Of a DNA stretch of 64,000 bases, positions 1 through 64,000 are shown in pieces. How positions within the stretch are numbered: the stretch's first letter is position 1; the number at the start of each line of letters is the position of its first letter. The stretch comes from a virus. Location: IMG/VR virus record IMGVR_UViG_3300031485_000046. One strand, written 5' to 3'. Made by a program: the position numbers and the translations under genes. The notes beneath the pieces are model-generated. The model made no database searches and had not been told where the DNA came from. It saw only the letters and a program-made list of their open reading frames with translations.

Positions 1-250
1 GCTGATATACTCAATATCATCTTTCTGCATACCTTTCTTTATCTTCTCCGTGAATATGCCTTCAATATCACGGAACGGAGCTTTATTATATTTCTTGAAG
101 TAATCCACACACCAACTGGATAATAATTTAGCCGTAGATGCTTCCATGTAATGGATTGACCATATCGGAGCGATAGCACGAATAAAATCATCGGACACGA
201 TTAAGCCAATAAGGATTTTTCGTTCTATGAATTTATCTGGCTTTTCCATT
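1..250 (-). CDS. Partial CDS (N-terminal 83 codons; continues beyond window start); possible DnaB-like replicative helicase N-terminal region
   Basis: ATG at 248-250 preceded by AGGAGGG RBS; open to position 1; sits directly downstream of the DnaC-like loader gene; weak resemblance to DnaB N-terminal domain. Confidence 0.5.
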
Positions 251-259
251 TAGGCCCTC

Positions 260-910
260 CTACTCGTTATTGTAATGGTACTTTATGATTTGTGAGCACA
301 TCCGTCCAATTCTAGATGGTATCCTAGCATCATCCATCATTTCAGACAATCCTTCAATGGACACGTTGCTAGTAAATATGGTTGGGCGCAAATATTCATA
401 TCGGGTATTTATCAACTTGTATATTTTCTCATAATTAGCTGGATTGAATATTCCCTTTTCCACTCCAAAATCATCTAATACTAATAATGGAATTTGAGAT
501 GCAACCTCTATGGGAGTGGCTAAAGCCCAGTCACGGTGATTGTGCTTACTTTCTTTGTCCAGCAAATCTGCCATAGAAGTGAAAATAAAATTCCTAGATG
601 TATTCTGGATATATGCTCTTTTCATTATTTCCACATATATGAACATGGCTAGTACAGTTTTGCCTGACCTGGGTTGATTATGCCATATGTATATCCCGCT
701 ACCTTCAGTAGCTGTCATGGCATCCGCAATCTTACTAACCTTTTGCTTGATAGATTTGGATGAATACGTTTCCAATTCTTTGAGCATTCTAGGAGTAAAA
801 TGCCCTCGCAAATGCATTTCAATAGGATGATTGTCCCATACATTTTCCCTTGCACAAAACTCGCATACTGTAAACTTATATTCTCTTCCGCATTTGTTGC
901 ACATACTCAT
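260..910 (-). CDS. DnaC/IstB-like helicase loader ATPase with N-terminal CxxC zinc ribbon
   Basis: Walker A GSGIYIWHNQPRSGKT, Walker B LLVLDDFG, sensor TSN; RBS AAGGAGGG 6 nt upstream of ATG. Confidence 0.85.
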   Translation of the reverse strand: MSMCNKCGREYKFTVCEFCARENVWDNHPIEMHLRGHFTPRMLKELETYSSKSIKQKVSKIADAMTATEGSGIYIWHNQPRSGKTVLAMFIYVEIMKRAYIQNTSRNFIFTSMADLLDKESKHNHRDWALATPIEVASQIPLLVLDDFGVEKGIFNPANYEKIYKLINTRYEYLRPTIFTSNVSIEGLSEMMDDARIPSRIGRMCSQIIKYHYNNE

Positions 911-930
911 AGGTATCCCTCCTTACAGGA

Positions 931-2346
931 TTATTCTGACTGAATCACATTACCCAACGCATCATAAAACACTATCTTTTCATCCACATGGAGTTTATTC
1001 TTTCCATTATGTCTTCGTATCCTGCTACGGAAATCTTCTATCATCCGATATTTTTTTACGAATTCTTCCATATCTCGTACTACGGGCATATAATCCATAG
1101 TTTTGTTATGAATATGCCATGACAGCAAAGTAGATAAATTGGCGGGCGGAACCTCCTCAGACATACTGAATCGGTACAAAGAATTTGCCCATTTCAGTAT
1201 TGGCGGATTCTTGGTTTTCAATGATTCTGCTAATTCTCTAGCCATTTCGACGAACGCCGGAGGCGTATTGTCGAGGGCTAATGAATAATAAAACCAGCTG
1301 AAAGCTGTTTTAGTACCTTCTTTATCTCTGGATGCAAACTCATTCCAAAGTAGGTTTGGAAGAGATACTTTTCCGGTTTCTTTAGATTTATTCCTACTTG
1401 TAACTGCTGTAAGCAGGAGATTCTTAATCTCTTCCGTTGTCCATTGTTTTCTCAGGTAAACCTGGTCGATCTTAAAGGTTTGGAAGAACTCTCGTAATTC
1501 TTTTCTTGGTTGATTGTTCTTCATGCTGACTATCGGTATTCCCTGCAACAATGCTGAAAGCATCTTGCAGGCGGATTGTATCGTTTTACTCTTTGGATCA
1601 AGGTTATGCTTTGTCACATTTGGAAGAGTATTCCAATAAGAAATTATTTCTGAATTAATATCAGATAAAACACTGGCGGACACGCATGTGTCCGATAAAG
1701 TTTTTATTCTTGTATCTTCTTTAGAAGATACAGGAAGAATAACTTTAGTTATTCTTTTGTATTTGTTTATATGTTTATTAGGTTTATATTGTGCCTCGGT
1801 GTTAGGCGTAATGTTAGCATTGATGTTAGGAGTAATGCTGTGAGTGTCATTTTCGATACTCTGGGCGAAAGCTGTTCGTACAACTGAATCGGTACGTTCA
1901 TTGACCTTTTCTACGGGTTCTGTAGAAGGTGTAAATAGTTCTATCAGCTTCAACGGGTTTATTTTGTACCATTCTTTTGCAGGTAAACCTCTGAATTCCG
2001 ATTGCATTACACCTTTTTGAATAAGGATCTTTTTTGCGTATATCACAAATTGTCCAGAAAGGTGCCCTTTTTCATACAGGTCCTTCTTGGTATAGTAAAA
2101 CCATCCTTTATGATTAGGGTACTTCTGCATGTTATACATACACATTTCAATATACATGGATACAAGTCCAGCAAACATCCATCCGTACTTTTTGACCAAT
2201 TCTTTGTTAACGGTATAATAGCTGATTTTACATACCAGGCGATTCATTATTTCGCATTCCTGTTCGTAAGTCAATTCTTTACATTTACCATATTTCTTTT
2301 GTAAAGATTCAATGGTTATTTTTTTATCTTTTTTTATTTTTTCCAT
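931..2346 (-). CDS. Hypothetical protein; possible replication initiation/replisome organiser (by position upstream of loader)
   Basis: Long ORF; start taken at MEKIKK (ATG 2344-2346); function inferred only from context. Confidence 0.65.
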   Translation of the reverse strand: MEKIKKDKKITIESLQKKYGKCKELTYEQECEIMNRLVCKISYYTVNKELVKKYGWMFAGLVSMYIEMCMYNMQKYPNHKGWFYYTKKDLYEKGHLSGQFVIYAKKILIQKGVMQSEFRGLPAKEWYKINPLKLIELFTPSTEPVEKVNERTDSVVRTAFAQSIENDTHSITPNINANITPNTEAQYKPNKHINKYKRITKVILPVSSKEDTRIKTLSDTCVSASVLSDINSEIISYWNTLPNVTKHNLDPKSKTIQSACKMLSALLQGIPIVSMKNNQPRKELREFFQTFKIDQVYLRKQWTTEEIKNLLLTAVTSRNKSKETGKVSLPNLLWNEFASRDKEGTKTAFSWFYYSLALDNTPPAFVEMARELAESLKTKNPPILKWANSLYRFSMSEEVPPANLSTLLSWHIHNKTMDYMPVVRDMEEFVKKYRMIEDFRSRIRRHNGKNKLHVDEKIVFYDALGNVIQSE

Positions 2347-2855
2347 GGCAATACATCTCTCGCTTTCCATGCACAATAATACAACATACTTGTACAAGAT
2401 GCCGCAGGAATATAATACCATGTAACAGATTTTTTGAATCGTTTTTCCTTTTCAATCTTGATAAAGTTAATGGATTGTAGAAATTTAATAACCTCCCGTA
2501 TCTTTTTAAGCGGGAATAGCGTTCTCTCTTGCATTTTTCGTAAAGGGTACGTAAACCAGATATTTCCTTGTTTATCTTCATGGTACTTATCTATCTCATC
2601 TAATTTTCGTTCTGCTGGATATAAATAGTAATGATCATACCCGGAATTTCCGTATGTGTCTTCCGCTATTTGTTTGGCTTCTATCATTAGTGAAATGATT
2701 ACTGCCGTTTCAGTACCCATTATTTTAAGGATATTTGAGTCAATCATAATCCTATCCATCCCACATAGATTCCATGCTACTTTTTCACGAATATCGGAAG
2801 TTATTTCCTTTCCATATACTTTCATAAATGTTTCCATATTCGGTAAACTTTCCAT
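2334..2855 (-). CDS. Hypothetical protein
   Basis: 173-codon ORF with RBS GGAGGTAC upstream of ATG. Confidence 0.7.
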   Translation of the reverse strand: MESLPNMETFMKVYGKEITSDIREKVAWNLCGMDRIMIDSNILKIMGTETAVIISLMIEAKQIAEDTYGNSGYDHYYLYPAERKLDEIDKYHEDKQGNIWFTYPLRKMQERTLFPLKKIREVIKFLQSINFIKIEKEKRFKKSVTWYYIPAASCTSMLYYCAWKARDVLPWKK

Positions 2856-2880
2856 TTATGTACCTCCTTCCGAAAAACCT

Positions 2881-3398
2881 TCAGGCCCTCCATTGTTAAA
2901 AAAGAGCGGAGGTTTTCAAAATTTGGCAACCTCCGCCCTTCCCACGCCCCTAATTCGTGTTTTTGTTTTTTGGAACAATGATGGTGAAACTTTTGCTTTA
3001 TTTACTCGAAACCTTTGTTGCAAGAATGACTGTTTCTGCTTGTCAGGAAATGAAAATCGTCATCATTTTCACATCCAAACTAGGATGATTACAATTATAA
3101 AATAGAATGCTGTTGTGCCGCACCTAGATCGGCCTAAGATTTTTGGTGAGTACATTCTATTTTATTTTTGTAAAATCCAAGCAGGCGTGTTCACTCTTTT
3201 GGAGCAAAACTACAGCCTCCTTTCATGTGTTTCAAGATATGGAGCTAATCTCGCTTCGTGCGAGAATGCATATTATCATACAATAGAAATTTGTCCTAGT
3301 AAAGTTGTCGAAATATTGATAGCAACGGCAGAGAAACGTATAGCGCCTTGCGTTGCATACGCATGGCGGAGAAACGGTCGGCGGAGAAACGGAGAAAC
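2881..3398. repeat. Non-coding element A: conserved TCAGGCCCTCCATT box (2881-2894) and GGCGGAGAAAC direct repeats (3365-3375, 3380-3390, partial 3391-3398); homologous to element at 15169-15697
   Basis: Shared end motifs at near-identical spacing (about 485 bp) in two intergenic regions. Confidence 0.6.
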
Positions 3399-3567
3399 TC
3401 CGCTCCTAAATCTCTGCATGGATCTCCGGAGTGCCTTCTGGATTCCTGAAAACGGTAATACTGCTTACCTCAGAAGTTATACCTGTTCCAGAATCGTATA
3501 CCTTTAAGCGGTGCTGGAACAAAGGTATTGCCAAATTGAGAAGCCTTACCGCGTCTTCTAATTCCAT

Positions 3568-3822
3568 TTACTGTTCCACCTTTGTCATAATTGTGGTACC
3601 GCCCATTTCTACAAACAGGATTGTATATTTACCTTCTGTTTTTTTGGCATACTTGTCGAAAAAGGCCATAAACGTAACAAATTCCATACATATTGTCCGT
3701 ACTACCGTAGGAACGCCTTCTGGAGTAGTTGCCCATTCCACATTAATGCTGATAATACCGTCTGGTAACTGGATTCTATCTGTTTTAGTTATCAATTTAT
3801 AAATCTTAATCCTTTCGTCCAT
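3568..3822 (-). CDS. Hypothetical small protein
   Basis: 84-codon ORF with RBS AAAGGAGAAGG. Confidence 0.6.
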   Translation of the reverse strand: MDERIKIYKLITKTDRIQLPDGIISINVEWATTPEGVPTVVRTICMEFVTFMAFFDKYAKKTEGKYTILFVEMGGTTIMTKVEQ

Positions 3823-4108
3823 TTTTATACCTTCTCCTTTCTATTATGAAAAATAGACTGATAACCACACCTATTACTTCCACGGATTTCATGTTTCCTT
3901 GGTTGGTACGCTATAGCCTTTACTTTCAAGCTATAGTTTCATGTCTTTTTTGCTACCTAGTGATCCTGAGCGATTCTAGAGCCAAGGTTATACTTCTCGT
4001 TTACATCTATCCGATATATAATACACAGGTAATTCTTTTCCTTCAGATGATGGAAAGAAAAAAAGTAGAATATATTAATCAGCTATATTTTTCACAAACG
4101 AATATGGG

Positions 4109-4134
4109 TAAAAAGAAGGCAAGGTACTGCCTTC
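4109..4134 (-). terminator. Rho-independent terminator downstream of primase gene
   Basis: Stem GAAGGCA/TGCCTTC (4115-4121, 4128-4134), 6-nt loop, U-run on minus strand (A-run 4110-4114 on plus). Confidence 0.5.
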
Positions 4135-4137
4135 TTC

Positions 4138-5046
4138 CTAAATCCAACCTAGCAATTCTTTCTTCAAGGCATCCGCGTCAGTTTGTGCCATATCACCGGG
4201 GTCACCTTGTATTTTTATAGAATAGGCATCCACGCCTCTAAGTATAAGTTCCGCAGTCAATTTTTCCGATTGTTTTATTGCCTGCGGATCATCATCGAAT
4301 ACCACAAATACTTTCTTGAACCTTTTGCTTATTTCCCTTACCTGATATTTAGTGTATTTTATCCCAAAAGTAGCAATAGCACCGTACCCAAATCTCCATG
4401 CGTCTGTGACACCCTCCACACAAATGCAAGCATCATAATCCTTAATTGGTATCGCTTGGTAAAATACGTGCTTGTGTTTTACTATCTCTCGTTGTTCTGG
4501 ACACGTTATATAGCGGAGGGAATGCTTGGCAGTAATATCCCTCGTCTGAAAAGACACAATACGATTTTCCCAATAGATGGGAATAACTAATCTGTGGGAG
4601 AATGATATTCCATCCATAAGACTGATAGGACCTGTGCCTTGTACATCCCATATCTTTTCGATTACCTCTGGATTAAACTTTCTTTTGGTAAGGTATCTTT
4701 TATGACGATCGTTCATTGGTGCAGTAGAAGGAGGCAGTCTGAATTTTTTCTGACCGACTCTTACTGTTACAGTAGATTTTACATGACTCTTACCTCCGTA
4801 TTTCCTTGCTATTTCCTTTGCTTCTTTCTCTGATACGTGTATAAGTAGTGCTAGAGCTTTATGGGTCGCTTTCCAACCGCATCTCCAACAGACATAAAAA
4901 TCATCCGCCATATTGTATCCTAAATGCATTCCTGGATTACCAATGCAAAAAGGGCAGGTCGTATTGACCCACCCTTCCCGACAATGTTTATGCCCTTCCG
5001 TAGCAAATGGTACGTTAAAATCCTTGTACAATTGGATTATATTCAC
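4138..5046 (-). CDS. DNA primase (DnaG-like, CHC2 zinc finger plus TOPRIM)
   Basis: HKHCREGWVNTTCPFC zinc finger; TOPRIM motifs CVEGVTDAWRF, VFDDDPQA, GDPGDM; GTG start with AGGAGG RBS. Confidence 0.85.
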   Translation of the reverse strand: MNIIQLYKDFNVPFATEGHKHCREGWVNTTCPFCIGNPGMHLGYNMADDFYVCWRCGWKATHKALALLIHVSEKEAKEIARKYGGKSHVKSTVTVRVGQKKFRLPPSTAPMNDRHKRYLTKRKFNPEVIEKIWDVQGTGPISLMDGISFSHRLVIPIYWENRIVSFQTRDITAKHSLRYITCPEQREIVKHKHVFYQAIPIKDYDACICVEGVTDAWRFGYGAIATFGIKYTKYQVREISKRFKKVFVVFDDDPQAIKQSEKLTAELILRGVDAYSIKIQGDPGDMAQTDADALKKELLGWI

Positions 5047-5551
5047 GGCAATCCTCCTGCATTAGGGCTTTCAGTTCGTTTATCGTATCCCAAATTCTTT
5101 CGTGTGTCCAACCTTTCTCTCTGAGGATGTGGCGCAATTTCCCACGAACTGCTCTACCGCTCATGCTACCATATTCTTCTTGTGCCTCTATAATCATATC
5201 ATATACGATTTTGGCAGAAGGACTCATACGATCCATCTTTTCTTCCCATTCTTCTTTAGCATCTACCGATTCAGGTGATGGTATAGTATATTCCATTTCT
5301 TCATCGAAAAAAGTACATGGAACCTTTTTCTGATGATACAGGTAATTGTTCAGTTTGGATTTTACGCACAAGGCAATCCAATTTATCAATGGTACGTTTT
5401 TATCCGCTTTGTATGTATTCAAGGCAACTGTATAGCCAACTGTAGCCTCAGAAAAAAGTTCCTCAAAATCTACTCCAGAGGTTTTATTGTACGACCAAGC
5501 TAATTTCCTTAGAAAGTTCTGGTACTTTTTATAGGTAGCGGTATCAGTCAC
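5015..5551 (-). CDS. Sigma-70 family-like transcription factor (regions 2 and 4)
   Basis: DFEELFSEATVGYTVALNTYKADKNVPLINWIALCVKSKL resembles sigma region 2; C-terminal HTH-like segment; start placed at GTG 5549-5551 with AGGAGGA RBS. Confidence 0.55.
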   Translation of the reverse strand: MTDTATYKKYQNFLRKLAWSYNKTSGVDFEELFSEATVGYTVALNTYKADKNVPLINWIALCVKSKLNNYLYHQKKVPCTFFDEEMEYTIPSPESVDAKEEWEEKMDRMSPSAKIVYDMIIEAQEEYGSMSGRAVRGKLRHILREKGWTHERIWDTINELKALMQEDCREYNPIVQGF

Positions 5552-5565
5552 AATATATTCCTCCT

Positions 5566-5784
5566 TTAGGATTTTCTGCTGTACTTGTGATGGTGTGGGC
5601 AGTAACAACGCCTATCAGAACGTAACACCAACCAATCCGCTTTTTTAGCACGGAAGACGCATTCTTCAAACGTATCACCAACAAATATCGCCTTGCGTTT
5701 ATACTTGTGGGAAGAGCAATATCTACAATCACATACCATTTCCATGTAGACTCTATCTCCCCACGTCACTCCCACAATAATCAT
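5566..5784 (-). CDS. Small Cys/His-rich protein
   Basis: 72-codon ORF immediately downstream of SNF2 gene; stop inside RBS of next gene. Confidence 0.45.
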   Translation of the reverse strand: MIIVGVTWGDRVYMEMVCDCRYCSSHKYKRKAIFVGDTFEECVFRAKKADWLVLRSDRRCYCPHHHKYSRKS

Positions 5785-5789
5785 AATAC

Positions 5790-7817
5790 CTACTCCGCAT
5801 AGGAATTCAGCATCGCGGTAAGCATAGAGCCTTCAGGAACATCTTCCCCATCCAGTACCGCAGTAATCACCTTTCTCTTTTCATCTATCATTTCTGCCAA
5901 CCTTTCTTCAATTGTGCCTCTGGGAAGAAGATACCAAATGTTGACAGCATTTTTTTGTCCAATACGATTGCACCTGTCCTCCGCCTGATCTAGGAGCCCA
6001 GGTGTCCAAGGCAGTTCAAGGAAAGCTACGTTGTGGGAAGCGGTAAGTGTGATACCTACTCCAGCCGCCTTAATATTACCTACGAACAATCTTACGGAAG
6101 GGTCATTCTGAAATCTATCCACTATCTCTGCTCGTTTTTGGGCAGATACAGACCCGTCTATTTTTACCGCAATCCCTGTATTGAATTCATCCATAATGGC
6201 TGATATGATTTCCTTGTGGACAGCAAACACTACAAGTTTATGGGAAGTATCGTTCAGGAAATCTTTAATCCATTCAATCGCACCCTTTAATGCACCCTTA
6301 GCCGCCATAAACCTAAGAGCAGAAATCTGGGCAAGTGCTTCCGCATTAGAAGCCTTAGCCGCTGCCAACGCACCTTTATTTTCAGTAACCCAACCAATAA
6401 AATCTCTTTCTACCTTTCGATATTCCTTCTCATTAGACAAGGCTACAGGGATGACTGCTCTCTGCTTAGGTGGCAATTCTGTCAGGACTTCTTCTTTCCT
6501 TCTACGGATCATAACTCCCTGAAGTTTTTCGTACAATTCTTCGAGATTAGAAGCACCATTGTAATCCCAACCGAATCCATTGTGCTTGGCATCGCAGTAC
6601 CGATTGGCAAAGTGCATGAAATTAGGAAAGAGATTAGGTTCTACCATGCGGATAGCATTGTATATCTCCTTAGGCCGATTGATTACGGGTGTTCCTGACA
6701 TAGGAATAATATGAGGGATCCTTTTTGCCAATGCTTTCACGGCTTTGGTTCGGATAGTAGCATTGTTCATTATTGCCTGACATTCATCCAGTACCAGCAC
6801 CTTAGGACTAAGGCTTGCAAGGTATTCTTGCCATCCTGCCACTATATCATAATTAAGGATGATTATGTCAGGGTTATCAAGTTGGTATGCCTTTTTTCCT
6901 TCAAGTACAACTGCCTTTCTATCATCAGAAAGGCATCCTTTCACTTCTTTCAGCCAATTATATTTTACCACTGCTGGTGAAATGACAATAGTAGGCTTCA
7001 GTTCAGGATGGGCATGAATGTAGGCAAGGGCTTGAATAGTTTTGCCTAGTCCCATATCATCTCCAATTATTGCTTTACCATTCCGATGTTCCAAAAAAGC
7101 TACTCCCTGTGCTTGGAAAGGGTACAGCTTTTTCTTCAAACCTTCTATATTCGCTTCCTTCATATCATGGACAGATTTCTCTATCCTTGATATGATGTTC
7201 ACCAGCCCTTCATCAATAGAGAAACCCCATTCTTTTACCTGTTTGATAGAGGCAGGCGAAGCAGAAGCAACCCAATACTTTTCGGTTTCCTTGCTGACAA
7301 ATGACCTGTTAGGAAGCGATTTTACCTTCCCAAGCAGATCACCTGTAGGCTCGAAGGTTAGTTTCATCATATCGCCAGCGACTAATGTGGCGATACTTTT
7401 CTGAGGTTCCCGATTACCATCGTAGGATTTGTGAGTAGAAGGCACCTGAACAGTTCCCGCGTCCTCGTAGGCTATGAGAACAGATTTAGGGAACCAAGAA
7501 TCAACAACCTTGCTTCTCGTAACACCTTTTGCCATCTCGATCTGTTCTGGCGTAAGGGATTCAAGAACAAGGTCACGCAAGCCCCAGTCCTTAAGACACT
7601 CAGGACCAATGCCAATGAGTTTAGAACCGGGATGGGTAAGTGCTCTTCCACATTTGGAACAACGAACTTCTGGATCAATCTCACCGTACCCGTATAGGTA
7701 AACTGCTCTTGCAGTTTCCCTAAGGATTGCGGCTTTGAAGTATATTGGTACACCTTTCTCTCTTGCTACTATGGGTCTGGTTCGATAGAACTTTGCAGGC
7801 AGCTCCATGAATGTCAT
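5790..7817 (-). CDS. SNF2/RAD54-family helicase
   Basis: DMGLGKTIQ (motif I), LVLDECQ (motif II), helicase C motifs LFVGNIKAAGVGITL and QAEDRCNRIGQ; RBS AAGGAGGG. Confidence 0.9.
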   Translation of the reverse strand: MTFMELPAKFYRTRPIVAREKGVPIYFKAAILRETARAVYLYGYGEIDPEVRCSKCGRALTHPGSKLIGIGPECLKDWGLRDLVLESLTPEQIEMAKGVTRSKVVDSWFPKSVLIAYEDAGTVQVPSTHKSYDGNREPQKSIATLVAGDMMKLTFEPTGDLLGKVKSLPNRSFVSKETEKYWVASASPASIKQVKEWGFSIDEGLVNIISRIEKSVHDMKEANIEGLKKKLYPFQAQGVAFLEHRNGKAIIGDDMGLGKTIQALAYIHAHPELKPTIVISPAVVKYNWLKEVKGCLSDDRKAVVLEGKKAYQLDNPDIIILNYDIVAGWQEYLASLSPKVLVLDECQAIMNNATIRTKAVKALAKRIPHIIPMSGTPVINRPKEIYNAIRMVEPNLFPNFMHFANRYCDAKHNGFGWDYNGASNLEELYEKLQGVMIRRRKEEVLTELPPKQRAVIPVALSNEKEYRKVERDFIGWVTENKGALAAAKASNAEALAQISALRFMAAKGALKGAIEWIKDFLNDTSHKLVVFAVHKEIISAIMDEFNTGIAVKIDGSVSAQKRAEIVDRFQNDPSVRLFVGNIKAAGVGITLTASHNVAFLELPWTPGLLDQAEDRCNRIGQKNAVNIWYLLPRGTIEERLAEMIDEKRKVITAVLDGEDVPEGSMLTAMLNSYAE

Positions 7818-7840
7818 GGTTTAATGCCCTCCTTTGGATT

Positions 7841-8152
7841 TTAGATGAGTTTCTGGTTCCTATTTAGCATTCCCTTCAGTTCATACTCCTTTTTTAACTT
7901 GTGGTAATACAAGTGCCAATCTGGAAGGGGATTCATGTGCAATTTCCCATCCCCCGATTCTGAAATGAACCATACTGCAAATCCTAACTTTCCTGAATAC
8001 CGAACGAGGAACTGGTCCCCGTTCTCGTTCATCCGCACCGCGTAACTCCAGCGGATGGTTTCTCCGCGGGCCTTCATATTCCGCATGGAAAAATGCTGAT
8101 CGCCTTGTGATATAAAGGCCCTACGAAGTTCGTTTACCGTATACTTTTTCAC
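7841..8152 (-). CDS. Hypothetical protein
   Basis: GTG start 8 nt after AAGGAGG; follows upstream stop directly. Confidence 0.6.
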   Translation of the reverse strand: MKKYTVNELRRAFISQGDQHFSMRNMKARGETIRWSYAVRMNENGDQFLVRYSGKLGFAVWFISESGDGKLHMNPLPDWHLYYHKLKKEYELKGMLNRNQKLI

Positions 8153-8455
8153 CTACATACCCTCCTTTATTCCGTATCTTTTTACTACCTCAAGTCTGCC
8201 ACAAGGTATACCCCCTATTTCAAATTCTACATAATCCTCTTCCTTTACCATAAATGTGATATTGGACAATCTTACGGTAGGTTTCAACAGGTATTTCTTT
8301 ATAACCTTTTTAAGTAGTTTATCCGTAGTCCATGTTTCCTCGTCCATTGTTAAAGGGGAATCGTGTTTCCATTGATCATTGACTTCATATCCCTCTTTTT
8401 TGTTGCCCCATACATCATACAGCCATATCTGAACATCCATATACTTTTGTTCCAT
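8153..8455 (-). CDS. Hypothetical protein
   Basis: Start placed at internal ATG (8453-8455) preceded by AAGGGGGG RBS. Confidence 0.55.
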   Translation of the reverse strand: MEQKYMDVQIWLYDVWGNKKEGYEVNDQWKHDSPLTMDEETWTTDKLLKKVIKKYLLKPTVRLSNITFMVKEEDYVEFEIGGIPCGRLEVVKRYGIKEGM

Positions 8456-8548
8456 CTTTAGTCCCCCCTTCATATTGATAAGGTACAAGAGCAAGGTATG
8501 ATACTATTTTATTTCATAGTGTAATAATATCATACCTTTTTTGTTATG

Positions 8549-9316
8549 TCAAACGCCAGTTGTGTCTGGCTTCATTATTTCATCAGCAATATACATACCA
8601 TTTCTGGAAAACACTTCGCCTAATTTCACAAGCCCTTCAATAATTTCCTTTTCATCCGTTAGCTCCTCGTAAAAATCCCTAAGTTTTAGAAAGGTATACC
8701 TAGAAAGCATTTTTATATAATGAGTTAGCCGTTCCTCTAGCAAGGAAATATTTCTCTGAATAGTATCCATTACCTCATCAGATACAGGTACAAGAATCCC
8801 CTCACCAATATCCGTTGAAGGAAATAGGGTGTTTTCATGGCAGTATATATTAGTGGAGCCGGAAATATAAATATCTAACTTTCCTAGATATTCAACCTTA
8901 GTATATTCCACATTAGGGAAGGGGTGTTCTACATACGAAAGTATCCTATAAACCAAATCTGGATATGTTTGTTCAAGATGGTGCCAGAATGATCCAAACC
9001 CTCGAAAGGTACGGCAATCTTTCTCTACCGTTTTTTCAAACCATTCTTCATGCCAGCTACCAACTGCTTGAGGAATATCTGTATCCTTGAGGACACAAGT
9101 AATTCTAGCACCATCATTCTTACAAGGATACGTAAAATCAGAATGTTCAAAGCCAATAAATGTTATCCCTTGCAATTTAAGAAACAACCGTACCTCTGCA
9201 TAAAAATGCTCGTCCCATTCCTCGGGAAGCTCTACCTTATATTCCGCAAGTGCCTTTCTCTGGATATTGGCGTCCAATTCATTATATCCGTACACTCGTA
9301 TTTTCCTGATTTTCAT
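8549..9316 (-). CDS. Hypothetical protein
   Basis: 255-codon ORF, coupled to upstream small ORF. Confidence 0.7.
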   Translation of the reverse strand: MKIRKIRVYGYNELDANIQRKALAEYKVELPEEWDEHFYAEVRLFLKLQGITFIGFEHSDFTYPCKNDGARITCVLKDTDIPQAVGSWHEEWFEKTVEKDCRTFRGFGSFWHHLEQTYPDLVYRILSYVEHPFPNVEYTKVEYLGKLDIYISGSTNIYCHENTLFPSTDIGEGILVPVSDEVMDTIQRNISLLEERLTHYIKMLSRYTFLKLRDFYEELTDEKEIIEGLVKLGEVFSRNGMYIADEIMKPDTTGV

Positions 9317-9468
9317 ATCCTACACCCTCCTATTCTGATATGGTGTAGGTTAATATTTTCTTTACCTGCATGTTCTTTTTCCTCCTTTGCTTTCTGGATA
9401 GCCTTTATAACCTCGTCAATGTCCTTATACAGGTATACCACATTATTTATGGTTATTTTGTGTATCAT
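9313..9468 (-). CDS. Small ORF (51 aa), not in the supplied ORF track
   Basis: ATG at 9466-9468 with AGGAGG RBS; stop TGA overlaps ATG of next gene (ATATGA). Confidence 0.4.
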   Translation of the reverse strand: MIHKITINNVVYLYKDIDEVIKAIQKAKEEKEHAGKENINLHHIRIGGCRI

Positions 9469-9479
9469 ACCTTTTCCTC

Positions 9480-9782
9480 CTATCCTTTGCAAAAAGAGTA
9501 AAATACCTTAGCGCATTCTCCATCCTTACTAAGGTGGATAAGGTTTGCCGTAAACATCGAAGAACAGGCAACGGCGTGTATTTCCATTCCGCATAGTGCC
9601 GATTCTTCCTTGAACCCATTTGGGCTTGTGGTAAATTCATCAAGCCAGATTCTCTGATTCCTGTATCTAACATAGGGAGAAGATACATCCATATTACCAT
9701 GCTCTTTGTTTACCGCATATTTGATTTCCTGCCAATGGTTACTGCCGAAGATCACCATTTTAGCATTTTCCCAATGTTTCAT
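9480..9782 (-). CDS. Hypothetical protein
   Basis: ORF with 4-nt overlap to upstream gene. Confidence 0.55.
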   Translation of the reverse strand: MKHWENAKMVIFGSNHWQEIKYAVNKEHGNMDVSSPYVRYRNQRIWLDEFTTSPNGFKEESALCGMEIHAVACSSMFTANLIHLSKDGECAKVFYSFCKG

Positions 9783-10072
9783 ACCTGCACCATCCTTTCT
9801 AGGATAGAAAACTCCTTCTCCAATACCTTTAGGGCCGTGTAAATATGGTCATCATTGTAATCCTTACTGTAAAACAAACTGGATATAGCAAAATCATTTT
9901 TCCTGTTTACAAAACCAAATATATCGAATAGTATTCTTCTCCTAAAATCTTTGTAGTCACCCCGTTCCTTTATCCATTTGGCATACCCAATGGCTTCTTC
10001 TTCTGGCGTAGTAGCAAGAAATTTAGCCATTTCCTCTTTCAGGTACTGGTAGTCTTCAGGCGTGATTTTCAT
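9779..10072 (-). CDS. Hypothetical protein
   Basis: 97-codon ORF in operon context. Confidence 0.6.
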   Translation of the reverse strand: MKITPEDYQYLKEEMAKFLATTPEEEAIGYAKWIKERGDYKDFRRRILFDIFGFVNRKNDFAISSLFYSKDYNDDHIYTALKVLEKEFSILERMVQV

Positions 10073-10324
10073 TTACCTTTCCTCCTGAGGATTATACGTA
10101 TGATCGAAAATGGTGCAATGGTCCGCATTGTAAACCCTTATCCTAAGAGTCCCATCTTCCTGAGGAATGCAAGATATACGAAGTATCTTATTTGGCTCAC
10201 CATTTTCCTTTACGAAAAGATCCGTGGCCATTTCCCCTGTTTTACTTCTGGGACCACCTGCAAGCAAAGTTTCCCTACCTTCAATTTCTGACCTGATCCA
10301 AAAATTTCTGATAGTCATACCCAA
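10073..10324 (-). CDS. Hypothetical protein
   Basis: 83-codon ORF in operon context. Confidence 0.55.
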   Translation of the reverse strand: MGMTIRNFWIRSEIEGRETLLAGGPRSKTGEMATDLFVKENGEPNKILRISCIPQEDGTLRIRVYNADHCTIFDHTYNPQEER

Positions 10325-10698
10325 AGCTCTCCTTCGTCATTATCCACCTTGAGGTTTCCGTCTTCTTCAAGAATCCATTTCACGGGATGGTATTGAGGAT
10401 TGATGTCCTTCATCATTACCATCCTTGTATCAGTAATCATGGCAACATATCCGCTTACTAGCTTCTGTCCTTTGGCGTTGCATAGGAAGAGTGTAGTGTT
10501 TCCTGCCGATCCTACGCCTAGTCCGAGGTAAATTGCGTCCTCATTTTCGTTGAATCCAACGAAAATGGGTGTAGGGGAGTGTGTGACTCCCCCCTCCGTG
10601 TCTACTTCTGGCTTCTGCAAACGGGTGACCTGAATATCATCACCCTCTGCCGTAATGCGGTACCGGTTTCCATCTATATTTACTATTTTCTTTGCCAT
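10315..10698 (-). CDS. Hypothetical protein
   Basis: Start at internal ATG (10696-10698) with AGAGGAGG RBS. Confidence 0.6.
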   Translation of the reverse strand: MAKKIVNIDGNRYRITAEGDDIQVTRLQKPEVDTEGGVTHSPTPIFVGFNENEDAIYLGLGVGSAGNTTLFLCNAKGQKLVSGYVAMITDTRMVMMKDINPQYHPVKWILEEDGNLKVDNDEGELWV

Positions 10699-10699
10699 T

Positions 10700-11092
10700 T
10701 TAGTTATCCTCCTCTTCAAAGTTTACCAACTCAGGCAGATACTTCCTGAGTGCGGGCAGACTGTAGAAAAACCTTGACGGTTTTCCTGTACCTGTTCTTG
10801 CCCTGAGGCATCCACCGCCTTCAGGGTAGAGGCTCATGGAGATCATGCGCCCGTTGGTGAAAGTGCCCTTCCAGGTAAGAGTTACCCTTCCAAAAATGTC
10901 TTCCTTAACTTCGATGTCAGGGTTGGGTTCCTCCCCTCTGACCTTTTCAAGTACCTCTACCCCTATTGAAAGGGGCCCGTAGGTGGTGATTTCTTTGCTG
11001 GGAGTGCCCCAGCAGTGGAGCATCCACCTGGCAAACTCGTGATATACCCTTTCTGCCTCCCTCGGGTCTTTTATGGTACGCCTTTCATCCAT
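10700..11092 (-). CDS. Hypothetical protein
   Basis: 130-codon ORF with AAAGGAGG RBS. Confidence 0.65.
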   Translation of the reverse strand: MDERRTIKDPREAERVYHEFARWMLHCWGTPSKEITTYGPLSIGVEVLEKVRGEEPNPDIEVKEDIFGRVTLTWKGTFTNGRMISMSLYPEGGGCLRARTGTGKPSRFFYSLPALRKYLPELVNFEEEDN

Positions 11093-11093
11093 G

Positions 11094-11348
11094 TTAGTTA
11101 TCCTCCTTTGCGGCTTTTCTGAAAACCGCCTTCAGCAGCTCGTGTCCTTCTTTTGAGATGCCTTTAATGTACTCTACCTTACCGCCGGGCTTCCTGGTAT
11201 TTCTAGGGGCATCATGTATAATGAAGAGCCCTGCCCTTCCGTACATTAGCCTAGTTTCTTTGCGCGGATCATCCTCGCTTCTTTTCGAGGCGAGGATGAT
11301 TTCAACTACCTGTTCGAGATGGTTTCTTACTGTCCTCATGGTACACAT
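11094..11348 (-). CDS. Hypothetical protein (first gene of leftward operon; start may be the ATG at 11337-11339)
   Basis: ORF with AAAGGAGG RBS; upstream is a divergent promoter region. Confidence 0.6.
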   Translation of the reverse strand: MCTMRTVRNHLEQVVEIILASKRSEDDPRKETRLMYGRAGLFIIHDAPRNTRKPGGKVEYIKGISKEGHELLKAVFRKAAKEDN

Positions 11349-11486
11349 TCCTCCTTTGGTTTTCTGTACTAAGGATTAGGTTGTCAAGGGTCACGGGTTT
11401 GTGCTCACTTCGCTGTCTGATGCTATTCTCTCATACCATATTTGATATGTCAAATGTCCAGTTTGTCAAACAATAGAGTCTTTTTA

Positions 11487-11515
11487 TTGACAGGATACGG
11501 TTAAGGATATATACT
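11487..11515 (+). promoter_or_regulatory. Sigma-70-type promoter for terminase operon
   Basis: TTGACA (11487-11492), 17-nt spacer, TATACT (11510-11515). Confidence 0.55.
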
Positions 11516-11595
11516 ATTTCAATCTACCTGTAATATTTTCATCTCGAAAAAATGTATATAATAGAAGCCAATTTTGAAAGGAGTGTTTCATACAC

Positions 11596-12162
11596 ATGGC
11601 ATATCGAAAATCAGGGAGACCTTTAGCAGTAGCAGAACCGTGGAATGAATCAATCCCAGAAAGGGCGTATGATCTTTGCCTTCTAGGATTGCGTGATGCC
11701 GATTTAGCCACGGCATTCGGAGTTTCTATATATACCATTGATAAATGGAAACAGACTCATCCAGAGTTTAGAGAAGCACTATCCAGAGGTAAAGAACAAG
11801 CTGACGCTAAAGTGGCAGACGCACTTTACCATAAGGCAGTAGGCTATGCCCATAAAGCTGTGGACATCAGAATAGTTGACGGCGAGGTAGTGAAAATACC
11901 ATACACTAAAATCTATCCACCAGATACTACTGCCTGCATATTCTGGTTGAAGAATAGGCAAAGACAGTACTGGACGGATACCAAGCAAAATGTTCATACT
12001 GGTACAGTGGGTGTGGAACATACTATGAGACGTCAACTTGACCTTTCTGATTTCTCCAAAGAAGAACTTGCCCTAGCAGAAAAACTAGCCTCTAGGATGC
12101 TTCAGGAGGGTACTCAGGATGCAGAGTTTACAGAAGAGGGGGAGAATGACGGGGATGAGTAA
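11596..12162 (+). CDS. terS: Terminase small subunit
   Basis: Immediately upstream of and overlapping terL; RBS AAAGGAG; family assignment is recalled resemblance to HTH-type small terminases. Confidence 0.7.
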   Translation: MAYRKSGRPLAVAEPWNESIPERAYDLCLLGLRDADLATAFGVSIYTIDKWKQTHPEFREALSRGKEQADAKVADALYHKAVGYAHKAVDIRIVDGEVVKIPYTKIYPPDTTACIFWLKNRQRQYWTDTKQNVHTGTVGVEHTMRRQLDLSDFSKEELALAEKLASRMLQEGTQDAEFTEEGENDGDE

Positions 12163-13714
12163 ATATGAACGTAAGGACGCCTTAAAACGCCAAAGAGAAA
12201 ACATCATCCCAAAATCAGATAGGTTCCAAGCATTACTTTTGAACCCATTGCAGATAAAAGCAGAAAAATGCCGTAGGTCCCTATTTGAATTTATGAAAGA
12301 ATTCTGGCCAGAAGTATCCACAAGTGACCCTACATGGAATTGGCATCTAGAATACCTAGCTAACGAACTGGAAAGGATGATGTATAGAGTAGCAAACAGA
12401 CAACCAAAAGAATACGACCTCATAATAAACATAAGCCCCGGTACCACAAAGTCTACCCTATGTTCCATAATGCTGAATGCATGGGTGTGGGCTAAATGGC
12501 CTTGGCTCCGATTCATCAACGCATCCTATTCTGGAGCCCTATCTCTGGAACATTCAGAATTGTGTCGTGACCTTATACGGTCAGAACGATACAAAAGGTT
12601 ATTCCCGTATTTGGAAATAAAGCAAGACAAGGATACCAAAACTAACTTTAAAATTTTATATGATGAAGAGCGTCTGGATTCCATAACAGGCGAAGCATCT
12701 ACACTAAAAAAGAGTGGTGGTAACAGATACTCCACCTCCGTAGGCGGCACCTTGACTGGATTCCATGCTGATGTACTGTTAGTAGACGATCCATTGGATC
12801 CGCAAAGAGCTGTATCCGACGTGGAAGTCCTTAAAGCCAACACATGGATAGATCAGACACTATCTACCAGAAAGGTAGATAAAGCGGTAACACCAACCAT
12901 AATCATAATGCAAAGGCTCCATCAGAATGACCCTACGGGTTATCTGCTATCCAAGAAGAATAAAAAGATAAAGCATATCTGCCTACCAGGTGAAATACGG
13001 AATTACAGGAAAAATTTGAAACCTAAAGCCCTAGCCAAGTATTATAAGGATGATCTGTTCGACCCTATAAGAATGCCATGGAAAGTCCTTGACGACCTAA
13101 GAGTAGACCTTGGTGAATTCGGGTATGCTTCCCAGATCGGCCAATCCGCAGTATCAGACAAGGGCAACTTATTCAAGGTAGAACACTTTCAAATCATCCA
13201 TAGTATGGTACCAGACCCAGACATAGTAAGATCCATACGATACTGGGACAAAGCCGGTACAGCTGGAGCTGGAGCATACACGGTGGGGGTACGAATGCTT
13301 GCATTGAATAATGGAAAATTCCTTATCACGGATGTTAAAAGAGGGCGGTGGTCCACAGAACAACGGGAAGCCATCATCAGACAGACTGCAGAAGCCGACG
13401 GTACAGACACAATAATCTGGCATGAACAAGAACCAGGTTCAGGCGGAAAAGAATCCGCAGAAGGCACTATAAGAAACCTAGCTGGATACACCACGTATGC
13501 AGATAGGGTAACTAGAAACAAGGAAATGAGAGCGGATCCATATTCAGTCCAAGTAAATAATGGTAACGTACTGTTACTATATGCTCCGTGGAACCAAGAC
13601 TTCATAGAAGAGCACAGATACTTCCCAAATTCAACATATAAGGATCAGGTAGACGCAGCCTCAGGAGCGTTCTCTAAGGCAGTACGGAAAAAGATAGCCG
13701 GTGCGATAGGATAA
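12155..13714 (+). CDS. terL: Terminase large subunit (ATPase plus RNase H-like nuclease)
   Basis: N-terminal ATPase region; C-terminal nuclease-domain pattern (IRYWDKAGTAGAGAY...DQVDAASGAF); start at ATG 12155 with RBS, overlapping terS stop. Confidence 0.9.
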   Translation: MSKYERKDALKRQRENIIPKSDRFQALLLNPLQIKAEKCRRSLFEFMKEFWPEVSTSDPTWNWHLEYLANELERMMYRVANRQPKEYDLIINISPGTTKSTLCSIMLNAWVWAKWPWLRFINASYSGALSLEHSELCRDLIRSERYKRLFPYLEIKQDKDTKTNFKILYDEERLDSITGEASTLKKSGGNRYSTSVGGTLTGFHADVLLVDDPLDPQRAVSDVEVLKANTWIDQTLSTRKVDKAVTPTIIIMQRLHQNDPTGYLLSKKNKKIKHICLPGEIRNYRKNLKPKALAKYYKDDLFDPIRMPWKVLDDLRVDLGEFGYASQIGQSAVSDKGNLFKVEHFQIIHSMVPDPDIVRSIRYWDKAGTAGAGAYTVGVRMLALNNGKFLITDVKRGRWSTEQREAIIRQTAEADGTDTIIWHEQEPGSGGKESAEGTIRNLAGYTTYADRVTRNKEMRADPYSVQVNNGNVLLLYAPWNQDFIEEHRYFPNSTYKDQVDAASGAFSKAVRKKIAGAIG

Positions 13715-13772
13715 ACATATAAAGGTAACCAAACAGATAACCCGTTTAGCCGTAGGCTATAGGGATAAATAA

Positions 13773-13817
13773 TGATACAGATAGATATGGATTCACCTAT
13801 CTGTATCATTTTTTTAT
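13773..13817 (+). terminator. Rho-independent terminator after terL
   Basis: Perfect 12-bp stem TGATACAGATAG/CTATCTGTATCA, 12-nt loop, T-run 13809-13817. Confidence 0.6.
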
Positions 13818-14325
13818 GGTAAAATACTCATACCGTAAGGTAAGCTATGATATAGTAAAAATTGGGTAGTTTGGTAGTTATAGAGGTAGTCAGATAGAAT
13901 AGGAAAAAAACTATCCATAAAAATAACATAGATAGGTAGACTAATATGGTATAATCTATAGAAACCTATATATCAATACAATCCATACTTTTACTATCCA
14001 AATAAGCTAATAATCCAATATAATCCAGATAATCCTAAACAGGTACATATAGTCAATTATAATAAGATACAGAAGAGGCAATCCCAAATCATACTAAGAT
14101 GGTATACCAATATATCTGATACACCATATAACCTATCTCATGTAACCATACGAATATGCATATGGATAAACAGTAAGAACGACATAATACAAATATACAC
14201 CAATTCAATCAAGCTAATAGGAACATACGCAATAAGCTAATATCCGATAAGCCTAAACAGGTACATAGTCAATATCAATATCTAGTCAATAGTAAACTAA
14301 CATGCGAGCCTCCCTAAGGTAGGTC

Positions 14326-14370
14326 CCATAAATTGGTACCATAAATTGGTACCATATCCTGGTTTACCAG
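14326..14370. repeat. Tandem repeat ATAAATTGGTACC (about 2.5 copies)
   Basis: Direct read of sequence. Confidence 0.6.
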
Positions 14371-14688
14371 CATGTGGTAACCTTACCTCCATCCTTACCA
14401 TCACCTATACCACCATTCATCTGGATCTAATCTGCCTATACCCATATTTAATCTATGGTATTTAATAAATGGACACCATATTTCATAAATGGATAGCCAA
14501 AACCATACAAGCCATATCCTATTCCGTATTCCAATCCAATATATAGATACCTATACCTCCACTTCACCATGTACTGGGAAACCCAGTAATTGGTATAAAA
14601 AAATGGGACCTAAGTGTGGTAACCTAGATTTATCTATGTATGATCGTTTATATAGTGAAACCGAGATTTATACCTATTATTTTGTCCT

Positions 14689-15080
14689 CCACTATACCAA
14701 TACGGTGGTATGCTGGATTGTAATCAGGAAATTCAAATACGGAGTAGACCTCGATGTTTTACTATGTATATATAGAACGTATCTTTATAACAGTACCTAC
14801 CAACTATCCACTACGGTGGTGTGTTGGATTGTACTTATAAATATGTGGAAAATAGAAAATGGGAGGTATTTCGATGTTTTACTATGTAGAACCGACGGTC
14901 TGTTTTTGTCAGGAATCTTCCAACTATCCACTACGGTGGTATATTGGGAGATACTTACCGAAACGTGTATGATATGAAATGGGAGGTATTTCGATGTTTT
15001 ACTATGCATATATAGAGATATTGATTGGTTCCCATTTACCCTATATCTTACCCAGTATCCACTACGGTGGTATGTTGGGT
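14689..15080. repeat. Four direct repeats, period about 120-130 bp, with conserved cores CCACTACGGTGGT and GGGAGGTATTTCGATGTTTTACTATG
   Basis: Core copies at about 14689, 14801, 14921, 15051; second core at 14751, 14871, 14991. Confidence 0.7.
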
Positions 15081-15168
15081 AGTATTAATCCGTAGTATGG
15101 GTAGGTACTGTCTAGATTGTTTATCTATATATAGAGAATGAATAAGGTGTGTCCATTCCCAAAATACC

Positions 15169-15697
15169 TCAGGCCCTCCATTATCTAGAATTTTCCCCAA
15201 TTATAAAAATTTGTCAACCTCTGGCAGCTAAATGGAGTATAAGTATCCTACGGATACATGTATAAAAATGAAATCTTGGACACGTATCCAACGGATTATT
15301 TTATAAAAATGGGATTGGATTATTTTTATTTATACAGGTTCAATTTGAGAAAATGCACCTGTTTGAGTTTTCGATGGGTAATTGGTATAACAATAGTTGG
15401 ATTATATAAAAACGGTATGGGATAATACCAGACCCGTTTTGAAGGCATAAATTGCATAAATCAGTTCCGTTTATTTTTTTATTTCCTATGGATGGTACCG
15501 AATATTTCGAGGAGAAAAGGAATCCATAAAAATCATACGAGGTTTTTCATGCTACCTAATCCAAAATACGTGGCGAATTTTCGGCTCCGTAATCGTTTTT
15601 CTAGAGGTGAGCGGTGAATTCATACCGGTAGAAAATGAGCGCCTTCTAGCGCACCGCTGGCGGAGAAACTCATTGGCGGAGAAACTGGCGGAGAAAA
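15169..15697. repeat. Non-coding element B: TCAGGCCCTCCATT box (15169-15182) and three GGCGGAGAAA(C/A) repeats (15659-15669, 15675-15685, 15687-15697)
   Basis: Homologous end motifs and spacing to element A (2881-3398). Confidence 0.6.
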
Positions 15698-15748
15698 TGG
15701 ATGGATTTTTCTGTTTTTCTGTTTTTCTGATTGTTGTACATCGTTTCT

Positions 15749-15797
15749 ACATTCTACATTCTACATTCTACATTCTACATTCTACATTCTGCATTTC
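15749..15797. repeat. Heptanucleotide tandem repeat ATTCTAC, about 7 copies
   Basis: Direct read of sequence. Confidence 0.75.
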
Positions 15798-16019
15798 AGA
15801 AGAATGCATGTGGTACTTTATAAGATGCATGTATGCAATGTCATATGCATCCTTAATTGTCTCCTGATTACTATACAATTATACACTATTCCTATTCCTG
15901 TTTCAATCGTAACAGATATTTTACTATTATATAATAATCTATAGTATTGTGTCATATTGTAGAATATTCTTATATTCATGAATATCAGACAAGCATAATG
16001 CAGAATGCATATTATACAA

Positions 16020-16213
16020 TGCATTATTCAGCTATATTTTTCACAAGCATTTTTTAGTAGTACAATGCATAATGCAGAATGCATCATGCATTATTCAATG
16101 AAACATTTCACAAGTGTTCATACAGTGCATACAATACATTCTGCATCATGCATCATGCATTATTCAGCTATATTTTTCACAAGCATTTTTTAGTAGTACA
16201 ATACATTCTGCAA
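16020..16213. repeat. Two copies of a 50-bp direct repeat (16021-16070, 16157-16206) plus three copies of TTCAATGAAAYATTTCACAAG
   Basis: Direct read of sequence; repeats about 136 bp apart. Confidence 0.6.
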
Positions 16214-16439
16214 TATGCATTGTATAGCATGTATTATTCAATGAAACATTTCACAAGTGTTACTGTATCCGAAGAGTATACAATGCATTTTTCAATGAAA
16301 TATTTCACAAGCGATACTGTGATCGAATTGTATCTGAATGACTATACAATTCACTATTATTTTATAAAACTCTATAGTATTGCAGAATACAGTAGAATTC
16401 AGTAGAATTATATTAAGTGTATAGTCTTTTCATGCATAG

Positions 16440-16467
16440 TTGACATTCTATCGTAGAGTGCTATACT
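16440..16467 (+). promoter_or_regulatory. Sigma-70-type promoter for three-gene cassette
   Basis: TTGACA (16440-16445), 16-nt spacer, TATACT (16462-16467). Confidence 0.5.
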
Positions 16468-16584
16468 GTACTCGTAGCAAGCGAGCGAGCAAGTTCTTTG
16501 ACAACTGAAGAAGCAAGCTCATAACAGAGTAACACTTCTTCAGAACATACGCGCACAACGTTGCGCAGAAAGAGAGTGTGTAGC

Positions 16585-16923
16585 ATGACAACGAGCAGCA
16601 AGAAGAACGTAAACAGTAAGAAAGCTGAAATAGTCGAACAGAAAGCAGTTGAAGTAAAGAAAGAAGAAGTAAGAGAAGCAAAGAAGATTAGCAATACTCA
16701 GAAGTGTGCTGATATGATCATGCAACTTGCGAAAGACGCTAAGTATACTCGCAGTGAAATTTGTAATGCTGTTTCAGATGCACTAACAGCATTAAGCATA
16801 GTCACAGTAAAGACTATGCTTTCAGACTTGCAGAACAGCAAGTATGCAAGACGTTATAGCACTCATACTATCGCAGTAAACAAAGAAACAAAGATTGTAA
16901 CAGTAGCAAGTGAGATAAAATGA
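16585..16923 (+). CDS. Hypothetical lysine-rich protein (cassette gene 1)
   Basis: ATG at 16585 downstream of promoter; 5' leader contains 9-bp inverted repeat CTGAAGAAG/CTTCTTCAG (16503-16545). Confidence 0.55.
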   Translation: MTTSSKKNVNSKKAEIVEQKAVEVKKEEVREAKKISNTQKCADMIMQLAKDAKYTRSEICNAVSDALTALSIVTVKTMLSDLQNSKYARRYSTHTIAVNKETKIVTVASEIK

Positions 16924-17132
16924 AGTATCAGCATGTTGAACGTTCGCAAGCTCTCGCAGTAAGTGACGTTGAAACTTTGCAGAATATTGCAAAAAGACGT
17001 CTGATCGATTTGAAACAGCTTGCAAGAGAAGCAGACTCTTTACTTGTCTTTTCAGTAATAAGAAATACATGTATTCAAATCGATCGAAGCATCGATGATG
17101 CACTTGAAAACGCAAGAAAATTACTGAAGTAG
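16920..17132 (+). CDS. Hypothetical protein (cassette gene 2)
   Basis: ATGA overlap with upstream stop. Confidence 0.5.
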   Translation: MKYQHVERSQALAVSDVETLQNIAKRRLIDLKQLAREADSLLVFSVIRNTCIQIDRSIDDALENARKLLK

Positions 17133-17141
17133 TACAAAAAA

Positions 17142-17185
17142 AGATAGTCAAGTATCTACAATTCGATACTTGACTATCTTTTTAT
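17142..17185 (+). terminator. Rho-independent terminator
   Basis: Perfect 15-bp stem AGATAGTCAAGTATC/GATACTTGACTATCT, 8-nt loop, T-rich tail. Confidence 0.6.
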
Positions 17186-17208
17186 CTCATTTGAAAGAGA
17201 GTGATACT

Positions 17209-17532
17209 ATGTTAGATAATCAGTATGAATTACATCAAAAGATACAAAAAATAGAACACAAGCATATCAGATTACATGCAAGCAATTGTATGTACAAATT
17301 GATGAATATTCAATTGTTACTTGAAGAACAGATTAATCTACTCATTTCTGATATTGTAGCAAATGATGCTTCTGTTAGTGAAATATTGCTAACAGAACGT
17401 CAAAGTACATTTGATAATGAACTTTTTGCGATAACGACAAAAGAAGATAGAAAAGCAATAGCAATACTGCATAATACTATAATCGATAGTATGAATGCAG
17501 TAAGAAAGACAATCATCTATACAGACGAATAA
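17209..17532 (+). CDS. Hypothetical protein (cassette gene 3)
   Basis: ATG at 17209 (MLDNQYELHQ) after weak RBS; ORF track start at 17170 lies inside the terminator. Confidence 0.5.
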   Translation: MLDNQYELHQKIQKIEHKHIRLHASNCMYKLMNIQLLLEEQINLLISDIVANDASVSEILLTERQSTFDNELFAITTKEDRKAIAILHNTIIDSMNAVRKTIIYTDE

Positions 17533-17574
17533 AATTACACAATAGAGCATAATTGATAGCAATTGAATAGAAAA

Positions 17575-17612
17575 GAGTAGTCAATACTAGACTACTCTTT
17601 TCTTTTTTATTC
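17575..17612 (+). terminator. Rho-independent terminator
   Basis: Stem AGAGTAGTC/GACTACTCT, 7-nt loop, T-run. Confidence 0.6.
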
Positions 17613-17750
17613 ATGCATACAATGCATGATGCATCCTGCACTATGCATAGTATAAGCGTTCATAGTAGCATTTGATAACATAACACTACACTATTTATTA
17701 CAATTAGACAATATACTACAATATGATAGTGTAGTGTGTATTGTCTATTC

Positions 17751-17794
17751 TATACACTACAATATAGACAAGTATACACTACAATATAGACAAG
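17751..17794. repeat. Tandem 22-bp direct repeat TATACACTACAATATAGACAAG (2 copies), flanked by inverted repeat ACACTACACTAT/ATAGTGTAGTGT
   Basis: Direct read of sequence. Confidence 0.6.
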
Positions 17795-17998
17795 TATAGA
17801 ATAGAGTATAATAATCTATAGTATGCTACACTATATAGCAATATAATATAATAATATATAATTGTATAGTAAAGCAGATACAATTCAATACAATGACTGC
17901 GCTAGTATACAATGCATGATGCATGATGCATCGTACACAATGCATAATGTAAAATCGATTTTACACGTTGCAGAATGCATGCTGGCTCCTGGCCCCCT

Positions 17999-18152
17999 CT
18001 AAAATTGTGACAAATTTTTCTGGATATTAAAATGGGTAATCCATTATTTTCTAAAGCATATTCATTATTTATTCTACGTATCTTTCACACACCCCTCGTA
18101 AAATTGCTACTGATTTTTCCCAATACTAAAGTGGGTAATCCATTATTTTCGA
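17999..18152. repeat. Two copies of about 55-bp element ending in TGGGTAATCCATTATTTTC (promoter-like)
   Basis: Copies at about 17999-18052 and 18094-18150; degenerate third at about 18340-18375. Confidence 0.55.
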
Positions 18153-18414
18153 TATATCTATTCTGTATGACTGTATAGATAGTATAAGATGCAGTATCCA
18201 ATTTTAACTAATGGATTAATATACCCAATTTACTCATACTATACGTATCTTCATGGATCCGTTTTCTTTCGTCTTTATTTTTACCATACCCCGTCATTCT
18301 GTATGAATTTATCCAAAAATAACCGCATAAATATTTTGTAAAAATTTATATGGGAGTTAAAATGGGTTGATTAGATCAGTAGAGAGGTTAGATCACACTA
18401 GGGAGTTAGATACG

Positions 18415-18452
18415 ATGCATCCTAGCCCGGATCCTGATAGGCTAGGATGCAT
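18415..18452. other. Perfect 13-bp inverted repeat (stem-loop) ATGCATCCTAGCC / GGCTAGGATGCAT with 12-nt loop
   Basis: Direct read of sequence; no T-run follows. Confidence 0.5.
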
Positions 18453-18674
18453 ATAGAAACTATGTTTGTCGTAATATATCTTGAAAACGCATCAGATTCG
18501 TTTCATACTGTGCGATTTCCTTGCTTATGGAAGCTGTTCGTTCTGTTTCAGACGTTGTTTCTATCGTCTAGAGTGAAAAAGATCGAATACCGTGCAAGGA
18601 TTTAACGTGTCATGCCATCCCATTCGGTTGTTCCCTCCGTCCTTGCGACTTTCCTATAAGGGATGGAAACCGGG

Positions 18675-18893
18675 TCATTTCGCCCGCTCCTCCCAGAACC
18701 GTCTGCGTCGCTCCTCCCTGTGACGCTTGATATTCTCCCGCACCCTCTGCGTGCGGGGCGGGAACGTGTTCAGATGGGTCAGCACCGGCTCCACGCTGAC
18801 AGCTCTGCCGAATTCCCTCTCCCATTCCTGGGCGTAGATTTCCTCGTAGGATAACATTTCGCGAAATCTGAGCCCCGTGCATCGTCCGCTCAT
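18675..18893 (-). CDS. Small basic, arginine-rich protein encoded in a GC-rich patch
   Basis: ATG overlaps stop of KdsB-like gene (ATGA); local composition visibly GC-richer than surroundings. Confidence 0.4.
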   Translation of the reverse strand: MSGRCTGLRFREMLSYEEIYAQEWEREFGRAVSVEPVLTHLNTFPPRTQRVRENIKRHREERRRRFWEERAK

Positions 18894-19684
18894 TCCTTAC
18901 CCTCCTTTTTTTCTATAATTTCATCATATTCATTTTCTTTACCAGAGTTTATTATACAACGAACAGCTTCCAAATCAGCAGGAGTATCTACACTAGGTCC
19001 AACTTTTTTTGCTCTTGTTATTTCTACTTTAATGGAAAAATCATGTTCTAATATTCTGAGCTGTTCCAGTGATTCTGCTGATGCCAAAGGTGTTTGTGGC
19101 ATTTTGGCATAATAATGGATTAAGAAACGTCTAGTAAATCCATAAATTCCTATATGTCGGTAGATGGGATATACTTCTTCCGGATCTCTAATAAAAGGGA
19201 TAGGAGACCTACTGAAATATAAAGCATCTCCATTTATTCTGAATGCCACTTTTACTACCGATGGATCATTGATAGTAGCGGTATCTGTAATAAGGGCACA
19301 TATCGTAGCAGATTCCGTAGCCCTATTTTCAGTTTTATAAAATAATGATATTACTTCATCAATCATACAAGGATTAAGTAATGGTTCATCCCCTTGTATG
19401 TTTATCACTATATTATTATTAGAGAATTTTTTAGCTATTTCCACAACTCTACTAGTTCCGTTTGTATGATTTGGAGAAGTTAGCATAGCTTCTCCACCGA
19501 AATTATTTACAGCCTGCACGATTCTTTCATCGTCAGTAGCTACAATCAACCGGTCAAGTAAAGTAGATCGTGAGGCTCGCTCGTACACTCTCTGGATCAT
19601 TGTTTTTCCGCATATATCAGCTAGAGGTTTACCGGGGAGCCTTGTAGAATTGTATCTAGCGGGGATAACTCCTAAAGTTATCAT
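18890..19684 (-). CDS. kdsB: CMP-Kdo synthetase-like cytidylyltransferase (3-deoxy-manno-octulosonate cytidylyltransferase family)
   Basis: IPARYNSTRLPGKPL, VATDDE, GGE, QGDEP, ALYFSR, HIGIYGF, LEQLR, VDTPADLE match KdsB signature blocks as recalled. Confidence 0.85.
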   Translation of the reverse strand: MITLGVIPARYNSTRLPGKPLADICGKTMIQRVYERASRSTLLDRLIVATDDERIVQAVNNFGGEAMLTSPNHTNGTSRVVEIAKKFSNNNIVINIQGDEPLLNPCMIDEVISLFYKTENRATESATICALITDTATINDPSVVKVAFRINGDALYFSRSPIPFIRDPEEVYPIYRHIGIYGFTRRFLIHYYAKMPQTPLASAESLEQLRILEHDFSIKVEITRAKKVGPSVDTPADLEAVRCIINSGKENEYDEIIEKKEGKE

Positions 19685-19703
19685 TATTTATCACTTCCAT
19701 TCA

Positions 19704-19850
19704 TTATTTAAGATTATGTGGTACTTTTTTGTCAAGTTCCAGTAATTTTGCATTAACTTTTTCTAGTTCAGCCATGAGAAATATTACCATATCGCATCTA
19801 TCAGGTAGTATTTTTTCTTTACCTGTTACTTTCCTCCATAATTCTACCAT
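19704..19850 (-). CDS. Short ORF (48 aa) paralogous to C-terminal half of the 20615-20914 protein; not in ORF track
   Basis: ELWRKVTGKEKILPDRCDMVIFLMAELEKVNAKL vs RLWRKTTGKDFIMPDRCDLVVYLMEELDKAKRRI; no clear RBS. Confidence 0.3.
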   Translation of the reverse strand: MVELWRKVTGKEKILPDRCDMVIFLMAELEKVNAKLLELDKKVPHNLK

Positions 19851-19906
19851 CGGGATTTGTCCAAAGTTTCTTGTTATTGTCGTATTTCTATCCAGTTCTA
19901 TAATAC

Positions 19907-20443
19907 TTATTCAGAAAGGTTGTCATGTTCACTTGCATTTTCCTCCTTTGTTGGAAGTGGTACCGGTAACTTTTCTTTTATGCAATTCATAAGGATTGTA
20001 TATTTCCTTTCTTGCATCATTTCTAATGCTTTTACCATCGTTTTTCCCCAACCATTACATGAATATTTTCCTAAGTCTTTAATGTAGGCAACGTATCCTT
20101 TCATTCCGTTTAGTTCTGTAGTCATTGGCTGAATTGTAATGGAATACGGAATTTTCATCAATTCATCTATAGTGGGATCCTCGTTTCTGTTTATATTTTG
20201 TGAAATTACCGACATATTTATCATGTCAAACCTATTAGACATACGGTCAGGTACGTTAATCGTAGCACCACATCCGGAGCATCGCAAAATTAAGGAATCT
20301 AATTCTGCAATCATTTTATATGGATTTGGATACGCATACTGTATTTGGTCAAGAGTGTCAATTGGTTTAGCGCAAAGTGGGCAAATTATTTGTCTACCGT
20401 CACAAAACAATACATAACGCCCTTGTCCTATAGAAAGACTCAT
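19907..20443 (-). CDS. Hypothetical protein with paired CxxC motifs
   Basis: 178-codon ORF with AAAGGAG RBS. Confidence 0.6.
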   Translation of the reverse strand: MSLSIGQGRYVLFCDGRQIICPLCAKPIDTLDQIQYAYPNPYKMIAELDSLILRCSGCGATINVPDRMSNRFDMINMSVISQNINRNEDPTIDELMKIPYSITIQPMTTELNGMKGYVAYIKDLGKYSCNGWGKTMVKALEMMQERKYTILMNCIKEKLPVPLPTKEENASEHDNLSE

Positions 20444-20637
20444 TCTTCCATCTCCTTTTTAAGCAAAGCCTTCTGCATTTTCCCCAAAGCCGCAAACAAC
20501 GTATCTTTACAACCCGTATAGATATACAGACTGCCCACAACTTTACCATCAACGAGTACAGTATATGTAGGAGATTTGATTGGCCCATGGTTCTCTTCGA
20601 GTATTATCACTATTTCATTCCCCCTTTTCCATTTCAC
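20440..20637 (-). CDS. Hypothetical small protein
   Basis: GTG start, no clear RBS, overlaps upstream gene by 23 nt. Confidence 0.35.
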   Translation of the reverse strand: MKWKRGNEIVIILEENHGPIKSPTYTVLVDGKVVGSLYIYTGCKDTLFAALGKMQKALLKKEMEE

Positions 20638-20914
20638 GTATTCTACGTTTAGCTTTATCCAATTCCTCCATCAGATATACTACTAAATCACATCTGTCTG
20701 GCATGATAAAATCTTTCCCTGTTGTTTTTCGCCATAGTCTTACCGCTCTCATATCCGCTTTCCATACAATATCGAACACATTCTGGAGTTGTTTAGCGTC
20801 TTCTTTCAAGGAATCCACGAGCATTTTCATATTTTCTAACCGTTTTTTCAAGGAATCTCTCTCTTTAACCAGCTTTTCTAGTTCTTGCATGAGCAATTTT
20901 CGATCACTTTCCAT
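20615..20914 (-). CDS. Hypothetical coiled-coil protein
   Basis: ATG 20912-20914 with AAGGAGGG RBS. Confidence 0.55.
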   Translation of the reverse strand: MESDRKLLMQELEKLVKERDSLKKRLENMKMLVDSLKEDAKQLQNVFDIVWKADMRAVRLWRKTTGKDFIMPDRCDLVVYLMEELDKAKRRIREMEKGE

Positions 20915-21044
20915 CAATGTCCCTCCTTATAAATTTGCGCTTCACTATATTATACAACACCATTTTTGCTCATTTATACATAGTTTTCCATGAAAATTGT
21001 GTTTAATTTGCAATTATAGTATACTGTATAGTTTTCTGTCATAG

Positions 21045-21073
21045 TAGACAAAATTGAATTATGGGTATATAAT
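21045..21073 (+). promoter_or_regulatory. Sigma-70-like promoter for morphogenesis operon
   Basis: TAGACA (21045-21050), 17-nt spacer, TATAAT (21068-21073). Confidence 0.5.
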
Positions 21074-21095
21074 GTATTTATAATACGGTAAGGAG

Positions 21096-22556
21096 GTGAG
21101 TAGGATAGAAAATATCAGTACCAACGAATTGGTTGGGCAATTACAGCGGATTACAGCTATGGCTGAACTGGCTACAAGAATGAATGTCGGTGCTAGGATG
21201 GGAATGCAGTATGACGGCCAACGGGATATTGCAAAAGCTCTTGGCTACCCACAAACAATACGGTACAACGACCTCCTTGCCGCATATACCCGTCAGGATA
21301 TGGCGAAAGCCATTATAGATCGTCCCGTAAAATCTACTTGGCGTGGAGATTTCAAGCTAGTAGAAACCCACAGGGACGATGATACGCAACTCGAAACAGC
21401 TTGGTCTACATTATATAGGAAATTGCACATAAAACAGAATTTCCTTAGAGTGGACAAGCTAGCCTGCCTCGGTAATTATGCTCTTCTTTTTCTTGGTTTC
21501 AATGATGTGAATAGTCCTGAAGAATTGATACGACCTGTTTCTGCTGGAGTAGGACGTGAATTGCTGTATTTGAAACCGTTTGGACAGAATGTCATTCAGA
21601 TCAAAGATTGGGAAGATGATACAAGTTCACCTGAATATGGAATGCCGCTTATTTATGAAGTAGACATTGGAGAAGCATCATCTAAAAAGAGCCGAACTGT
21701 CAGCATCCATCGGTCAAGGATTGTTCATGTAGCTTTCGACCTACTTGAATCAGAGTATGAAGGTGCTCCTGTTCTAGAAGTTGTTTTTAACCGTCTGAAA
21801 GACCTTGAAAAGCTAGTAGGCGGTTCTGCTGAAATGTTCTGGAGAGGTGCTAGACCTGGATATGCAGGTAAAATTGATCCAGAATACATGCTGACGAAAG
21901 ATACGGAAGAGGGATTGAAACGCCAGCTGGATGAGTTTGAAAATAATCTGCGAAGGATACTCATGCTTGAAGGTGTTACACTCGATAGCCTTGAGCCGCA
22001 GGTAGTTGACCCGTCTATGCACGTTGATATCCAGATTCAGATGATTTCTGCTATTACTGGTATTCCTAAGAGAATTCTTACAGGAAGTGAGCGAGGTGAT
22101 CTTGCTTCTACGCAAGACAAAGATAACTGGCTCGACCTTATCCAAATGCGACGGGAAGAATATGCTGAACCTAAGATCATTCGAGCAACCATTGACCGTT
22201 GTATTGAATTTGGTGTGCTTCCTAAGCCTGAAAAGGAAACATACAAAATAAAATGGCAGGATCTTTATGCACCGTCTGTTAAGGATCAAGCGGACATTGG
22301 GCAGATACGTTCGCTTGCCTTGAAACATTATACGTACAATCCTGAAGCAGAGCAGTTTATCCCGTTTGAAGCGTTCCTTACATTCTTCCTTGGTTTGGAA
22401 GATGAGGAAGTGGAGTATATCAAAAAGCTCCAGCAAACAAGTGAAAGGATATTGACGCCTGAATTAAAGGAACTTGCGAATGAAAATGCACCAACACGGA
22501 GAGAACGCCCTCCGCGGAGAGGAATACCTCGAGAGGATGAAGAACTAGAAAAGTGA
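21096..22556 (+). CDS. Portal protein
   Basis: Size and position (first gene of head module after terminase region); GTG start abuts RBS so true start may be downstream. Confidence 0.75.
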   Translation: MSRIENISTNELVGQLQRITAMAELATRMNVGARMGMQYDGQRDIAKALGYPQTIRYNDLLAAYTRQDMAKAIIDRPVKSTWRGDFKLVETHRDDDTQLETAWSTLYRKLHIKQNFLRVDKLACLGNYALLFLGFNDVNSPEELIRPVSAGVGRELLYLKPFGQNVIQIKDWEDDTSSPEYGMPLIYEVDIGEASSKKSRTVSIHRSRIVHVAFDLLESEYEGAPVLEVVFNRLKDLEKLVGGSAEMFWRGARPGYAGKIDPEYMLTKDTEEGLKRQLDEFENNLRRILMLEGVTLDSLEPQVVDPSMHVDIQIQMISAITGIPKRILTGSERGDLASTQDKDNWLDLIQMRREEYAEPKIIRATIDRCIEFGVLPKPEKETYKIKWQDLYAPSVKDQADIGQIRSLALKHYTYNPEAEQFIPFEAFLTFFLGLEDEEVEYIKKLQQTSERILTPELKELANENAPTRRERPPRRGIPREDEELEK

Positions 22557-22568
22557 GCAGGCTATTGG

Positions 22569-22629
22569 GGCAGACTAGGGAAATAACTACACTTACTTAT
22601 AATGGGCAGGTTTATTTGCCCTAGTCTGC
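22569..22629 (+). promoter_or_regulatory. Stem-loop between portal and scaffold genes
   Basis: GGCAGACTAGGG (22569-22580) pairs with CCCTAGTCTGC (22619-22629); internal GGGCA/TGCCC sub-hairpin. Confidence 0.4.
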
Positions 22630-22696
22630 TTCTCCTGCTCCAGCTATTCTTCATTCTCCTGATAATATAGATTGCAAAGGAGGTGGTGATTAAACA

Positions 22697-24121
22697 ATGA
22701 CAACCGCAGTAATCAGTATGTATCAGGTGCAGGCAAATAATTATGAAATTCGTATGGAAACGTACATGGGAAGAAAGCATTTGATCGTTCCTGTAGTGAT
22801 GATGGTAGAAGGTGTGCATTGTGGTAGTGCTGGCCCGTTGTTTCATTCAATAGAAGAGCTTGGTAAGTACCCTGATTCTTGGAATGGAATCCCTGTTTCT
22901 ATTCAGCATCCCGAGCAAGATGGGCAGTATATTTCCGCAAACAGTCCTGAAGTTCTTGAACGGCAGACTGTTGGGCAGGTTTTCAATACGTTTGTTGATG
23001 GAAATAAGCTAAAAGCAGAGTGCTGGATTGACATTGAACGTATTACCACTATTAGTCCAGAAGCATACGCATATCTCCAGAATAAACGACCTCTGGAAGT
23101 GAGTATTGGTGTGTTTTCAGATGATATTCCACAAGAAGGCGATTGGAACGGAGAACATTATATAGCTGTTGCCACCAATCATCGTCCTGATCATCTTGCT
23201 CTTCTTCCTGGTGGCAGAGGTGCGTGTTCCTGGGCAGATGGAGCAGGTATCAGAGCCAATTCTATGAAGAAAGGAGGAGAGCCGGTGGATATTACTGCAA
23301 CGATAAAGGATCTTGTGTGTAAAGGATATGGAGTTCTATCGTATCAGAGTAATGAAGGTTTTCGTTCCATTATGTCGCAGATACAGGATGTGCTCAATGG
23401 GTACGATACGGGTCTAAAACTGCATTATCTGTCGGAAGTATACGAGGATTTTTTCGTATATGAGGTGAATTCTCGTATCAATCCAGAAACCTACATTACA
23501 TCCGTAAAGTATTACAAACGTCCGTATTCTGTTAATGAAGATGGAAAAGTTACGCTGGGAGATGTAGCTACGGAAGTGATGCGCAAAATTGTGTATGATG
23601 AGGTTAAAACTAATTCCAAGTATCGAAGAAAGGATGATGTGAAAGTGGACAAAGCAAAAATGGATATTCTGGTCCAGAGCGGAGTGTTTTCCGAAGCTGA
23701 CCAGGAGTGGCTTACGGGACTCGATGCCGAGCGCCTTGATAAGCTGGTTACTGCTTGCACTAAGAAAGTGGAAACTCCGCAGGCGAATGAGGCGAAAGTG
23801 GATATTCCCACAGTCATTCAGGCACTGGCTGAACAGTTTAAGACTCCTGAGCAGTACATCCAGCTGATGCCGGAAGAAATGCGTGATCAGATGGAATCGG
23901 GACTGAAACTGCACAGGGAACAGCGTCAGGCAGTCATTGACAAGATCAAGGCGTTCAATGTATTTTCGGAAGAAGAGCTTCAGAAAAAATCTATGGATGA
24001 ACTGAACAAGATTTCTAAGCTGATTCCTGCGCCTAGGGATTATTCGCTTGCCGGAGCCAAATCTGTCAATACGAATACGGAAACTGAGGAAGTTCTGCTT
24101 CCTCTCGGGCTGAAAGCCTAA
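22697..24121 (+). CDS. Putative prohead protease/scaffolding protein
   Basis: Position after portal; N-terminal globular domain followed by acidic coiled-coil region; RBS AAAGGAGGTGGTG. Confidence 0.55.
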   Translation: MTTAVISMYQVQANNYEIRMETYMGRKHLIVPVVMMVEGVHCGSAGPLFHSIEELGKYPDSWNGIPVSIQHPEQDGQYISANSPEVLERQTVGQVFNTFVDGNKLKAECWIDIERITTISPEAYAYLQNKRPLEVSIGVFSDDIPQEGDWNGEHYIAVATNHRPDHLALLPGGRGACSWADGAGIRANSMKKGGEPVDITATIKDLVCKGYGVLSYQSNEGFRSIMSQIQDVLNGYDTGLKLHYLSEVYEDFFVYEVNSRINPETYITSVKYYKRPYSVNEDGKVTLGDVATEVMRKIVYDEVKTNSKYRRKDDVKVDKAKMDILVQSGVFSEADQEWLTGLDAERLDKLVTACTKKVETPQANEAKVDIPTVIQALAEQFKTPEQYIQLMPEEMRDQMESGLKLHREQRQAVIDKIKAFNVFSEEELQKKSMDELNKISKLIPAPRDYSLAGAKSVNTNTETEEVLLPLGLKA

Positions 24122-24142
24122 TAAAAAGGAGGGTAAAAGAAT

Positions 24143-24634
24143 ATGGCGTACAATACCATCAAAGTTAAGAAGTATTCGGATGTTATTGAGGAGAAAGTTG
24201 CCAGTGCGGCAATCACTCCGGGTATGCTTCTCATCATTGAAAGTGCAGGTACTGTGAAAGCGCACGATCAGGCGGATAAGGACGCATTTCCTATTTTCGC
24301 ACTTGAGGACGAACTTCAGGGCAAAGGGATTGATGATGCGTATGCAGCGAATGACCCTGTCCAGTGCTGGATTCCCTATCGCGGAGATATTGTGAATGCT
24401 ATTCTCGCTGACGGACAGAAGGTTGTTATTGGGGATCCTCTTACCAGTGATGGCTACGGTCGCCTGAAGAAGCATGTTACCGACGTTGGTGCGTCTGCGG
24501 CTGAACTTGTTTCCGTGTACCCGCTACAGATTGTTGGGTATGCCGCCGAAGCTCTTGACCTGTCTGGTTCTAGCGGAGCCGAAGTTTCAGGCCCTCTCGG
24601 CTATCACAAGCGCCTGCTCGTCAGGATTGCGTAA
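24143..24634 (+). CDS. Putative head decoration protein
   Basis: Small ORF immediately upstream of capsid gene (lambda D-E-like order); RBS AAGGAGGG. Confidence 0.45.
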   Translation: MAYNTIKVKKYSDVIEEKVASAAITPGMLLIIESAGTVKAHDQADKDAFPIFALEDELQGKGIDDAYAANDPVQCWIPYRGDIVNAILADGQKVVIGDPLTSDGYGRLKKHVTDVGASAAELVSVYPLQIVGYAAEALDLSGSSGAEVSGPLGYHKRLLVRIA

Positions 24635-24661
24635 TCACAAACATAAGGAGGAGTGCTGAAT

Positions 24662-25783
24662 ATGGAACCCAATGTCTATATGGATTTTCTTGCTAACGGA
24701 GCGGCTCAGGGAGAAGTTGCCCAGAACCTTCAGGTGAATGGTCGGCTTGATCCTGCTATGCTTCGTCCGTATATTGGAAGGGATGGAGCATCCTACATCA
24801 CCGTCTGCAAACACGGTGCTGATCCCAAGGATCCTAAGAGTTATCAGTCTATCCGCGTGAATTCTGGTGCAACTCTTCGCAGAGAAGAGTGGCAGTATCT
24901 GGACGAGGCTGTTCTCAATGTTTCTCGGTATCGTCTTGGCGGTATTGCTGACCTTGAGGCAAACGGACTTGTTTACAACCTCAACAATGCTATGGGAACC
25001 ACCGTTCTTGAGTACCATGATGTATCTGACGCTTTCGAGGCAGAACTTACGATGGATGGGGTTACTAGGAGCAAGGGAGACCGTGTGAATTTCGGTGCAA
25101 AGTACCTGCCCATTCCTATCATTCATGTGGACTACGAGATTAATGCTCGTGTTCTTGCCGCTTCTCGTAGCCTTGGTAATGCGCTCGATACGACTCAGGC
25201 AGAAGTTGCCGCTCGTAAGGTTATGGAGAAGCTAGAGAAAATGATGTTCACCAGCGAAACTTACTCGTTTGGTGGGGGAACAATCTATTCTCTTGTCAAT
25301 CATCCTCATCGTAATCCTGTTACTCTCACGGTGAATTGGGATGATAGTACGTCTACTTCTTCTGGTGATCCTGTCATTACAGGTGCAAAGATCATTCAGG
25401 ATGTTCTTGCTATGAAGCAGGCAAGCATTGATGCTTACCACTATGGTCCCTGGATGCTATACATTCCGACCGCATACGAAACAGTCCTTGACTCGGATTA
25501 TGATACCGTTACGCCTGGCACTACGATTCGGGAGAGGATTATGAAGATCGAAGGTATCAAAGGTATCAAGGTTATTGATGTACTCGCTTCCAATAACGTG
25601 CTCCTTGTGCAGATGACCCCCGATGTGGTTCGCCTTGTGAAGGGCATGGCTATTCAGAACGTGGAATGGCAGACTGAGGGACGCTTCATCAATAAGTACA
25701 AAGTTATGACGATCCAGGTTCCTCAGGTTCGTTCTGACTACAACCAGAAGAGCGGCATCGTTCATCTCGCTCCTGCACCCTAA
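24662..25783 (+). CDS. Major capsid protein
   Basis: Size and position; ATG 24662 with AAGGAGG RBS. Confidence 0.7.
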   Translation: MEPNVYMDFLANGAAQGEVAQNLQVNGRLDPAMLRPYIGRDGASYITVCKHGADPKDPKSYQSIRVNSGATLRREEWQYLDEAVLNVSRYRLGGIADLEANGLVYNLNNAMGTTVLEYHDVSDAFEAELTMDGVTRSKGDRVNFGAKYLPIPIIHVDYEINARVLAASRSLGNALDTTQAEVAARKVMEKLEKMMFTSETYSFGGGTIYSLVNHPHRNPVTLTVNWDDSTSTSSGDPVITGAKIIQDVLAMKQASIDAYHYGPWMLYIPTAYETVLDSDYDTVTPGTTIRERIMKIEGIKGIKVIDVLASNNVLLVQMTPDVVRLVKGMAIQNVEWQTEGRFINKYKVMTIQVPQVRSDYNQKSGIVHLAPAP

Positions 25784-25830
25784 AGGTTAATATCAGGCTA
25801 ATCACGCCTATATAAAGGAGGCATGTAAAA

Positions 25831-26259
25831 ATGGTTGAAAGTAAGGCAGTAAAGAAAAAGGTAGTAAAGAAAAAGGTTGTTGAAAAGAAAGAACCTGAAA
25901 TTACTACTTCCAAAACTGAGGTGATTACTCCTCAGATTGTTGTTACCCCTCCGGGAATGTGTACATGGAGGAAAAAGGAAGGTGCTACATTCAGGCTTGG
26001 TAATGGTAAGAAAGTAAAGCCGAATGAAGTATTCAAGGCGTATCCTCGTGAAATTCCGCCTGCATTTCGTGACCTGTTTGAATTGCTTGAAGGTGATGAG
26101 AATGCTGTGGAACGAGTGATTACCGCTCCTTCTAAGTTTGCTATTGGTGAACGTGAAGACGGTATGTTTGATGTAGTTGATCCTGATGGTAAGTGTATCA
26201 ATGATGTTCCGCTCGGTAAAGAGGATGCCGAAAAACTGCTTATAGCACTCTCTACTTGA
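25831..26259 (+). CDS. Hypothetical protein with lysine-rich N-terminus
   Basis: RBS AAGGAGG; 142 codons. Confidence 0.6.
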   Translation: MVESKAVKKKVVKKKVVEKKEPEITTSKTEVITPQIVVTPPGMCTWRKKEGATFRLGNGKKVKPNEVFKAYPREIPPAFRDLFELLEGDENAVERVITAPSKFAIGEREDGMFDVVDPDGKCINDVPLGKEDAEKLLIALST

Positions 26260-26263
26260 TACA

Positions 26264-26977
26264 ATGCGGGCGTGGAATACTCCGAGGATATGGGATAAAG
26301 GTGAATGTTGGATAATAGGAGGAGGACCTTCTATTATGCGACAGTTCCATATTCCTGAGAATGTGATTGAGGCGGTTAGAGAAAAAAGATTACCGCTTTC
26401 TGCATATTCTCCGTACATGGAAAGCATTCATTCTAAGCATATCATCGGAGTAAACATGGCATTCCAGCTAGGAAATTGGGTTGATTTTTGTTTCTTCGGA
26501 GACGATGGTTGGTTTCGGGACCATAGAAAAGAATTAGCCCAATTTACTGGTGTAAGGGTATCTTGCGCACCTATGTTCAGTAAAAATACGTACCATGCAG
26601 ATAATGGGGAACGTATTAAGTACCTAGCGCAGGATCCTAAAAAATCACACGGTATTAGTGAAGTACCTTACACCGTATGTTGGAATGCAAATAGCGGAGC
26701 GGCGGCAATCAGCCTAGCTTCTCATCTAGGTGCTAAAAAGATTGTTCTGTTAGGATTCGATATGCAGTTAGATCCTAATGGAAATAGTCATTGGCACAAA
26801 GAGTATCAAATGAATCCAGCAAAACGATCCGTGTTTCCTCGACACCTTAGAGGGTTTCCAATTATCGCCGCGGATGCTAAACGGATGGGCATCGAAATAC
26901 TAAATGCCTCACCTGAAAGCGTAATAGACGATTTTCCTAAAATGACAGTGGAGGCGATATTGAATGGTTCTCCATAA
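26264..26977 (+). CDS. Sialyltransferase-like (CMP-sugar-dependent) glycosyltransferase candidate 1
   Basis: Motifs CWIIGGGPS, SGAAAISLASHLGAKKIVLLGFD, HWHKE resemble GT42/GT29-type and Maf/DUF115-type transferases (recalled). Confidence 0.6.
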   Translation: MRAWNTPRIWDKGECWIIGGGPSIMRQFHIPENVIEAVREKRLPLSAYSPYMESIHSKHIIGVNMAFQLGNWVDFCFFGDDGWFRDHRKELAQFTGVRVSCAPMFSKNTYHADNGERIKYLAQDPKKSHGISEVPYTVCWNANSGAAAISLASHLGAKKIVLLGFDMQLDPNGNSHWHKEYQMNPAKRSVFPRHLRGFPIIAADAKRMGIEILNASPESVIDDFPKMTVEAILNGSP

Positions 26978-27578
26978 AAACAATATCGCGGTTATAGGAC
27001 ACGGTCCTAGCACTCGTGGAAGGAAACTAGGCAGTTTCATTAACCTTTGTGATACGGTCATTCGCATGATCGAATGTGATTGGCAGGATGCAGAAGATTA
27101 CGGTAGTAAATATACGATCGGTGTATATGCTACGGGAGGATCTGACGATTTTACAAAGGTGATTGAACGAAAGCCTTCTCTTTGCTGGTGGGTGTACGTT
27201 GCGGCTGGAACCCGTCCTTCTACGGCGATGAATGATGATACAGTAGATGCTCCAGGTGTTGCGGGTCGTCCGATACGGTGGTTACGAAGAACCGTATGGG
27301 ATTGGATCGGTGATAATAAAAAGTTCTCTAGAGGTACTGCTGCCGCGATTGCGTCTATGGCGATCCTAAAACCCACTACAGTTCATTTAGTTGGGTTTGA
27401 TGATGTTGCAAGGGGTGGAATGCTGAAAGGAGCATATCATCCTCCTGAGTTGCAACAGTACCTCAAAGAACAAGGAAAGACACTTGCCAGAAGTGAAACA
27501 GACCATGATTGGAATAATGAAGGCACCGTACTCCAACGTGCCGCAGACTATTACGGAGTTGAGGTGAATTTTCTATGA
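26964..27578 (+). CDS. Sialyltransferase-like glycosyltransferase candidate 2 (paralogue)
   Basis: Motifs IAVIGHGPS, RGTAAAIASMAILKPTTVHLVGFDD, HDWNNE; RBS GGAGGCG. Confidence 0.6.
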   Translation: MVLHKNNIAVIGHGPSTRGRKLGSFINLCDTVIRMIECDWQDAEDYGSKYTIGVYATGGSDDFTKVIERKPSLCWWVYVAAGTRPSTAMNDDTVDAPGVAGRPIRWLRRTVWDWIGDNKKFSRGTAAAIASMAILKPTTVHLVGFDDVARGGMLKGAYHPPELQQYLKEQGKTLARSETDHDWNNEGTVLQRAADYYGVEVNFL

Positions 27579-28813
27579 AGACAATATCAGAGGAATATAT
27601 TCGCCTTAATTCTGAGGTACACAACCAGCGGAGAGGGTACGGTAATTCAGCCAATCGGTTTGCTAAGGACATTGGGCTTGTTTTGCATCAGTTCCACACA
27701 ATGTCTTTTCTGGATTATGGATGCGGAAAAGAATCTTTGATCCGTTGTATTACGAAGGACTATCCGTATCTTGCCCAGAGAGCAAAGTATGGAGCATACG
27801 ATCCAGCTATACCGCACCGGTCCGTTAAGCCGGAAGAGCAGTATGATATGGTTATTTCTACAGATGTTCTTGAACACATTGAACCTGAATATCTGTCAGC
27901 CGTGCTGGAAGAGATCAAAGGATATGCTAAAAAAGGCGTCTATCTGAATATCTGTATGCGACCGTCAGGAGATATTCTACCTGATGGTCGAAATGCCCAT
28001 CTGATCGTTAAAGATGCCCCGTGGTGGCGTGAAACACTATCCAAAGCGTTTGAAGGATGGGCACTGGAAGAACGGGATGTACTTGACTCTTGGCGCAATT
28101 ATACAGTAGTATTGACACCACCTAAGATTCAAAAGCCATTAAATATCGTCTGTTTCTACTGGAAAGGTACGAGTAATCGGTACCCAGGATGGGACGATGT
28201 GGATTTGGCAAAGATTTATGTCAACAATCTGTATAATGGCGTCCGTCGAAATTTGAACAAGGATTACAAGTTCATCTTGTTTTCCAATGATATTGAAGAT
28301 GGGCTGGATCCACATGTAGAGATACGAAAGTTCCAGCCTATCTCGTGGACAGGGTGCAATCCTAAGTTGTATGTGCATAGCCCAGATGCAGGATTAGAGG
28401 GAAGGGTGCTTACGTTTGATATGGATACTATCATCGTAGGAGACCTTACTAATTTTGCAGAATACGATGGGGCTTTCACTACACGGATGGAACCTGACCG
28501 AAGAAGAGTAACAGCAGGAGACCTGCTAGGATTTGAAGCAGGTGAAACGTACCAGTTATGGGAGAATTATAAGAATATCTCCAAGTATGCTGAAAAGTAT
28601 CAAGGAGATGAAAGGGAGATCTACAAACTTCTTTGGAAACATTTGCTGTACTGGCAAGAAGAAATACCCGGGCAGTTGGTTTCTTATAAAGGTGATGTTC
28701 GTCCTAATCAGAACAGACTGCCTAGAAATGCAAGAATTGTAAGTGCGCACGGTAAGCCTCGTCCGCATGAGATCAATGCGGAATGGATTAAATCGTGTTG
28801 GTGGGGAAAATGA
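27575..28813 (+). CDS. Fusion protein: N-terminal class I SAM-dependent methyltransferase, C-terminal domain of unknown (possibly transferase) function
   Basis: FLDYGCGKESL (motif I-like) and MVISTDVLEHIEP (motif II-like); C-terminal FDMDTIIVGD. Confidence 0.6.
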   Translation: MKTISEEYIRLNSEVHNQRRGYGNSANRFAKDIGLVLHQFHTMSFLDYGCGKESLIRCITKDYPYLAQRAKYGAYDPAIPHRSVKPEEQYDMVISTDVLEHIEPEYLSAVLEEIKGYAKKGVYLNICMRPSGDILPDGRNAHLIVKDAPWWRETLSKAFEGWALEERDVLDSWRNYTVVLTPPKIQKPLNIVCFYWKGTSNRYPGWDDVDLAKIYVNNLYNGVRRNLNKDYKFILFSNDIEDGLDPHVEIRKFQPISWTGCNPKLYVHSPDAGLEGRVLTFDMDTIIVGDLTNFAEYDGAFTTRMEPDRRRVTAGDLLGFEAGETYQLWENYKNISKYAEKYQGDEREIYKLLWKHLLYWQEEIPGQLVSYKGDVRPNQNRLPRNARIVSAHGKPRPHEINAEWIKSCWWGK

Positions 28814-29526
28814 AACCGTATGTAGAATCTCCCATTATCATAACAGGTTGTCCACGAAGCGGAACTAGCATCATTTCTGGGATGTTAGAAATATGTGGTG
28901 CATTTGCAGGAACTATTCCACAGCCTACGAAACACGAAACAAGAGGCATGGGAGAGAATCGGGTTATATATGAGGATGTTGTTAAACCGTATATTCAGAG
29001 TTTGCAAGCGGATCCATCTGGACAATGGCCATTGATGGATTCTGAAAAACTGATGATTCCTATCGACTGGGAATCAATGATTTCAGACGCCTTGCACAAG
29101 GATGGCTATATGGGAGGCAAATGGCTATATAAGAGTAATACTGCGGCTCTTATGTGGAAAGTGTGGTCCTACGCCTATCCTAGCGCCAAATGGGTCCTAG
29201 TACGCAGGCGTACAGGTGACATAGTTTCTTCATGTTTGCAGACCTCGTATATGAAAGCATTCAAAAATCCTGCATATCGTAAGGAAATTGGAGCGGAAAC
29301 AGAATCAGAAGCATGGATCCATTGGGTACATAAGTATGAAGAAGCCTTTGTAGGGATGTTGACTGCGGGAGTTAATTGTAAGGTTGTCTGGCCGGAAAGA
29401 TTCGTAAGAAACGATTATCAACAGTTGTATGAAGTAATTGAATGGGTAGGGCTTGAATGGAAATCTTCTGTAGCAGATTATCTAGACCCAAAGCTATGGA
29501 AGAATGAACGGAAGGAGGAGTGCTGA
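28810..29526 (+). CDS. Sulfotransferase
   Basis: IIITGCPRSGTSIISGML (5'-PSB PAPS-binding motif) and VLVRRRTGDIVSS (3'-PB-like); ATG 28810 overlaps upstream stop (ATGA). Confidence 0.7.
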   Translation: MKPYVESPIIITGCPRSGTSIISGMLEICGAFAGTIPQPTKHETRGMGENRVIYEDVVKPYIQSLQADPSGQWPLMDSEKLMIPIDWESMISDALHKDGYMGGKWLYKSNTAALMWKVWSYAYPSAKWVLVRRRTGDIVSSCLQTSYMKAFKNPAYRKEIGAETESEAWIHWVHKYEEAFVGMLTAGVNCKVVWPERFVRNDYQQLYEVIEWVGLEWKSSVADYLDPKLWKNERKEEC

Positions 29527-29894
29527 TGGCTAGAGTAACTCCAGCGGAAGTAAAATTGATCCTTCCTGATTCTGAACTGACAGATCCTACGATCACTGCG
29601 TTTATCACCAGTGCGAATAATCTGGTAAATGCAGTGCTTACGGATTACTTGACGGAGCCGTTGCTTACCGAAGTAGAAAAATGGCTGACCGCGCACATGA
29701 TTGCTTCTACAGTTGAGAGAATGGCAACTAGGGAAGGTGCCGGCGGTGCAGAAATTTACTACACGGGTAAGTACGGACAGAATCTAACATCCACACCATA
29801 CGGCCAGATGGTGCTGTCGTTAGATCCATCAGGAAGAATGGCGGCTCTCGGTGGCAAGACTGTCACCATGATTGCCATTAAGAATTTTGATTGA
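29527..29894 (+). CDS. Putative head-tail connector/adaptor protein
   Basis: Position and size; ATG 29527 with AGGAGG RBS. Confidence 0.55.
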
Positions 29895-30277
29895 TGGTTA
29901 GCGGGCTTATCAAGTTCATAAAAAAAGTGTGTGTTCAGCCTGCCGTTTATTGGGGTGCTCCGAAGCCCGATGGATTTGGCGGAATGACATACGGCACTCC
30001 CGTAGAAATAAAATGTAGGTGGACAGATAAAGTGCAGGTAATAAAGTGGCAAAGTGCATACGTACCGACAAGTAATGAATTTATTTCTTATGCGGAAATA
30101 CTGTTGTATTATGATGTGGAGCTTCAAGGTGTGTTATGGCTTGGTTCTCTTACATCCTTGTCTACCACACAAAAAGCCGCTCCACTTACAATACCTGGCG
30201 CACGGGAAATAAAGACATTGGAACGGGTTCCTTTGTTCAGATCGTCTACGGAATTCGTAAAGAAGGTGTATCTGTAA
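29891..30277 (+). CDS. Hypothetical head-tail joining protein
   Basis: Operon position; 4-nt overlaps. Confidence 0.55.
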   Translation: MMVSGLIKFIKKVCVQPAVYWGAPKPDGFGGMTYGTPVEIKCRWTDKVQVIKWQSAYVPTSNEFISYAEILLYYDVELQGVLWLGSLTSLSTTQKAAPLTIPGAREIKTLERVPLFRSSTEFVKKVYL

Positions 30278-30771
30278 TGGCATACGCGGTATGGAATGGT
30301 TTGCCAAAAGTGATTCAAAATCTAAATGCACAGATAATGAAAATTCAGGGACGAACACTACTTGGATTGATACGTGGTGCATCAATTATCAAAGATACGA
30401 TGGATTCTATGCCTCCTGTTATACCTGTTGATACAGGAAATATGCGCCATAGTTGGTTTGTTGTCACGAACAATGGTGGTGTTCGAGCTGGAAAGAATCC
30501 TAGTTTTCTGCCGGGTCCGCATAATGATCGAGATGTTGCAAAGCTAAAGAGTGACCACGCTAAGGCGATTTCAGTATCCGCTTCTATGATTAAAGGCAAA
30601 GAACCGGCGGTAGCATTAGGTTTTTCTGCCTATTATACGATGTGGGTACATGAAAACGTAGGCGCACATTTTACAAAACCGGGTTCTGGTGCTAAGTTTT
30701 TTGAAGCAGGAATAAAAAATAGTACCAAACGAGTATTGATGGTGATACAATCGGAGGCGAAAATACGATGA
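30277..30771 (+). CDS. HK97 gp10-like neck/tail completion protein
   Basis: VDTGNMRHSW motif; ATG 30277 overlaps upstream stop (TAATG). Confidence 0.6.
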   Translation: MAYAVWNGLPKVIQNLNAQIMKIQGRTLLGLIRGASIIKDTMDSMPPVIPVDTGNMRHSWFVVTNNGGVRAGKNPSFLPGPHNDRDVAKLKSDHAKAISVSASMIKGKEPAVALGFSAYYTMWVHENVGAHFTKPGSGAKFFEAGIKNSTKRVLMVIQSEAKIR

Positions 30772-31205
30772 ATGCTCCTTCTATTGATATAAAGGATATT
30801 TTAGCGTATATTCCTCCTTCCGAATCATCTAGTGGATACGATCCTGTTAATGAGTTTGGATTAACATTCGGATCAAATTTATTTGTAGGACGAGAGCCTG
30901 CACAACCAGACGAAACAGTTACAATTTTCGACGTTGTAGGATGGGAGCCTCAGCTTACCTTTAACAAAGAAGAGATATATGAGTACCCGGCTGTTCAAGT
31001 AAGAGTTCGTTCCAGATCGTATGTCACTGGTTGGAATCTTCTTGAACAGATTGTACGGAGGTTGCACGGAATTGCTCAGGAAACATGGAATGGGACATTG
31101 TATAGTGTAGTGCGGTGTTCCAGAGCACCGATGCTCTTGGATTGGGATGAAAATGCAAGAGTGCGGTTAATTGCTAGTTTTGAAATTCAAAGGAGGAGTG
31201 CTTAA
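30768..31205 (+). CDS. Putative tail terminator/neck protein
   Basis: Position between neck genes and major tail protein. Confidence 0.55.
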   Translation: MNAPSIDIKDILAYIPPSESSSGYDPVNEFGLTFGSNLFVGREPAQPDETVTIFDVVGWEPQLTFNKEEIYEYPAVQVRVRSRSYVTGWNLLEQIVRRLHGIAQETWNGTLYSVVRCSRAPMLLDWDENARVRLIASFEIQRRSA

Positions 31206-31206
31206 T

Positions 31207-31641
31207 ATGGCAATTGCTGGTGTTGGAACAGTATTCAACCGTTGGGACCCTACAGCGGGATCGTCGGGCGGATGGAAAAGAATTGCGGAGATTAACAATA
31301 TCACTGGCCCGGGTATGTCGAGGGATACGATTGATACATCCACCCTTGATACTGAGGGCGGATATCGGACATTCATCACAGGATTCAGAAATGCAGGCAC
31401 CATGACCCTTGCGATGAATTTTACTCAGGCAACCTATCTTCAGATGAAGGCAGATTTTGAGAGTAATGATCCTGTTTCTTATCAGGTCATTCTTCCGGAT
31501 GATGAAGAAACTGTGATCGAATTCGATGGACTTGTTACTGAAATTCCGTTGACGATTCCTACGGATGACAAGATTACTGCGGATGTTACGATTCAGATCA
31601 GCGGCCCTGTTGATGTATTCAAGGGCAGTAGTGGAATGTAA
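31207..31641 (+). CDS. Major tail protein
   Basis: Position upstream of chaperone pair and tape measure; ATG 31207 with AAAGGAGG RBS. Confidence 0.7.
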   Translation: MAIAGVGTVFNRWDPTAGSSGGWKRIAEINNITGPGMSRDTIDTSTLDTEGGYRTFITGFRNAGTMTLAMNFTQATYLQMKADFESNDPVSYQVILPDDEETVIEFDGLVTEIPLTIPTDDKITADVTIQISGPVDVFKGSSGM

Positions 31642-31660
31642 TTAAGAGAGGAGCCTAATC

Positions 31661-32083
31661 ATGGCATTTTTGAACAGGGAAGAACTTCTGAAAAAAGCAC
31701 CGTTTAGGGTGGAACGAGTAGATTTTCCTAATGGGGATTTTGTGTTCGTTCGCCAAATGTCTTCTAAGATGAAAGATCAGCTAGAAAATTCGGTTCTTAG
31801 GCGTAGTATTGACAAGAACGGACAGGTACAGTTTGAACAGGATCTTTCAGGATTCAATGCAAAAGTAGCGGCACTTTCTCTTTGTGATGAAGAAGGTAAT
31901 CTGCTTCTTTCTTTGAAGGATGCAGACCTGCTTGCAGAGAACAAACCCGCAGAAATGATTGATACCATTTCTCTTAAAGCAGGTGAACTGAACGGCATTT
32001 CTGTCAATGCGAAAGAGGAAGCAGTAAAAAACTCCGAGAGCGGCACACCCGAAGATTCCTCTTCAGGTTGTGTCGAGAATTAG
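31661..32083 (+). CDS. Tail assembly chaperone (gpG-like)
   Basis: Acidic small protein directly upstream of tape measure, with overlapping -1 frame ORF. Confidence 0.7.
   Translation: MAFLNREELLKKAPFRVERVDFPNGDFVFVRQMSSKMKDQLENSVLRRSIDKNGQVQFEQDLSGFNAKVAALSLCDEEGNLLLSLKDADLLAENKPAEMIDTISLKAGELNGISVNAKEEAVKNSESGTPEDSSSGCVEN
32026..32032 (+). other. Candidate -1 programmed ribosomal frameshift slippery site A_AAA_AAC
   Basis: Heptamer in zero frame of chaperone ORF (codons GTA AAA AAC); -1 frame open from 31987 to 32433. Confidence 0.55.
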
Positions 32084-32433
32084 GATACACACACCCTAAC
32101 GATCTGCTGGAATGCCTCTCACTTGAGGAACTCCAAGAATGGGAGGCATTCGATTCCTTAGAGCCTGTGGGAAGATTAGAAGAACGAATGGAATATATGT
32201 TTGGGATGGTTTGCGCAGTTATCACAAACAATATTGCCGCCATATTCGGTAAGAAGGGTTCTAATCAGACTACAGTAACTCCAGCAGATTTCATGCCTAA
32301 ATGGGGTGTGTTCCCTGAAGAAGTAAAAAAGGAAAAACAGATACAATCTGTTGAGGAAATGAAACAAATACTGCTTTCTATGGCTAAAGTACAGAATACC
32401 AAACATCCTAGAGAAAGGAGGCGAAGAAAATAA
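32032..32433 (+). CDS. Frameshift extension of tail assembly chaperone (gpGT-like C-terminal part)
   Basis: -1 frame ORF ending at tape measure start; no independent RBS. Confidence 0.55.
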   Translation, partial: LRERHTRRFLFRLCRELGYTHPNDLLECLSLEELQEWEAFDSLEPVGRLEERMEYMFGMVCAVITNNIAAIFGKKGSNQTTVTPADFMPKWGVFPEEVKKEKQIQSVEEMKQILLSMAKVQNTKHPRERRRRK

Positions 32434-35067
32434 ATGGCGATAGGTGGTACTGCTAGTCTTGGAACACTTGTTACCACACTTGGTGTTAATTCAAAACCAC
32501 TGTTGACTGCGGAAAAGCAGGTAGCCACATTTGCTAATAGAACGAATACGTTGATGGCGTCTGTCCGTAGGACAATGATGACCGTATTCGCTACTGTTGG
32601 TGTGGGCCGTCTTGCTAAAGGATTTCTTGATGCCGCCGTATCTGTGGAAAATTACAAAGTATCTTTGAACGCCGTTATCAAGGACGCACAAAAAACGGAA
32701 GCTGTATTCCAAGACCTTTTCAAATGGGCGTCCATCAATCCTATTGATACGGATGATGCTATTAAATCATTTGTTCGTCTGAAAACAGCTGGTGTGGAAA
32801 ATACAAAAGCCGCTGTTGTCGCCGCGGCAGATGCGGCAACAGTTATGCAGAAACCTGTTGAATACGTAGCAAATGCGATGGTTTCTACGAATAATAAGAT
32901 GCTTCGGCAGATAGGTGTACAGCTTGACCGTACAGGTAAAACAGCTATTATCCGAAGTGGTAAAGTACGAATTGAAGTTGAAAAAGATATAGACAAGATC
33001 CGTCAAGGCATTATCGAGGTTCTTCAAAAGAATTTCGGTGGTGCGATGGATGCTTTCAAAAATACCTGGAGAGGTTCTCTGAATACCATGAAAGGTCTTT
33101 GGTGGACTTTCATGGCGGAAGTTATGGGAACAAACAATTCAGGAGGTCCTTATGAAACATTGGTCAAAGGGATAAACAGGGTTCGGGATGCTTGGATAGA
33201 ATGGAGAGAAACTACGGATTATACAGAATTTGTAGCAAATACCCAAGCAGTATTTTCAGCCATGATTGATGGGATGATAAAGGGTATTGAGATGTTAGTA
33301 AAAGGGTTTAAGTGGTTGCTTGATAATCTAGAGATGGTAAAAACAGCGATTATTGTACTTGCAAGTGCGAGAGTGATGGGGCTTCTTATCCGTTCCTTTG
33401 CTCTCCTTCGTACTGAATTAATTGCAGGAAGTGCAGCCACTTCGTTATTTATGAAGGCGATATATGCGCTCAGGCTTGCATTTCTTGAACTACGCACGGC
33501 AAATACAATTTTAGGAGGGCTAAAAGGGGCACTTGCCGCTTTGGGGCTAGGGCCGGGTGGTTTGTTAATCGGAGCAATCGGTGGTTTGGTACTCCTTGCG
33601 GAAAATTTGAAACCTCCGTTCCAAGTTGCGTATGATGAGATTCGCAGATTCAAGCAGGAATTACGCACCATCCCTGTAGACAAGATTAAGGAGATTGTTG
33701 ATCTTAGTTATTCCATGGGTGGGTTTGGGATGGGGGGAAATTATAAAGCCTCCATAGCGCAAGCAGTACAAAATGAAACAGGTAGAACATTGGCTGAAAT
33801 AAAAACACAAGCTGGTAAAATGAAAGCTATGTGGAATTACATGAAGCAAAAAGGGTATGGGGATAAGATATATGTAGAGCCAGAAACAACAGATCAACCT
33901 AGTATGGGCGGCGGTGAATCTAAGTATAAAAAACTCATCCAGCAAATGAAGGATGAGGCAAAATATCTTGGTGCAAACGTACAAGCCTTTCTTCCTATAC
34001 TGGATCAATGGGCATCTAAGATGAAACCTCTTTCTGAGGATTGGAAGCTGATTAAAGATTATGCTGTGGAAATAAGAACAGGAATGGCTAAAGAAGCTGG
34101 GAAAGAAGCCGCTGATACAATGAAACGGCTGGAAGAGCAAATAAAATTGCAAAAGGAAGCGAGAGAAGCGGCGGAACAAGGAGTAGAAAAGTTCTGGAGC
34201 ACCGCGGCTAATGGATTTTCGCAAGGACTTATTAAAGGTCAAGAGTATTTCCAGATGCTCACAAATGAATTTGAAAAATTGAAAGAAGCGGTAAATGCAG
34301 AAGCCGGTGGGTTTTTGAATATGGAAGATATATTCAATTGGACTGAACCGATGTGGACTATATTTTCTGAATTGCAGAGTGTGGGAGGACATCTTGCTAA
34401 TCTTGACCTTACTAGGCTCAACGAGCAGTTGGAAAAAGGGGTTCTTTCTCAAAAAGAGTGGAATGCGGCCGTACAGGAATTACTCGACAAATACTCCGCG
34501 CTTCCTTCTGTCGTGGAACAAGTAAACAACGCTCAGCAAAACACAAAGAAGACCTCCGACGAGTTCGGAATAAGCGCAAAACTCTGGGCGAACGACCTCT
34601 CACAAGGACTTGCACAAGCCATTGTCAACGCCGAAGACCTGGGTGACGCGCTGCGGAATATTGCCAAGTCCATAGCAGGGAGTTTTTTACAAAAGCTCAT
34701 CGGTGGATGGATCGGCGGTTTATTCGCCGACGGCGCGGCCTTTCAAGGCGGGAGCGTCATCCCGTTCGCAAAAGGTGGTATCGTGGGCCGCCCGACAATC
34801 TTCCCTATGGCTCGCGGCATGGGCTTGATGGGGGAAGCTGGCCCGGAGGCGGTCATGCCGTTGACACGGACAGCAGGGGGCGAGCTTGGCGTTAAGGCAG
34901 AGGGTAACGGCAGCGGCGAGATGAATATCACCATGAATATCAACGCCGTTGATAGCCGCTCCTTCGTGGAGATGATGCGGTCGAACAGGGCGAGCGTTGA
35001 AAGCATCGTTGTGGAAAATATTATGAAAAACGGGGCTGTTAGGAGTGCTATGAGGGGGATGGCGTAA
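32434..35067 (+). CDS. Tail tape measure protein
   Basis: 877 codons, hydrophobic segments, position after chaperone pair. Confidence 0.9.
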   Translation: MAIGGTASLGTLVTTLGVNSKPLLTAEKQVATFANRTNTLMASVRRTMMTVFATVGVGRLAKGFLDAAVSVENYKVSLNAVIKDAQKTEAVFQDLFKWASINPIDTDDAIKSFVRLKTAGVENTKAAVVAAADAATVMQKPVEYVANAMVSTNNKMLRQIGVQLDRTGKTAIIRSGKVRIEVEKDIDKIRQGIIEVLQKNFGGAMDAFKNTWRGSLNTMKGLWWTFMAEVMGTNNSGGPYETLVKGINRVRDAWIEWRETTDYTEFVANTQAVFSAMIDGMIKGIEMLVKGFKWLLDNLEMVKTAIIVLASARVMGLLIRSFALLRTELIAGSAATSLFMKAIYALRLAFLELRTANTILGGLKGALAALGLGPGGLLIGAIGGLVLLAENLKPPFQVAYDEIRRFKQELRTIPVDKIKEIVDLSYSMGGFGMGGNYKASIAQAVQNETGRTLAEIKTQAGKMKAMWNYMKQKGYGDKIYVEPETTDQPSMGGGESKYKKLIQQMKDEAKYLGANVQAFLPILDQWASKMKPLSEDWKLIKDYAVEIRTGMAKEAGKEAADTMKRLEEQIKLQKEAREAAEQGVEKFWSTAANGFSQGLIKGQEYFQMLTNEFEKLKEAVNAEAGGFLNMEDIFNWTEPMWTIFSELQSVGGHLANLDLTRLNEQLEKGVLSQKEWNAAVQELLDKYSALPSVVEQVNNAQQNTKKTSDEFGISAKLWANDLSQGLAQAIVNAEDLGDALRNIAKSIAGSFLQKLIGGWIGGLFADGAAFQGGSVIPFAKGGIVGRPTIFPMARGMGLMGEAGPEAVMPLTRTAGGELGVKAEGNGSGEMNITMNINAVDSRSFVEMMRSNRASVESIVVENIMKNGAVRSAMRGMA

Positions 35068-35399
35068 TGGCAGAGACATTTTCCTATTCGCCTCTCTATG
35101 CGTATCAAAGAGGATTAAATCATAATGTCCTGATAACGGAGTTTGAATCAGGAAAAGAGCAACGTAAGTATTTAGGAGTTCGTGCTAGGACGTGGACACT
35201 CGGATTCCGAGCCGACGTTGCTACCATCCAGGGAATCGAGGATTTCTACAATGCCCGTGGTGGTAATTACGAGGCGTTCAACTGGACACCTCCGGGAGGA
35301 AGCGCCATTTCCGTCCGGTTTGAGGAAGGGAGCCTGTCGGTCAGTTATTACGGCTCTCAGTACGGCGAATGTGAAGTCACATTGAGGGAGATATTATGA
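35067..35399 (+). CDS. Minor tail protein M-like (lambda gpM family)
   Basis: GGNYEAFNWTPP resembles lambda gpM GGWKSFLWTPP (recalled); TAATG coupling to tape measure. Confidence 0.75.
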   Translation: MAETFSYSPLYAYQRGLNHNVLITEFESGKEQRKYLGVRARTWTLGFRADVATIQGIEDFYNARGGNYEAFNWTPPGGSAISVRFEEGSLSVSYYGSQYGECEVTLREIL

Positions 35400-35938
35400 G
35401 CAGGGCAGGAGCGGCATATATAGCAGAATCGGCGAATGACGAACTGAAGCCTATCCTGCTGGTGCGTGCGCTGGATATTCCACAGGTGCTCAATCCTTCG
35501 GTCAAGGTCAGTCTGTATTTGACCAATGCGCAAACGGACATATCCTTTTTTGACGAGAATGATAACACCCAATTGTACACTGCATGCGCCCTGTCCTATG
35601 ACCAGGTGCAGGCGTCCACGGATAATGAGATCGGCACGGTAAACGTGCGGCTGGACAACGTATCAGGGACGTTTACCAGCCTTGCGAAGGACTACCTTTT
35701 ACGCGGCGTGAGAATGCATCTGCTGGAGGCGTTCCAGGATACGTTATTGTCTCCTGCCGGGGCGCGGTGGATATTCCAGGGACATCTCGAAAAAGCGATT
35801 ATAGGGATGTCAGCCATCGAGGTGATGGTCAAGGCGGATTTTTCTCTTTCGACGCGGGTTCCTCGCAGGCTCTACTGGGTGAAGGACTTCCCGCATCTCC
35901 CGTCTGCGAAAGACCCGCGGACGCTGGCGCTGAAATGA
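35396..35938 (+). CDS. Minor tail protein L-like
   Basis: Position in M-L-K-J order. Confidence 0.6.
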   Translation: MSRAGAAYIAESANDELKPILLVRALDIPQVLNPSVKVSLYLTNAQTDISFFDENDNTQLYTACALSYDQVQASTDNEIGTVNVRLDNVSGTFTSLAKDYLLRGVRMHLLEAFQDTLLSPAGARWIFQGHLEKAIIGMSAIEVMVKADFSLSTRVPRRLYWVKDFPHLPSAKDPRTLALK

Positions 35939-36321
35939 TCGGTATTCCGTGGAAGACGAAAGGGCGGGACCGGGACGGGATTGACTGCGTCGGTCTAGCC
36001 CTTCTCGCGCAAAAGGAGCTGTACGGGCGGGAGTATGACTTCCCATTTGACTACGACCCGGAGACGGGGGATGAGCGCGTTTTGCTCGACTGGCTGGAAG
36101 ACATAGCTGATGAAGTGGACATACCGCAGAATGGAGACCTGGTGATTTATCGGATGCCGGGAATTGACGGGATTGTAAAACATCACATCGGTACGGTCGT
36201 TGGCGAGGCATTGTTGCACATTTATCCGGGGAAGAGTTCTCGGAAGGTGAAAATCAGGATGAAACGGATCTACAAAATCTACCGGGCGAAGGAGGTGGAG
36301 ACATGCCGGGAGCGGCAATAG
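35935..36321 (+). CDS. Tail assembly protein K-like (NlpC/P60 peptidase fold)
   Basis: GIDCVGLALL (Cys) and HHIG (His) motifs; start at internal ATG 35935. Confidence 0.7.
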   Translation: MIGIPWKTKGRDRDGIDCVGLALLAQKELYGREYDFPFDYDPETGDERVLLDWLEDIADEVDIPQNGDLVIYRMPGIDGIVKHHIGTVVGEALLHIYPGKSSRKVKIRMKRIYKIYRAKEVETCRERQ

Positions 36322-39300
36322 GGGCGCTGTTAGGATTTGCCTTGTCAGGAACTGGGCTTGGGATAGGACTTGCAGGATTCCTTGGCGTTTCAGCCGGTAC
36401 CCTCTGGATGGTTGGGGCCTCCCTCGGTTCGTTGTTCGACGGACCGGATATCGACCTTGGAGGTTCGACGCCTAATTACACATTCGGACAGCTGTCGAAT
36501 ACGAAGAGCCAAATGCTCCCCATCCCCATCGTATACGGGCGGTGCAGGGTCGGCGGGAATGTGTTCATGCAGACGTTTTACGACGATACCTTGCAGAAAA
36601 TGGATATGCTGGTCGGTGTTTCCGAAGGGCCAATCCAGTCCATAAAATCCATTTACGCCAGCGACACGGAACTGACGGATGTAAACGGTGATATTACCCA
36701 CGAATTGGAAGAGGTGACGCTGAACGTCCACCTCGGTGAACCAGGCCAGGTTGCTGACAGCCGAGACCCCAGCGGGAGCACATATGCGAATGTGGCTTAT
36801 GTGGGGCTGACGCTGAAGGCGCAGGACGGGCTATCAGGCAACCCTACCATATCGTCCATAGTGGAAGGGCGGAAGATATGGACGCCTGCTGGTACGATGT
36901 TTTCAAGGAACCCAGCGTGGATCGTCTATGACTTCCTGACCAATACCCGCTACGGCGTCGGCATTCCAACAGACCTGATCGACCTCGACTCATTCATGGC
37001 GTCCGCCGACTATTGTGACGCTCTGGTTGAGGGTGAACCTCGTTTCACACTGGATTATATCATCGACACTCAGCGACCGGCGGTGGACCATCTGCAATCC
37101 ATGCTGGCTTGTTTTAGAGGGTATTTCCTCGCCCGGGACAAGATCGAATTGCACGTGGAGCAGGCCGGGAGTGTGTACAAGGCCCTTGGGCCGGATAATT
37201 TCGTGAAGGACAGCTTCACCTGGTGGCAGAAGAGCGGCGACGATTCACCGAACAGAATCACCCTGGAGTGGATCGACCCGGACAACCATTACGAGCAGTC
37301 CTCGGCTGTGTTTGAGTATCAGGAGGATATGCAGGCTCGTGGTGTTTTTGAAAAATCATTCTCCGTGCTCGGAGTAACCCGCTCGTCCCAGGTAGGTCGG
37401 TTGGGTAATTACCTGATGGAAACAGCAAAGCGGGTACAGAATTTCTGCTCGTTCCAGGTGGGACTCCAAGATGCCGACATCGAGGCAGGGGAAATCATAT
37501 CCCTGACATATCCCGATTTTACGGGGTGGGATTCGAAACCCTTCCGGGTTGTGGCGGTGCAGGACCACGGTGATTCGGGTTTAGTTACAATCACCTGTGC
37601 GGAATATGATGCGACGGTATACGGTGATGATGCGCTGCCTGTGCAGACACCCATAGTAGACCCGACGCCCGTTACCTATGACGATGTGTACTCCCTCGCT
37701 CTTGAGGATATGGGGCATATCGCCGATGACGGGACATGGTTCCCGGTAATTCGTGCTACGTGGCAGAACCCGTCCGACTACACGCCCGCTGCACTTAACA
37801 TCCGCTGGCGATATAGCGGCGATACGGTATGGAACCTGCATCTGAACACGTCCCGGCTGACCACGCAGACCAACATTACCGGGCTGACTACCGGAGAGGA
37901 TCTGGAAGTTTGGGTTAATTGCGTTAAGCCAAATAATGGCAGGGAGACAACCGGGGCGACGGCAACGCTGTCCGTAGGACGGGATGTTACCCCTCCGGCG
38001 GCCCCAACTTCCCTTACTGCAACGGGATGGTTTGGAAGCATTAATCTGGAATGGGTGAATCCTGCTGACAGGGACCTTAGTCATATCGAGGTATGGGAAA
38101 ATGCCATTGATAACAGGGCAACCGCAGTAAAAATTGCCGAGACAAAAGGGACATCATACCAGCGGTATGTAGGGTCGTTCATTACTCGTTACTACTGGGT
38201 GCGGGCGGTTGATTTCTCAGGCAACGTGGGCGCATGGAACGCTACGGCAGGCACGGCTGGCAACTCTGACCAGAAGAACCATCAGGATTTTGTAGATTTG
38301 GTGCTACAGGAAAATCCGTATCTCGCAGAAGTACAGACAGACCTCAACTCAGCGATAGTTTTAGGCGACACAAACATTAAGACAATTGACCTGCCTGGCT
38401 ATGAGCAGAGGATAGCCAACCGCATTGATGAGGTCAACGATGACATAATGACGCAGGTCAACACGTATGCTGACGGAACTATCGATGCGATGCTTGACGC
38501 TTCCGAAGCAATAAGTGCAGTAAGAGATGCGGGGATTATTACCGATCCTGTTACGGGATTGACAAGCATTTTCGCCCTTGATGCATACAAGACAGCAAAT
38601 GACGCAAGAGTATCAAACGTTGAGATTGACCTTGATGCAGTCGAATCCACTCTTACATCTAAGGTCACTCTGGCACAGGTGGACGAGCGGATCGCAGGGG
38701 CTGTCTTCGGCGATGCAGGGGAATTGCTCCTGTCCGGCGTGGATGCACGGGTGTCGCTGGTAGAGGAGACCCTTGACGGTGTTGAGGCCGAACTTCTCGA
38801 AAAGGCAACATACGTGGAGGTGAACGAACTCGGCGGGCGAATCGGCACAGCAGAGTCAAGGTTAGACGGTCATGATGCGGAGATTGCCATGCTTGCCACG
38901 TCACAGGAACTTGACGAGGTAGAGAGCCGTGTGACAACGGCAGAGCTTAATATCGATGCCCTTGAAGGATCAATTGTCAATAAGGTTGCCAGCACGGTAA
39001 CGATTACACAAGACCAAGAGGAGCTAATAGCACAGGGCCTGGTTGATGCGATGCTAAACGACCGTGAGGCACAGACCGATGCTAAGGCAAAAACGCAGAG
39101 TGCATTAGCAATAGCGGAGTCTGAACTGTACGCCCATGTCAATGATGAGATGGAAGCAGAGGCGGGGCAGAGATTGTTGTTGGCGGCGAAAGTTGACAAT
39201 AATCAAGCGACTATCCAGAGTGAGTCTGTCGCACGAGCAAATGCTGATTCCGCCATAGCCTCTAATGTATCAACATTGTCAACCACCGTAGGGAACAACA

Positions 39301-39773
39301 CATCAGCGATACAGACAATTGACAGTTCAGTAGACGGGATTCAATCAAAACACGCCGTTAAAATCGATACAAACGGATATGTCACAGGCTATGAACTTAT
39401 CGGCACAGGCGCATCAAGCTCCATGGTGTTCCACGTTGATAATTTCCTAGTCGGCAAGCCGGGTACAACCAACAAATATCCGTTTGTAATCGGCACGGTA
39501 GACGGTGTATCGCGGGTTTCTATGGACTCGGCGTTTATACAGGATGCGGCAATCGAGAATGTGAAGATTGCAAATGCAACAATAACAAGGTTAAAAATTG
39601 AAGGACACACTCTGACTGAGGTCGCATCGTATTACGTTGCAGCAGCGAAGGATATGTTAGAGGACGCAACGTGGACTTACTACACGGATATCGACCAAAT
39701 AACAATTACAACAGAAGCGGGTTATCCAGCACCGATAACGTGGACGGCAGTGCTCAATACAGGAGCAGGGTGA
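36303..39773 (+). CDS. Host specificity/tip attachment protein J-like, with glycine-rich hydrophobic N-terminal segment
   Basis: NPAWIVYDFLTNTRYGVGIP region resembles lambda gpJ NNMAWCLWDMLTHPRYGMG (recalled); 1156 codons; RBS AAGGAGGTGGAG. Confidence 0.85.
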   Translation: MPGAAIGALLGFALSGTGLGIGLAGFLGVSAGTLWMVGASLGSLFDGPDIDLGGSTPNYTFGQLSNTKSQMLPIPIVYGRCRVGGNVFMQTFYDDTLQKMDMLVGVSEGPIQSIKSIYASDTELTDVNGDITHELEEVTLNVHLGEPGQVADSRDPSGSTYANVAYVGLTLKAQDGLSGNPTISSIVEGRKIWTPAGTMFSRNPAWIVYDFLTNTRYGVGIPTDLIDLDSFMASADYCDALVEGEPRFTLDYIIDTQRPAVDHLQSMLACFRGYFLARDKIELHVEQAGSVYKALGPDNFVKDSFTWWQKSGDDSPNRITLEWIDPDNHYEQSSAVFEYQEDMQARGVFEKSFSVLGVTRSSQVGRLGNYLMETAKRVQNFCSFQVGLQDADIEAGEIISLTYPDFTGWDSKPFRVVAVQDHGDSGLVTITCAEYDATVYGDDALPVQTPIVDPTPVTYDDVYSLALEDMGHIADDGTWFPVIRATWQNPSDYTPAALNIRWRYSGDTVWNLHLNTSRLTTQTNITGLTTGEDLEVWVNCVKPNNGRETTGATATLSVGRDVTPPAAPTSLTATGWFGSINLEWVNPADRDLSHIEVWENAIDNRATAVKIAETKGTSYQRYVGSFITRYYWVRAVDFSGNVGAWNATAGTAGNSDQKNHQDFVDLVLQENPYLAEVQTDLNSAIVLGDTNIKTIDLPGYEQRIANRIDEVNDDIMTQVNTYADGTIDAMLDASEAISAVRDAGIITDPVTGLTSIFALDAYKTANDARVSNVEIDLDAVESTLTSKVTLAQVDERIAGAVFGDAGELLLSGVDARVSLVEETLDGVEAELLEKATYVEVNELGGRIGTAESRLDGHDAEIAMLATSQELDEVESRVTTAELNIDALEGSIVNKVASTVTITQDQEELIAQGLVDAMLNDREAQTDAKAKTQSALAIAESELYAHVNDEMEAEAGQRLLLAAKVDNNQATIQSESVARANADSAIASNVSTLSTTVGNNTSAIQTIDSSVDGIQSKHAVKIDTNGYVTGYELIGTGASSSMVFHVDNFLVGKPGTTNKYPFVIGTVDGVSRVSMDSAFIQDAAIENVKIANATITRLKIEGHTLTEVASYYVAAAKDMLEDATWTYYTDIDQITITTEAGYPAPITWTAVLNTGAG

Positions 39774-39794
39774 AACGTTACTTTCGGGGCAAGG

Positions 39795-40004
39795 TTGCTC
39801 CGTAACGGTGTAGTAATCAACACAAGGGACGCTTTTTATTACTCTTTATATCAAGGGATGTCTCCGGTTGTTTTTAGTTTTGTTGATACAGGGGCATCGA
39901 CAGGATCAACTACTTATAAGATACAGGTTAAGCGGGTTCGGTCTCTGGACTGTCATGTTTCGGCATCGGAGAGGACGATGGTGGTTCATTATGCCTACAG
40001 ATAG
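39795..40004 (+). CDS. Hypothetical small protein
   Basis: TTG start, weak RBS. Confidence 0.3.
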   Translation: MLRNGVVINTRDAFYYSLYQGMSPVVFSFVDTGASTGSTTYKIQVKRVRSLDCHVSASERTMVVHYAYR

Positions 40005-40350
40005 GGGAACATGGTTTACGTATTATTCTCAAAACGGGGAGATTTACGGGAGCTATTCAAATACACGCGAGAACATGCTGATTGACCTAGCTGACAAGTC
40101 ATACATCGAAGCACCCGACAATGACATTGACATCAGCAATAAATATGTAGACAACGGAGAAGTTAAAATCAGACCTAACATGAACCTTGCCATTATTGGA
40201 GGGGTAATCACGGGCATACCGCAGGGCGCAACGGTCACACTGGGCGAGCAGTCTTTTACTGTCGATGATGGGGAAGCTGACATCGAGGGATATACAGGGA
40301 TAGTTAAAATAACATGCTGGCCCTATCTTGATGCGGAGGTGACGCTATGA
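39991..40350 (+). CDS. Hypothetical protein
   Basis: Internal ATG 39991 overlapping upstream stop. Confidence 0.5.
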   Translation: MPTDRGTWFTYYSQNGEIYGSYSNTRENMLIDLADKSYIEAPDNDIDISNKYVDNGEVKIRPNMNLAIIGGVITGIPQGATVTLGEQSFTVDDGEADIEGYTGIVKITCWPYLDAEVTL

Positions 40351-40541
40351 AAATAAACTACAAGCCGACCTCTGCGGAGGTGCGGAAAAAACGCAAAGAG
40401 GACTATCTGCAACGCTTCCCGGTTGAACGGCAGTTGGAAGCCCTCACGGAAGCGGCATCGGGCAGACCGGAAAAACTGAATGAACTCATGCAGGGCCTCG
40501 CTGAAATACGCAGGGCCTTGCCATTTGCGAAGGAGGAATGA
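40347..40541 (+). CDS. Hypothetical small protein
   Basis: ATGA coupling. Confidence 0.5.
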   Translation: MKINYKPTSAEVRKKRKEDYLQRFPVERQLEALTEAASGRPEKLNELMQGLAEIRRALPFAKEE

Positions 40542-41947
40542 ATTTGAGCTGGTATAGAACAGGTACCGTAGCCGTAACAAACGGAAGTAAGACAGTCACA
40601 GGAGTAGGTACGTTGTGGACAACGGCAGTCAATGCTGGTGACGCTTTCGCCCTTGTTGACGCAAATCTAAACCCGACTGATGCATGGTATGAGGTGGAGT
40701 CCGTCACGAACAATACGACTCTGGTGCTGAAGCAGAGTTACGCCGGGACAACCGGGAGCAATAATCAATATTGTGTATTTAACATGGTCGGCAACATGAC
40801 CACGCCGTCATTTGCTCAGAGGTTGGCTACGTTCTTCGCATCCTTCCAGAGTTTGATCGACAAGCCGACGACCACACCTACGGCATCCAGCATCCCGGTT
40901 GCGGACTCCGGCGGGAAAATCGCCGACGGATGGGTTCCTGACACTATAGCACGTCTCGCCTCACCAGCACTCACTGGCTCCCCCACAGCCCCCACGCAGT
41001 CAGCGAGCGATGATAGCACGAAGATTGCCACGACTGCGTTTGTGAAGGATCAGGTGGCATCGGAGACTGTTGCCGGAATGGTTGAACTCGCCACGTCAGC
41101 AGAGGTTTTAGCAGGGGAGGATACAGAAAGGGCGGTAACACCTGCGGGCTTAAAAGCGGGATTAGAAGCATCTTACGCTATCTTTGACTCTGACCGCATT
41201 TATGATGGCGTGAACCTCGAAACCAAGTTTGCCGCTGAGATAGCGGGATATACAGATGTTTGGGCATGGATAAAGGCACGTATTGCAGCAGGAGATTACA
41301 GTGGTCTGCATGTCGGTGATTACGTCCAGTTTACGGTAGGGTCTGATACGGTTCAAGCTCAGATTGCAGGAATGGATACGTATTATAGGACTGGAGACTC
41401 CCCACTCGGTCACCACATTGATTTTATCTCTAGGGATTGCCTGACGGCAACATATCAATGGAATACAACAGGCAACAACAACGGCAACTCATCTAATCCA
41501 TCTCCGTGGATGGTGTCTGCACTCAAAGCAAGCCTTGACGGACTTGTAACAAGCCTCCCAGCGGGGTTGCAGTCTGTTGTGGTTACAAAACGAGCATTTA
41601 TTGAAACACGATATACAAGTGGGTCAACGTTGATTGACTCGACATCGTGGGCTTGGAACAACATGGGCAAGTTGTGGGTTCCGTCTGAGTTCGAGGTTTT
41701 TGGCACTATAGTTTGGGGGACACGTGGATACAGTAATAACGGCGGGGTGCAGTATCCTATTTTTGGGAACTCATGGAAAAACAGGATGAAAGGCGCAGGG
41801 CATAACGGGGAGCGCACCGTCTGGTGGTTGTCTTCCGTCTATAGTGGCAATTCTGAGTCATGTTGCAATGTCGGCAACGGCGGGATTATCGGCCGCAGTA
41901 ACGCATCCGACGCTTATAGGGTGCCGCTCTGCTTCCGAATATCGTAG
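40538..41947 (+). CDS. Side tail fibre protein
   Basis: SDDSTKIATTAFVKDQV motif typical of tail fibres; RBS AGGAGG. Confidence 0.8.
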   Translation: MNLSWYRTGTVAVTNGSKTVTGVGTLWTTAVNAGDAFALVDANLNPTDAWYEVESVTNNTTLVLKQSYAGTTGSNNQYCVFNMVGNMTTPSFAQRLATFFASFQSLIDKPTTTPTASSIPVADSGGKIADGWVPDTIARLASPALTGSPTAPTQSASDDSTKIATTAFVKDQVASETVAGMVELATSAEVLAGEDTERAVTPAGLKAGLEASYAIFDSDRIYDGVNLETKFAAEIAGYTDVWAWIKARIAAGDYSGLHVGDYVQFTVGSDTVQAQIAGMDTYYRTGDSPLGHHIDFISRDCLTATYQWNTTGNNNGNSSNPSPWMVSALKASLDGLVTSLPAGLQSVVVTKRAFIETRYTSGSTLIDSTSWAWNNMGKLWVPSEFEVFGTIVWGTRGYSNNGGVQYPIFGNSWKNRMKGAGHNGERTVWWLSSVYSGNSESCCNVGNGGIIGRSNASDAYRVPLCFRIS

Positions 41948-41953
41948 GAGGTG

Positions 41954-42478
41954 ATGGATATGAACGACATGGAGTACAACAATGCTGTACAGATACTGCG
42001 ACAAACGGATTATGTCGCGCTGAAGCTCGCAGAGGGCGCAGACCCTCTCGAATATGCCGAGGTCTTAAAACTCCGTCAATCGTGCCGAGATAAAATTAAC
42101 GATTGGAACGGAGAAGATTTCATCGCACCGACATTTGAGGATTTGAGAAACAGAAAATATCGGGAAATCTCACAGGCCCACAAGGAGCATGTGGCAGGAA
42201 GCATCATGACATCCCTCGGCTTCCCCATGCAGTTCGACATGAAGGACAATCTCATGGTGGAAGGAACCATAAAACTGGCACAGGCAAGCGGAGCAACTAC
42301 AATTTACCTGACTGACGCAGAGGATGTCACTCATTACGACATCCCTCTTGCAGACGCACAGGCCGTGTTGCTTGAGATGAGTACTGCATTTGCACAGGCT
42401 CATGCTAAAAAACAGACGCTTCGGGAGCGGACAGCAGAAGCACAGACCCAGAGCGATCTGGACAAGATAAGCTGGTAG
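41954..42478 (+). CDS. Tail fibre assembly protein (Tfa-like)
   Basis: Position immediately after tail fibre; RBS AGGAGGTG; start ambiguous (41954 or 41960). Confidence 0.6.
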   Translation: MDMNDMEYNNAVQILRQTDYVALKLAEGADPLEYAEVLKLRQSCRDKINDWNGEDFIAPTFEDLRNRKYREISQAHKEHVAGSIMTSLGFPMQFDMKDNLMVEGTIKLAQASGATTIYLTDAEDVTHYDIPLADAQAVLLEMSTAFAQAHAKKQTLRERTAEAQTQSDLDKISW

Positions 42479-42490
42479 GAGGGGGATCGT

Positions 42491-42577
42491 GTGGTAGTGA
42501 TTCAGTGTCAGGATTTCTGGCCGATTGTTCTTGGCGGTGCGATCATCTTTATATTGGTGATGATGCTAAGGAGGTGA
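42491..42577 (+). CDS. Very small hydrophobic ORF (28 aa) upstream of endolysin
   Basis: GTG 5 nt after GGAGGGGG; single predicted TM segment. Confidence 0.25.
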   Translation: MVVIQCQDFWPIVLGGAIIFILVMMLRR

Positions 42578-42581
42578 AAAA

Positions 42582-42968
42582 ATGGGAAATCTTTCCAAAA
42601 ACTTTTCTAGTTCAGAATTTGAATGTCCACATTGTCATCAATCTCCAATGGATCCGTTGCTGATTTCTATATTGCAGATAATTAGAAACTATGTGAAATT
42701 GCCTATTGTTGTAAATTCAGGGTATCGTTGCCCTGAACATAACAAAAGGGTGGGAGGTGTTGCCAACTCCCAACATATCTTTGGTAAAGCGGCGGATATT
42801 TATGTTGAAGGCTGGTCAAATAAACAGTTGTTAGATGTAATCCGCGCCCTGACTGTAGCGAAAAAGATTTATGTAGGGTATGCGTACATTATAAAAAACT
42901 CGAATCGTGCCGTACATATTGATGTTCGTATACCCGAATCCAATACAGTCAGGGGGTGGATGAAATAG
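42582..42968 (+). CDS. Endolysin, peptidase M15-type (zinc D-Ala-D-Ala carboxypeptidase-like)
   Basis: SGYRCPEHNKRVGGVANSQHIFGKAADI with His/Asp metal ligands; RBS AAGGAGGTG. Confidence 0.85.
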   Translation: MGNLSKNFSSSEFECPHCHQSPMDPLLISILQIIRNYVKLPIVVNSGYRCPEHNKRVGGVANSQHIFGKAADIYVEGWSNKQLLDVIRALTVAKKIYVGYAYIIKNSNRAVHIDVRIPESNTVRGWMK

Positions 42969-43345
42969 AGTCCCAGAACATAGAACTTCGTGAACTTCGG
43001 GACGATATAAAAGAGATCAAGGATACGATGAAAGAACTGGCAAAGGTAGCAAGTACCCAAGCCCTTCAAAATCAACGCCTTGACATGGTAGAAAGGGATA
43101 TGTCCAATATTAAAGATGATTTGCTTTCAATCCATCGAGAACTTGTTATTATTGATAAACGATGCCTTGAACGATCACCTGTTATAGAGTTTGGGAAAAA
43201 ACGAATGGATAGTCCGGATAAGTATATGTCTAATGATACGTGGTGGACAATGTTTATCGGTAGTGCAGTTCGGAATGGGGTATGGATCGTTTTAACGGGT
43301 TTGATTGTTCCGTTGATTCTTTATTTAACGGGGGTGAAAAAATGA
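42956..43345 (+). CDS. Lysis-associated membrane protein (coiled coil plus C-terminal TM)
   Basis: C-terminal hydrophobic segment; start uncertain. Confidence 0.5.
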   Translation: MDEIESQNIELRELRDDIKEIKDTMKELAKVASTQALQNQRLDMVERDMSNIKDDLLSIHRELVIIDKRCLERSPVIEFGKKRMDSPDKYMSNDTWWTMFIGSAVRNGVWIVLTGLIVPLILYLTGVKK

Positions 43346-43881
43346 ATCTCCTGGAAGTGGTACCTGCACTTGATTCAATTATTGGTAAGATCATTCAAGA
43401 TCCAAATCAAGCAGGGAATCTAAAACTGGAACTAGAAAAATTGGATGTTCAAAAAGATATTGAACGGTATAAAGTACAGCAGAGTTGGTTGAGCAATAAA
43501 TCCGTATACGTTGCGGGAGCAATCCCTACAATCCTATGGCTTCTGTCAGTAGTGGTAGCATTCAACCACATCATCGCTCCACTACTTATAGGAATGGGCA
43601 TGAATATTCCTGTTCTGGAACTACCTTCGTATTATACTGATCTTGCTGGTACGATTGTTCTTGGTTTGTTTGCGAAGAAGGCGTGGGATGGTAGCACTAT
43701 TGAGAAGTTAGGTAAAAAACCTAAAGAAGAAAAGGCTGTAGAAGTAAAGGTAGTAGAAAAAGTAAAAGTTCCTGTTGTGGACGAATCTGGAGAAGAGCCT
43801 GTTTCTGAAATACCGAAAGATGATCCAGACTATTACAATAAGCGGTATGAGGAACTTATCAAGAAATTTAACAAGACATAA
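43342..43881 (+). CDS. Putative holin-like membrane protein
   Basis: Multiple hydrophobic helices; ATGA coupling; last gene before terminator. Confidence 0.55.
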   Translation: MNLLEVVPALDSIIGKIIQDPNQAGNLKLELEKLDVQKDIERYKVQQSWLSNKSVYVAGAIPTILWLLSVVVAFNHIIAPLLIGMGMNIPVLELPSYYTDLAGTIVLGLFAKKAWDGSTIEKLGKKPKEEKAVEVKVVEKVKVPVVDESGEEPVSEIPKDDPDYYNKRYEELIKKFNKT

Positions 43882-43895
43882 AGTTAAAACAAAAA

Positions 43896-43928
43896 GGGAG
43901 GGTCAAACTTCGACCACTCCCTTTTTTT
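43896..43928. terminator. Bidirectional rho-independent terminator between convergent gene blocks
   Basis: Imperfect stem GGGAGGGTC/GACCACTCCC, A-run upstream, T-run 43922-43928. Confidence 0.6.
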
Positions 43929-43930
43929 GT

Positions 43931-44581
43931 TTATTCTGCTACAAGAATTTCTGCAAGAGATTCATCTAGTTTATATACCGCGTCCCATAACGCATTACAA
44001 AAATCATTGAATTCCTTCATAGCGGGAGGGTTCCCTCTAAGTTTGTAAATATGTCGCCATTCTCGCATATTACCTGTAACAAGCATTTTTGTTGGAGTAC
44101 ATTCAGGCAATAGGTATTTAGCTGTATCATTCCCGTGCTTTTCTTGAATCTTTTTTACAAGCTGGGTTCCTTTATACAACCAATCCAATACTTCTGCATC
44201 TTGTTCAATAGCTTCAGGAAGTATGAACCCAATAGGATTCTTAATGATGGATTTAAGTGACCATCGTGTGCTTTGTACGGAAAAGGAAAGCAACCTATGC
44301 CGTGCAAATTGCTGAAGAAGAGCCCTAGAGATGTTAGAAACTTCCACGACGAGGACAATGTGTTCTATCACACTTTCATGACCGTCTTTGATTCGTTTAA
44401 GGACATACTGTTTTGCTGTTTCCGTATCATACCCATCTTCTTTCCAGAATACAATTAGGTCTTCATACTCATCAGTTATTGCAGGAAAAGCCTCTTGATT
44501 CACACAAATCTTAGATCCATGTAAAGCGTTTTGCAAAACAGTGGCATCTAACACTTTTACAGTCACAGGAAACTCTCTCAT
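43931..44581 (-). CDS. thyX: Flavin-dependent thymidylate synthase ThyX
   Basis: RHRLLSFSVQS matches ThyX RHR(x7)S motif; start at ATG 44579-44581 with AGAGGAG RBS. Confidence 0.85.
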   Translation of the reverse strand: MREFPVTVKVLDATVLQNALHGSKICVNQEAFPAITDEYEDLIVFWKEDGYDTETAKQYVLKRIKDGHESVIEHIVLVVEVSNISRALLQQFARHRLLSFSVQSTRWSLKSIIKNPIGFILPEAIEQDAEVLDWLYKGTQLVKKIQEKHGNDTAKYLLPECTPTKMLVTGNMREWRHIYKLRGNPPAMKEFNDFCNALWDAVYKLDESLAEILVAE

Positions 44582-44749
44582 AAAATCATCACTCCTCTTA
44601 CGTAAATACATACGTATCCTTGGCGAATCCTTGCGTCAGGATCGCATTCTTTTAGAAAAGAGATATAGAATCATGTCTAAACTGTTTTTTATTGCAGGAA
44701 AGCGTATTATCCGTCAGAATGACGTGTGCCCATCCTGCGATGTTAAATC

Positions 44750-45265
44750 CTAATAAGCACCCGACGTAAAACAGGAAGAAGCTATGCATATCAAATCTCC
44801 TATTGTTCCAGAGTTTTCTATAATATGGTCAAAACAGAATCCATCTAATTCCGTTTCTGACGGATGATTCTTCTGTTCTTCTGTAAGACCATTATCATAG
44901 TTAGGACGTTCGATACGAACCGTAATCACTTTGTATCCATTCTTTTTTCCCCATTGTCGCATAATCTGGATCTCATTCAAATACCGGCAGTCTGTTATTG
45001 CTATTTGATTTGGATAACTGTTAGTCTCCAGCATGCGACAGACAAGATTCACCCAAGTATCTCGATTATATTCCCTTACGGTAGAAGCAAGATCCTGTAG
45101 AAATTTACGACCTCGTTCATCTTTGTGCCCATTCCAACCCAACTTGATAGCAAAATCCTTAAGCCGACCAGCAAAGGAATATTTATTGTACCCATCTAAT
45201 CCTAACGCAAATGTATCTTTACCGGCTCTAGCTTTACCAGATATAAGAATGATCGTTTTATTCAT
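44750..45265 (-). CDS. Deoxynucleoside monophosphate kinase (P-loop)
   Basis: ISGKARAGKDT P-loop; size and context. Confidence 0.75.
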   Translation of the reverse strand: MNKTIILISGKARAGKDTFALGLDGYNKYSFAGRLKDFAIKLGWNGHKDERGRKFLQDLASTVREYNRDTWVNLVCRMLETNSYPNQIAITDCRYLNEIQIMRQWGKKNGYKVITVRIERPNYDNGLTEEQKNHPSETELDGFCFDHIIENSGTIGDLICIASSCFTSGAY

Positions 45266-45407
45266 CCGAAGTATTACCTTTTTCTACAGAAGGTAAGGGT
45301 TCATTTGTTTGTGCTGGACTAAAACATTTAGCCAATGTGGGTAGTCCATCTTCTTCTGCTACTTGCCGCATAATTTCCCGCAATTTCTGAGGCATGATTC
45401 TTGCCAT
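45258..45407 (-). CDS. Small ORF (49 aa)
   Basis: ATG 45405-45407 with GTGAGGT RBS-like sequence. Confidence 0.35.
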   Translation of the reverse strand: MARIMPQKLREIMRQVAEEDGLPTLAKCFSPAQTNEPLPSVEKGNTSDE

Positions 45408-45412
45408 GCTGA

Positions 45413-45829
45413 TTACCTCACTTTCGTCAATAACATAGGAATATATACTTTTACTTTTCTTCTTCCCCACCGTAGTGCCTCTTGCCGAGTATGGAAACAA
45501 ATATCTATCTTGTTTCCAGTTATTCTTTTTCCTCTATCATCTACCCTGCGCCATCCAATGCCTTGCAAATGTACCCATGTACCAAATGGAATATATTTTG
45601 GTGCGGCAATTGTAACATCAGGTGTCGTTCGATTCCCGCTTGCTGTTACTGTAGGATCTCCAGAATAACACATACCTTTAATTGCTTTAGGATCTAATGG
45701 AGCGTATCCTGTGGCAACCATTTCAATTGTCTTAGATAAAGGATACGAAAAAACGGGATGTACTGAAAGTAACATCCCGAAACCAAACATCATACTACCG
45801 AGAAGGAGGATCTTCTTTATCGACATCAT
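45413..45829 (-). CDS. Secreted 3D-domain protein (putative cell-wall hydrolase)
   Basis: N-terminal signal peptide; 3D-domain pattern TASG...PFGT...DRG...GNKIDI. Confidence 0.7.
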   Translation of the reverse strand: MMSIKKILLLGSMMFGFGMLLSVHPVFSYPLSKTIEMVATGYAPLDPKAIKGMCYSGDPTVTASGNRTTPDVTIAAPKYIPFGTWVHLQGIGWRRVDDRGKRITGNKIDICFHTRQEALRWGRRKVKVYIPMLLTKVR

Positions 45830-45956
45830 TCCAAAACTGGGTCATTTTCTTACCTACCCAAATGTACATTACGATAAGAGCAATAATGTACAATCCGATA
45901 AGTGTGCCGATAACCGTCAACAACCAAAATATCCACATAGGTAGATATATTGTCAT
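45795..45956 (-). CDS. Small membrane protein
   Basis: Two hydrophobic helices; starts 1 nt after dUTPase stop. Confidence 0.4.
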   Translation of the reverse strand: MTIYLPMWIFWLLTVIGTLIGLYIIALIVMYIWVGKKMTQFWNDVDKEDPPSR

Positions 45957-45957
45957 A

Positions 45958-46428
45958 TCAGACACCTGTACTTCCAAAACCACCCGCACCTCTATCAGTA
46001 TCCGTGAGGGAATTTACATACTCATTAAGCGCATGAACTACTGGAACCACAACAGCTTGGGCGATTCTGTCACCATGCTCAATAATAATGTCTGGATCAG
46101 TTATCCACCCCGCATGTTCAATCAATACCTTTATTTCACCGCGGTAATCAGAATCAATAGTGCCTGGGGCGTTTGGAATCCTTAGTTTTGTAGTAAATGA
46201 CAGTCCTGATCTTGGGCGTATTTGCATTTCACAGCCTTCAGGTATTTCTACTGCAAGTCCTGTGGGAATAGCTTTAATCTGCCCAGGTTTTACCGTTATA
46301 TTCCCGTCAGGGTACAGGAAAGGATCTGCTAGACATGCTTTTAGATCCATCCCGCTTGCTCCTACAGACATATACTTAGGTGAAGTAGCTGCAGGGTCAA
46401 GCAGTTTCCACTTCAGGATAACAGTCAT
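45958..46428 (-). CDS. dut: dUTP diphosphatase
   Basis: Motifs RSGL, GTIDSDYRGE, GAGGFGSTG. Confidence 0.85.
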   Translation of the reverse strand: MTVILKWKLLDPAATSPKYMSVGASGMDLKACLADPFLYPDGNITVKPGQIKAIPTGLAVEIPEGCEMQIRPRSGLSFTTKLRIPNAPGTIDSDYRGEIKVLIEHAGWITDPDIIIEHGDRIAQAVVVPVVHALNEYVNSLTDTDRGAGGFGSTGV

Positions 46429-46439
46429 TATACTCCTCC

Positions 46440-47090
46440 TTATCTAATCTGGAATGTTTTTGTAAATCCGTTTCTACTTTTGCACCATCCTACTAGCCAA
46501 TAACAAAATGGTGTATCACTCAATGCGATCAATATTTTAACAACCCACTGGCTCATTATCATGGAAAATAAAACAGGCATGGGCATAATTCCATAAAATG
46601 CAATAACGATAAAGATTACCGTATCGAAAAACTGGCTAGATATGGTACCTACGTTATTTCTAAGCCACAAATGTTTTCCATGTGTTAAATCCTTTAGCTT
46701 ATGAAATACCCATACATCATTCAGCTGGCTGACAAGATAAGCAGTCAATGAAGCTCCAGTAATCCTACCAACTCTTCCAAAGAGTTCTGTAAAGAATTCC
46801 TGCCTCTCATAGAAAGGAGCGGCGGGAAGCATAACAGCGATAAACCCTAGTGACATAGCAAGCAGACTACAAAAGAATCCTGCCCATACAACCCTTGTAA
46901 CTACTTTCTTACCCCATACCTCTCCAATCACATCAGTCATAAGAAAAGTAATTGGGTATGCGATAACACCTGCTGGTAGAATGAAATCCCCAAACATAAA
47001 CAGTTTTGTTGCCAATACGTTTGCAGTTACCAACGATGTCACAAATACTGCAACCAGTGTGATGAATGTTCTTGGAATCTTGAGTTCCAT
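46440..47090 (-). CDS. YhhQ/VUT-family queuosine-precursor transporter
   Basis: Multi-pass membrane protein; YPITFLMTDVIGEVWG, LTAYLVSQLNDVWVFHKLK, FFDTVIFIVIAF align with recalled E. coli YhhQ blocks. Confidence 0.7.
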   Translation of the reverse strand: MELKIPRTFITLVAVFVTSLVTANVLATKLFMFGDFILPAGVIAYPITFLMTDVIGEVWGKKVVTRVVWAGFFCSLLAMSLGFIAVMLPAAPFYERQEFFTELFGRVGRITGASLTAYLVSQLNDVWVFHKLKDLTHGKHLWLRNNVGTISSQFFDTVIFIVIAFYGIMPMPVLFSMIMSQWVVKILIALSDTPFCYWLVGWCKSRNGFTKTFQIR

Positions 47091-47105
47091 GCTGATACTC
47101 CTCCC

Positions 47106-47714
47106 TTAGATTACGGTACTTCGTCTTTTTCTGTTCTGTATCTGAAATACTTTATCCGCCGATTCAATCAAAGCATCAGAATGGGTAATCATGATAATTT
47201 GTAATCCGAGTTTGTCTGATACCTGTTTTAGCATCTCACTTGCTTTAGGTAGCAATCCTTCAGAAAGATTCTTGAATGGTTCATCCAGTAACAGCACATT
47301 CCGAGTTTTTGGCCGTTGCATAGACCATGATGCAACCCTAAGCGCAAAACTAGCTACATCTACTGCACCACCTCCAGACGCTGATAAAGGATCTATCACC
47401 TGCTTTCCTCGTTGAAACATCAGATCACATTCAGTCTTACCTCTCCTTTGCACAAATTCTACCAACATACTGTATGGATCATCAAATACAGAATCAAGTG
47501 CCATCGAAACCGTATCTGCTATATGGTACTGCAACGATTGTTGTGTTTTCAATCCTACTTCCTTTACTACCGCTATCGCTTGTTCGTGCTTTCTTATTTC
47601 TCGGTGTGTTTCTGCTAATCCTTGTTTGGCAGTTTCTAATGACTGTTCAAGCTGTTCTTTCTGCCCTTTCAATCGTTCAAGCTGGATTCGCAATTGCCTT
47701 ATCTCATTTTTCAT
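47106..47714 (-). CDS. SbcC/Rad50-like ATPase, C-terminal half
   Basis: Signature-like LSASGGGAVD, Walker B LLLDEP, H-loop ITHS, preceded by coiled coil. Confidence 0.75.
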   Translation of the reverse strand: MKNEIRQLRIQLERLKGQKEQLEQSLETAKQGLAETHREIRKHEQAIAVVKEVGLKTQQSLQYHIADTVSMALDSVFDDPYSMLVEFVQRRGKTECDLMFQRGKQVIDPLSASGGGAVDVASFALRVASWSMQRPKTRNVLLLDEPFKNLSEGLLPKASEMLKQVSDKLGLQIIMITHSDALIESADKVFQIQNRKRRSTVI

Positions 47715-47982
47715 TGTCTGAATATGATTGCGCTATTTCTTCAAGAAGCGAATCCAGTTTAGAGGAAACAGTATCCAAATTACTCTGGATTTTTGCAAGA
47801 GTTTTTTCCGCTTCTTCTAAATCCTTACAACCCCATTTTTCCGCTAGTTCTTTCAACATATAGTCTTTCTTGCCTTTTAATTCAGCTATTTTTGCTTTAC
47901 CGTCTTCAATCTTCTTCTTTAGTACAAATAGTTCCTTTTCTGTCAGTTTAGAGGAGCGAATTGCCATCTTTATCACATCCAT
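47704..47982 (-). CDS. Coiled-coil protein
   Basis: 92-codon ORF overlapping the SbcC C-half by 11 nt. Confidence 0.5.
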   Translation of the reverse strand: MDVIKMAIRSSKLTEKELFVLKKKIEDGKAKIAELKGKKDYMLKELAEKWGCKDLEEAEKTLAKIQSNLDTVSSKLDSLLEEIAQSYSDNEK

Positions 47983-48271
47983 TCATATAGTTTTGGTACC
48001 GCCTACAATGGTCCTTTTTAACACAAGTATGGAAGCATATTTGAGCCGCAACCATACATTCTCTTGCAGTACACCACAAGAATTCTGTTTCATGCAAAGC
48101 AGCCAATTCCTCGAATCGTTTCATTCTGTTTCTGCTCAATACTTTAGGTTTTTCCCCGAATACCCACTGTCGAATCATAGGAGGATTAATTGTGCCGTTT
48201 ACGGGAACTTCAACAATTCCTTTAGGTTTTTTTAGGAATTTACGAGTTTTCTTCTTAGCATACTTTTTCAT
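47948..48271 (-). CDS. Small Cys-rich basic protein
   Basis: ATGA overlap with SbcD stop. Confidence 0.45.
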   Translation of the reverse strand: MKKYAKKKTRKFLKKPKGIVEVPVNGTINPPMIRQWVFGEKPKVLSRNRMKRFEELAALHETEFLWCTARECMVAAQICFHTCVKKDHCRRYQNYMNGCDKDGNSLL

Positions 48272-49170
48272 AGCACTTCACCATCCATCGCTTTATGGAT
48301 AAGTGATATAACTGATTTTCTTAGTTTATTGGTTGAAAGAAATTCCCTTAGATTGTCTTCGAATGACAATGACACATTCCAGTCCTCCTTCAGGCGTGAT
48401 ATAAATGCTTCCATCCGCATATCTCTTTCTGCCTTTACCTCAAGATGTTCCTTTGTAATCACATCTGTCTTTATTGGTAGATATTCTGCGGTTACACTAT
48501 TTGTTTCAGCAAACCATAAATATACCCTAGGTTTGTGTTCCGCCTGATCCGCAGTTTGTCTTGTGATAGATCCAGGATTTACTAGCAATCTATCTTTATA
48601 TTTTACCACAAAAGGTGTATGGTTGTCACCTGTCAATATTAATTTATACTTAGAAAATTTTCTAAGTATTTGCTCCGCAGTAGGATCTGTACATCCTAGC
48701 CATGGTTTATTGCCTGTATATGTAAACTTGTGCCATACAGCAACATTTTCAAATGCACTACCTGCTAGTAGTTCTGAAATAGCCTCATTGGGTTTTTCTT
48801 CCCCCCAATGCCCATTTCTTAAAACTGTAATGTTATGTGCTGTACTTAAAGTATACATCCCAGACCGTTGTGCAAGTTCCATATTATGTTGTGGCAAATC
48901 GTGATTCCCGTATACCGTTAAAAAAGCAGGACCATTTTTGAATTCAGAAAACTGGTTGAAAAATGATATTGATGCAGAGAGTAAATAGGGTGATGTTTTC
49001 CATGTATGGAATAAATCTCCAGCATGGATAACAGGGCAACCATACTTTCTTTGCAATTCCATAATATAGTTCGCTTTTATCCATTGGGATTCCCAAAAAT
49101 TATCAGTACGGCAGATTGGTTGTGTGTCTCTCAAATGCCAATCTGCCGTAAGAATTGCCGTAGGTTTCAT
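48268..49170 (-). CDS. SbcD/Mre11-like nuclease (calcineurin-like phosphoesterase)
   Basis: Motifs TADWHL, GDLFH, GNHD, GDNH. Confidence 0.85.
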   Translation of the reverse strand: MKPTAILTADWHLRDTQPICRTDNFWESQWIKANYIMELQRKYGCPVIHAGDLFHTWKTSPYLLSASISFFNQFSEFKNGPAFLTVYGNHDLPQHNMELAQRSGMYTLSTAHNITVLRNGHWGEEKPNEAISELLAGSAFENVAVWHKFTYTGNKPWLGCTDPTAEQILRKFSKYKLILTGDNHTPFVVKYKDRLLVNPGSITRQTADQAEHKPRVYLWFAETNSVTAEYLPIKTDVITKEHLEVKAERDMRMEAFISRLKEDWNVSLSFEDNLREFLSTNKLRKSVISLIHKAMDGEVL

Positions 49171-50219
49171 TTCTTACCTCCTTTTTTACTGCCGCATAAA
49201 GGACAAGTATCTGGAAATAGCGCATCAAACTTTTCCTGAAGTTTATTAGTTTCTTGCACTATATTATACATATCCTCGTCATTTTCCTTTATGTTTGTGA
49301 AAAGAAGGTATACATCTTTTTTATTATCGTAAAGTGTTCTTAGGTTTTGAAACAATTCAATAGCATTGTCTACTTGCGTTTCCTTAATAGGAAATGCTTC
49401 AAGTTTTTTTAATGCTTGTGATACTGCTTTTATTTCTGAAACAATGTCTGAAGCTCGAAGGAAAGTGTGTTCCAGTTGCGTTTTTTCTTCACGCAAAGTA
49501 AAATACTCCGTTACTTTTTTATCTATAGCAAAAAGAGGTTCAAATTCTTCCATTTGTAAATCAACCTCTTCTATGACATCAATAATCCTACTCAATTCCA
49601 TCAGGTCTTTGTCAAGTTTCTCTATCCTATTTTGAAGTTTCTCCGCACGGATAATTTTCTTTTCCATTTCAGAAATATGATTAAACTTAATAAGGGAATT
49701 TTCATATTCCTCTATTTTGCTTTCGTATACCCGTACATCCTGATTTAATTGCCTTTGCCACGATGCAAGTGTTTTCATTGTAGCATCAATAATGTCTAGG
49801 TGTGCGATCCTATTAAAATGAGCCGCTACCTCACCTGCACTAGAATCAAGTAAAAAGGGTCGGTCAAACTGCTGTTGCAGATTTACCTCGTCAATATTAA
49901 GGATTCGCACAACATCATCGGGAACATCTGTTTTGATAGCAGTCAGCTTGCTACCGTTTATTGTGTACCCATGTCCGCTATCATGTTTCCAACGGGTAAT
50001 CTCGTTATCAGGTACTTGAATAGTAACAGAAGTATCTCCGCCCCAGTCAGAACGAAAAGCATCTCCTAAGGGTCTATTCCAAATAACCCATCGTAATGCT
50101 CTTAGGATAGCAGTCTTGCCAGAGTCTGAGGGGCCAATGATAGCATTGACCCCTGCTTCAAACTCGAATTGGCTTTTCGTATGTGACTGGAAATTTCTTA
50201 GCTCCACTCGCTCAATCAT
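49167..50219 (-). CDS. SbcC/Rad50-like ATPase, N-terminal half with coiled coil and C-terminal CxxC hook
   Basis: Walker A GPSDSGKT; long coiled coil; CPLCG. Confidence 0.8.
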   Translation of the reverse strand: MIERVELRNFQSHTKSQFEFEAGVNAIIGPSDSGKTAILRALRWVIWNRPLGDAFRSDWGGDTSVTIQVPDNEITRWKHDSGHGYTINGSKLTAIKTDVPDDVVRILNIDEVNLQQQFDRPFLLDSSAGEVAAHFNRIAHLDIIDATMKTLASWQRQLNQDVRVYESKIEEYENSLIKFNHISEMEKKIIRAEKLQNRIEKLDKDLMELSRIIDVIEEVDLQMEEFEPLFAIDKKVTEYFTLREEKTQLEHTFLRASDIVSEIKAVSQALKKLEAFPIKETQVDNAIELFQNLRTLYDNKKDVYLLFTNIKENDEDMYNIVQETNKLQEKFDALFPDTCPLCGSKKGGKK

Positions 50220-50221
50220 AA

Positions 50222-50590
50222 TTATTTACCTTTGTTTTTCTGCAAAAGCTGAAAGAATACTTTTGCATCCATAATTACGATAGGATCTTTTCGACTTTTT
50301 TTCGCAAACAGCAACCATTCTGTTCCTGGAATGGTATTGGTTTGCGCTTGCTCTATCCAAGATGGGATAGACCAATTTTCCTGTGCTTTACACTCAACAG
50401 AGTATGGAAATTCTTTCAGCACTTTTGCTTCCATGCGAACATCTACGCCATTCTGCCCCATACCTCTAGATTCGATAGGGCAATCGTGGCCCCATTCATA
50501 CCCAGTTAGATTCGATATTTGTTCACAAACCCATTTCTGTAGCCTGCGACCTTTATCCTTAGCAGATGCAACAGATATCCGTTTTTTCAT
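50222..50590 (-). CDS. Putative PD-(D/E)xK nuclease (Holliday junction resolvase-like)
   Basis: GVDV...VECK arrangement; placed between recombinase and SbcCD. Confidence 0.5.
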   Translation of the reverse strand: MKKRISVASAKDKGRRLQKWVCEQISNLTGYEWGHDCPIESRGMGQNGVDVRMEAKVLKEFPYSVECKAQENWSIPSWIEQAQTNTIPGTEWLLFAKKSRKDPIVIMDAKVFFQLLQKNKGK

Positions 50591-51651
50591 ACCAATACCC
50601 TGCGTTTCCTATTGGAATCGAATTGTGATTCAACTTCTTCCCATAAATCAATTACAGCATCTTCCAATTTCTTTTCAAGCCCGTCTTCTTCAATCATCCG
50701 AATAGATTCTTCTAATGATTTGCCTAGTTTCGTATCTCCAAGCGCATAAACAGTATTACCGCTCATCTTCTTCAGGTATTGCAGATTCTCTCGAATATTA
50801 TCAATACCATAATCAAAGATTATAGTTAAAGGAGCAGAACGATACGGCTTCCATACAGAATTCTTGTATACTTCCACTTCTGTAGTTACGCCAATTACTC
50901 GTTCCACTTCCTTTTTGTTGATAGTTTTTACAACCTTTATCTTTTTAGGACTACTGAATTTCAGTCGAGTGGATGCATAAAATCCAATTGCAAATCCACC
51001 TGCGGCAGAAGTTTTTTCAGCATAAGGAGAAGAATCTCCTGAACTCCTTACCTGATTAGAACAGACCACAAGAAACTTCTTTTCCGTAATGACACGGCAG
51101 GTTTTTCGTAGCTGTTCCGAAAACTCCTTTGCCCTTCTCATTCCCATTTTGTCGCCTTCTTTTCCCTCTAATTCAAGGTTGGTAGAAAGAGCGGCTAGAG
51201 AATCCACAAATACTCCGTGCAAATTTCCTTCAGGTTCTGGTGCCCATTTACGAATAGGTTCAAACACTTCAGGTACAGTATCAGGGTGGTCTATCTCCAT
51301 TTCCTCTACATCAAGATCGAACATCGTAGCAAATTGCCTATTCAACCTTGCTTCGGGATCACGAAAGAAAATAGAACCACCCTGCCTTTGTATTGCACCT
51401 GCTATCTGACATAACACAACTGTCTTACCACTGCCTGATGGGCCAAATGCTTCTACGAGCACTCCACCCGGCAACCCACCACCTCTTACCCTTCCACCTG
51501 ATATAGCAAGGTCAAGCAACGTAGAACCCGTAGATACTTTGTGCGTAAAATCACCATCATACTCCTTTTTCTTTGCAGGTGGTTCACTCATTCTTTGCTT
51601 TATCTGGGTAGTTAATTTACTTGGCGTCAGCTTTTTCTTTCTTACCACCAT
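50587..51651 (-). CDS. RecA/UvsX-family recombinase
   Basis: Walker A GPSGSGKT preceded by STGSTLLDLAISGG; RBS AGGAGG. Confidence 0.8.
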   Translation of the reverse strand: MVVRKKKLTPSKLTTQIKQRMSEPPAKKKEYDGDFTHKVSTGSTLLDLAISGGRVRGGGLPGGVLVEAFGPSGSGKTVVLCQIAGAIQRQGGSIFFRDPEARLNRQFATMFDLDVEEMEIDHPDTVPEVFEPIRKWAPEPEGNLHGVFVDSLAALSTNLELEGKEGDKMGMRRAKEFSEQLRKTCRVITEKKFLVVCSNQVRSSGDSSPYAEKTSAAGGFAIGFYASTRLKFSSPKKIKVVKTINKKEVERVIGVTTEVEVYKNSVWKPYRSAPLTIIFDYGIDNIRENLQYLKKMSGNTVYALGDTKLGKSLEESIRMIEEDGLEKKLEDAVIDLWEEVESQFDSNRKRRVLV

Positions 51652-52027
51652 TCTCTATCTCCTCCATGCGTTTGATGATAGCTTCAATCTGGTCTACTGT
51701 AAGTTTCTTTTTATTCAGTAGACCACTGGCAGTAATCTTATACCGATCCATTGGTATATTATCAGCCTTAAGGAGTAAGAGCCGTTTTGCAATATCATTC
51801 ACCATTGTAGGCGTTGAAGGAGCTTCCTTGCTTAGTTCCTTCTCCACTAAATCACATATAACATGTGATCTGGACAGACCTTTGTACACCGTATATAGGC
51901 TAAACTTGTCGGCAAGGGCAGGGGGAAGATACCCCCCTGCCATCTTGTTCCGATCAAGAAGAGCCTTAGGCTTTTTTTCTACAGGAGCAATCACTTCAGC
52001 CTTTTTCTTCTTAATCGTCTTCGCCAT
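51617..52027 (-). CDS. Hypothetical protein
   Basis: RBS AAGGAGG; 136 codons. Confidence 0.6.
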   Translation of the reverse strand: MAKTIKKKKAEVIAPVEKKPKALLDRNKMAGGYLPPALADKFSLYTVYKGLSRSHVICDLVEKELSKEAPSTPTMVNDIAKRLLLLKADNIPMDRYKITASGLLNKKKLTVDQIEAIIKRMEEIENGGKKEKADAK

Positions 52028-52029
52028 AA

Positions 52030-53304
52030 TTAATCCTCCTTAGCATCCATACAATCGTCCCATTTCGCACAATCATCACATTCATCATATTCTTCACAAT
52101 CTTTTCCGAATACATGACCGTGCGGACACTTGTTCTTTCCAGCTTTCTTATTTACCTTTTCTTCTTTCTTTCCCTTTTTAGCAGGTTCTTCTTTCAGTTT
52201 CTTTCTACCAGTACCATCACAGGGATTGCATACGCCCCCTCTAGAATTCTTACCAGTACCCTTGCAAGCCACACATTTTTCCTTTTCCGGAATATCTTCC
52301 TCTTCTTCCTCTTCTTCTACTTCATCATCATCTTCATCATCGTCCGTATCCTCTTCATCCTCCTCTTCTTCATCTTCGTCATCCGTATCTTCATCCTCAT
52401 CTTCGTCAGAGATGTCGTCCTCGTCCTCGTCATCCTCGTCAGAAGAATCATCAGCATCGTCTTCATCCTCTTCGTCAGGATCAGCCTCTTTCTTTTTCTT
52501 GGATTTCATCATACTACGGACAGAAGTTCCATCTTCTTCTTCGTCATCCTCAGTTTCATACTCAAAGAATTTAGCTTCCAGCTCATTATACGTAAGCACC
52601 TGAAGAATCTCATCCAGATTAGGAACATCTTTCAGATCCTTTTCCTTATATGGCTTTTCACGTTCTTCAAAATCAATTCTGGAGGTAGCGGCGTACTTAT
52701 TCTTACCAAACTGTTCCTCGCTGAAACGAATCTTGAGAGTAAGCCCTTCATCAGGATCAGGGAATACAGCATTCGTATCATCTTCTTCAAGTTCCTCATT
52801 CAGCTTATCCTGAAAAAGATACTGCGAAATATCCCAAATATGAGGTTTCTTTTCGTGATCCTTTGAATTCAGAGGCACCACTACGTACAAGTTCCGAAGA
52901 GAAGGCTTGAGTGCCTTCAGTTCATCGTCTTCCGCATCTCCATCTTTCACTCGCTTAGCTCGATGTTCGCAGATAGGACATTTCTTACCGAAAGTTGTGA
53001 GGCAGACAAAGGTTTCCTTATTTGCCCCTATTCCGCGATGTACTTTATACGGCTTCTTATACCACTGCTCTCCAACAGTAGCAATACCAAGATCCACATT
53101 CTTATCCATATGCTTTGGGTCTGTAACAGTATATGGAAGAATGTCGAGTGATACTCTAGAACCCGGCTCTTCTTTGAATACTCGAATATTTTTAGGCAGA
53201 TTCAGATATCCGTATTTAGAACCTTGTGCTTTCTGCTGTTTCACATTACCAGCAACTGCCGCCCTGAATTTGCTGTTACTGCCCTTTTTTCCAAGTTTAG
53301 CCAT
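52030..53304 (-). CDS. Putative ssDNA-binding protein with long acidic D/E tract and Cys-rich C-terminus
   Basis: Position in replication module; zinc-ligand-like CPICEH; function inferred. Confidence 0.55.
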   Translation of the reverse strand: MAKLGKKGSNSKFRAAVAGNVKQQKAQGSKYGYLNLPKNIRVFKEEPGSRVSLDILPYTVTDPKHMDKNVDLGIATVGEQWYKKPYKVHRGIGANKETFVCLTTFGKKCPICEHRAKRVKDGDAEDDELKALKPSLRNLYVVVPLNSKDHEKKPHIWDISQYLFQDKLNEELEEDDTNAVFPDPDEGLTLKIRFSEEQFGKNKYAATSRIDFEEREKPYKEKDLKDVPNLDEILQVLTYNELEAKFFEYETEDDEEEDGTSVRSMMKSKKKKEADPDEEDEDDADDSSDEDDEDEDDISDEDEDEDTDDEDEEEEDEEDTDDDEDDDEVEEEEEEEDIPEKEKCVACKGTGKNSRGGVCNPCDGTGRKKLKEEPAKKGKKEEKVNKKAGKNKCPHGHVFGKDCEEYDECDDCAKWDDCMDAKED

Positions 53305-53306
53305 AT

Positions 53307-53459
53307 TTACTTTTCCTCCTTATGATTTATAATGTGAATTGGCCCTTCACAATCAGGATCCACACATTCTTTACAACCGATAGTTCGTCTTGCCTGCGTA
53401 ATATGCTCACAATGCACACAACCCTCTTCAGGGTAGTTTCTGCACTGGAACCAAGGCAT
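53307..53459 (-). CDS. Small zinc-ribbon ORF (50 aa), not in ORF track
   Basis: ATG 53457-53459 with AGGAGG RBS; CxxC...CxxC...C. Confidence 0.45.
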   Translation of the reverse strand: MPWFQCRNYPEEGCVHCEHITQARRTIGCKECVDPDCEGPIHIINHKEEK

Positions 53460-53623
53460 GTTTTATTCCTCCTCTTCTTCTTCGTTCTCTCCTGCTTTCT
53501 TTTTAAGAAAATCATCAAATGCATTTAGCCATGCAGTCATTTGAAGCCTGCTGAAAAGATATACAAAGAATGGTATGATAAATGCACAAAGGACGCTGAT
53601 AATAAGGATTTGGGTAAATGACA

Positions 53624-54118
53624 CTATGATTTCCTCGCTTTCTTTTTCTTCACCATAGAAGCGGCAACGGTTTCATTCACTTTCTCATTTTTCCGCGTCC
53701 TCTCTTCTGAAAGATTTCTAGGAATAGACGGCCCTGCAAAATACTGCATACCATGTAGCTTGATTAACCCATCAAGTGTATCTTTTCTGGAAGCGATCGC
53801 ATCGAATGCTGATTTAGCCATACCGTACCTATACTGTGCTTCGATTACTTCCTCCGCGGCTTTCTTGTAAGAATCTTGAAGGATGATTGTATCTGCTACA
53901 AGATTCTCGGTTATCTTGCCCAAACCAAATGCATCAGGATCTGCTCGTATCTCTTTACTCAACTCAGCCTTAACAGCGTCAAACTGTTCCTTCATATAGT
54001 CAAGTTCCTTCCTAGCTTCACTTACTACATCTCCGTATTTCTTCATCAGGATCGGCTGTTCAAGCAATTCTACATCAAGGGCAGTTTCGTCAATGTTTAC
54101 ATCAAGATTGTACTCCAT
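53624..54118 (-). CDS. Hypothetical protein
   Basis: 164-codon ORF in replication operon. Confidence 0.6.
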   Translation of the reverse strand: MEYNLDVNIDETALDVELLEQPILMKKYGDVVSEARKELDYMKEQFDAVKAELSKEIRADPDAFGLGKITENLVADTIILQDSYKKAAEEVIEAQYRYGMAKSAFDAIASRKDTLDGLIKLHGMQYFAGPSIPRNLSEERTRKNEKVNETVAASMVKKKKARKS

Positions 54119-54189
54119 TATAATTCTCCTTTCTTAATTTATTTTCGTTGCTACACTATATAATACAACCTGCTTTTATCCTATTTAGA

Positions 54190-55104
54190 TCAATTTTCTC
54201 CGCAAACAATAGAAAAACATGCAAACGTAAGTCCTGGAAATCCCGTATTGTAGAACGGTTCTATGAACTGTTCCATAACTAGCCCTGCTTGCATGTTCTC
54301 TCCCTTAAGGAGAATCGTGTTGCAGTAGCTAAGAACCAGCCTGCGAATTGACTCAGGATCTTGGTCTTTCAACTTAGTAAGAATTCCTGCCACTTTCTTC
54401 CAAGGTGCTTTTTGCATAAGAACACGGCATAATTCAATAGCATCTGATTGTACCTCAGCCGCTCTCTTTGCAACTTCTATCCGCATTTCAGCGGGCACAC
54501 CAAGCACCTGATCCAATATCTGCAACGCATTTCTTGGATGACCCTGACTATCCATAATAATCTGTTCATACACTTCTTTAGTCAATTTATGTCCTTCTGT
54601 TTTTACAACAGAACGAAGCAAGGTCATCATTTCTGAATCTGTTAACTGTTTCACCTGATACTGTGAACATCTTCCTTTTATCGTAGCAATCAATTTCTGT
54701 GGATCTGTCGTAGCCAATATATAGTAAACATGTGGTGGTGTATCTTCCAACGCTTTTAGTAGTGCGGACTGGGCATCATTGGTTAGTCGATGAACTTCAT
54801 CCAGTAACCACACTCTACATTTACCTGATAAAGGTTTATACTGCGATTGCCTGCGTATTTCCCTTACAGTTTCAATGCCTCGAAAATCAGCACTATCCAC
54901 TTCCTTAAAATCATCTTCTGAACAACCAAGTTCCGTAGCGATGATTCTACCAAGGGTAGTCTTACCACAACCGGTAGGGCCGTGCAGAAGATATGCATGA
55001 GGATGATCTTCTTTAGCCAGATCCGATTTGAGTGCCGCTACCACTTCTACGTTGCCAACAACCTCGTCAAAAGTAGCTGGACGATATTTATGATAAAGGG
55101 ACAT
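54190..55104 (-). CDS. Clamp loader subunit (AAA+; DNA polymerase III gamma/tau or RFC-like)
   Basis: KYRPATFDEVVGN, Walker A GPTGCGKTT, Walker B LLDEVH, GRCSQ sensor. Confidence 0.85.
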   Translation of the reverse strand: MSLYHKYRPATFDEVVGNVEVVAALKSDLAKEDHPHAYLLHGPTGCGKTTLGRIIATELGCSEDDFKEVDSADFRGIETVREIRRQSQYKPLSGKCRVWLLDEVHRLTNDAQSALLKALEDTPPHVYYILATTDPQKLIATIKGRCSQYQVKQLTDSEMMTLLRSVVKTEGHKLTKEVYEQIIMDSQGHPRNALQILDQVLGVPAEMRIEVAKRAAEVQSDAIELCRVLMQKAPWKKVAGILTKLKDQDPESIRRLVLSYCNTILLKGENMQAGLVMEQFIEPFYNTGFPGLTFACFSIVCGEN

Positions 55105-55109
55105 AGTAA

Positions 55110-55316
55110 TTACTCCCTAAACGGAATACACATTTGTCCTTTTGCAGGTGCACCAGATAGAGATACATTCGTACACATTCCGAGTACCTGTTTCATATCA
55201 TCCACAGCACATTCCTCGATCATTCCCACAATTTCTCCATCACGAATTCTAACCAGAAGATAATTGAACCCAATCTCGCTGAACTTACTAGGATACGCCA
55301 CTATTGTGAATTTCAT
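55110..55316 (-). CDS. Hypothetical small protein
   Basis: 68-codon ORF. Confidence 0.5.
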   Translation of the reverse strand: MKFTIVAYPSKFSEIGFNYLLVRIRDGEIVGMIEECAVDDMKQVLGMCTNVSLSGAPAKGQMCIPFRE

Positions 55317-55498
55317 AATTTACCCTCCTTCTCAATGCATTCAGTACACCTGACAGGTTTTCTGTTATGGCAGAACAACCTGATCCCATACATCAGACAA
55401 CCGTAGCATGTGTCCATATAATCATACGTAGTTGTGTCAAGGTACTCACATGATTCACAATACTTGTTCTTAGGCTTTGCTACTTTTATAATTGCCAA
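55313..55498 (-). CDS. Small Cys-rich zinc-finger protein
   Basis: Multiple CxxC pairs. Confidence 0.5.
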   Translation of the reverse strand: MAIIKVAKPKNKYCESCEYLDTTTYDYMDTCYGCLMYGIRLFCHNRKPVRCTECIEKEGKL

Positions 55499-55510
55499 TC
55501 CTACCCCTCC

Positions 55511-57328
55511 TTATTTGAAATGGTAATCTCCCTTCTCATTCCAAGAACAATCAACAGGACACACTTCTGCTTCTACTTCCAAGGGTACATTTATCCAGCT
55601 CCAGTGCTTAGGTAAATCTTCACAAGTAATCCTATGAACAGTAGACGCAACCATATCTAATTCGTCAGGATGCACATCCAACACCATTGCGTCATGTATC
55701 TGTCCGATCAATCTGGATTTCCAGTTCTGTTCTCTGGATATCTTGTCAACCTGAATGAACGACCATAACAGACAATGAAATGCACTTCCCTGAATAGGAA
55801 TATTTATGCATTCATTCCTACGCATGATACCAGAACATCTGAATCCTGTGTACATGCTCACATACCCGTTTTTTTGATACCCTTCCCACCACTTGTCTTT
55901 CCAACGATTATACACTTTGAATCGCCTATTCCAAAAATCATCTTCAATTTTCTTGATATGGTCCGTAAACTTATCGAAGGAATCTAGCTTGTTTGCAATC
56001 AAGTGGTCGGAAATATGACCTCCGTCATGCTCAATGCCTTCACCTTTCTTCCATTTGCCTTTAGATAATCCGCACCATTTACAAGCAATATTTTCGGCGC
56101 AGTTTACATAATAGTCACCATAGAACTGCGGAAATACAAATCCGTTCTTTGCCGCTTGCCTCATCATTTTATGCGATGGTATACTCTTGTCTAACTTATC
56201 AAGTACAAATATCTGACAAGCCATATCACCGTGCATATCCGATGAAGGATCTTCAATGTACTTTCTCATAACAGGGTCATGATGGTAACACTCGCTGATT
56301 CTTACTTCCACTCCTGAATAGTCTATTTCAAGTAGCTGGTGACCTGGCTTAGGAAATATCGCTTTGCGAGTAATCTCCATAGCCTCTTTATCTCGCTTGG
56401 GAATATTTTGGAAGTTTATCCGCTCCGATGAATTATGTACGCATATTTGGTTCACGATAAAATTATGATATTTTTCCACTTCAATATCGTACACATCTAC
56501 CGGCTCATCAAGGTACTCTATTGTGTGGTCTGTATGATTAGACAATACCTTATTAGAAAGACGTGTATCTGATAACGCCCTCGCTTGCACGTATGTTCCA
56601 TCTATTAGACGGATTTTGTGCTCAGGTGTCACATCTAAGTATCCTTTCCCACCTCCACCGTTTATAGAGTAATGGATTCGCACAACTTTCTTATGTCCTG
56701 TTTTGCCAGCCCATATAACTTTTTGAATAGAAGGGCGGAGTTTATCGTCAAAACAATACACATAATCACCCTTCTTTACATTTTCAATAGGGGTCCCTTC
56801 TGGTTGTGCTTCAAAATCTTTCATTACCAATACTTTAGATCCTTTAGCTACACAAGAGCGAAATGTCTTTACTGTATGCAAATTAAAGAAAGGATGCAAG
56901 TATCCGCCTACTTGTTCTCTTATGAAAGCATCCAGATACGTATCTCGCACCTTTTTCAATTTGCGCATTTCCAAAATCCACTTTATCTCAGGAATATCAA
57001 TCTGGGAAAGTGCTTCATCGTCTGTTGCACCCTTGCCAGATGGTGTCAACTTTGCAGGGGTGATTTTCCTAACATTGTACAAAAGGTGTGCTAACTGCCA
57101 ATTAGAATCAGGGTTAGCCTTAGCACCATACACCTTCGTCCAATGCATATAGAATTTAGTATCCCTGAGTTTTCTATCCAATCGTGCTATTTTTTTGTCA
57201 AGGTACTCTTTTTTCTTTAAGCAGTAATCAACATCAATCCGCATTCCTTCTTGTTCTGCCCTCGCAAAAGCAAGGATGCCATCTTGCAATAGCTGATATG
57301 CTTCAGGAAGATTAGGTGTCAGTTGCAT
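55511..57328 (-). CDS. DNA polymerase family A, polymerase subunit (intein-containing)
   Basis: NFQNIP, motif A DYSGVEVRI, motif B RQAAKNGFVFPQFYG, motif C QIHDAMV; start at ATG 57326-57328 with AAGGAGGG RBS. Confidence 0.9.
   Translation of the reverse strand: MQLTPNLPEAYQLLQDGILAFARAEQEGMRIDVDYCLKKKEYLDKKIARLDRKLRDTKFYMHWTKVYGAKANPDSNWQLAHLLYNVRKITPAKLTPSGKGATDDEALSQIDIPEIKWILEMRKLKKVRDTYLDAFIREQVGGYLHPFFNLHTVKTFRSCVAKGSKVLVMKDFEAQPEGTPIENVKKGDYVYCFDDKLRPSIQKVIWAGKTGHKKVVRIHYSINGGGGKGYLDVTPEHKIRLIDGTYVQARALSDTRLSNKVLSNHTDHTIEYLDEPVDVYDIEVEKYHNFIVNQICVHNSSERINFQNIPKRDKEAMEITRKAIFPKPGHQLLEIDYSGVEVRISECYHHDPVMRKYIEDPSSDMHGDMACQIFVLDKLDKSIPSHKMMRQAAKNGFVFPQFYGDYYVNCAENIACKWCGLSKGKWKKGEGIEHDGGHISDHLIANKLDSFDKFTDHIKKIEDDFWNRRFKVYNRWKDKWWEGYQKNGYVSMYTGFRCSGIMRRNECINIPIQGSAFHCLLWSFIQVDKISREQNWKSRLIGQIHDAMVLDVHPDELDMVASTVHRITCEDLPKHWSWINVPLEVEAEVCPVDCSWNEKGDYHFK
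56432..56854 (-). mobile_element. Mini-intein (141 aa) inserted in polymerase
   Basis: Begins Cys (CVAKGSKV), TPEH block B, ends YHNFIVNQICVHN followed by Ser; flanking exteins reconstitute HTVKTFRS-SERINFQNIP. Confidence 0.8.
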
Positions 57329-58590
57329 CCTATGTACCCTCCTTGCTGAATCCATCGCATTTGTTTAGATGCTAACCGGTAAGTGAACAAACTATCCATA
57401 CCACAGTATATCAATAGTTTATTCCAAATATCAGATCCTACAGGAACATCAAGCAATTTGTTCATGGAATTGCTATCTTTATCATCCGCCCCTTTAAGAT
57501 ATGGAGCGACCTCATCATCATACCCTGCTACACCAAAATTGATATAGGTTTGTATCTTCAATCCTGTGATGTCTGGTCTGTTATCAAGAATGTGTGTAGC
57601 CAACATAGTATCCCATATCCAGTTTTTTACTTCATACCCCAGAATATTTTGTGTCCATGTGTGTTCAAACTTCAGATTTTGGGCAATCTTTCCTATCTTG
57701 TCTGATTGCAAAATTTCCTTAAGCAGTCTATTTCCTTTCTTACTTTTAGGCATCCCAAAAACTATTGCATCTTCAGGATTACTACACATGGACATGCAGA
57801 TGATTTTGTGCTTGCTTGTATCATGCGGTTTAAGGCCCGTCGTTTCATAATCAATAGCAATAGAAAACGGAAACTTTCTAGAAAGAAACTCTTCAAAAAT
57901 TCCTACTAGCTCACTTTCTGATTTTACTATCTTGATAGCCGTCATTTCATCTGGATATGTTTGCATAGACATGTCCACTGTATTTAATGCCCTGTCAAGG
58001 TCCTGTTTCCATACTGTTCGATATTCCTGTGCATCTTGTTTTTCTACAAACTCTGGATGAAATATCGGGCAGATCCACGTATTGTATTTCCTATCTGGAA
58101 TAGTAAATCCTCTCCATTTATTCATTCCACCTAAATTCTTTGTCCAGATAGAACCTATCACGGAGTTTAATGCTAGTTCACCTACAAGAATTATCACTTT
58201 AGGTTTATACTGCTCAATAGTAGATAGCACTCTTCGTCGGCAACATTGAACTTCTTTTGTCCACGGATTGGTGGTTTCCTTGGACCCTGAAGCATAGCAA
58301 GACAAAGCAAAGAGATTCAGACAGTCTTTGAACAAATCAACGCCTCTACGTTCAAATTCTCGCCTAAGCGTTGTTCCAAATCTGTCTTGCCACGGTTTGC
58401 CTACTCGATCATCTCTACTGCTTGGCATATCACCAATGACCATTATTTTCTTTTCAAATTCCCCGAATGGTGCCATTCTAGGAGACGAAATATCTTTATA
58501 CAACCCACAAGAAGCGCAAGAGAAAGCCTTATTACCACTAGGCCTAGTTTTAGATTTAGTTTCTTCTACTGAAAAGAATCCACTAGCCAT
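57319..58590 (-). CDS. DNA polymerase A accessory subunit: UDG-like domain plus 3'-5' exonuclease domain
   Basis: N-terminal CASCG and IMVIGDMPS (family-4 UDG-like, variant motif); Exo I IDYETTGL; separate ORF overlapping pol subunit by 10 nt. Confidence 0.85.
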   Translation of the reverse strand: MASGFFSVEETKSKTRPSGNKAFSCASCGLYKDISSPRMAPFGEFEKKIMVIGDMPSSRDDRVGKPWQDRFGTTLRREFERRGVDLFKDCLNLFALSCYASGSKETTNPWTKEVQCCRRRVLSTIEQYKPKVIILVGELALNSVIGSIWTKNLGGMNKWRGFTIPDRKYNTWICPIFHPEFVEKQDAQEYRTVWKQDLDRALNTVDMSMQTYPDEMTAIKIVKSESELVGIFEEFLSRKFPFSIAIDYETTGLKPHDTSKHKIICMSMCSNPEDAIVFGMPKSKKGNRLLKEILQSDKIGKIAQNLKFEHTWTQNILGYEVKNWIWDTMLATHILDNRPDITGLKIQTYINFGVAGYDDEVAPYLKGADDKDSNSMNKLLDVPVGSDIWNKLLIYCGMDSLFTYRLASKQMRWIQQGGYIGCN

Positions 58591-58594
58591 CTTA

Positions 58595-59602
58595 CTAACC
58601 TTTCATTTCTAGAACGCCAACATACTCCCAATTATCTCCTATGAACTTGATAGCGTTTTCACCAAGAATGCATTTTTTAAGCATTTTACTTACATCCTTA
58701 AGAAGTTCAGGACGAATAGTAAATTTCTTTTCCTCACCTTTATATTTCAGATTCATCTCTTCTTCAAACCAGCCAACTTCAGACTGACCACGAATAATCA
58801 TGCGTTTGGGCTTGATAGTTATTGTTACAGCATTACTTTCTGCTTCACTGGAAAAGATAGACGCACGGTCTAACACCTCTTCAATAGCTCTAGGCAATTC
58901 AAAATCCGCACCCTGCACATCCATATATTTCGACACATCTGGAAATGTATCTCCGAAGAAAGTTCGGCAAGAATACTCCGTACCTTTCTCAGTCTTGAAA
59001 TGAATCCACCCGTGCCCTTCTGCAATATGTGTGGGTACACATCCATTCAATCTCTTTATAGTGCTTGCTGGCAAAAGAAACGTAGACACAGGCATCTTTT
59101 CAGTTAACTTGTACACCATTATTCTATAACTGTCAGACGCTTCAACGGAACCTTTTTCTGTCACATTTACACAAGTAATGATCGGACGGCTCATATCATT
59201 GGAACAAGCAAAGGAAACAAATTTAAGCGCCTTCATAAGACCTTCAGGTACTTTCTTCCATTTGCTTTTCTCACCAATCGCTTCTAGAGGCATCCGTATC
59301 TTTTCTTGAAGAGTAAGTCCTGCTTTAGCTTTACCTGCTTTCATGCGAACCTCAGAACCATTTGCCTCTATTTCTACATCATTGGTTTTCATTTTGCACA
59401 GCACCTGATAAAACTCGTCAGCCTTGATAGCACCCTCAAGCCCATCTAATCCTTCCACAGGATGGGACACACTTATTTCGTCATTGAATGTCATTACTTT
59501 CCCATCCTTAAAAGCAAAGCAGGTAGACTGTTCAATGTGCTCCTTAGACGCAAGACCGGGCTTCACTATTTCAAGAGCTTCCAGAATATCTTCCCTATTC
59601 AT
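58595..59602 (-). CDS. Putative sliding clamp (DnaN-like)
   Basis: Size and position between polymerase and other replication genes; weak pattern similarity. Confidence 0.5.
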   Translation of the reverse strand: MNREDILEALEIVKPGLASKEHIEQSTCFAFKDGKVMTFNDEISVSHPVEGLDGLEGAIKADEFYQVLCKMKTNDVEIEANGSEVRMKAGKAKAGLTLQEKIRMPLEAIGEKSKWKKVPEGLMKALKFVSFACSNDMSRPIITCVNVTEKGSVEASDSYRIMVYKLTEKMPVSTFLLPASTIKRLNGCVPTHIAEGHGWIHFKTEKGTEYSCRTFFGDTFPDVSKYMDVQGADFELPRAIEEVLDRASIFSSEAESNAVTITIKPKRMIIRGQSEVGWFEEEMNLKYKGEEKKFTIRPELLKDVSKMLKKCILGENAIKFIGDNWEYVGVLEMKG

Positions 59603-60189
59603 ATTATATCCACCCCTTTTGCCCTATTTCGTTTTACCTGCCGATGTATAAGAAATGCAAACTGTTTATACATGTTAATAAAATTATACCCAACATGCTT
59701 TAGTTTGCCTTTCTGTATTTCCCACGGAGTGCATATCCTATCTGCTTTCTCCCATCGCATGTCAAGTACATATTTATCAAAAGGAATAAAATCGTATCGT
59801 TCCGCCCAATAAGAAGACATAAGCCCATTATTCAGAACAAGTACACAAAAATGGATGTCGTATTTACTGCATTTATTATACAATTCCTCACAACTATGCA
59901 TTGTCTTGGGCAGATGCAGTCTAGGGTAATTACGAAGCTGGGAGTAAGACTGCCTTATCCAGAATTTTACTGGAATTGTTGTCTGTTCATTTTTTAGTCC
60001 TACATCCACAATTAAACCAATCCCTGAGAACATGTTTTGCGTCTTACCGGGTAATTCACACCGCAACGGACTCATAGGCATATTAACTAATTTTTCAACA
60101 TACCTGAGAACCATGCCGTTGTACTTATTTATATCTTCCTGCGGATTTCTTCCCTTAGTGTCTGATTCTACCTTGAACATCGGTTCCAT
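59599..60189 (-). CDS. Hypothetical protein adjacent to DpdA-like gene
   Basis: 196-codon ORF. Confidence 0.6.
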   Translation of the reverse strand: MEPMFKVESDTKGRNPQEDINKYNGMVLRYVEKLVNMPMSPLRCELPGKTQNMFSGIGLIVDVGLKNEQTTIPVKFWIRQSYSQLRNYPRLHLPKTMHSCEELYNKCSKYDIHFCVLVLNNGLMSSYWAERYDFIPFDKYVLDMRWEKADRICTPWEIQKGKLKHVGYNFINMYKQFAFLIHRQVKRNRAKGVDII

Positions 60190-60204
60190 ATTATGTTTCC
60201 CTCC

Positions 60205-61176
60205 TTATATAGTGAATAATCCTTTGCTTACTTGGAATTGAACTCCTTTGCGATATTCATTCACCCATTGCTCTAATCCTAGAATGTATCGGATGTTAAT
60301 TTCACAACGAACATCAAAGGATTGAATCTCATCATACGTGTACCCATCATCTTCAATCTGTTTTAATTTCCGAGGTGTAAGTACACCCATTCCTTTACTA
60401 GACCGTTGCTTCGATACACAAAACACCATCGGTTGCTTTGAATAATCAGGATTCTTGAATCCACCGATAGGGTACATGATAGAACCCCACGCGGCAACTA
60501 TTCTCCAAGTAGCGGCATCAGCACTAGTAAAAGGTAGCGTTTTCAGCACGGGCAACATCCATACTGCAAATCCGTGTGTTTTAACACGGATTCTATTTAT
60601 ATGGATGTAAGAAAATACTGACCGCATCCAAGATAGCCTAGATTGGACACTCATATCGTTTGCAGGTGACACTCCGATATAGTCAGTAAGTTCTACCATT
60701 TTGTGCAACCATTCCCAATCTTCTCCTTGATGGAAGACATGAATAGGAGTGATCCCTGCATCTTTCATCCTAAGAAGATTTTCGTATCCTTTCGCGGCCG
60801 CTGTATTGATAATTTTCTTATTCTCCGCAGTCTTCACTCGATTGAGATGTGTAGAAGTACCAGGAGAACCGGGGATCACATCGAGGTTGACTACCCTCAA
60901 CTTTTTATTATCATCCGCCGCTATTTGGATTGCCTCTTTAGCATAACTAATGTAGGCGTCAATGGGAATAGAATGACCTTTAGCCCATGCTGAAAACGCA
61001 CCTGAATCAAGAATGATGTTTCCATTTAATGTAGGAACTTGTCTGCACCATTCTTTAAGCTGTTTTGGATAGAGATAAGAAACCAGTCTGTTCGTAATCC
61101 GCCTGTTGAGTTCCTTACCGCGTTCTTCCTTAGGATTAAAAACAGGACCGGCAAAATACAAACGGACTGGCTTCAT
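60205..61176 (-). CDS. dpdA: DpdA-like tRNA-guanine transglycosylase-family protein (7-deazaguanine DNA transglycosylase candidate)
   Basis: ILDSGAF motif resembling TGT catalytic DSGGFQ; no zinc subdomain; adjacent to queF and queC. Confidence 0.65.
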   Translation of the reverse strand: MKPVRLYFAGPVFNPKEERGKELNRRITNRLVSYLYPKQLKEWCRQVPTLNGNIILDSGAFSAWAKGHSIPIDAYISYAKEAIQIAADDNKKLRVVNLDVIPGSPGTSTHLNRVKTAENKKIINTAAAKGYENLLRMKDAGITPIHVFHQGEDWEWLHKMVELTDYIGVSPANDMSVQSRLSWMRSVFSYIHINRIRVKTHGFAVWMLPVLKTLPFTSADAATWRIVAAWGSIMYPIGGFKNPDYSKQPMVFCVSKQRSSKGMGVLTPRKLKQIEDDGYTYDEIQSFDVRCEINIRYILGLEQWVNEYRKGVQFQVSKGLFTI

Positions 61177-61178
61177 TT

Positions 61179-61604
61179 TCAGTTACCTGTTCCGTCGTAC
61201 TCGGCAATCACCGAAATATCAGTACCACCTCTGCGATTGAAATTAGCCTCTATTCGCATGTGGTACGGTTTGCAAGCGTTCGACAGATCGTCCAGTATTT
61301 TGTTTGTAACAGACTCCATAAACGCTCCGTGCTGACGATATGCTCCCATGTATATCTTGAGTGCTTTCGTTTCCAAACAAAAATCCTTTGGAAAGTATCG
61401 AATCGTGATAGTGCCAAAATCAGGATTTCCTGTACGCGGACACAGACTGGAAAATTCCGTGAATACGAACTCCGTGGCGTATTGCCTGTCTTTGCACGGA
61501 TTATCAAATACTTCAAGAAGAGCTGGATCTGGATTATTGTACCTGTCGTACGGTACGACTGTTCCGAGGTTTTTCAGATGGTCTACATTCACTTTTCTAT
61601 CCAT
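61179..61604 (-). CDS. queF: NADPH-dependent 7-cyano-7-deazaguanine reductase QueF
   Basis: EFSSLCPRTGNPDFGT (catalytic Cys motif) and ETKALKIYM (QueF motif); start ATG 61602-61604 with GAGGAGGG RBS. Confidence 0.85.
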   Translation of the reverse strand: MDRKVNVDHLKNLGTVVPYDRYNNPDPALLEVFDNPCKDRQYATEFVFTEFSSLCPRTGNPDFGTITIRYFPKDFCLETKALKIYMGAYRQHGAFMESVTNKILDDLSNACKPYHMRIEANFNRRGGTDISVIAEYDGTGN

Positions 61605-62292
61605 TGTTTGCACCCTCCTCATAGAATACTGGGTCGATCAGATTGTTTTCTGCAAAGGCCTCAAGGCGTTCATAACAACTTCCACATTTTCCGCAAGGAT
61701 TCGGTTGGTTCTTGTAACAAGTTCTTGTAAGGTGATATGGTGCGTTATTTGCAATACCATACTGCACTATCTGACTTTTAGACATGTGAAGGAACGGTGC
61801 AAGTATATTCACATTTCTATCCGTACCAAGATAAATCGCTGTATCCATTGCTTTATGAAATTCTGGGCGACAATCAGGGTAAATAGCATGATCGCCTCTA
61901 TGAATTCCTATAGCAATATTCTCTATACCTTTTGACCACGCCATACCGGCTAGGATCGACAGGAACACTAGATTACGAGCAGGTACCACCGTCTGACTCA
62001 TATTCGATGATTCATAGTGTCCTTCCGGTATTTCTCCACCGCTTAGAAGCAGACTAGATTCCATTCCAGTAAATGCTCCGGACAGGTCTACAACTTCGTA
62101 GGTCAATTCGCAAGGAACGGCAGACACATAATATTTCAATACTGCGTCTGCCGCTCTTCGTTCGTACACATTGTGTTTGCTACCGTACTGGAAATTTACA
62201 CAATGGATTTTCTTGAATTCCTTGCGAATAAGCCAAGCAAGAACTGTTGCAGAATCCAGTCCTCCTGAGAAAGAAAGGACTGCGGAACGCAT
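61597..62292 (-). CDS. queC: 7-cyano-7-deazaguanine synthase QueC
   Basis: PP-loop SFSGGLDS; C-terminal CGKCGSC; start at ATG 62290-62292 (longer ORF-track N-terminus rejected). Confidence 0.85.
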   Translation of the reverse strand: MRSAVLSFSGGLDSATVLAWLIRKEFKKIHCVNFQYGSKHNVYERRAADAVLKYYVSAVPCELTYEVVDLSGAFTGMESSLLLSGGEIPEGHYESSNMSQTVVPARNLVFLSILAGMAWSKGIENIAIGIHRGDHAIYPDCRPEFHKAMDTAIYLGTDRNVNILAPFLHMSKSQIVQYGIANNAPYHLTRTCYKNQPNPCGKCGSCYERLEAFAENNLIDPVFYEEGANNG

Positions 62293-62293
62293 C

Positions 62294-63211
62294 TTACTTC
62301 TTCTTTCCAGCCTTCTTGCCAGCTTTCGCTTCCTTAGCCGGAGCGGTCTTTGCAGGCGCTTCCTTCTTTGCAGAAGCTTTCTTTTCCGCCATTTCTGCCT
62401 TCGCCTCCTTCTTTTTAGAAGATTTACTACCACCATCGTGCTTCACGATTTCCTTAGTGATCTTACTGCCTTTCTCACACTTGATATCCGTGAACTTCAC
62501 GATGTTGCCATCTTCCTTGTCAATGTAGATAAGCACAGGGAAGCGGCAATATTTAGGATTAGTCCCATCAGAAAGAATTGTAGAAAGAGCGGCGATGGTT
62601 GCGTCGGGGAACTGCTTTGCCGCAAGTTCGATCAGATCCTTTTTGCTGTACCGACCCTCATTGATAAGGTCGATAAAAAATTCGATCCTTTTGGCAGTCT
62701 TATTGCCACCAAATATCTCATCCTTCGTTTTCGTGGGCTTATCAGATTTTGCAGGCTTTTCTGCCTTCGGAGCCTTAGCAGGCTTTTCTTCCTTGGCTTT
62801 ACTCTTGCCCTTCTTAGGAATAGGAAGTACCTCTATTTCGTCTTCCTCTTCTTCCTCTACATCGTCACCGTCTTCGACATCTTCGTCCTCATCGCTTTCG
62901 TCCCCATCTTCCCCTTCCTCGTTGACCCCTTCATCGTCTTCGTCTTCATCGTCAGCTTCTTCGTCCCCTTCGACTTCTTCCTCATCCGCATCCTCCTCGT
63001 CGGCATCCTCTTCCTCTTCATCAGCATACTTAGCCTGAATCTGTGCAAGAATATCCATCGTTTCCTCGGAAAGTCCATCCTCTTCGCTTACAGCTTCAGA
63101 AGCCTCAAGCAGTTCAGCTTCCAGTTCGTCAGTACCGAGCTTTACATCAATGGGAGGCTCGATAATAGTATTAATCTCCTTAGCCGCCTTAACCAGTTCA
63201 CTTTTCTTCAT
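62294..63211 (-). CDS. Hypothetical protein with long acidic (D/E) and lysine-rich low-complexity tracts
   Basis: RBS TAGGAGGG; 305 codons. Confidence 0.6.
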   Translation of the reverse strand: MKKSELVKAAKEINTIIEPPIDVKLGTDELEAELLEASEAVSEEDGLSEETMDILAQIQAKYADEEEEDADEEDADEEEVEGDEEADDEDEDDEGVNEEGEDGDESDEDEDVEDGDDVEEEEEDEIEVLPIPKKGKSKAKEEKPAKAPKAEKPAKSDKPTKTKDEIFGGNKTAKRIEFFIDLINEGRYSKKDLIELAAKQFPDATIAALSTILSDGTNPKYCRFPVLIYIDKEDGNIVKFTDIKCEKGSKITKEIVKHDGGSKSSKKKEAKAEMAEKKASAKKEAPAKTAPAKEAKAGKKAGKKK

Positions 63212-63321
63212 AATCTTTGTTCCCTCCTAAATAGATTTTTGTGGATCGCTTGTTTTTTTGCTCTCTGACATATAATAACATATAATTCACGTCCAGTCAG
63301 ATTGTATATAAAACAGATTTA

Positions 63322-64000
63322 TTAAAAATAACTCCCGATAAAGGGTCGGCCTCGTTGCAAGCATTGAAGCACTTTCACTTGCCTTGTCCTGTCAAATTCT
63401 GATTCCCTTACAACTAATTCTCCTAAGCGCATAATACCGATTTTCTTTTCCTCGTCTGTTTGATTCAAACTATATGTAGCCGTTGTGTGGGCATACTTTC
63501 GTTTGTCTTCCGAGAAGTCTGACAAAGATAAGGTTTCCTTGTCATAACTTGACGCTGCCGCTTGTGTAGCCGTAATCAATAAACAATGTTTCTCCTGACT
63601 CAACTTTCGCATCCTTTGCCAAATCTTGTTTATCTGCCCCCTCCCGTCTAACCTGCTACAGTCATAATCTGGAGCAAGAATGTCCGCATAATCTATCAGA
63701 ACTACATCAGGTACGAACCCATCCTGTCGCTCCCACAACGTAAGCAGATTGCTAATTTCCTGCATGGTAAGAGTTTCATTTGGATATGTGGCTAACTTAA
63801 ATTTCTTATTATGTTTCTTCTGCCATGCTTTCATAATCTTGTATGCGTCCTTCCATGTAAGTGTTTTGACAGAAGGACTGTACTCTAGCCAAACAGCACC
63901 TCGTATTCTATCACAATTCCTACATGGTTTATACTCTGGATAATCTTGTTTTGCTTCCATCAGCATATCAAAGGTAATCTTCTTTTGTTCCATATCCGGA
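63322..64000 (-). CDS. Partial CDS (C-terminal region; N-terminus beyond window end): RecA-fold DnaB-like helicase
   Basis: VVLIDYADIL (Walker B-like) and CLLITATQ blocks spaced as in DnaB C-terminal domain; ORF open to window edge. Confidence 0.55.
   Translation of the reverse strand, partial: PDMEQKKITFDMLMEAKQDYPEYKPCRNCDRIRGAVWLEYSPSVKTLTWKDAYKIMKAWQKKHNKKFKLATYPNETLTMQEISNLLTLWERQDGFVPDVVLIDYADILAPDYDCSRLDGRGQINKIWQRMRKLSQEKHCLLITATQAAASSYDKETLSLSDFSEDKRKYAHTTATYSLNQTDEEKKIGIMRLGELVVRESEFDRTRQVKVLQCLQRGRPFIGSYF

What the first reader, a model, noticed from the sequence alone, without database searches (positions are those of the whole stretch)
18600..18893. GC-rich patch encoding a small arginine-rich protein downstream of the KdsB-like gene
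About 300 bp here are visibly GC-richer than the AT-rich surroundings, and they encode a 72-aa basic protein whose ATG overlaps the stop of the KdsB-like gene (ATGA). Composition contrast suggests a recently acquired segment (moron); the protein has no recognisable motif.
Basis: seen in the sequence. Interest (0 to 1): 0.45.

Follow-up and report, generated by a model that had tools for sequence, protein, structure and literature searches.

The report
Imported single-gene patch in a phage
The GC-rich patch is real: it is one small gene of unknown function that this AT-rich phage picked up from a GC-rich phage lineage, an ordinary case of phage genome mosaicism, though seen here with unusually sharp edges.

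Summary
Observation confirmed. Window 18671-18902 is 60% GC against about 30-35% on both sides. This is the sharpest local GC contrast in the 64 kb. It holds a 72-codon ORF (18675-18893, minus strand) whose ATG overlaps the kdsB stop codon (ATGA).

The ORF is a real gene. Across 14 alleles, substitutions concentrate at third codon positions, and omega is about 0.12-0.2.

The block was imported.
- Copies 93-94% identical in DNA sit in GC-rich (53-61%) phage contigs. Those contigs otherwise share only 30-67% protein identity with this phage.
- Two contigs that are 98-99% identical to this phage carry kdsB but not the ORF. Their homology stops at 18899.
- Homology to the donor family covers only the ORF, 9 nt upstream and 4 nt downstream.
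- The 5' crossover lies in a Shine-Dalgarno-like microhomology. That stretch belongs to a 24-nt linker repeated at many gene junctions in the donor gene arrays.

It is not a canonical moron. The block has no room for its own promoter or terminator and depends on the kdsB operon.

The protein is 15/72 arginine, pI 10.3, with three predicted helices. It has no detectable homolog or fold match. Its function is unknown; nucleic-acid binding is my inference only.

This is ordinary phage mosaicism involving an orphan gene family.

The parts
18671..18902 (-). Imported GC-rich mosaic block (232 bp, 60.3% GC): ORF72, the 3' part of a conserved inter-gene linker, and 4 nt past the stop
   Evidence: blastn of the window against 10 GC-rich loci gives 91-94% identity confined to 18671..18902. 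The block is absent from L024 and L025, which match the window at 98-99% only from 18899 rightwards.
18675..18893 (-). ORF72: 72-aa arginine-rich protein (pI 10.3). Predicted disordered N-terminus (residues 1-15) and helices at 16-28, 34-43 and 49-71
   Evidence: ORF listed. Among 14 alleles, 17 of 30 variable sites are at codon position 3 (p=0.007). Variable codons are 15 synonymous to 10 nonsynonymous in this frame, against at best 11:15 in the other five frames. dN/dS is 0.12 against the common donor allele. AlphaFold2 model, pLDDT 69.
18890..18893 (-). ATGA overlap: ORF72 start codon and kdsB stop codon share these bases
   Evidence: Read directly from the sequence. The same ATGA overlap follows every upstream gene in the donor loci.
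18899..18907 (-). Shine-Dalgarno AAGGAGGG (18900-18907, 6-nt spacer to the ATG) and the 5' crossover zone (18899-18905)
   Evidence: Homology to close relatives ends at 18899 and homology to donors starts at 18902. Three-way alignment: window GGAGGGTAAGGAATGA, relative GGAGAGTGCATCTAA, donor CGAGGGGTGAGGAATGA. Coordinates.
18890..19684 (-). kdsB (CMP-Kdo synthetase, 264 aa), the gene upstream of ORF72. Its last residues were rewritten by the junction: ..EIIEKKEGKE* here, ..EIIKKGECI* in relatives
   Evidence: Pfam CTP_transf_3 at 1.5e-56. NCBIfam KdsB models above their cut-offs. Relatives' 263-aa version.
21013..21042 (-). Predicted sigma-70-like promoter (ATGACA-18-TATAAT, 11 of 12). It would drive the leftward accessory operon 20917->18675, which ends with ORF72
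   Evidence: Consensus scan only. There is no experimental support.
18600..18670 (.). Origin unknown
   Evidence: blastn with word size 7 and tblastx against all loci found nothing.

Best explanation
The patch is a 232-bp mosaic segment (18671-18902) holding exactly one protein-coding gene, ORF72.

Shown:
- The gene belongs to a family known only from metagenomes. Its members sit in arrays of small, translationally coupled accessory genes in GC-rich (53-61% GC) phages.
- The window phage (about 35-42% GC here) has it at the 3' end of kdsB, where its closest relatives have unrelated AT-rich sequence.
- The 5' junction lies within a Shine-Dalgarno-like stretch (GGAG/GGGT). This is the 3' part of a 24-nt linker (AGGAAAGCGAGGGGTGAGGAATGA) that recurs between many different genes in the donor arrays.
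- The 3' junction lies 4 nt after the stop codon.
- The reading frame is under purifying selection.

Inferred:
- The gene moved from the GC-rich lineage into this one during co-infection, by recombination at short homology. It has since drifted towards A/T.
- It is transcribed as the last gene of the leftward accessory operon, from the promoter-like site near 21.03 kb. It is translated by coupling to kdsB through the ATGA overlap and the AAGGAGG site.
- Its product is a small three-helix protein with a strongly basic C-terminal helix (pI 11.8 over the last 27 residues). I think it most likely acts by binding nucleic acid, as a small regulator or host-takeover factor. This functional part is a guess, at roughly 35-45%.

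The confidence given (0.8) applies to the origin and anatomy: an imported single gene, coding, and dependent on the kdsB operon. It does not apply to the function.
For: Composition.

Donor family:
- Copies 92-97% identical in protein and 91-94% in DNA, in 23 loci with conserved synteny (Ea22/Y8K6-like genes upstream; a 58-aa gene, DUF4406, DNMK, 3D and dUTPase downstream).
- All other genes shared between the two lineages are only 30-67% identical in protein.

Absence in close relatives:
- L025 is 98.2% identical over window 18899-24345.
- L024 is 99.1% identical over 18899-19949.
- Both carry kdsB followed by unrelated sequence.

Coding: (omega 0.12-0.20).

AT-biased drift: of 12 differences from the donor consensus, 9 are GC->AT and 2 are AT->GC.

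Linker: 29 occurrences, all on the coding strand at gene junctions. It lies in front of 5 different downstream genes and behind at least 7 different upstream genes.

Repeated traffic: relatives of the window phage (L023, L024, L029, L031, L032, L033) carry other GC-rich patches, 85-93% identical to other pieces of the donor arrays.

Same sequencing series: loci of both lineages come from runs ERR2642256-ERR2642288.

Not a large-scale chimera: tetranucleotide signatures on the two sides of the patch correlate at 0.84-0.92.

Protein features.
Against: - Direction of transfer is not shown by phylogeny. The window allele is the longest branch and sits outside the donor alleles rather than nested among them. 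Direction rests on composition alone.
- The junction is seen on a single contig. The exact protein P0001 and the 264-aa KdsB occur only on the 64,752-bp contig.
- The recipient's original sequence at the 3' side is unknown, so insertion and replacement cannot be told apart.
- Nothing supports any specific function. There are no remote homologs among 1.84 billion representative proteins, no family or PDB hit and no significant fold match.
- Promoter and translational coupling are read from sequence patterns only.
Confidence: 0.8

Rival explanations
1. Canonical moron: an autonomous transcription unit with its own promoter and terminator, inserted between two phage genes and expressed independently, for example from a prophage.
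For: GC content differs sharply from the surroundings and the element is absent from close relatives. Both are hallmarks in the definition (PMC3594210).
Against: - The imported DNA starts 9 nt before the ATG and ends 4 nt after the stop, which leaves no room for a promoter or terminator.
- The start codon overlaps the kdsB stop codon.
- No promoter-like site lies between kdsB and ORF72, and no minus-strand terminator follows it.
- The downstream flank also differs from the relatives, so this is not a clean insertion.
Confidence: 0.07
2. Reverse direction or ancient residency: ORF72 is native to the window lineage, or to a third source, and spread from there into the GC-rich phages. Its GC content would then be held up by selection.
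For: The window allele is the most divergent and is not nested within the donor alleles.
Against: - GC3 of 0.75 matches the GC-rich contigs (53-61% GC overall), not the window's genes (GC3 0.18-0.56).
- Window-specific changes are 9 GC->AT against 2 AT->GC.
- Relatives at 98-99% identity lack the gene.
- The gene sits in conserved synteny in 23 GC-rich loci.
Confidence: 0.07
3. Assembly chimera: the metagenome assembler spliced 232 bp of a co-occurring GC-rich phage into this contig.
For: The junction is seen on one contig only. Both lineages occur in the same kinds of samples.
Against: - It would need two template switches 232 bp apart, each at 4-9 nt of shared sequence.
- The window allele has 7 substitutions seen in no GC-rich copy, and they lean towards A/T.
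- kdsB carries a 2-nt change that puts it in frame with the new stop codon.
- The two sides of the patch share one tetranucleotide signature.
Confidence: 0.04
4. The conserved block acts as a non-coding element, either a structured RNA or a DNA site, and the ORF is incidental.
For: High nucleotide conservation across mosaic contexts. A terminator-like hairpin lies on the plus strand at 18705-18726.
Against: - The substitution pattern fits the ORF72 frame and no other.
- Folding is no more stable than shuffled sequence (z -1.66 and -1.49).
- There is no Rfam match.
- The number of terminator-like hits equals the chance expectation.
Confidence: 0.04
5. Vertical gene whose GC-richness reflects only its arginine-rich amino-acid composition.
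For: 15 of 72 residues are arginine.
Against: The GC excess is greatest at third codon positions (GC3 0.753; GC1 0.56, GC2 0.48). Relatives at 98-99% identity lack the gene, and near-identical DNA exists in unrelated backbones.
Confidence: 0.01

Closest known systems
Mosaic patches of temperate phage genomes (segments >90% identical within genomes about 50% identical), as discussed by Martinsohn, Radman and Petit 2008 (PMC2327257)
   Same: A patch 94% identical in DNA lies between lineages that are otherwise 30-67% identical in protein. The borders fall at gene boundaries. [quoted passage not shown]
   Different: The patch is a single 72-codon gene with only 4-9 nt of flank. The partners differ by about 20 GC points. 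Only 4-7 nt of homology is visible at the 5' crossover, which is closer to illegitimate or microhomology recombination.
Phage morons (HK97 gene 15 type; Cumby et al. 2012, PMC3594210)
   Same: Extra DNA absent from close relatives, with deviating GC content that implies horizontal transfer.
   Different: It has no promoter or terminator of its own and is translationally coupled to the upstream gene. It lies in a hypervariable accessory operon rather than between two conserved late genes. Prophage expression is unknown.
Arrays of small accessory genes in lambdoid phages (ea/nin regions; Ea22-like and P22 Y8K6-like genes). This comparison is from my own knowledge of those phages
   Same: The donor context is a string of small genes overlapping by 4 nt, including Phage_P22_Y8K6 (PF27050) members. 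The window's leftward operon has a distant Ea22-like relative (33% identity).
   Different: ORF72 matches no named ea or nin protein. The 24-nt linker repeated at junctions is a feature of this family of contigs.
Ribbon-helix-helix repressors of the Arc/Mnt type
   Different: No statistical support: BLASTP E 0.22-1.1, hhalign probability 0.4%, no Pfam RHH or Arc hit. ORF72 also has an extra 23-residue basic helix.

Membership tests
Phage moron (definition in PMC3594210) | Extra DNA present in one phage and absent at that position in close relatives | tested here: met
   L024 and L025 (98-99% nt identity) have kdsB but not ORF72. Caveat: the downstream flank also differs, so this may be a replacement rather than an insertion.
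Phage moron (definition in PMC3594210) | [quoted passage not shown] | tested here: met
   60.3% against 29.5% and 34.9% in the flanks; GC3 0.75 against 0.23 in kdsB.
Phage moron (definition in PMC3594210) | Own promoter and terminator (independent transcription unit) | tested here: not met
   The imported block extends 9 nt upstream of the ATG and 4 nt past the stop. The ATG overlaps the kdsB stop codon. No promoter-like or minus-strand terminator-like site adjoins it.
Phage moron (definition in PMC3594210) | Expressed from the repressed prophage, to the host's benefit | not testable with these tools
   No expression data are available, and it is unknown whether this phage is temperate.
Recombinational mosaic patch (PMC2327257) | Segment >90% identical in DNA between genomes that are otherwise far more diverged | tested here: met
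   91-94% nt identity over 18671-18902. Other shared genes are 30-67% identical in protein and show no DNA match.
Recombinational mosaic patch (PMC2327257) | Short conserved flanking sequences that could support homologous exchange | tested here: inconclusive
   A 24-nt linker recurs at 29 junctions in the donor arrays. In the window only its last ~13 nt are present, and the recipient's kdsB end shares only a GGAG..GT microhomology with it. No 3' linker was identified.
Arc/MetJ ribbon-helix-helix DNA-binding proteins | Sequence or profile similarity to RHH families | tested here: not met
   Pfam gives no RHH or Arc hit at E<=10. BLASTP against Arc gives E 0.22-1.1. hhalign against an Arc/Mnt alignment gives probability 0.4%.
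Arc/MetJ ribbon-helix-helix DNA-binding proteins | Strand-helix-helix fold forming an intertwined dimer | tested here: inconclusive
   NF003952 scores 287 bits (cut-off 193). TIGR00466 scores 212 bits (cut-off 155). The match covers residues 3-247 of 264.

The most novel reading that the evidence does not exclude
ORF72 would be a 'plug-and-play' cassette. The conserved 24-nt linker carries a stop codon for whatever gene lies upstream, a ribosome-binding site and the ATG. That would let single accessory genes be swapped between unrelated phage backbones, across a 20-point GC gap, by recombination at the linker. ORF72 itself would be a new class of small arginine-rich nucleic-acid-binding effector, for example a regulator or counter-defence factor. 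Its value independent of the backbone would explain why it stays at least 90% identical (90-97% among the variants aligned) while every neighbour varies.
Probability: 0.12. Interest if true: 0.6.

Novelty: new member of a known kind. Interest (0 to 1): 0.3.

Why it matters
- It is a clean, base-resolved example of single-gene exchange between two phage lineages of very different base composition. This implies that they meet in the same cells.
- It shows how an imported gene can be expressed with no regulatory DNA of its own, by docking onto the stop codon of a resident gene.
- It flags an orphan protein family, found only in metagenomes, that stays at least 90% identical in protein (90-97% among the variants aligned) while its neighbours are shuffled. 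That makes it a reasonable candidate for functional screening.
- None of this changes current understanding of phage evolution.

Tried and rejected
1. Remote homology. Exhaustive phmmer over 1.84 billion representatives gave only a 94%-identical copy and P0004. P0004 is a 1933-aa tandem-repeat protein that matches through 17 weak repeats of 'TGHCSGL..'. I take it as a false positive.
2. Family and structure libraries. Pfam, PHROGs, NCBIfam, PADLOC and the PDB sequence search gave nothing. The best PDB E-values were 1.3-2.8, on arginine-rich helices.
4. Ribbon-helix-helix (Arc/Mnt) idea, raised by eye. Not supported by BLASTP, hhalign or Pfam.
5. Non-coding RNA. No Rfam family at gathering threshold or at E<=1 within the block, no tRNA, and folding z-scores of only -1.5 to -1.7.
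6. Idea that the KdsB C-terminal tail (..EKKEGKE) is a relic of the donors' ..RKARGEE tail. Rejected. Relatives without ORF72 have the same tail up to ..EII, and only the last 6-7 residues changed at the junction.
7. The alternative 90-aa ORF in another frame (18610-18882). Its substitution pattern is 3 synonymous to 23 nonsynonymous, so it is not coding.
8. The 60-aa gene calls for this family (P0008). These are start-codon choices by the gene caller. The DNA holds the full 72 codons, and codons 3-11 vary only synonymously.
9. Other collections. No relative of ORF72, kdsB or the 178-aa gene in IMG/VR. No ORF72 in GTDB species genomes, deposited phage genomes or plasmids.
10. Origin of 17900-18670 (which includes the 18350-18670 flank). 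No match to any fetched locus.

Full report
**1. What the window is**

The 64-kb window is a tailed-phage genome with no close relative among deposited phages.
- Small and large terminase lie at 11596-13714.
- The portal gene lies at 21096-22556, followed by structural and lysis genes to about 43.9 kb. Early genes are on the minus strand.
- Between terminase and portal lies a 7-kb island. It holds AT-rich repeats (15.75-18.4 kb) and a leftward operon (20917->18675).
- That operon encodes an Ea22-like 100-aa protein, a 65-aa protein, a 178-aa zinc-ribbon/HicB-like protein, a 48-aa protein, KdsB and finally the ORF in question.
- Promoter-like sites point in both directions at 21013-21073.

**2.

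- The patch 18600-18893 is 57.5% GC, against a window mean of 41.9% and flanks of 30-35%.
- The block later defined by homology, 18671-18902, is 60.3% GC. That is the top 0.36% of 232-nt windows. Its contrast with its flanks (+26 points) is the largest in the window.
- The GC excess is strongest at third codon positions: GC3 is 0.753, against 0.18-0.56 in 22 other genes. Arginine codons therefore do not explain it.
- The 72-codon ORF, its ATGA overlap with the kdsB stop codon, and an AAGGAGGG site 6 nt upstream can be read directly.
- The neighbour is a genuine KdsB by curated NCBIfam thresholds.

**3. It is a gene**

- Fourteen distinct nucleotide alleles were collected from the window and 21 further full-length copies at metagenomic loci.
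- Of 30 variable sites, 17 fall at codon position 3 of the ORF72 frame (p=0.007).
- Variable codons are 15 synonymous to 10 nonsynonymous in this frame. The other two forward frames give 3:23 and 5:21, and the reverse frames at best 11:15.
- Nei-Gojobori estimates give dS 0.207 and dN 0.024 (omega 0.12) between the window allele and the common donor allele. Pooled pN/pS is 0.17-0.20.
- Codons 3-11 vary only synonymously, so the first ATG, not Met13, is the start.
- The block folds no better than shuffled sequence and matches no Rfam family.

**4. Where it came from**

- Protein searches found only near-identical copies (90-97% identity among the variants aligned), 78 sequences in three clusters, all from metagenomes.
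- Their contigs are GC-rich: 53-61% for L002-L010, while L001 is 48% overall with an AT-rich 5' end. They are phage-like.
- In those contigs ORF72 sits in a string of small genes overlapping by 4 nt. Variable Ea22/P22-Y8K6-like, zinc-ribbon, membrane or HTH_17 genes lie upstream. A 58-aa gene, DUF4406, dNMP kinase, a 3D-domain protein and dUTPase usually follow. The arrays lie a few kb from terminase or lysis genes.
- DNA identity between the window and these loci is 91-94% and is confined to 18671-18902.
- Everything else the two lineages share is only 30-67% identical in protein: endolysin 53%, dNMP kinase 55%, 3D protein 67%, dUTPase 36%, Ea22-like 33%.

**5. The decisive comparison**

- The 178-aa neighbour and KdsB led to contigs of the window's own lineage.
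- L025 is 98.2% identical to the window over 18899-24345. L024 is 99.1% identical over 18899-19949 and 97.3% over 20452-27412.
- Both encode KdsB (263 aa, ending ..EIIKKGECI*). After it they carry unrelated AT-rich sequence with 69-aa genes, and no ORF72.
- So homology with relatives stops at 18899, and homology with donors begins at 18902.
- At the junction the window reads GGAGGGTAAGGAATGA, the relatives GGAGAGTGCATCTAA, and the donors CGAGGGGTGAGGAATGA. The crossover therefore lies in a 4-7-nt Shine-Dalgarno-like microhomology.
- A 2-nt difference just upstream puts kdsB in frame with the imported TGA.

**6. The linker, and repeated traffic**

- The donor side of the junction is part of a 24-nt linker, AGGAAAGCGAGGGGTGAGGAATGA, which encodes ..(R/K)KARGEE*.
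- It occurs 29 times in the fetched loci, always on the coding strand at a gene junction. It lies in front of five different downstream genes and behind at least seven unrelated upstream genes. This explains why ORF72 follows so many different genes in the donor arrays.
- The window lineage has drawn on the same gene pool repeatedly. L023, L024, L029, L031, L032 and L033 each carry other GC-rich patches (50-67% GC) that are 85-93% identical to other pieces of the donor arrays. Some end exactly at a linker.
- The cargo end of the operon, left of about 19827, differs in almost every relative. kdsB itself is present in only some of them.
- Loci of both lineages come from the same run series, ERR2642256-ERR2642288.

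**7. Direction and age of the transfer**

- The window allele differs from each donor allele at 12-17 of 219 nt. It is the longest branch and is not nested among the donor alleles, so phylogeny does not give the direction.
- Composition does. GC3 of 0.75 fits the GC-rich contigs and not this genome. Of 12 differences from the donor consensus, 9 are GC->AT and 2 are AT->GC, as expected for an import drifting towards its new genome's composition.

**8. Is it an artefact?**

- A chimera would need two template switches 232 bp apart, each at a few shared bases.
- The allele carries private, AT-biased substitutions.
- The tetranucleotide signature is the same on both sides of the patch (r 0.84-0.92).
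- Still, the junction is seen on one contig only. Read mapping is the missing check.

**9. How it is probably expressed (inference)**

The block brings no promoter or terminator. ORF72 is most likely the last cistron of the leftward operon, transcribed from the site at 21013-21042. It would be translated by coupling to kdsB through the ATGA overlap, helped by the AAGGAGG site. No canonical terminator follows it. The nearest strong hairpin (18414-18452) lacks a U-tract.

**10. What the protein does**

This is not resolved.
- It is basic (pI 10.3). The core is acidic (first 45 residues, pI 5.2) and the last 27 residues have pI 11.8.
- AlphaFold2 (pLDDT 69) gives a disordered N-terminus and helices at 16-28, 34-43 and 49-71.
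- No sequence family, solved structure or predicted viral structure matches.
- A by-eye resemblance to Arc/Mnt ribbon-helix-helix repressors failed every statistical test.
- My working guess is a small nucleic-acid-binding accessory protein. It rests only on charge, size and context.

**11. Comparison with known systems, and verdict**

- The patch fits the classic phage mosaic patch: more than 90% identity inside otherwise diverged genomes, with borders at gene boundaries (PMC2327257).
- It meets two moron criteria, absence from relatives and deviant GC content. It fails the defining one, its own promoter and terminator (PMC3594210).
- It is a new member of a known kind. The orphan family and the recurrent linker are its only mildly unusual features.

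Noticed in passing
window 15750-18400: AT-rich (24-33% GC), repeat-dense, largely non-coding DNA flanks a plus-strand three-gene module (16561-17532). It contains ATGCAT(C/G)-type heptamer runs in inverted orientation on the two sides (for example 16142-16161 against 17911-17930, 20 nt, 100% complementary). It also has a perfect 22-nt tandem at 17751-17794 and (TCTACAT)n at 15746-15794. It lies between terminase and portal and could be an origin, a regulatory region or a packaging region.
   Followed up: no
window 17993-18367: A 59-nt unit occurs twice (17993-18051 and 18092-18150, 80% identical), with a third, partial 26-nt copy at 18342-18367. Each holds a plus-strand promoter-like TTGxxA-16/17-TAAAAT just before AAAATGGGT. 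The copies point towards the 3' end of ORF72, so they could give transcription convergent with the kdsB-ORF72 operon.
   Followed up: no
window 18414-18452: A perfect 14-bp-stem hairpin (GATGCATCCTAGCC..GGCTAGGATGCAT) lies about 220 nt downstream of ORF72. It has no U-tract on either strand, and its stem contains the ATGCATCC motif of the repeat region.
   Followed up: no
loci L001-L022, L033, L036 (for example L004:2955-2978 and L004:3433-3456): A 24-nt linker, AGGAAAGCGAGGGGTGAGGAATGA (encoding ..KARGEE*, a ribosome-binding site and the next ATG), recurs at 29 gene junctions between unrelated small genes. It looks like a recombination adaptor for shuffling gene cassettes.
   Followed up: partly
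window 18350-19827, compared with L023-L035: The distal end of the leftward operon is hypervariable among phages 96-99% identical elsewhere. At least six different cargo sets occur, and kdsB is present only in the window, L024 and L025. Several relatives carry other GC-rich patches taken from the same GC-rich phage gene pool.
   Followed up: partly
window 34000-43000: The tail-tip, fibre and lysis region is 47-55% GC, with peaks of 58-65%. Its tetranucleotide signature correlates poorly with the rest of the window (r 0.22-0.39) and better with the GC-rich phages (0.40-0.56). It may be a second, much larger and older mosaic segment. The endolysin at 42582-42968 is 53% identical to the one in L006.
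   Followed up: partly
window 18890-19684; L039, L040: A phage-borne CMP-Kdo synthetase implies a host with Kdo-containing envelope glycans (a diderm host). Outside short metagenome-assembled-genome contigs (L037, L038), the only genome-collection relatives of the phage's 3D-domain protein are in Negativicutes (Anaerospora hongkongensis, Sporomusaceae), at 39% identity. This is a weak host hint.
   Followed up: partly
window 27575-29526: A Methyltransf_23 protein (412 aa) and a Sulfotransfer_3 protein (243 aa) sit inside the virion structural module and are conserved in relatives. They could modify the virion or a glycan.
   Followed up: no
proteins P0011, P0022 (87 aa): Some family members carry an altered, longer C-terminus (..RFWEEWCESTKRPHRGSGGRCGG), apparently from a frameshift or deletion at the 3' junction with the next gene.
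   Followed up: no

What the first reader, a model, noticed from the sequence alone, without database searches (positions are those of the whole stretch)
18890..19684. KdsB-like CMP-Kdo synthetase encoded about 7 kb from the transferase cluster
The protein matches KdsB block-for-block (IPARYxSTRLPGKPL, VATD, GGE, QGDEP, YFSR, GIYG, LEQLR, VDTPxDLE). A phage-encoded nucleotide-sugar activating enzyme implies a dedicated supply of CMP-ulosonic acid, presumably for the sialyltransferase-like enzymes at 26264-27578. No other Kdo biosynthesis gene is visible in the window, so the free sugar would come from the host.
Basis: partly seen in the sequence, partly recalled or inferred. Interest (0 to 1): 0.7.

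Follow-up and report, generated by a model that had tools for sequence, protein, structure and literature searches.

The report
Optional phage-borne CMP-Kdo synthetase gene
A 64.6-kb tailed phage carries an intact copy of the bacterial enzyme that activates the sugar Kdo, but as a swappable accessory gene absent from close relatives; it may feed two sialyltransferase-like enzymes encoded beside the capsid gene, which remains unproven.

Summary
Window 18890-19684 (minus strand) encodes a 264-aa protein that passes the curated KdsB thresholds and fails those for PseF and NeuA. It keeps the catalytic Lys and both Mg-binding Asp residues.

The window is 99% of a 64.6-kb siphovirus genome with no other Kdo gene, so free Kdo must come from the host.

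- In favour: both ORFs at 26264-27578 have sialyltransferase folds (Maf, CstII, GT29), families that use CMP-activated ulosonic acids. Published Maf enzymes accept CMP-Kdo. A few unrelated viral contigs place KdsB in one operon with a Maf-like gene.
- Against: KdsB lies in a divergently transcribed, hypervariable cassette (18602-21041). At least seven close relatives carry other cargo there (small unknown ORFs, in one case ThyX) yet keep the same transferase cluster. None of 72 more distant relatives with the conserved capsid / ST-like / sulfotransferase island has a cytidylyltransferase within 10 kb.

KdsB is therefore an optional booster, not a dedicated partner. Phage KdsB genes already exist (298 IMG/VR contigs, cyanophage S-SCSM2R). 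The more interesting object is the lineage-wide glycan island inside the head module.

The parts
18890..19684 (-). kdsB-like gene: CMP-Kdo synthetase (3-deoxy-manno-octulosonate cytidylyltransferase), 264 aa, with an ~18-aa acidic/lysine-rich C-terminal tail beyond the family core
   Evidence: K19, D99 and D233 correspond to KpsU K19/D98/D225 and Aquifex K19/D95/D219 (alignment; PMC3149649). GC 0.36, GC3 0.23.
18675..18893 (-). 72-aa ORF of unknown function. Its start overlaps the kdsB stop (ATGA) and follows an AAGGAGG Shine-Dalgarno sequence. It is a GC-rich island (GC 0.60, GC3 0.75).
   Evidence: No Pfam hit. Absent downstream of kdsB in the other kdsB-carrying contigs L104/L105.
19704..19850 (-). 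48-aa ORF, apparently a C-terminal remnant of a second orf100-like gene directly upstream of kdsB. It marks a recombination seam.
   Evidence: Gene call in L001. L104 has an orf100-like ORF directly upstream of kdsB. L113 shares window 19678-19847 without kdsB.
19907..20443 (-). 178-aa ORF with a zinc-ribbon-like motif, function unknown; same leftward operon
   Evidence: Largely deleted in L107 and L108.
20440..20637 (-). 65-aa ORF, function unknown; leftward operon
20615..20917 (-). 100-aa ORF, function unknown; first gene of the leftward operon
21013..21042 (-). Sigma-70-like promoter (11/12 match) pointing leftward into the kdsB operon. It is paired back-to-back with a rightward promoter-like site at 21045-21073 in front of the portal gene.
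   Evidence: consensus match only. The synteny break with relatives falls at 21041.
18602..21041 (.). Hypervariable accessory-gene cassette. In close relatives it is replaced by 2.8-4.5 kb of unrelated genes (small ORFs; ThyX in L110).
26264..26977 (+). Sialyltransferase-fold protein 1 (Maf/CstII-like; phrog_4603). It is a core gene of the phage lineage and always sits two genes after the major capsid gene.
   Evidence: AF2 pLDDT 93. Foldseek 5mu5 2e-5 and 1ro8 3e-5. Conserved synteny in 72/72 loci.
26964..27578 (+). Sialyltransferase-fold protein 2 (GT29/GT42-like), restricted to the near relatives
   Evidence: 14 homologues. AF2 pLDDT 78. The top 36 Foldseek hits are all sialyltransferases. 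No significant sequence similarity to protein 1.
27575..28813 (+). Fusion of a methyltransferase (N-terminal) and a glycosyltransferase-like domain (C-terminal)
28795..29526 (+). Sulfotransferase (Sulfotransfer_3), the conserved right-hand end of the head-module glycan island
   Evidence: Present in 44/72 divergent relatives.
24653..25783 (+). Major capsid protein, a candidate acceptor of the glycan (inferred only)

Best explanation
The ORF encodes a working CMP-Kdo synthetase: Kdo + CTP gives CMP-Kdo + PPi by a two-Mg mechanism. It is carried as an optional auxiliary metabolic gene in a hypervariable cargo locus between the terminase and portal genes of a 64.6-kb, apparently virulent siphovirus. 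It is probably transcribed leftward from the promoter-like site at 21013-21042 as part of the operon orf100-orf65-orf178-kdsB-orf72. The phage has no kdsA, kdsC or kdsD, so it uses host-made Kdo and raises the pool of CMP-Kdo, which is unstable. The most likely consumers are the phage's two sialyltransferase-fold enzymes in the head-module glycan island (26264-29526). These would put Kdo on a virion protein or on a glycan that is then methylated and sulfated. Relatives without kdsB would rely on the host's own KdsB. What is shown: enzyme family, intact catalytic residues, phage location, accessory status, and the fold of the transferases. What is inferred: expression, pool boosting, and that CMP-Kdo is the transferases' donor.
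For: Family assignment and residues. Complete phage genome with no other Kdo or nucleotide-sugar gene and no integrase. Two sialyltransferase-fold enzymes beside the capsid gene. All solved relatives use CMP-ulosonic acids. Maf enzymes from C. botulinum and G. kaustophilus accept CMP-Kdo and O-glycosylate Ser/Thr with Kdo (PMC11339370; bioRxiv 10.1101/2020.06.03.131540). Independent association: in viral contigs L058, L039, L050 and L065, kdsB is the last gene of a co-directional ~10-kb glycan operon that begins with a Maf-like protein. The island in 72 relatives encodes GT11, GT2, GDP-mannose dehydratase, DegT and methyltransferases, but no nonulosonate or CMP-sugar genes were detected. A CMP-sugar donor would therefore have to be host-made, and CMP-Kdo is the one expected in any LPS-producing host (last step is inference). 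A strong Shine-Dalgarno sequence and start/stop overlap with the next gene argue that the operon is translated.
Against: kdsB is absent from at least seven close relatives that keep the transferase cluster, and from 72/72 divergent relatives within 10 kb. It is on the opposite strand in a different operon, 6.6 kb from the transferases. The same locus carries ThyX or unknown small ORFs in other variants, so its cargo is not specifically glycan-related. The donor specificity of the ST-fold proteins is unknown; they fall below the Pfam MptE-like cutoff (19.8 against 34.6 bits). kdsB's own ribosome-binding site is weak. There are no expression or glycan data.
Confidence: 0.5

Rival explanations
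1. Host-envelope role. The extra CMP-Kdo feeds the host's own Kdo transferase (WaaA) or capsule machinery. This would keep LPS and outer-membrane synthesis going during infection, or remodel the cell surface, for example to limit superinfection or loss of progeny on debris. The head-module transferases would be unrelated to it.
For: This is the usual reading of phage LPS genes. Cyanophage S-SCSM2R kdsA/kdsB are interpreted as cell-wall synthesis and modification genes (PMC12801897). About 50 of 79 IMG/VR kdsB loci belong to a T4-like lineage in which kdsB follows a HAD hydrolase and has no ST-like neighbour. Here kdsB is unlinked from the transferase operon and is optional.
Against: The phage encodes no Kdo transferase of the LPS type (GT30) and no capsule type. 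Nothing else in the genome touches LPS. The genome does encode two enzymes from CMP-ulosonate-dependent fold families. A lytic phage with no integrase has little time to remodel a cell surface.
Confidence: 0.25
2. Passenger gene. kdsB is neutral cargo picked up by illegitimate recombination in a recombination hot spot and has no adaptive role.
For: The locus is mosaic with sharp seams at 18602, about 19850 and 21041. It contains a truncated orf100-like remnant, and neighbouring genes have very different composition (kdsB GC3 0.23, orf72 GC3 0.75). kdsB is rare among relatives.
Against: The ORF is full length with every invariant family residue intact. It is only 63-64% identical to any sampled bacterial KdsB, and its GC3 is far from the neighbouring insert, so it is not a fresh capture. 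The same allele (99% identity) occurs in a different flanking context in other samples (L104, L105). That pattern suggests the gene moves and is retained as a unit.
Confidence: 0.12
3. Different substrate. The enzyme activates a modified or different ulosonic acid (for example 8-amino-Kdo, Ko or Kdn) rather than Kdo itself.
For: The protein has a non-canonical C-terminal tail and branches at the base of its nearest clade with weak support. Other viral kdsB operons include a PhyH dioxygenase and a DegT aminotransferase, which hints at modified Kdo.
Against: It scores above the curated kdsB equivalog cutoff. It keeps the residues invariant across bona fide KdsBs. The phage encodes no sugar-modifying enzyme near it.
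Confidence: 0.08
4. Artefact. The gene is bacterial DNA joined to a phage contig by misassembly.
For: The Logan contig ends 22 bp beyond kdsB, and several related contigs break near this locus.
Against: The window runs through the junctions on both sides. An independent Logan contig is 100% identical from kdsB through the portal into the tail genes. Flanks on both sides are phage sequence shared with relatives. Breaks at strain-variable loci are expected in metagenome assemblies.
Confidence: 0.03

Closest known systems
Bacterial CMP-Kdo synthetases KdsB (L-CKS) and KpsU (K-CKS): E. coli 1gq9, 3k8d; V. cholerae 3oam; Aquifex 2y6p
   Same: Full-length homology (E about 1e-57). The same P-loop (R10, K19), QGDEP and VDTP aspartates, and HIGIY and LEQL motifs. 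It passes the TIGR00466 equivalog cutoff.
   Different: It is encoded by a phage with no kdsA, kdsC, kdsD or waaA neighbours. It has an ~18-residue charged C-terminal tail. It is 63-64% identical at best to any sampled bacterial protein. The nearest named relatives are Synergistota, but clade support is only 33%.
Other virus-encoded KdsB genes: Synechococcus phage S-SCSM2R (kdsA + kdsB), an uncultured T4-like lineage in IMG/VR, and the predicted Kdo pathways of the giant viruses CroV and Fadolivirus
   Same: A viral copy of the CMP-Kdo activation step, interpreted as an auxiliary glycan or LPS gene.
   Different: It is not related to those copies (at most 44% identity, an independent acquisition). 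Here it stands alone without other pathway genes, in a mid-sized siphovirus, as strain-variable cargo.
Viral contigs with a Maf-like ... KdsB glycan operon (IMG/VR L058, L039, L050, L065)
   Same: A KdsB and an MptE/Maf-like transferase are encoded in one viral genome, within 10 kb.
   Different: In those contigs the two genes share one co-directional operon with SIS (KdsD-like), DegT, PhyH, GNAT and other GT genes. Here they are in separate, divergently oriented units, and kdsB is dispensable.
Maf flagellin glycosyltransferases, and the CstII (GT42) and GT29 sialyltransferases
   Same: The predicted folds of the two ORFs at 26264-27578 match these families at probability 1.0. Maf enzymes O-glycosylate proteins and can use CMP-Kdo.
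   Different: About 230 and 204 aa, against about 630 aa for Maf. Only 12-18% identity. Below the Pfam cutoff. No flagellin context. The acceptor is presumably a virion protein. Donor untested.
Mycobacteriophage virion glycosylation (Freeman et al. 2023, cited in PMC12619734)
   Same: Glycosyltransferase genes embedded in the structural module next to the capsid gene; glycans on capsid and tail-tube subunits are the precedent.
   Different: Different enzyme families (sialyltransferase fold, sulfotransferase), a different phage lineage and host, and no chemical evidence here.

Membership tests
KdsB / CMP-Kdo synthetase (PF02348, TIGR00466) | Full-length match to the curated family profile above its trusted cutoff | tested here: met
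   TIGR00466 212.3 bits against 155.2. NF003952 287.3 against 193. Pfam CTP_transf_3 192 against 22.6.
KdsB / CMP-Kdo synthetase (PF02348, TIGR00466) | N-terminal CTP-binding loop with conserved Arg10 and Lys19 | tested here: met
   R10 and K19 are present and invariant in a 16-sequence alignment. They align without gaps to KpsU R10/K19. The role of K19 is described in PMC3149649.
KdsB / CMP-Kdo synthetase (PF02348, TIGR00466) | Two strictly conserved aspartates that bind Mg-A (Aquifex D95/D219) | tested here: met
   D99 (QGDEP) and D233 (VDTP) are invariant. They align to KpsU D98 and D225. Role described in PMC3149649.
KdsB / CMP-Kdo synthetase (PF02348, TIGR00466) | Closer to solved CMP-Kdo synthetases than to CMP-nonulosonate synthetases | tested here: met
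   13 CKS structures at 1e-57 to 2e-36, full length. NeuA reaches 5e-7, N-terminal half only.
KdsB / CMP-Kdo synthetase (PF02348, TIGR00466) | Catalyses Kdo + CTP -> CMP-Kdo | not testable with these tools
   Needs an enzyme assay or complementation of a kdsB mutant.
CMP-nonulosonate synthetases (NeuA, PseF, LegF) | Match to the family equivalog profile above cutoff | tested here: not met
   PseF TIGR03584 46.5 bits against 205.7, covering residues 5-107 only. No NeuA or LegF model was reported at E<=0.01.
Sialyltransferase-fold transferases (GT42 CstII, GT29, Maf/MptE-like) for ORFs 26264-26977 and 26964-27578 | Modified GT-A sialyltransferase fold | tested here: met
   ORF1: 5mu5 (Maf) 2.2e-5 and 1ro8 (CstII) 3e-5, probability 1.0. 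ORF2: the top 36 hits are all sialyltransferases, best 4e-5.
Sialyltransferase-fold transferases (GT42 CstII, GT29, Maf/MptE-like) for ORFs 26264-26977 and 26964-27578 | Sequence-profile membership (Pfam MptE-like gathering score) | tested here: not met
   ORF1 scores 19.8 bits against a cutoff of 34.6. ORF2 has no Pfam hit. ORF1 does match phrog_4603 'alpha-2,3-sialyltransferase' at 3.7e-34.
Sialyltransferase-fold transferases (GT42 CstII, GT29, Maf/MptE-like) for ORFs 26264-26977 and 26964-27578 | Uses a CMP-activated ulosonic acid donor; catalytic His in place | not tested
   Invariant His residues exist (H59, H176, H194 in A2), but no superposition or assay was done.
Phage virion-glycosylation systems (mycobacteriophage type) | Glycosyltransferase genes embedded in the structural module next to the capsid gene | tested here: met
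   The order portal-protease-o163-MCP-o142-ST-like-[variable GT/sugar genes]-sulfotransferase-connector genes holds in 72/72 loci.
Phage virion-glycosylation systems (mycobacteriophage type) | Glycan covalently attached to capsid or tail subunits | not testable with these tools
   Needs glycoproteomics of purified virions.

The most novel reading that the evidence does not exclude
A large, undescribed siphovirus lineage (at least 285 IMG/VR contigs) decorates its virions through a head-module glycan island. The island's invariant first enzyme is a Maf/CstII-fold transferase that uses host CMP-Kdo to O-link Kdo to a capsid or tail protein. Variable downstream enzymes then extend, methylate and sulfate it. 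In this strain a mobile kdsB cassette boosts the donor supply. This would be the first ulosonic-acid ('sialylation-like') and sulfated glycosylation of a bacteriophage particle.
Probability: 0.2. Interest if true: 0.8.

Novelty: new member of a known kind. Interest (0 to 1): 0.5.

Why it matters
Taken alone, the gene adds one more virus-borne CMP-Kdo synthetase to a list that already exists. It was acquired independently, and the nearest named bacterial relatives are Synergistota. Its value is as a pointer. It is the only nucleotide-sugar enzyme in a complete phage genome that also encodes two sialyltransferase-fold enzymes, a methyltransferase-GT fusion and a sulfotransferase directly after the capsid gene. 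That island is conserved across hundreds of uncultured phages. If CMP-Kdo is the donor, phage particles would carry an acidic bacterial sugar. That could affect adsorption, immune or defence recognition, and particle stability. Natural kdsB-plus and kdsB-minus variants give a ready-made comparison for testing this.

Tried and rejected
- Megablast of 20 kb of the window against 50,697 phage records found no match.
- tRNA and Rfam scans of the window, and an E-value Rfam scan of 14-21.1 kb, found nothing credible. The GC-rich 18.6-18.9 kb island is therefore better read as the coding orf72.
- I looked for ORF 26964-27578 as a sequence paralogue of 26264-26977. BLASTP and an HMM search were not significant. 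Only fold prediction linked them.
- I looked for any KdsB- or NeuA-type gene near the ST-like gene in about 100 related loci with a KdsB HMM at E<=1. There were none.
- Host assignment from MAG bins gave conflicting labels: the nearest contig is binned as 'Mariniphaga' and others as assorted Bacteroidota and other phyla. I did not adopt a Bacteroidota host because about 40 of 70 genes have strong AAGGAGG-type ribosome-binding sites and the nearest named KdsB homologues are Synergistota. The host remains unresolved.
- Support for the Synergistota placement is weak (33%).
- Freeman et al. 2023 (PMC10527164) is not held, so it is cited only through PMC12619734.
- The exact-sequence look-up of QueC failed.
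- The few differences between the two kdsB alleles (7 nt, 3 aa) are too few for a dN/dS test.
Full report
**Observation**

An ORF occupies exactly 18890-19684 on the minus strand (ATG start, 264 aa).
- Pfam: CTP_transf_3, 1.5e-56.
- NCBIfam: three KdsB subfamily models and the kdsB equivalog TIGR00466 are above their curated cutoffs (287, 273, 269 and 212 bits). PseF reaches 46.5 bits against a cutoff of 205.7.
- Solved structures: the 13 best are all CMP-Kdo synthetases, led by E. coli KpsU 1gq9 at 9e-57. NeuA reaches 5e-7 over the N-terminal half only.
- Alignment with 15 homologues: 59 invariant columns are all kept, including R10, K19, Q97-G-D99-E-P, H177, E204, L206-E-Q-L209 and D233.
- Aligned to KpsU, these are R10, K19, D98 and D225. 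The Aquifex structure paper names K19 and the two strictly conserved aspartates (D95, D219) as the β-phosphate-stabilising and Mg-A-binding residues (PMC3149649).

**What the replicon is**

The window is a tailed phage.
- Structural and lysis genes: large terminase 12119-13714, portal 21096-22556, protease/scaffold 22697-24121, major capsid 24653-25783, tail terminator, tail tube, tail T, tape measure 32434-35067, J-like fibre 36303-39773, further fibre, M15 peptidase and holin.
- Replication and nucleotide module: DnaC-like protein, primase, sigma factor, SNF2 helicase, ThyX, dNMP kinase, dUTPase, YhhQ-like transporter, SbcCD-like proteins, RecA, clamp and clamp loader, intein-containing PolA, UDG-exonuclease, QueF and QueC.
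- No integrase was seen.

A Logan contig from SRR34859213 is 100% identical to the window. It joins window position 1 to position 64000 through 611 nt inside a DnaB gene. The window is therefore 99% of a 64,611-bp circular or circularly permuted genome.

None of about 90 ORFs scanned is KdsA, KdsC, KdsD or WaaA, or any other nucleotide-sugar enzyme.

**Origin of the gene**

The best matches are 57-64% identical. Where named, they are Synergistota (Synergistales, Synergistaceae, Aminivibrio, Aminobacterium). The 63% homologue P0003 sits in ordinary bacterial context.

A neighbour-joining tree joins the window protein with the 99%-identical P0001 (bootstrap 100). It places the pair at the base of a 29-member clade whose named members are all Synergistota, but with only 33% support. 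It is not related to any of 14 sampled viral KdsBs.

The gene has GC 0.36 and GC3 0.23, the lowest in the genome. The 72-aa ORF that overlaps its stop codon has GC 0.60 and GC3 0.75. The gene is neither a fresh capture from a sampled bacterium nor of the same origin as its neighbour.

**kdsB is optional cargo**

kdsB lies in a leftward operon (orf100, orf65, orf178, a 48-aa remnant, kdsB, orf72) that diverges from the portal gene. A back-to-back pair of promoter-like sites lies at 21013-21073.

Relatives with 77-99% identical portals come from IMG/VR and JGI/ENA metagenomes.
- They are collinear with the window up to 18602 and again from 21041, but the interval between differs.
- L090/L111, L110, L112 and L199 break at exactly 21041.
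- L090 carries 2.8 kb of small unknown ORFs. L110 carries 4.5 kb that includes a ThyX gene.
- L107 and L108 keep window 19820-19976 but not kdsB. L113 keeps the 170 bp directly upstream of kdsB (19678-19847) followed by a different gene.
- Only two short Logan contigs (L104, L105) carry the gene (99% identity), and there both flanks differ from the window.

In relatives with 44-54% identical portals, terminase and portal are adjacent. The window has a 7.4-kb insert between them. The locus is therefore a recombination hot spot for accessory genes, and kdsB is one of several alternative cargoes.

**The transferase cluster**

ORF 26264-26977 matches phrog_4603 'alpha-2,3-sialyltransferase' (3.7e-34). 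It matches Pfam MptE-like only weakly (19.8 bits, cutoff 34.6).
- With a 40-sequence alignment, AlphaFold gave pLDDT 93.
- Foldseek's only hits below 1e-3 are the Maf flagellin glycosyltransferase 5mu5 and the CstII sialyltransferase.

ORF 26964-27578 has no significant sequence similarity to the first ORF.
- Its model (pLDDT 78) hits only sialyltransferases in the top 36 places: GT29 ST6GalNAc2, ST3Gal-I, ST8SiaIII and ST6Gal1, and GT42 Cst-I and CstII.

The next two genes are a methyltransferase/glycosyltransferase fusion and a sulfotransferase.

**The cluster is a core feature of a large phage lineage**

The first ST-like protein has 365 homologues in the protein database and 285 in IMG/VR.
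- In 72 of 72 divergent loci (46-73% identity) the order is portal, protease, o163, capsid, o142, ST-like. A variable stretch of 0.7-10 kb follows, and then usually the sulfotransferase and the head-tail connector genes.
- A Pfam census of 129 representative proteins from the variable stretch found GT11, GT2, GT47, DXD-type transferases, many methyltransferases, GDP-mannose 4,6-dehydratase, NDP-sugar epimerases and reductases, DegT aminotransferases and radical-SAM enzymes.

This is a glycan-synthesis island inside the head module. It is analogous in position to the glycosyltransferases of mycobacteriophages, whose capsid and tail-tube subunits are glycosylated (cited in PMC12619734).

A KdsB HMM can also detect NeuA-type enzymes weakly. 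It found nothing at E<=1 in six-frame ORFs of about 100 such loci.

**Does kdsB serve these transferases?**

In favour:
- All solved relatives of the two ST-fold proteins use CMP-activated ulosonic acids.
- Maf enzymes from C. botulinum and G. kaustophilus accept CMP-Kdo and O-link Kdo to Ser/Thr (PMC11339370; bioRxiv 10.1101/2020.06.03.131540).
- Neither this genome nor the sampled islands encode nonulosonate synthesis. A CMP-sugar donor would therefore be host-made, and CMP-Kdo is the one expected in any LPS-producing host (inference).
- In four related IMG/VR contigs (L058, L039, L050, L065), kdsB is the last gene of a co-directional ~10-kb operon that starts with a ~510-aa Maf-like protein. 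In L058 the operon also contains GT-D-like, pyruvyl transferase, PhyH dioxygenase, GNAT, DegT, SIS (KdsD-like) and GT2 genes.

Against:
- kdsB is unlinked, opposite in orientation, and optional.
- It is absent from every other member of the lineage examined.
- The same locus carries unrelated cargo elsewhere.

My reading is that the ST-fold enzymes, if they use CMP-Kdo, normally live off the host pool. This strain has picked up a booster. That is a weaker claim than a 'dedicated supply'.

**Comparison with known cases**

Virus-encoded KdsB is not new.
- tblastn finds it in 7 of 50,697 deposited phage records.
- The pattern scan found it in 298 IMG/VR contigs.
- About 50 of the best 79 belong to one T4-like lineage, where it follows a HAD hydrolase among baseplate genes.
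- Cyanophage S-SCSM2R has kdsA and kdsB (PMC12801897).
- CroV and Fadolivirus are predicted to encode the whole Kdo pathway (PMC9614988).

The present gene is an independent acquisition (at most 44% identity to other viral copies). It stands alone in a mid-sized siphovirus.

**Host**

The host is unresolved.
- Nearest named KdsB homologues are Synergistota.
- AAGGAGG-type ribosome-binding sites precede about 40 of 70 genes. From general knowledge this is atypical for Bacteroidota.
- The nearest genome-collection contig is binned in a 'Mariniphaga' MAG, and more distant ones in assorted phyla. Binning of phage contigs is unreliable.

**Verdict**

The finding is real and correctly identified, and its mechanistic interpretation is plausible but overstated. 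As a gene it is a new member of a known kind. The wider context, a conserved head-module glycan island built around a sialyltransferase-fold enzyme with natural kdsB-plus and kdsB-minus variants, deserves follow-up.

Noticed in passing
window 24653-29526, and loci L124-L195: A glycan-synthesis island sits inside the head module of a large uncultured siphovirus lineage (285 IMG/VR contigs). Its order is MCP, o142, an invariant Maf/CstII-fold gene, a 0.7-10 kb variable set of GT/sugar/methyltransferase genes (GT11 most common), a sulfotransferase, then the connector genes. I found no description of it in the searched literature.
   Followed up: partly
window 14500-18600: About 4 kb of repeat-rich, nearly ORF-free sequence lies between the terminase and the kdsB cassette. 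It has several direct-repeat families (53-nt units spaced about 70 nt apart at 15999-16315, ATGCAT-rich 34-mers, 41-nt units at 14687-15089, a 59-nt pair at 17993-18150) and inverted repeats flanking 16.06-17.65 kb. The Logan assembly lacks exactly 14887-18867. It may be an origin, a packaging region or a promoter array.
   Followed up: no
window 18675-18893 (-): A 72-aa ORF with GC 0.60 and GC3 0.75 lies in a 42% GC genome. It overlaps the kdsB stop codon (ATGA) behind a perfect AAGGAGG. It has no Pfam hit and is absent from the other kdsB-carrying contigs. It looks like a separate recent insertion of unknown function.
   Followed up: partly
window 1-249 and 63322-64000; L246 10911-11521: The two window ends are halves of one DnaB-like helicase gene. 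With 611 missing nucleotides the sequence closes into a 64,611-bp circle, so the window is essentially a complete genome.
   Followed up: yes
window 55511-57355 (-): The family A DNA polymerase is interrupted by an intein (Intein_splicing/HINT at residues ~189-308).
   Followed up: no
window 46440-47090, 61179-62436 (-): QueC, QueF and a YhhQ/Vut_1-type transporter suggest 7-deazaguanine (preQ-type) metabolism, possibly DNA modification. No DpdA-like transglycosylase was identified among the ORFs scanned.
   Followed up: no
window 52030-53304 and 62294-63211 (-): Two ORFs have long acidic Asp/Glu-rich low-complexity stretches (9-nt periodic repeats in the DNA) and no family assignment.
   Followed up: no
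L110 7675-8334 (-), against window 43931-44611 (-): In a close relative the cassette that replaces kdsB carries a ThyX gene. The window phage has its ThyX elsewhere, so metabolic genes appear to shuffle through this locus.
   Followed up: partly
L058 609-10699 (also L039, L050, L065): A 151-kb viral contig carries one operon: Maf-like, GT-D-like, pyruvyl transferase, PhyH dioxygenase, GNAT, DegT aminotransferase, SIS isomerase, GT2, KdsB. This looks like a pathway for a modified Kdo plus its transferase.
   Followed up: partly
L015, L020, L063, L066 and about 50 other IMG/VR loci: A T4-like myovirus lineage carries a HAD hydrolase + KdsB pair embedded among baseplate genes (gp53-like, T4 baseplate protein). 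This is the commonest context of viral KdsB in IMG/VR.
   Followed up: partly

What the first reader, a model, noticed from the sequence alone, without database searches (positions are those of the whole stretch)
26264..29526. Sugar-modification gene cluster embedded inside the capsid operon
Between the major capsid gene (24662-25783) and the head-tail connector gene (29527-29894) sit four co-oriented, translationally coupled genes with enzyme signatures rather than structural character: two paralogous sialyltransferase-like proteins, a SAM methyltransferase fusion and a sulfotransferase. With the KdsB-like CMP-sugar synthetase at 18890-19684 this looks like a phage pathway that activates an ulosonic acid (Kdo-like) sugar and transfers it, possibly methylated and/or sulfated, to a target. 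By position the most plausible target is the virion (capsid or decoration protein); host surface glycans or DNA are alternatives. I am not aware of a described phage system combining these activities.
Basis: partly seen in the sequence, partly recalled or inferred. Interest (0 to 1): 0.9.

Follow-up and report, generated by a model that had tools for sequence, protein, structure and literature searches.

The report
Glycan-building gene island in phage head operon
An uncultured tailed phage carries, between its capsid gene and its head-tail connector gene, a tight block of sugar-transferring, methylating and sulfating enzymes that most likely coats its own virion proteins with a modified acidic glycan; the same variable island sits at the same spot in hundreds of environmental phage genomes.

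Summary
Four co-oriented, overlapping genes lie at 26264-29526 between the major capsid gene and the head-tail connector.

- **P2** belongs to a family whose profile matches GT29 sialyltransferases over its full length (E 4e-10), including the catalytic His-x4-Glu.
- **P3** is a SAM methyltransferase fused to a GT8-like, DxD-containing glycosyltransferase.
- **P4** is a PAPS-type sulfotransferase.
- **KdsB** at 18890-19684 is genuine.

P1 and P2 are remote superfamily relatives, not recent paralogues.

In about 80 related viral contigs the order is always decoration, capsid, small ORF, P1, a variable island of 2-12 soluble enzymes, sulfotransferase, connector. The variable part includes GT2, GT11, GDP-mannose dehydratase and APS kinase genes.

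The most likely function is cytoplasmic glycosylation of virion proteins. This is inferred, not shown.

The Kdo link is weak. KdsB sits in an accessory segment that a ~90%-identical relative lacks at that position.

A tested precedent exists: mycobacteriophage Corndog has a methyltransferase and three glycosyltransferase genes in its head operon. Its enzymes show no sequence similarity to these. I rate this a new variant of a known kind.

The parts
26264..26977 (+). P1: Maf/GT42-type (MptE-like, DUF115) sialyltransferase-fold glycosyltransferase. It is the conserved first enzyme of the island.
26964..27578 (+). P2: GT29-like (sialylmotif-bearing) glycosyltransferase
   Evidence: The family profile A5 matches pig ST3Gal-I 2wnb at E 4e-10 over residues 3-197, with H181-x4-E186 aligned to HDGDFE. 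42 of 78 family members hit Pfam GT29, best 3.5e-14. The window protein alone scores only 14.6 bits against a cutoff of 23.
27575..28813 (+). P3: N-terminal class I SAM methyltransferase (about aa 1-185) fused to a GT8-like GT-A glycosyltransferase with a DxD motif (about aa 186-412)
28810..29526 (+). P4: PAPS-type sulfotransferase. It is the conserved last gene of the island.
   Evidence: Sulfotransfer_3 at 44.7 bits against a cutoff of 27. R21-S22-G23, R138 and S146 are invariant across 54 distinct homologues. It lies directly before the connector in most loci.
25831..26259 (+). Small conserved ORF (142 aa) that always lies between the MCP gene and P1. Function unknown; candidate acceptor or adaptor.
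   Evidence: Present directly upstream of P1 in 85 of 90 loci. The family alignment shows a conserved core and a variable Lys/Thr/Pro-rich insert. No Pfam, PDB or informative PHROG match. No similar protein follows the MCP gene in the island-less phage MaInes.
24653..25783 (+). Major capsid protein (DUF6260 type). Candidate acceptor, with an S/T-rich loop insertion STSTSSGDPVI.
   Evidence: The loop insertion is restricted to the clade that carries this four-gene island.
24143..24634 (+). Head decoration protein. Candidate acceptor.
   Evidence: phrog_766 at 5e-16. It has a Ser/Gly-rich C-terminal insertion.
29526..29894 (+). Head-tail connector (DUF4054). It marks the downstream border of the island.
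18890..19684 (-). KdsB (CMP-Kdo synthetase). A possible but not obligatory donor-supply gene.
   Evidence: NCBIfam NF003952 at 287 bits against a cutoff of 193. It lies in accessory segment 18603-21040, which relative L013 lacks.

Best explanation
The block is a phage-encoded, cytoplasmic glycan assembly line expressed with the head genes. It most likely decorates a virion protein: the capsid, the decoration protein, or the small protein encoded just upstream. The proposed sequence is as follows. P1 is the conserved Maf-like enzyme and probably starts or anchors the glycan, using a CMP-activated acidic sugar. CMP-Kdo from the host, topped up by the phage KdsB, is the leading candidate donor. 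P2 (GT29-like) and the GT8-like half of P3 add further sugars. The P3 methyltransferase half methylates a sugar. P4 transfers sulfate from PAPS. Enzyme classes, gene order and wide conservation of the slot are shown here. The acceptor, the donor sugars and the order of reactions are inferred.
Confidence: 0.55

Rival explanations
1. The enzymes remodel host envelope glycans late in infection, for example the LPS core or capsular or other Kdo-containing polymers assembled on the cytoplasmic face. The effect could be to mask receptors on debris and neighbouring cells, or to block superinfection.
For: KdsB is an LPS/capsule pathway enzyme. GT8-family matches include the LPS enzyme LgtC. Cyanophage KdsA/KdsB have been interpreted as cell-wall modification genes (PMC12801897).
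Against: The island is fixed inside the head morphogenesis operon in every locus examined. About 98% of island ORFs lack transmembrane segments, and no flippase, polymerase or polyprenyl-phosphate transferase family appears among the recurrent Pfam families. P1 is highly conserved (~50% identity) across MAG bins assigned to very different phyla, whose envelope glycans would differ. That fits a conserved phage-encoded acceptor better.
Confidence: 0.17
2. The enzymes hypermodify the phage DNA with a glycan, as in phages whose glycosyltransferases build sugars on 5hmC.
For: Phage GT-A enzymes that glycosylate DNA resemble PBCV-1 A64R and GT8 enzymes (bioRxiv 10.1101/2023.12.21.572611). This phage has DNA-modification genes (QueC, QueF-like) and a dNMP kinase.
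Against: No 5-methylpyrimidine dioxygenase or hydroxymethylase was found in the window. The DNA-metabolism genes lie on the opposite arm and strand. Sialyltransferase-fold enzymes and sulfotransferases are not mentioned in that paper (0 occurrences of 'sialyl' and 'sulfo'). The island is syntenic with head genes in all loci.
Confidence: 0.05
3. The enzymes glycosylate a non-virion protein or small molecule. Possible targets are a host defence or surface protein, or the small ORF product acting as a secreted or regulatory glycoprotein that is not assembled into particles.
For: The small ORF is the only non-enzyme gene strictly linked to P1, and nothing shows it to be structural. Maf-type enzymes act on a specific protein substrate, not on a surface in general (from established knowledge of flagellin glycosylation).
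Against: Late-operon placement between the MCP and connector genes is typical of virion components. There is no signal peptide or transmembrane segment in the small ORF.
Confidence: 0.13

Closest known systems
Mycobacteriophage virion glycosylation (Che8, Corndog, Myrna; Freeman et al. 2023, Cell Host Microbe, known here through PMC11600133 and PMC13313380)
   Same: Both have phage-encoded methyltransferase and tandem glycosyltransferase genes inside the head gene operon. In Corndog, gp35 (methyltransferase) and gp36-38 (glycosyltransferases) lie just upstream of major head gene gp41. In those phages the enzymes modify capsid and tail tube proteins.
   Different: There is no sequence similarity between P1-P4 and Corndog gp35-39; all BLASTP E-values exceed 0.1. 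The island here lies downstream of the MCP gene. It uses sialyltransferase-fold (Maf-like and GT29-like) enzymes and a sulfotransferase, and is accompanied by a KdsB. The hosts appear to be uncultured environmental bacteria; the few MAG bins that carry relatives are mostly Gram-negative phyla. Nothing has been tested experimentally.
Maf (motility accessory factor) flagellin glycosyltransferases / GT42 Cst sialyltransferases
   Different: P1 is a 237-aa single domain, whereas Maf is a ~630-aa multidomain protein. There is no flagellar context. P1 scores below the Pfam MptE-like cutoff. Neither donor nor acceptor is known.
GT29 sialyltransferases (animal enzymes and a few viral ones)
   Same: The P2 family profile aligns over its full length with ST3Gal-I and ST8SiaIII, covering sialylmotifs L and S and the His-x4-Glu VS motif.
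   Different: P2 is a short, soluble, cytoplasmic phage protein. It lacks the motif-L cysteine (alignment) and has no membrane anchor. The window protein alone is below the Pfam cutoff.
Giant-virus capsid glycosylation (chlorovirus PBCV-1 A64R and related enzymes)
   Different: PBCV-1 is a eukaryotic virus whose capsid glycans are N-linked (established knowledge). It has no sialyltransferase-fold or sulfotransferase components in a compact operon.

Membership tests
GT29 sialyltransferase (P2) | Sialylmotif L (the CMP-sugar binding N-terminal motif) | tested here: met
   VAVIGHGPS..LG..I...D.V.RM aligns with [28 protein letters not shown] of ST6Gal1 and ST3Gal-I.
GT29 sialyltransferase (P2) | Sialylmotifs S and VS (catalytic His-x4-Glu) | tested here: met
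   SRGTAA...LVGFD aligns with STGILS...LYGF, and H181-DWNN-E186 aligns with HDGDFE of 2wnb. H181 is invariant and E186 is at least 90% conserved in 78 sequences.
GT29 sialyltransferase (P2) | Score above the Pfam PF00777 gathering cutoff | tested here: not met
   The window protein scores 14.6 bits against a cutoff of 23. However, 42 of 78 family members hit GT29, best at 3.5e-14.
GT29 sialyltransferase (P2) | Conserved motif-L cysteine (disulfide with motif S) and type II membrane anchor | tested here: not met
   The Cys position is Ile/Val in P2. There is no transmembrane segment.
GT29 sialyltransferase (P2) | Transfers a CMP-activated ulosonic acid | not testable with these tools
   Needs an enzyme assay.
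Maf / MptE-like (DUF115) / GT42-type glycosyltransferase (P1) | Sialyltransferase-like GT-A variant fold | tested here: met
Maf / MptE-like (DUF115) / GT42-type glycosyltransferase (P1) | Score above the Pfam PF01973 gathering cutoff | tested here: not met
   19.8 bits against a cutoff of 34.6. Some homologues carry a precomputed PF01973 hit.
Maf / MptE-like (DUF115) / GT42-type glycosyltransferase (P1) | Flagellin acceptor and flagellar or nonulosonic-acid biosynthesis gene context | tested here: not met
   The context is a phage head module. No NeuB- or PseI-type family appears among the recurrent families in the islands.
Maf / MptE-like (DUF115) / GT42-type glycosyltransferase (P1) | Glycosyltransferase and not pyrophosphokinase activity | tested here: inconclusive
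GT8-like retaining GT-A glycosyltransferase (P3 C-terminal domain) | GT-A fold closest to GT8 members | tested here: met
GT8-like retaining GT-A glycosyltransferase (P3 C-terminal domain) | DxD metal and nucleotide-sugar binding motif | tested here: met
   F-D-M-D-T; both Asp residues are invariant in 17 sequences.
GT8-like retaining GT-A glycosyltransferase (P3 C-terminal domain) | Sequence membership in Pfam Glyco_transf_8 | tested here: not met
   No Pfam glycosyltransferase hit, only phrog_1962. The profile finds nothing in the PDB by sequence.
Class I SAM methyltransferase (P3 N-terminal domain) | Pfam cutoff, fold and SAM motif I | tested here: met
PAPS-dependent sulfotransferase (P4) | Pfam cutoff plus the 5'-PSB and 3'-PB motifs | tested here: met
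   Sulfotransfer_3 scores 44.7 bits against a cutoff of 27. CPRSGTS and RRRTGDIVSS are present, with R21, S22, G23, R138 and S146 invariant in 54 homologues. That these stretches are the PAPS-binding motifs is from my own knowledge of sulfotransferases.
KdsB (CMP-Kdo synthetase) | NCBIfam subfamily cutoff | tested here: met
   NF003952 scores 287.3 bits against 193; TIGR00466 scores 212 against 155.
Phage virion glycosylation system (mycobacteriophage type) | Phage-encoded glycosyltransferase and methyltransferase genes embedded in the head gene operon | tested here: met
Phage virion glycosylation system (mycobacteriophage type) | Enzymes homologous to the characterised ones | tested here: not met
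   BLASTP of P1-P4 against Corndog gp35-39 gives E > 0.1 in every case.
Phage virion glycosylation system (mycobacteriophage type) | Glycans demonstrated on capsid or tail proteins | not testable with these tools
   Needs MS of virions. No isolate with this island was found.

The most novel reading that the evidence does not exclude
A large, uncultured group of tailed phages carries a hypervariable 'virion serotype' locus in the head operon, functionally like a bacterial O-antigen or flagellin-glycosylation island. It would build sulfated, methylated, acidic (Kdo- or nonulosonic-acid-containing) O-glycans on capsid proteins. A conserved Maf-like initiating enzyme and a dedicated small partner protein would anchor the system. 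These would be the first sulfated glycans and the first GT29-type enzymes shown to act on a bacteriophage particle.
Probability: 0.3. Interest if true: 0.85.

Novelty: new variant of a known kind. Interest (0 to 1): 0.66.

Why it matters
Virion glycosylation by phage-encoded enzymes has been shown only in a few actinobacteriophages, where it was reported to weaken the neutralising-antibody response (PMC11600133). This island would extend the phenomenon to a large group of environmental phages, probably of Gram-negative hosts. It would add chemistries not reported on phage particles in the literature I could search: sulfation and sialyltransferase-type transfer of acidic sugars. Gene content varies from 2 to 12 genes between a constant first and last enzyme, which suggests diversifying selection on the particle surface. 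Plausible drivers are grazers, adhesion to mucus or particles, host defences or phage-binding decoys. The island also offers a compact, soluble enzyme toolbox: a Maf-like enzyme, a GT29-like enzyme, a GT8-methyltransferase fusion and a sulfotransferase. Finally, it gives a first functional lead for the many viral DUF115/MptE-like proteins that remain uncharacterised.

Tried and rejected
- **Single-sequence PDB searches.** phmmer of P1-P4 against the PDB gave nothing. Profiles of P1 (A1), the P3 C-terminal domain (A4) and the small ORF (A7) also gave nothing significant. Only the enlarged P2 profile A5 worked.
- **Nucleotide search.** megablast of the region against GenBank phages found no match.
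- **Isolates with this island.** None was found. The closest MCP in an isolate is Brevundimonas phage MaInes at 34% identity, and it lacks the island.
- **Host identification.** The genome-contig scan returned only 8 MAG contigs from disparate phyla, and cluster names were uninformative. The host remains unknown. A Bacteroidia MAG carries a 79%-identical P2.
- **KdsB co-occurrence.** No KdsB relative was found in 89 other loci.
- **Structured RNA.** The GC-rich patch next to kdsB gave no Rfam match. It is better read as a 72-aa ORF coupled to kdsB.
- **MCP acceptor site.** The MCP S/T-rich loop is clade-specific, and the island-less MaInes also has Thr there, so it is not diagnostic.
- **Recent duplication of P1 and P2.** Rejected.
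- **afdb50 fold library.** Not available.
- **Freeman et al. 2023.** The paper is not held, so it is cited through secondary papers.
Full report
**1. What is in the sequence**

The window is a near-complete genome of a tailed phage; the source contig is 64,752 bp. The left and right arms carry replication and nucleotide-metabolism genes on the - strand. These include a SNF2 helicase, a primase, PolA with an intein, UDG, RecA, SbcCD-like proteins, ThyX, dUTPase, QueC and a QueF-like protein.

The + strand carries the structural operon:
- terminase, 12119-13714
- portal, 21096-22556
- a DUF2213 protein, 22697-24121
- head decoration protein, 24143-24634
- DUF6260-type major capsid protein (MCP), 24653-25783
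- a 142-aa ORF, 25831-26259
- the four genes of the finding
- a DUF4054 head-tail connector, 29526-29894
- tail genes

The four genes are packed with start/stop overlaps. P1 and P2 overlap by 14 nt, with a GGAGG upstream. P2/P3 and P3/P4 share ATGA overlaps. The P4 stop overlaps the connector ATG. The only coordinate corrections are that P4 probably starts at 28810 and the connector at 29526.

**2. What the four proteins are**

*P2 (204 aa).* Taken alone it is nearly unannotatable: GT29 at E 0.022 and no PHROG. A profile search found 452 cluster representatives. A 78-sequence profile matches pig ST3Gal-I at E 4e-10 over residues 3-197, and also matches ST8SiaIII, ST6GalNAc2, ST6Gal1 and, weakly, Cst-II. 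The alignment covers sialylmotif L and motif S. It also places the invariant H181-x4-E186 on HDGDFE, which from my own knowledge of GT29 is the catalytic VS motif. Of the 78 family members, 42 hit Pfam GT29, best at 3.5e-14.

*P1 compared with P2.* They share three collinear motifs. Their profiles align at 91% probability over only 35 columns. They belong to the same fold superfamily but to different families, and are not recent paralogues.

*P3 (412 aa).* It is a fusion (model pLDDT 93.5).
- The D-x-D motif is invariant.
- The same methyltransferase domain occurs fused to MptE-like, GT-D, GT2 and FkbM domains among its 1,818 metagenomic homologues.

*P4.* It scores above the Sulfotransfer_3 cutoff. 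It conserves what I recognise as the 5'-phosphosulfate and 3'-phosphate binding motifs across 54 distinct homologues.

*KdsB.* The gene at 18890-19684 is a bona fide CMP-Kdo synthetase.

*Localisation.* None of P1-P4 has a transmembrane segment.

**3. Context from related sequences**

The exact four-gene arrangement recurs in close relatives (L002, L010-L017). More important, a scan of IMG/VR found 285 loci that encode P1 relatives. In the 80 loci fetched, plus other contigs, the order is invariant: decoration, MCP, small ORF, P1, variable genes, sulfotransferase, connector.

The stretch from P1 to the connector is 1.9-9.6 kb and holds 2-12 genes. All are on one strand, with essentially no gaps. 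A Pfam census of 150 island ORFs from 26 loci is dominated by glycan chemistry:

| Pfam family or group | ORFs matching |
|---|---|
| Sulfotransfer_3 | 23 |
| GT2 | 13 |
| Methyltransf_24 / _23 / _11 | 10 / 7 / 6 |
| GDP-mannose 4,6-dehydratase, epimerases | 7 |
| GT11 fucosyltransferase | 4 |
| APS kinase | 4 |
| DegT aminotransferase | 3 |

APS kinase supplies the PAPS precursor, which argues that the sulfotransferases are functional. Only 5 of 259 island ORFs have a transmembrane-like segment. There is therefore no consistent membrane-embedded lipid-carrier or export machinery.

P1 and the preceding small ORF are the constant elements, and the sulfotransferase usually closes the island. The small ORF family has a conserved core, a variable Lys/Thr/Pro-rich insert, and no detectable relatives of known function.

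The closest isolate by MCP is Brevundimonas phage MaInes at 34% identity. It has neither the island nor a small ORF of this family.

Distant P1 homologues (~28% identity) in isolates also sit in virion modules. In Pseudomonas phage vB_Pae_U7 the gene lies between the MCP and the Ad1 adaptor. In Caulobacter phage CcrColossus it follows the tail genes, next to other glycosyltransferase and methyltransferase genes.

**4. Mechanism**

The best-supported reading (confidence about 0.55) is a cytoplasmic glycan assembly line co-expressed with head proteins that modifies a virion protein.

Shown here:
- the enzyme classes
- operon coupling
- conserved placement in the head module
- soluble enzymes
- accompanying nucleotide-sugar and PAPS genes in sister islands

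Inferred:
- The acceptor. Candidates are the MCP, the decoration protein and the small ORF product. The MCP carries an 8-residue S/T-rich loop insertion, STSTSSGDPVI, only in the clade with this particular island.
- That P1 is the initiating enzyme. It is the most conserved island gene, which fits recognition of a conserved phage-encoded acceptor.
- The donor sugars.
- The order of methylation and sulfation.

**5. The Kdo question**

Two sialyltransferase-fold enzymes imply CMP-activated ulosonic-acid donors. CMP-Kdo is the one such donor that Gram-negative hosts generally supply, and this phage adds a KdsB. No KdsB relative was detected in the fetched parts of the other loci. This is compatible with reliance on a host-supplied donor.

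The link is nevertheless weak. KdsB lies on the other strand in segment 18603-21040. A ~90%-identical relative (L013) replaces that segment with unrelated small ORFs while retaining the same island. I put Kdo as the transferred sugar at roughly one in three.

**6. Rivals**

- *Host envelope remodelling (about 0.17).* This fits KdsB and the LgtC-like fold. It fits poorly with the fixed head-operon position, the lack of membrane components, and P1 conservation across MAG bins from very different phyla.
- *DNA glycan hypermodification (about 0.05).* It has a precedent (bioRxiv 10.1101/2023.12.21.572611), but that system needs a 5hmC pathway, which is not seen here. The paper mentions neither sialyltransferase-type nor sulfotransferase enzymes.
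- *A non-virion protein or small-molecule target (about 0.13).* This cannot be excluded, particularly if the small ORF product is the acceptor but is not assembled into particles.

**7. Comparison with known systems and novelty**

The closest known system is virion glycosylation in mycobacteriophages. [quoted passage not shown] 2023). In Corndog these are gp35-38, just upstream of major head gene gp41. The organisation is analogous, but the enzymes show no detectable sequence similarity.

Full-text searches found no described phage system that combines sialyltransferase-fold enzymes, a sulfotransferase and a capsid-operon location. I therefore rate this a new variant of a known kind. It is notable for its chemistry (GT29-like and Maf-like enzymes, and sulfation), for its breadth (hundreds of contigs), and for its O-antigen-like architecture of a constant frame around variable content. 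Interest is 0.66. It would rise to about 0.85 if sulfated acidic glycans were demonstrated on virions.

Noticed in passing
window 61179-62436 (- strand) and 46440-47090 (- strand): QueC (61597-62436), a QueF-like protein (61179-61622) and a Vut_1/YhhQ-type transporter (46440-47090) suggest that this phage modifies its DNA with a 7-deazaguanine derivative.
   Followed up: no
window 55511-57355 (- strand): The family A DNA polymerase gene carries an intein/HINT insertion at about residues 189-308.
   Followed up: no
window 18603-21040: This accessory segment holds kdsB, a GC-rich (53%) 72-aa ORF at 18675-18893 that overlaps the kdsB stop by ATGA, and small - strand ORFs. In the ~90%-identical relative L013 the whole segment is replaced by 2.8 kb of unrelated ORFs. 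There is no Rfam match to the GC-rich patch.
   Followed up: partly
window 25831-26259; L040:5995-6468: The small ORF always precedes P1. It has a conserved core (W-K-x-GGGS-x-RL ... YDVVD-x-GK-x-NEKAL) and a variable N-terminal insert, which in L040 is a PEVPET repeat. No known relatives were found. It is a candidate acceptor or adaptor for the island.
   Followed up: partly
window 24653-25783, MCP residues about 228-243: The MCP loop after the conserved W-D-x-S carries an 8-residue S/T-rich insertion (STSTSSGDPVI) only in the clade that has the P1-P2-P3-P4 island.
   Followed up: partly
L001 (GCA_900198705.1, contig FZPS01000013.1, 708667-729371): A portal-to-P3 copy of the head module, with P3 apparently truncated, sits inside a 2.4-Mb contig and is followed by unrelated genes. 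It could be a prophage remnant or an assembly chimera.
   Followed up: no
Related islands, e.g. L004:10001-17127, L060:2990-12265, L067:9998-18781: Sister islands reach 10-12 genes. Across the 26 loci in the census they include GDP-mannose dehydratase/epimerase, GT11 fucosyltransferase, DegT aminotransferase and APS kinase genes, so some phages encode their own nucleotide-sugar and PAPS supply.
   Followed up: partly
L008 (Pseudomonas phage vB_Pae_U7) 5893-6489; hits H22-H24: In Pseudomonas siphophages the P1 homologue between the MCP and the Ad1 adaptor is short or split across two annotated ORFs. It may be degenerate or mis-annotated.
   Followed up: no
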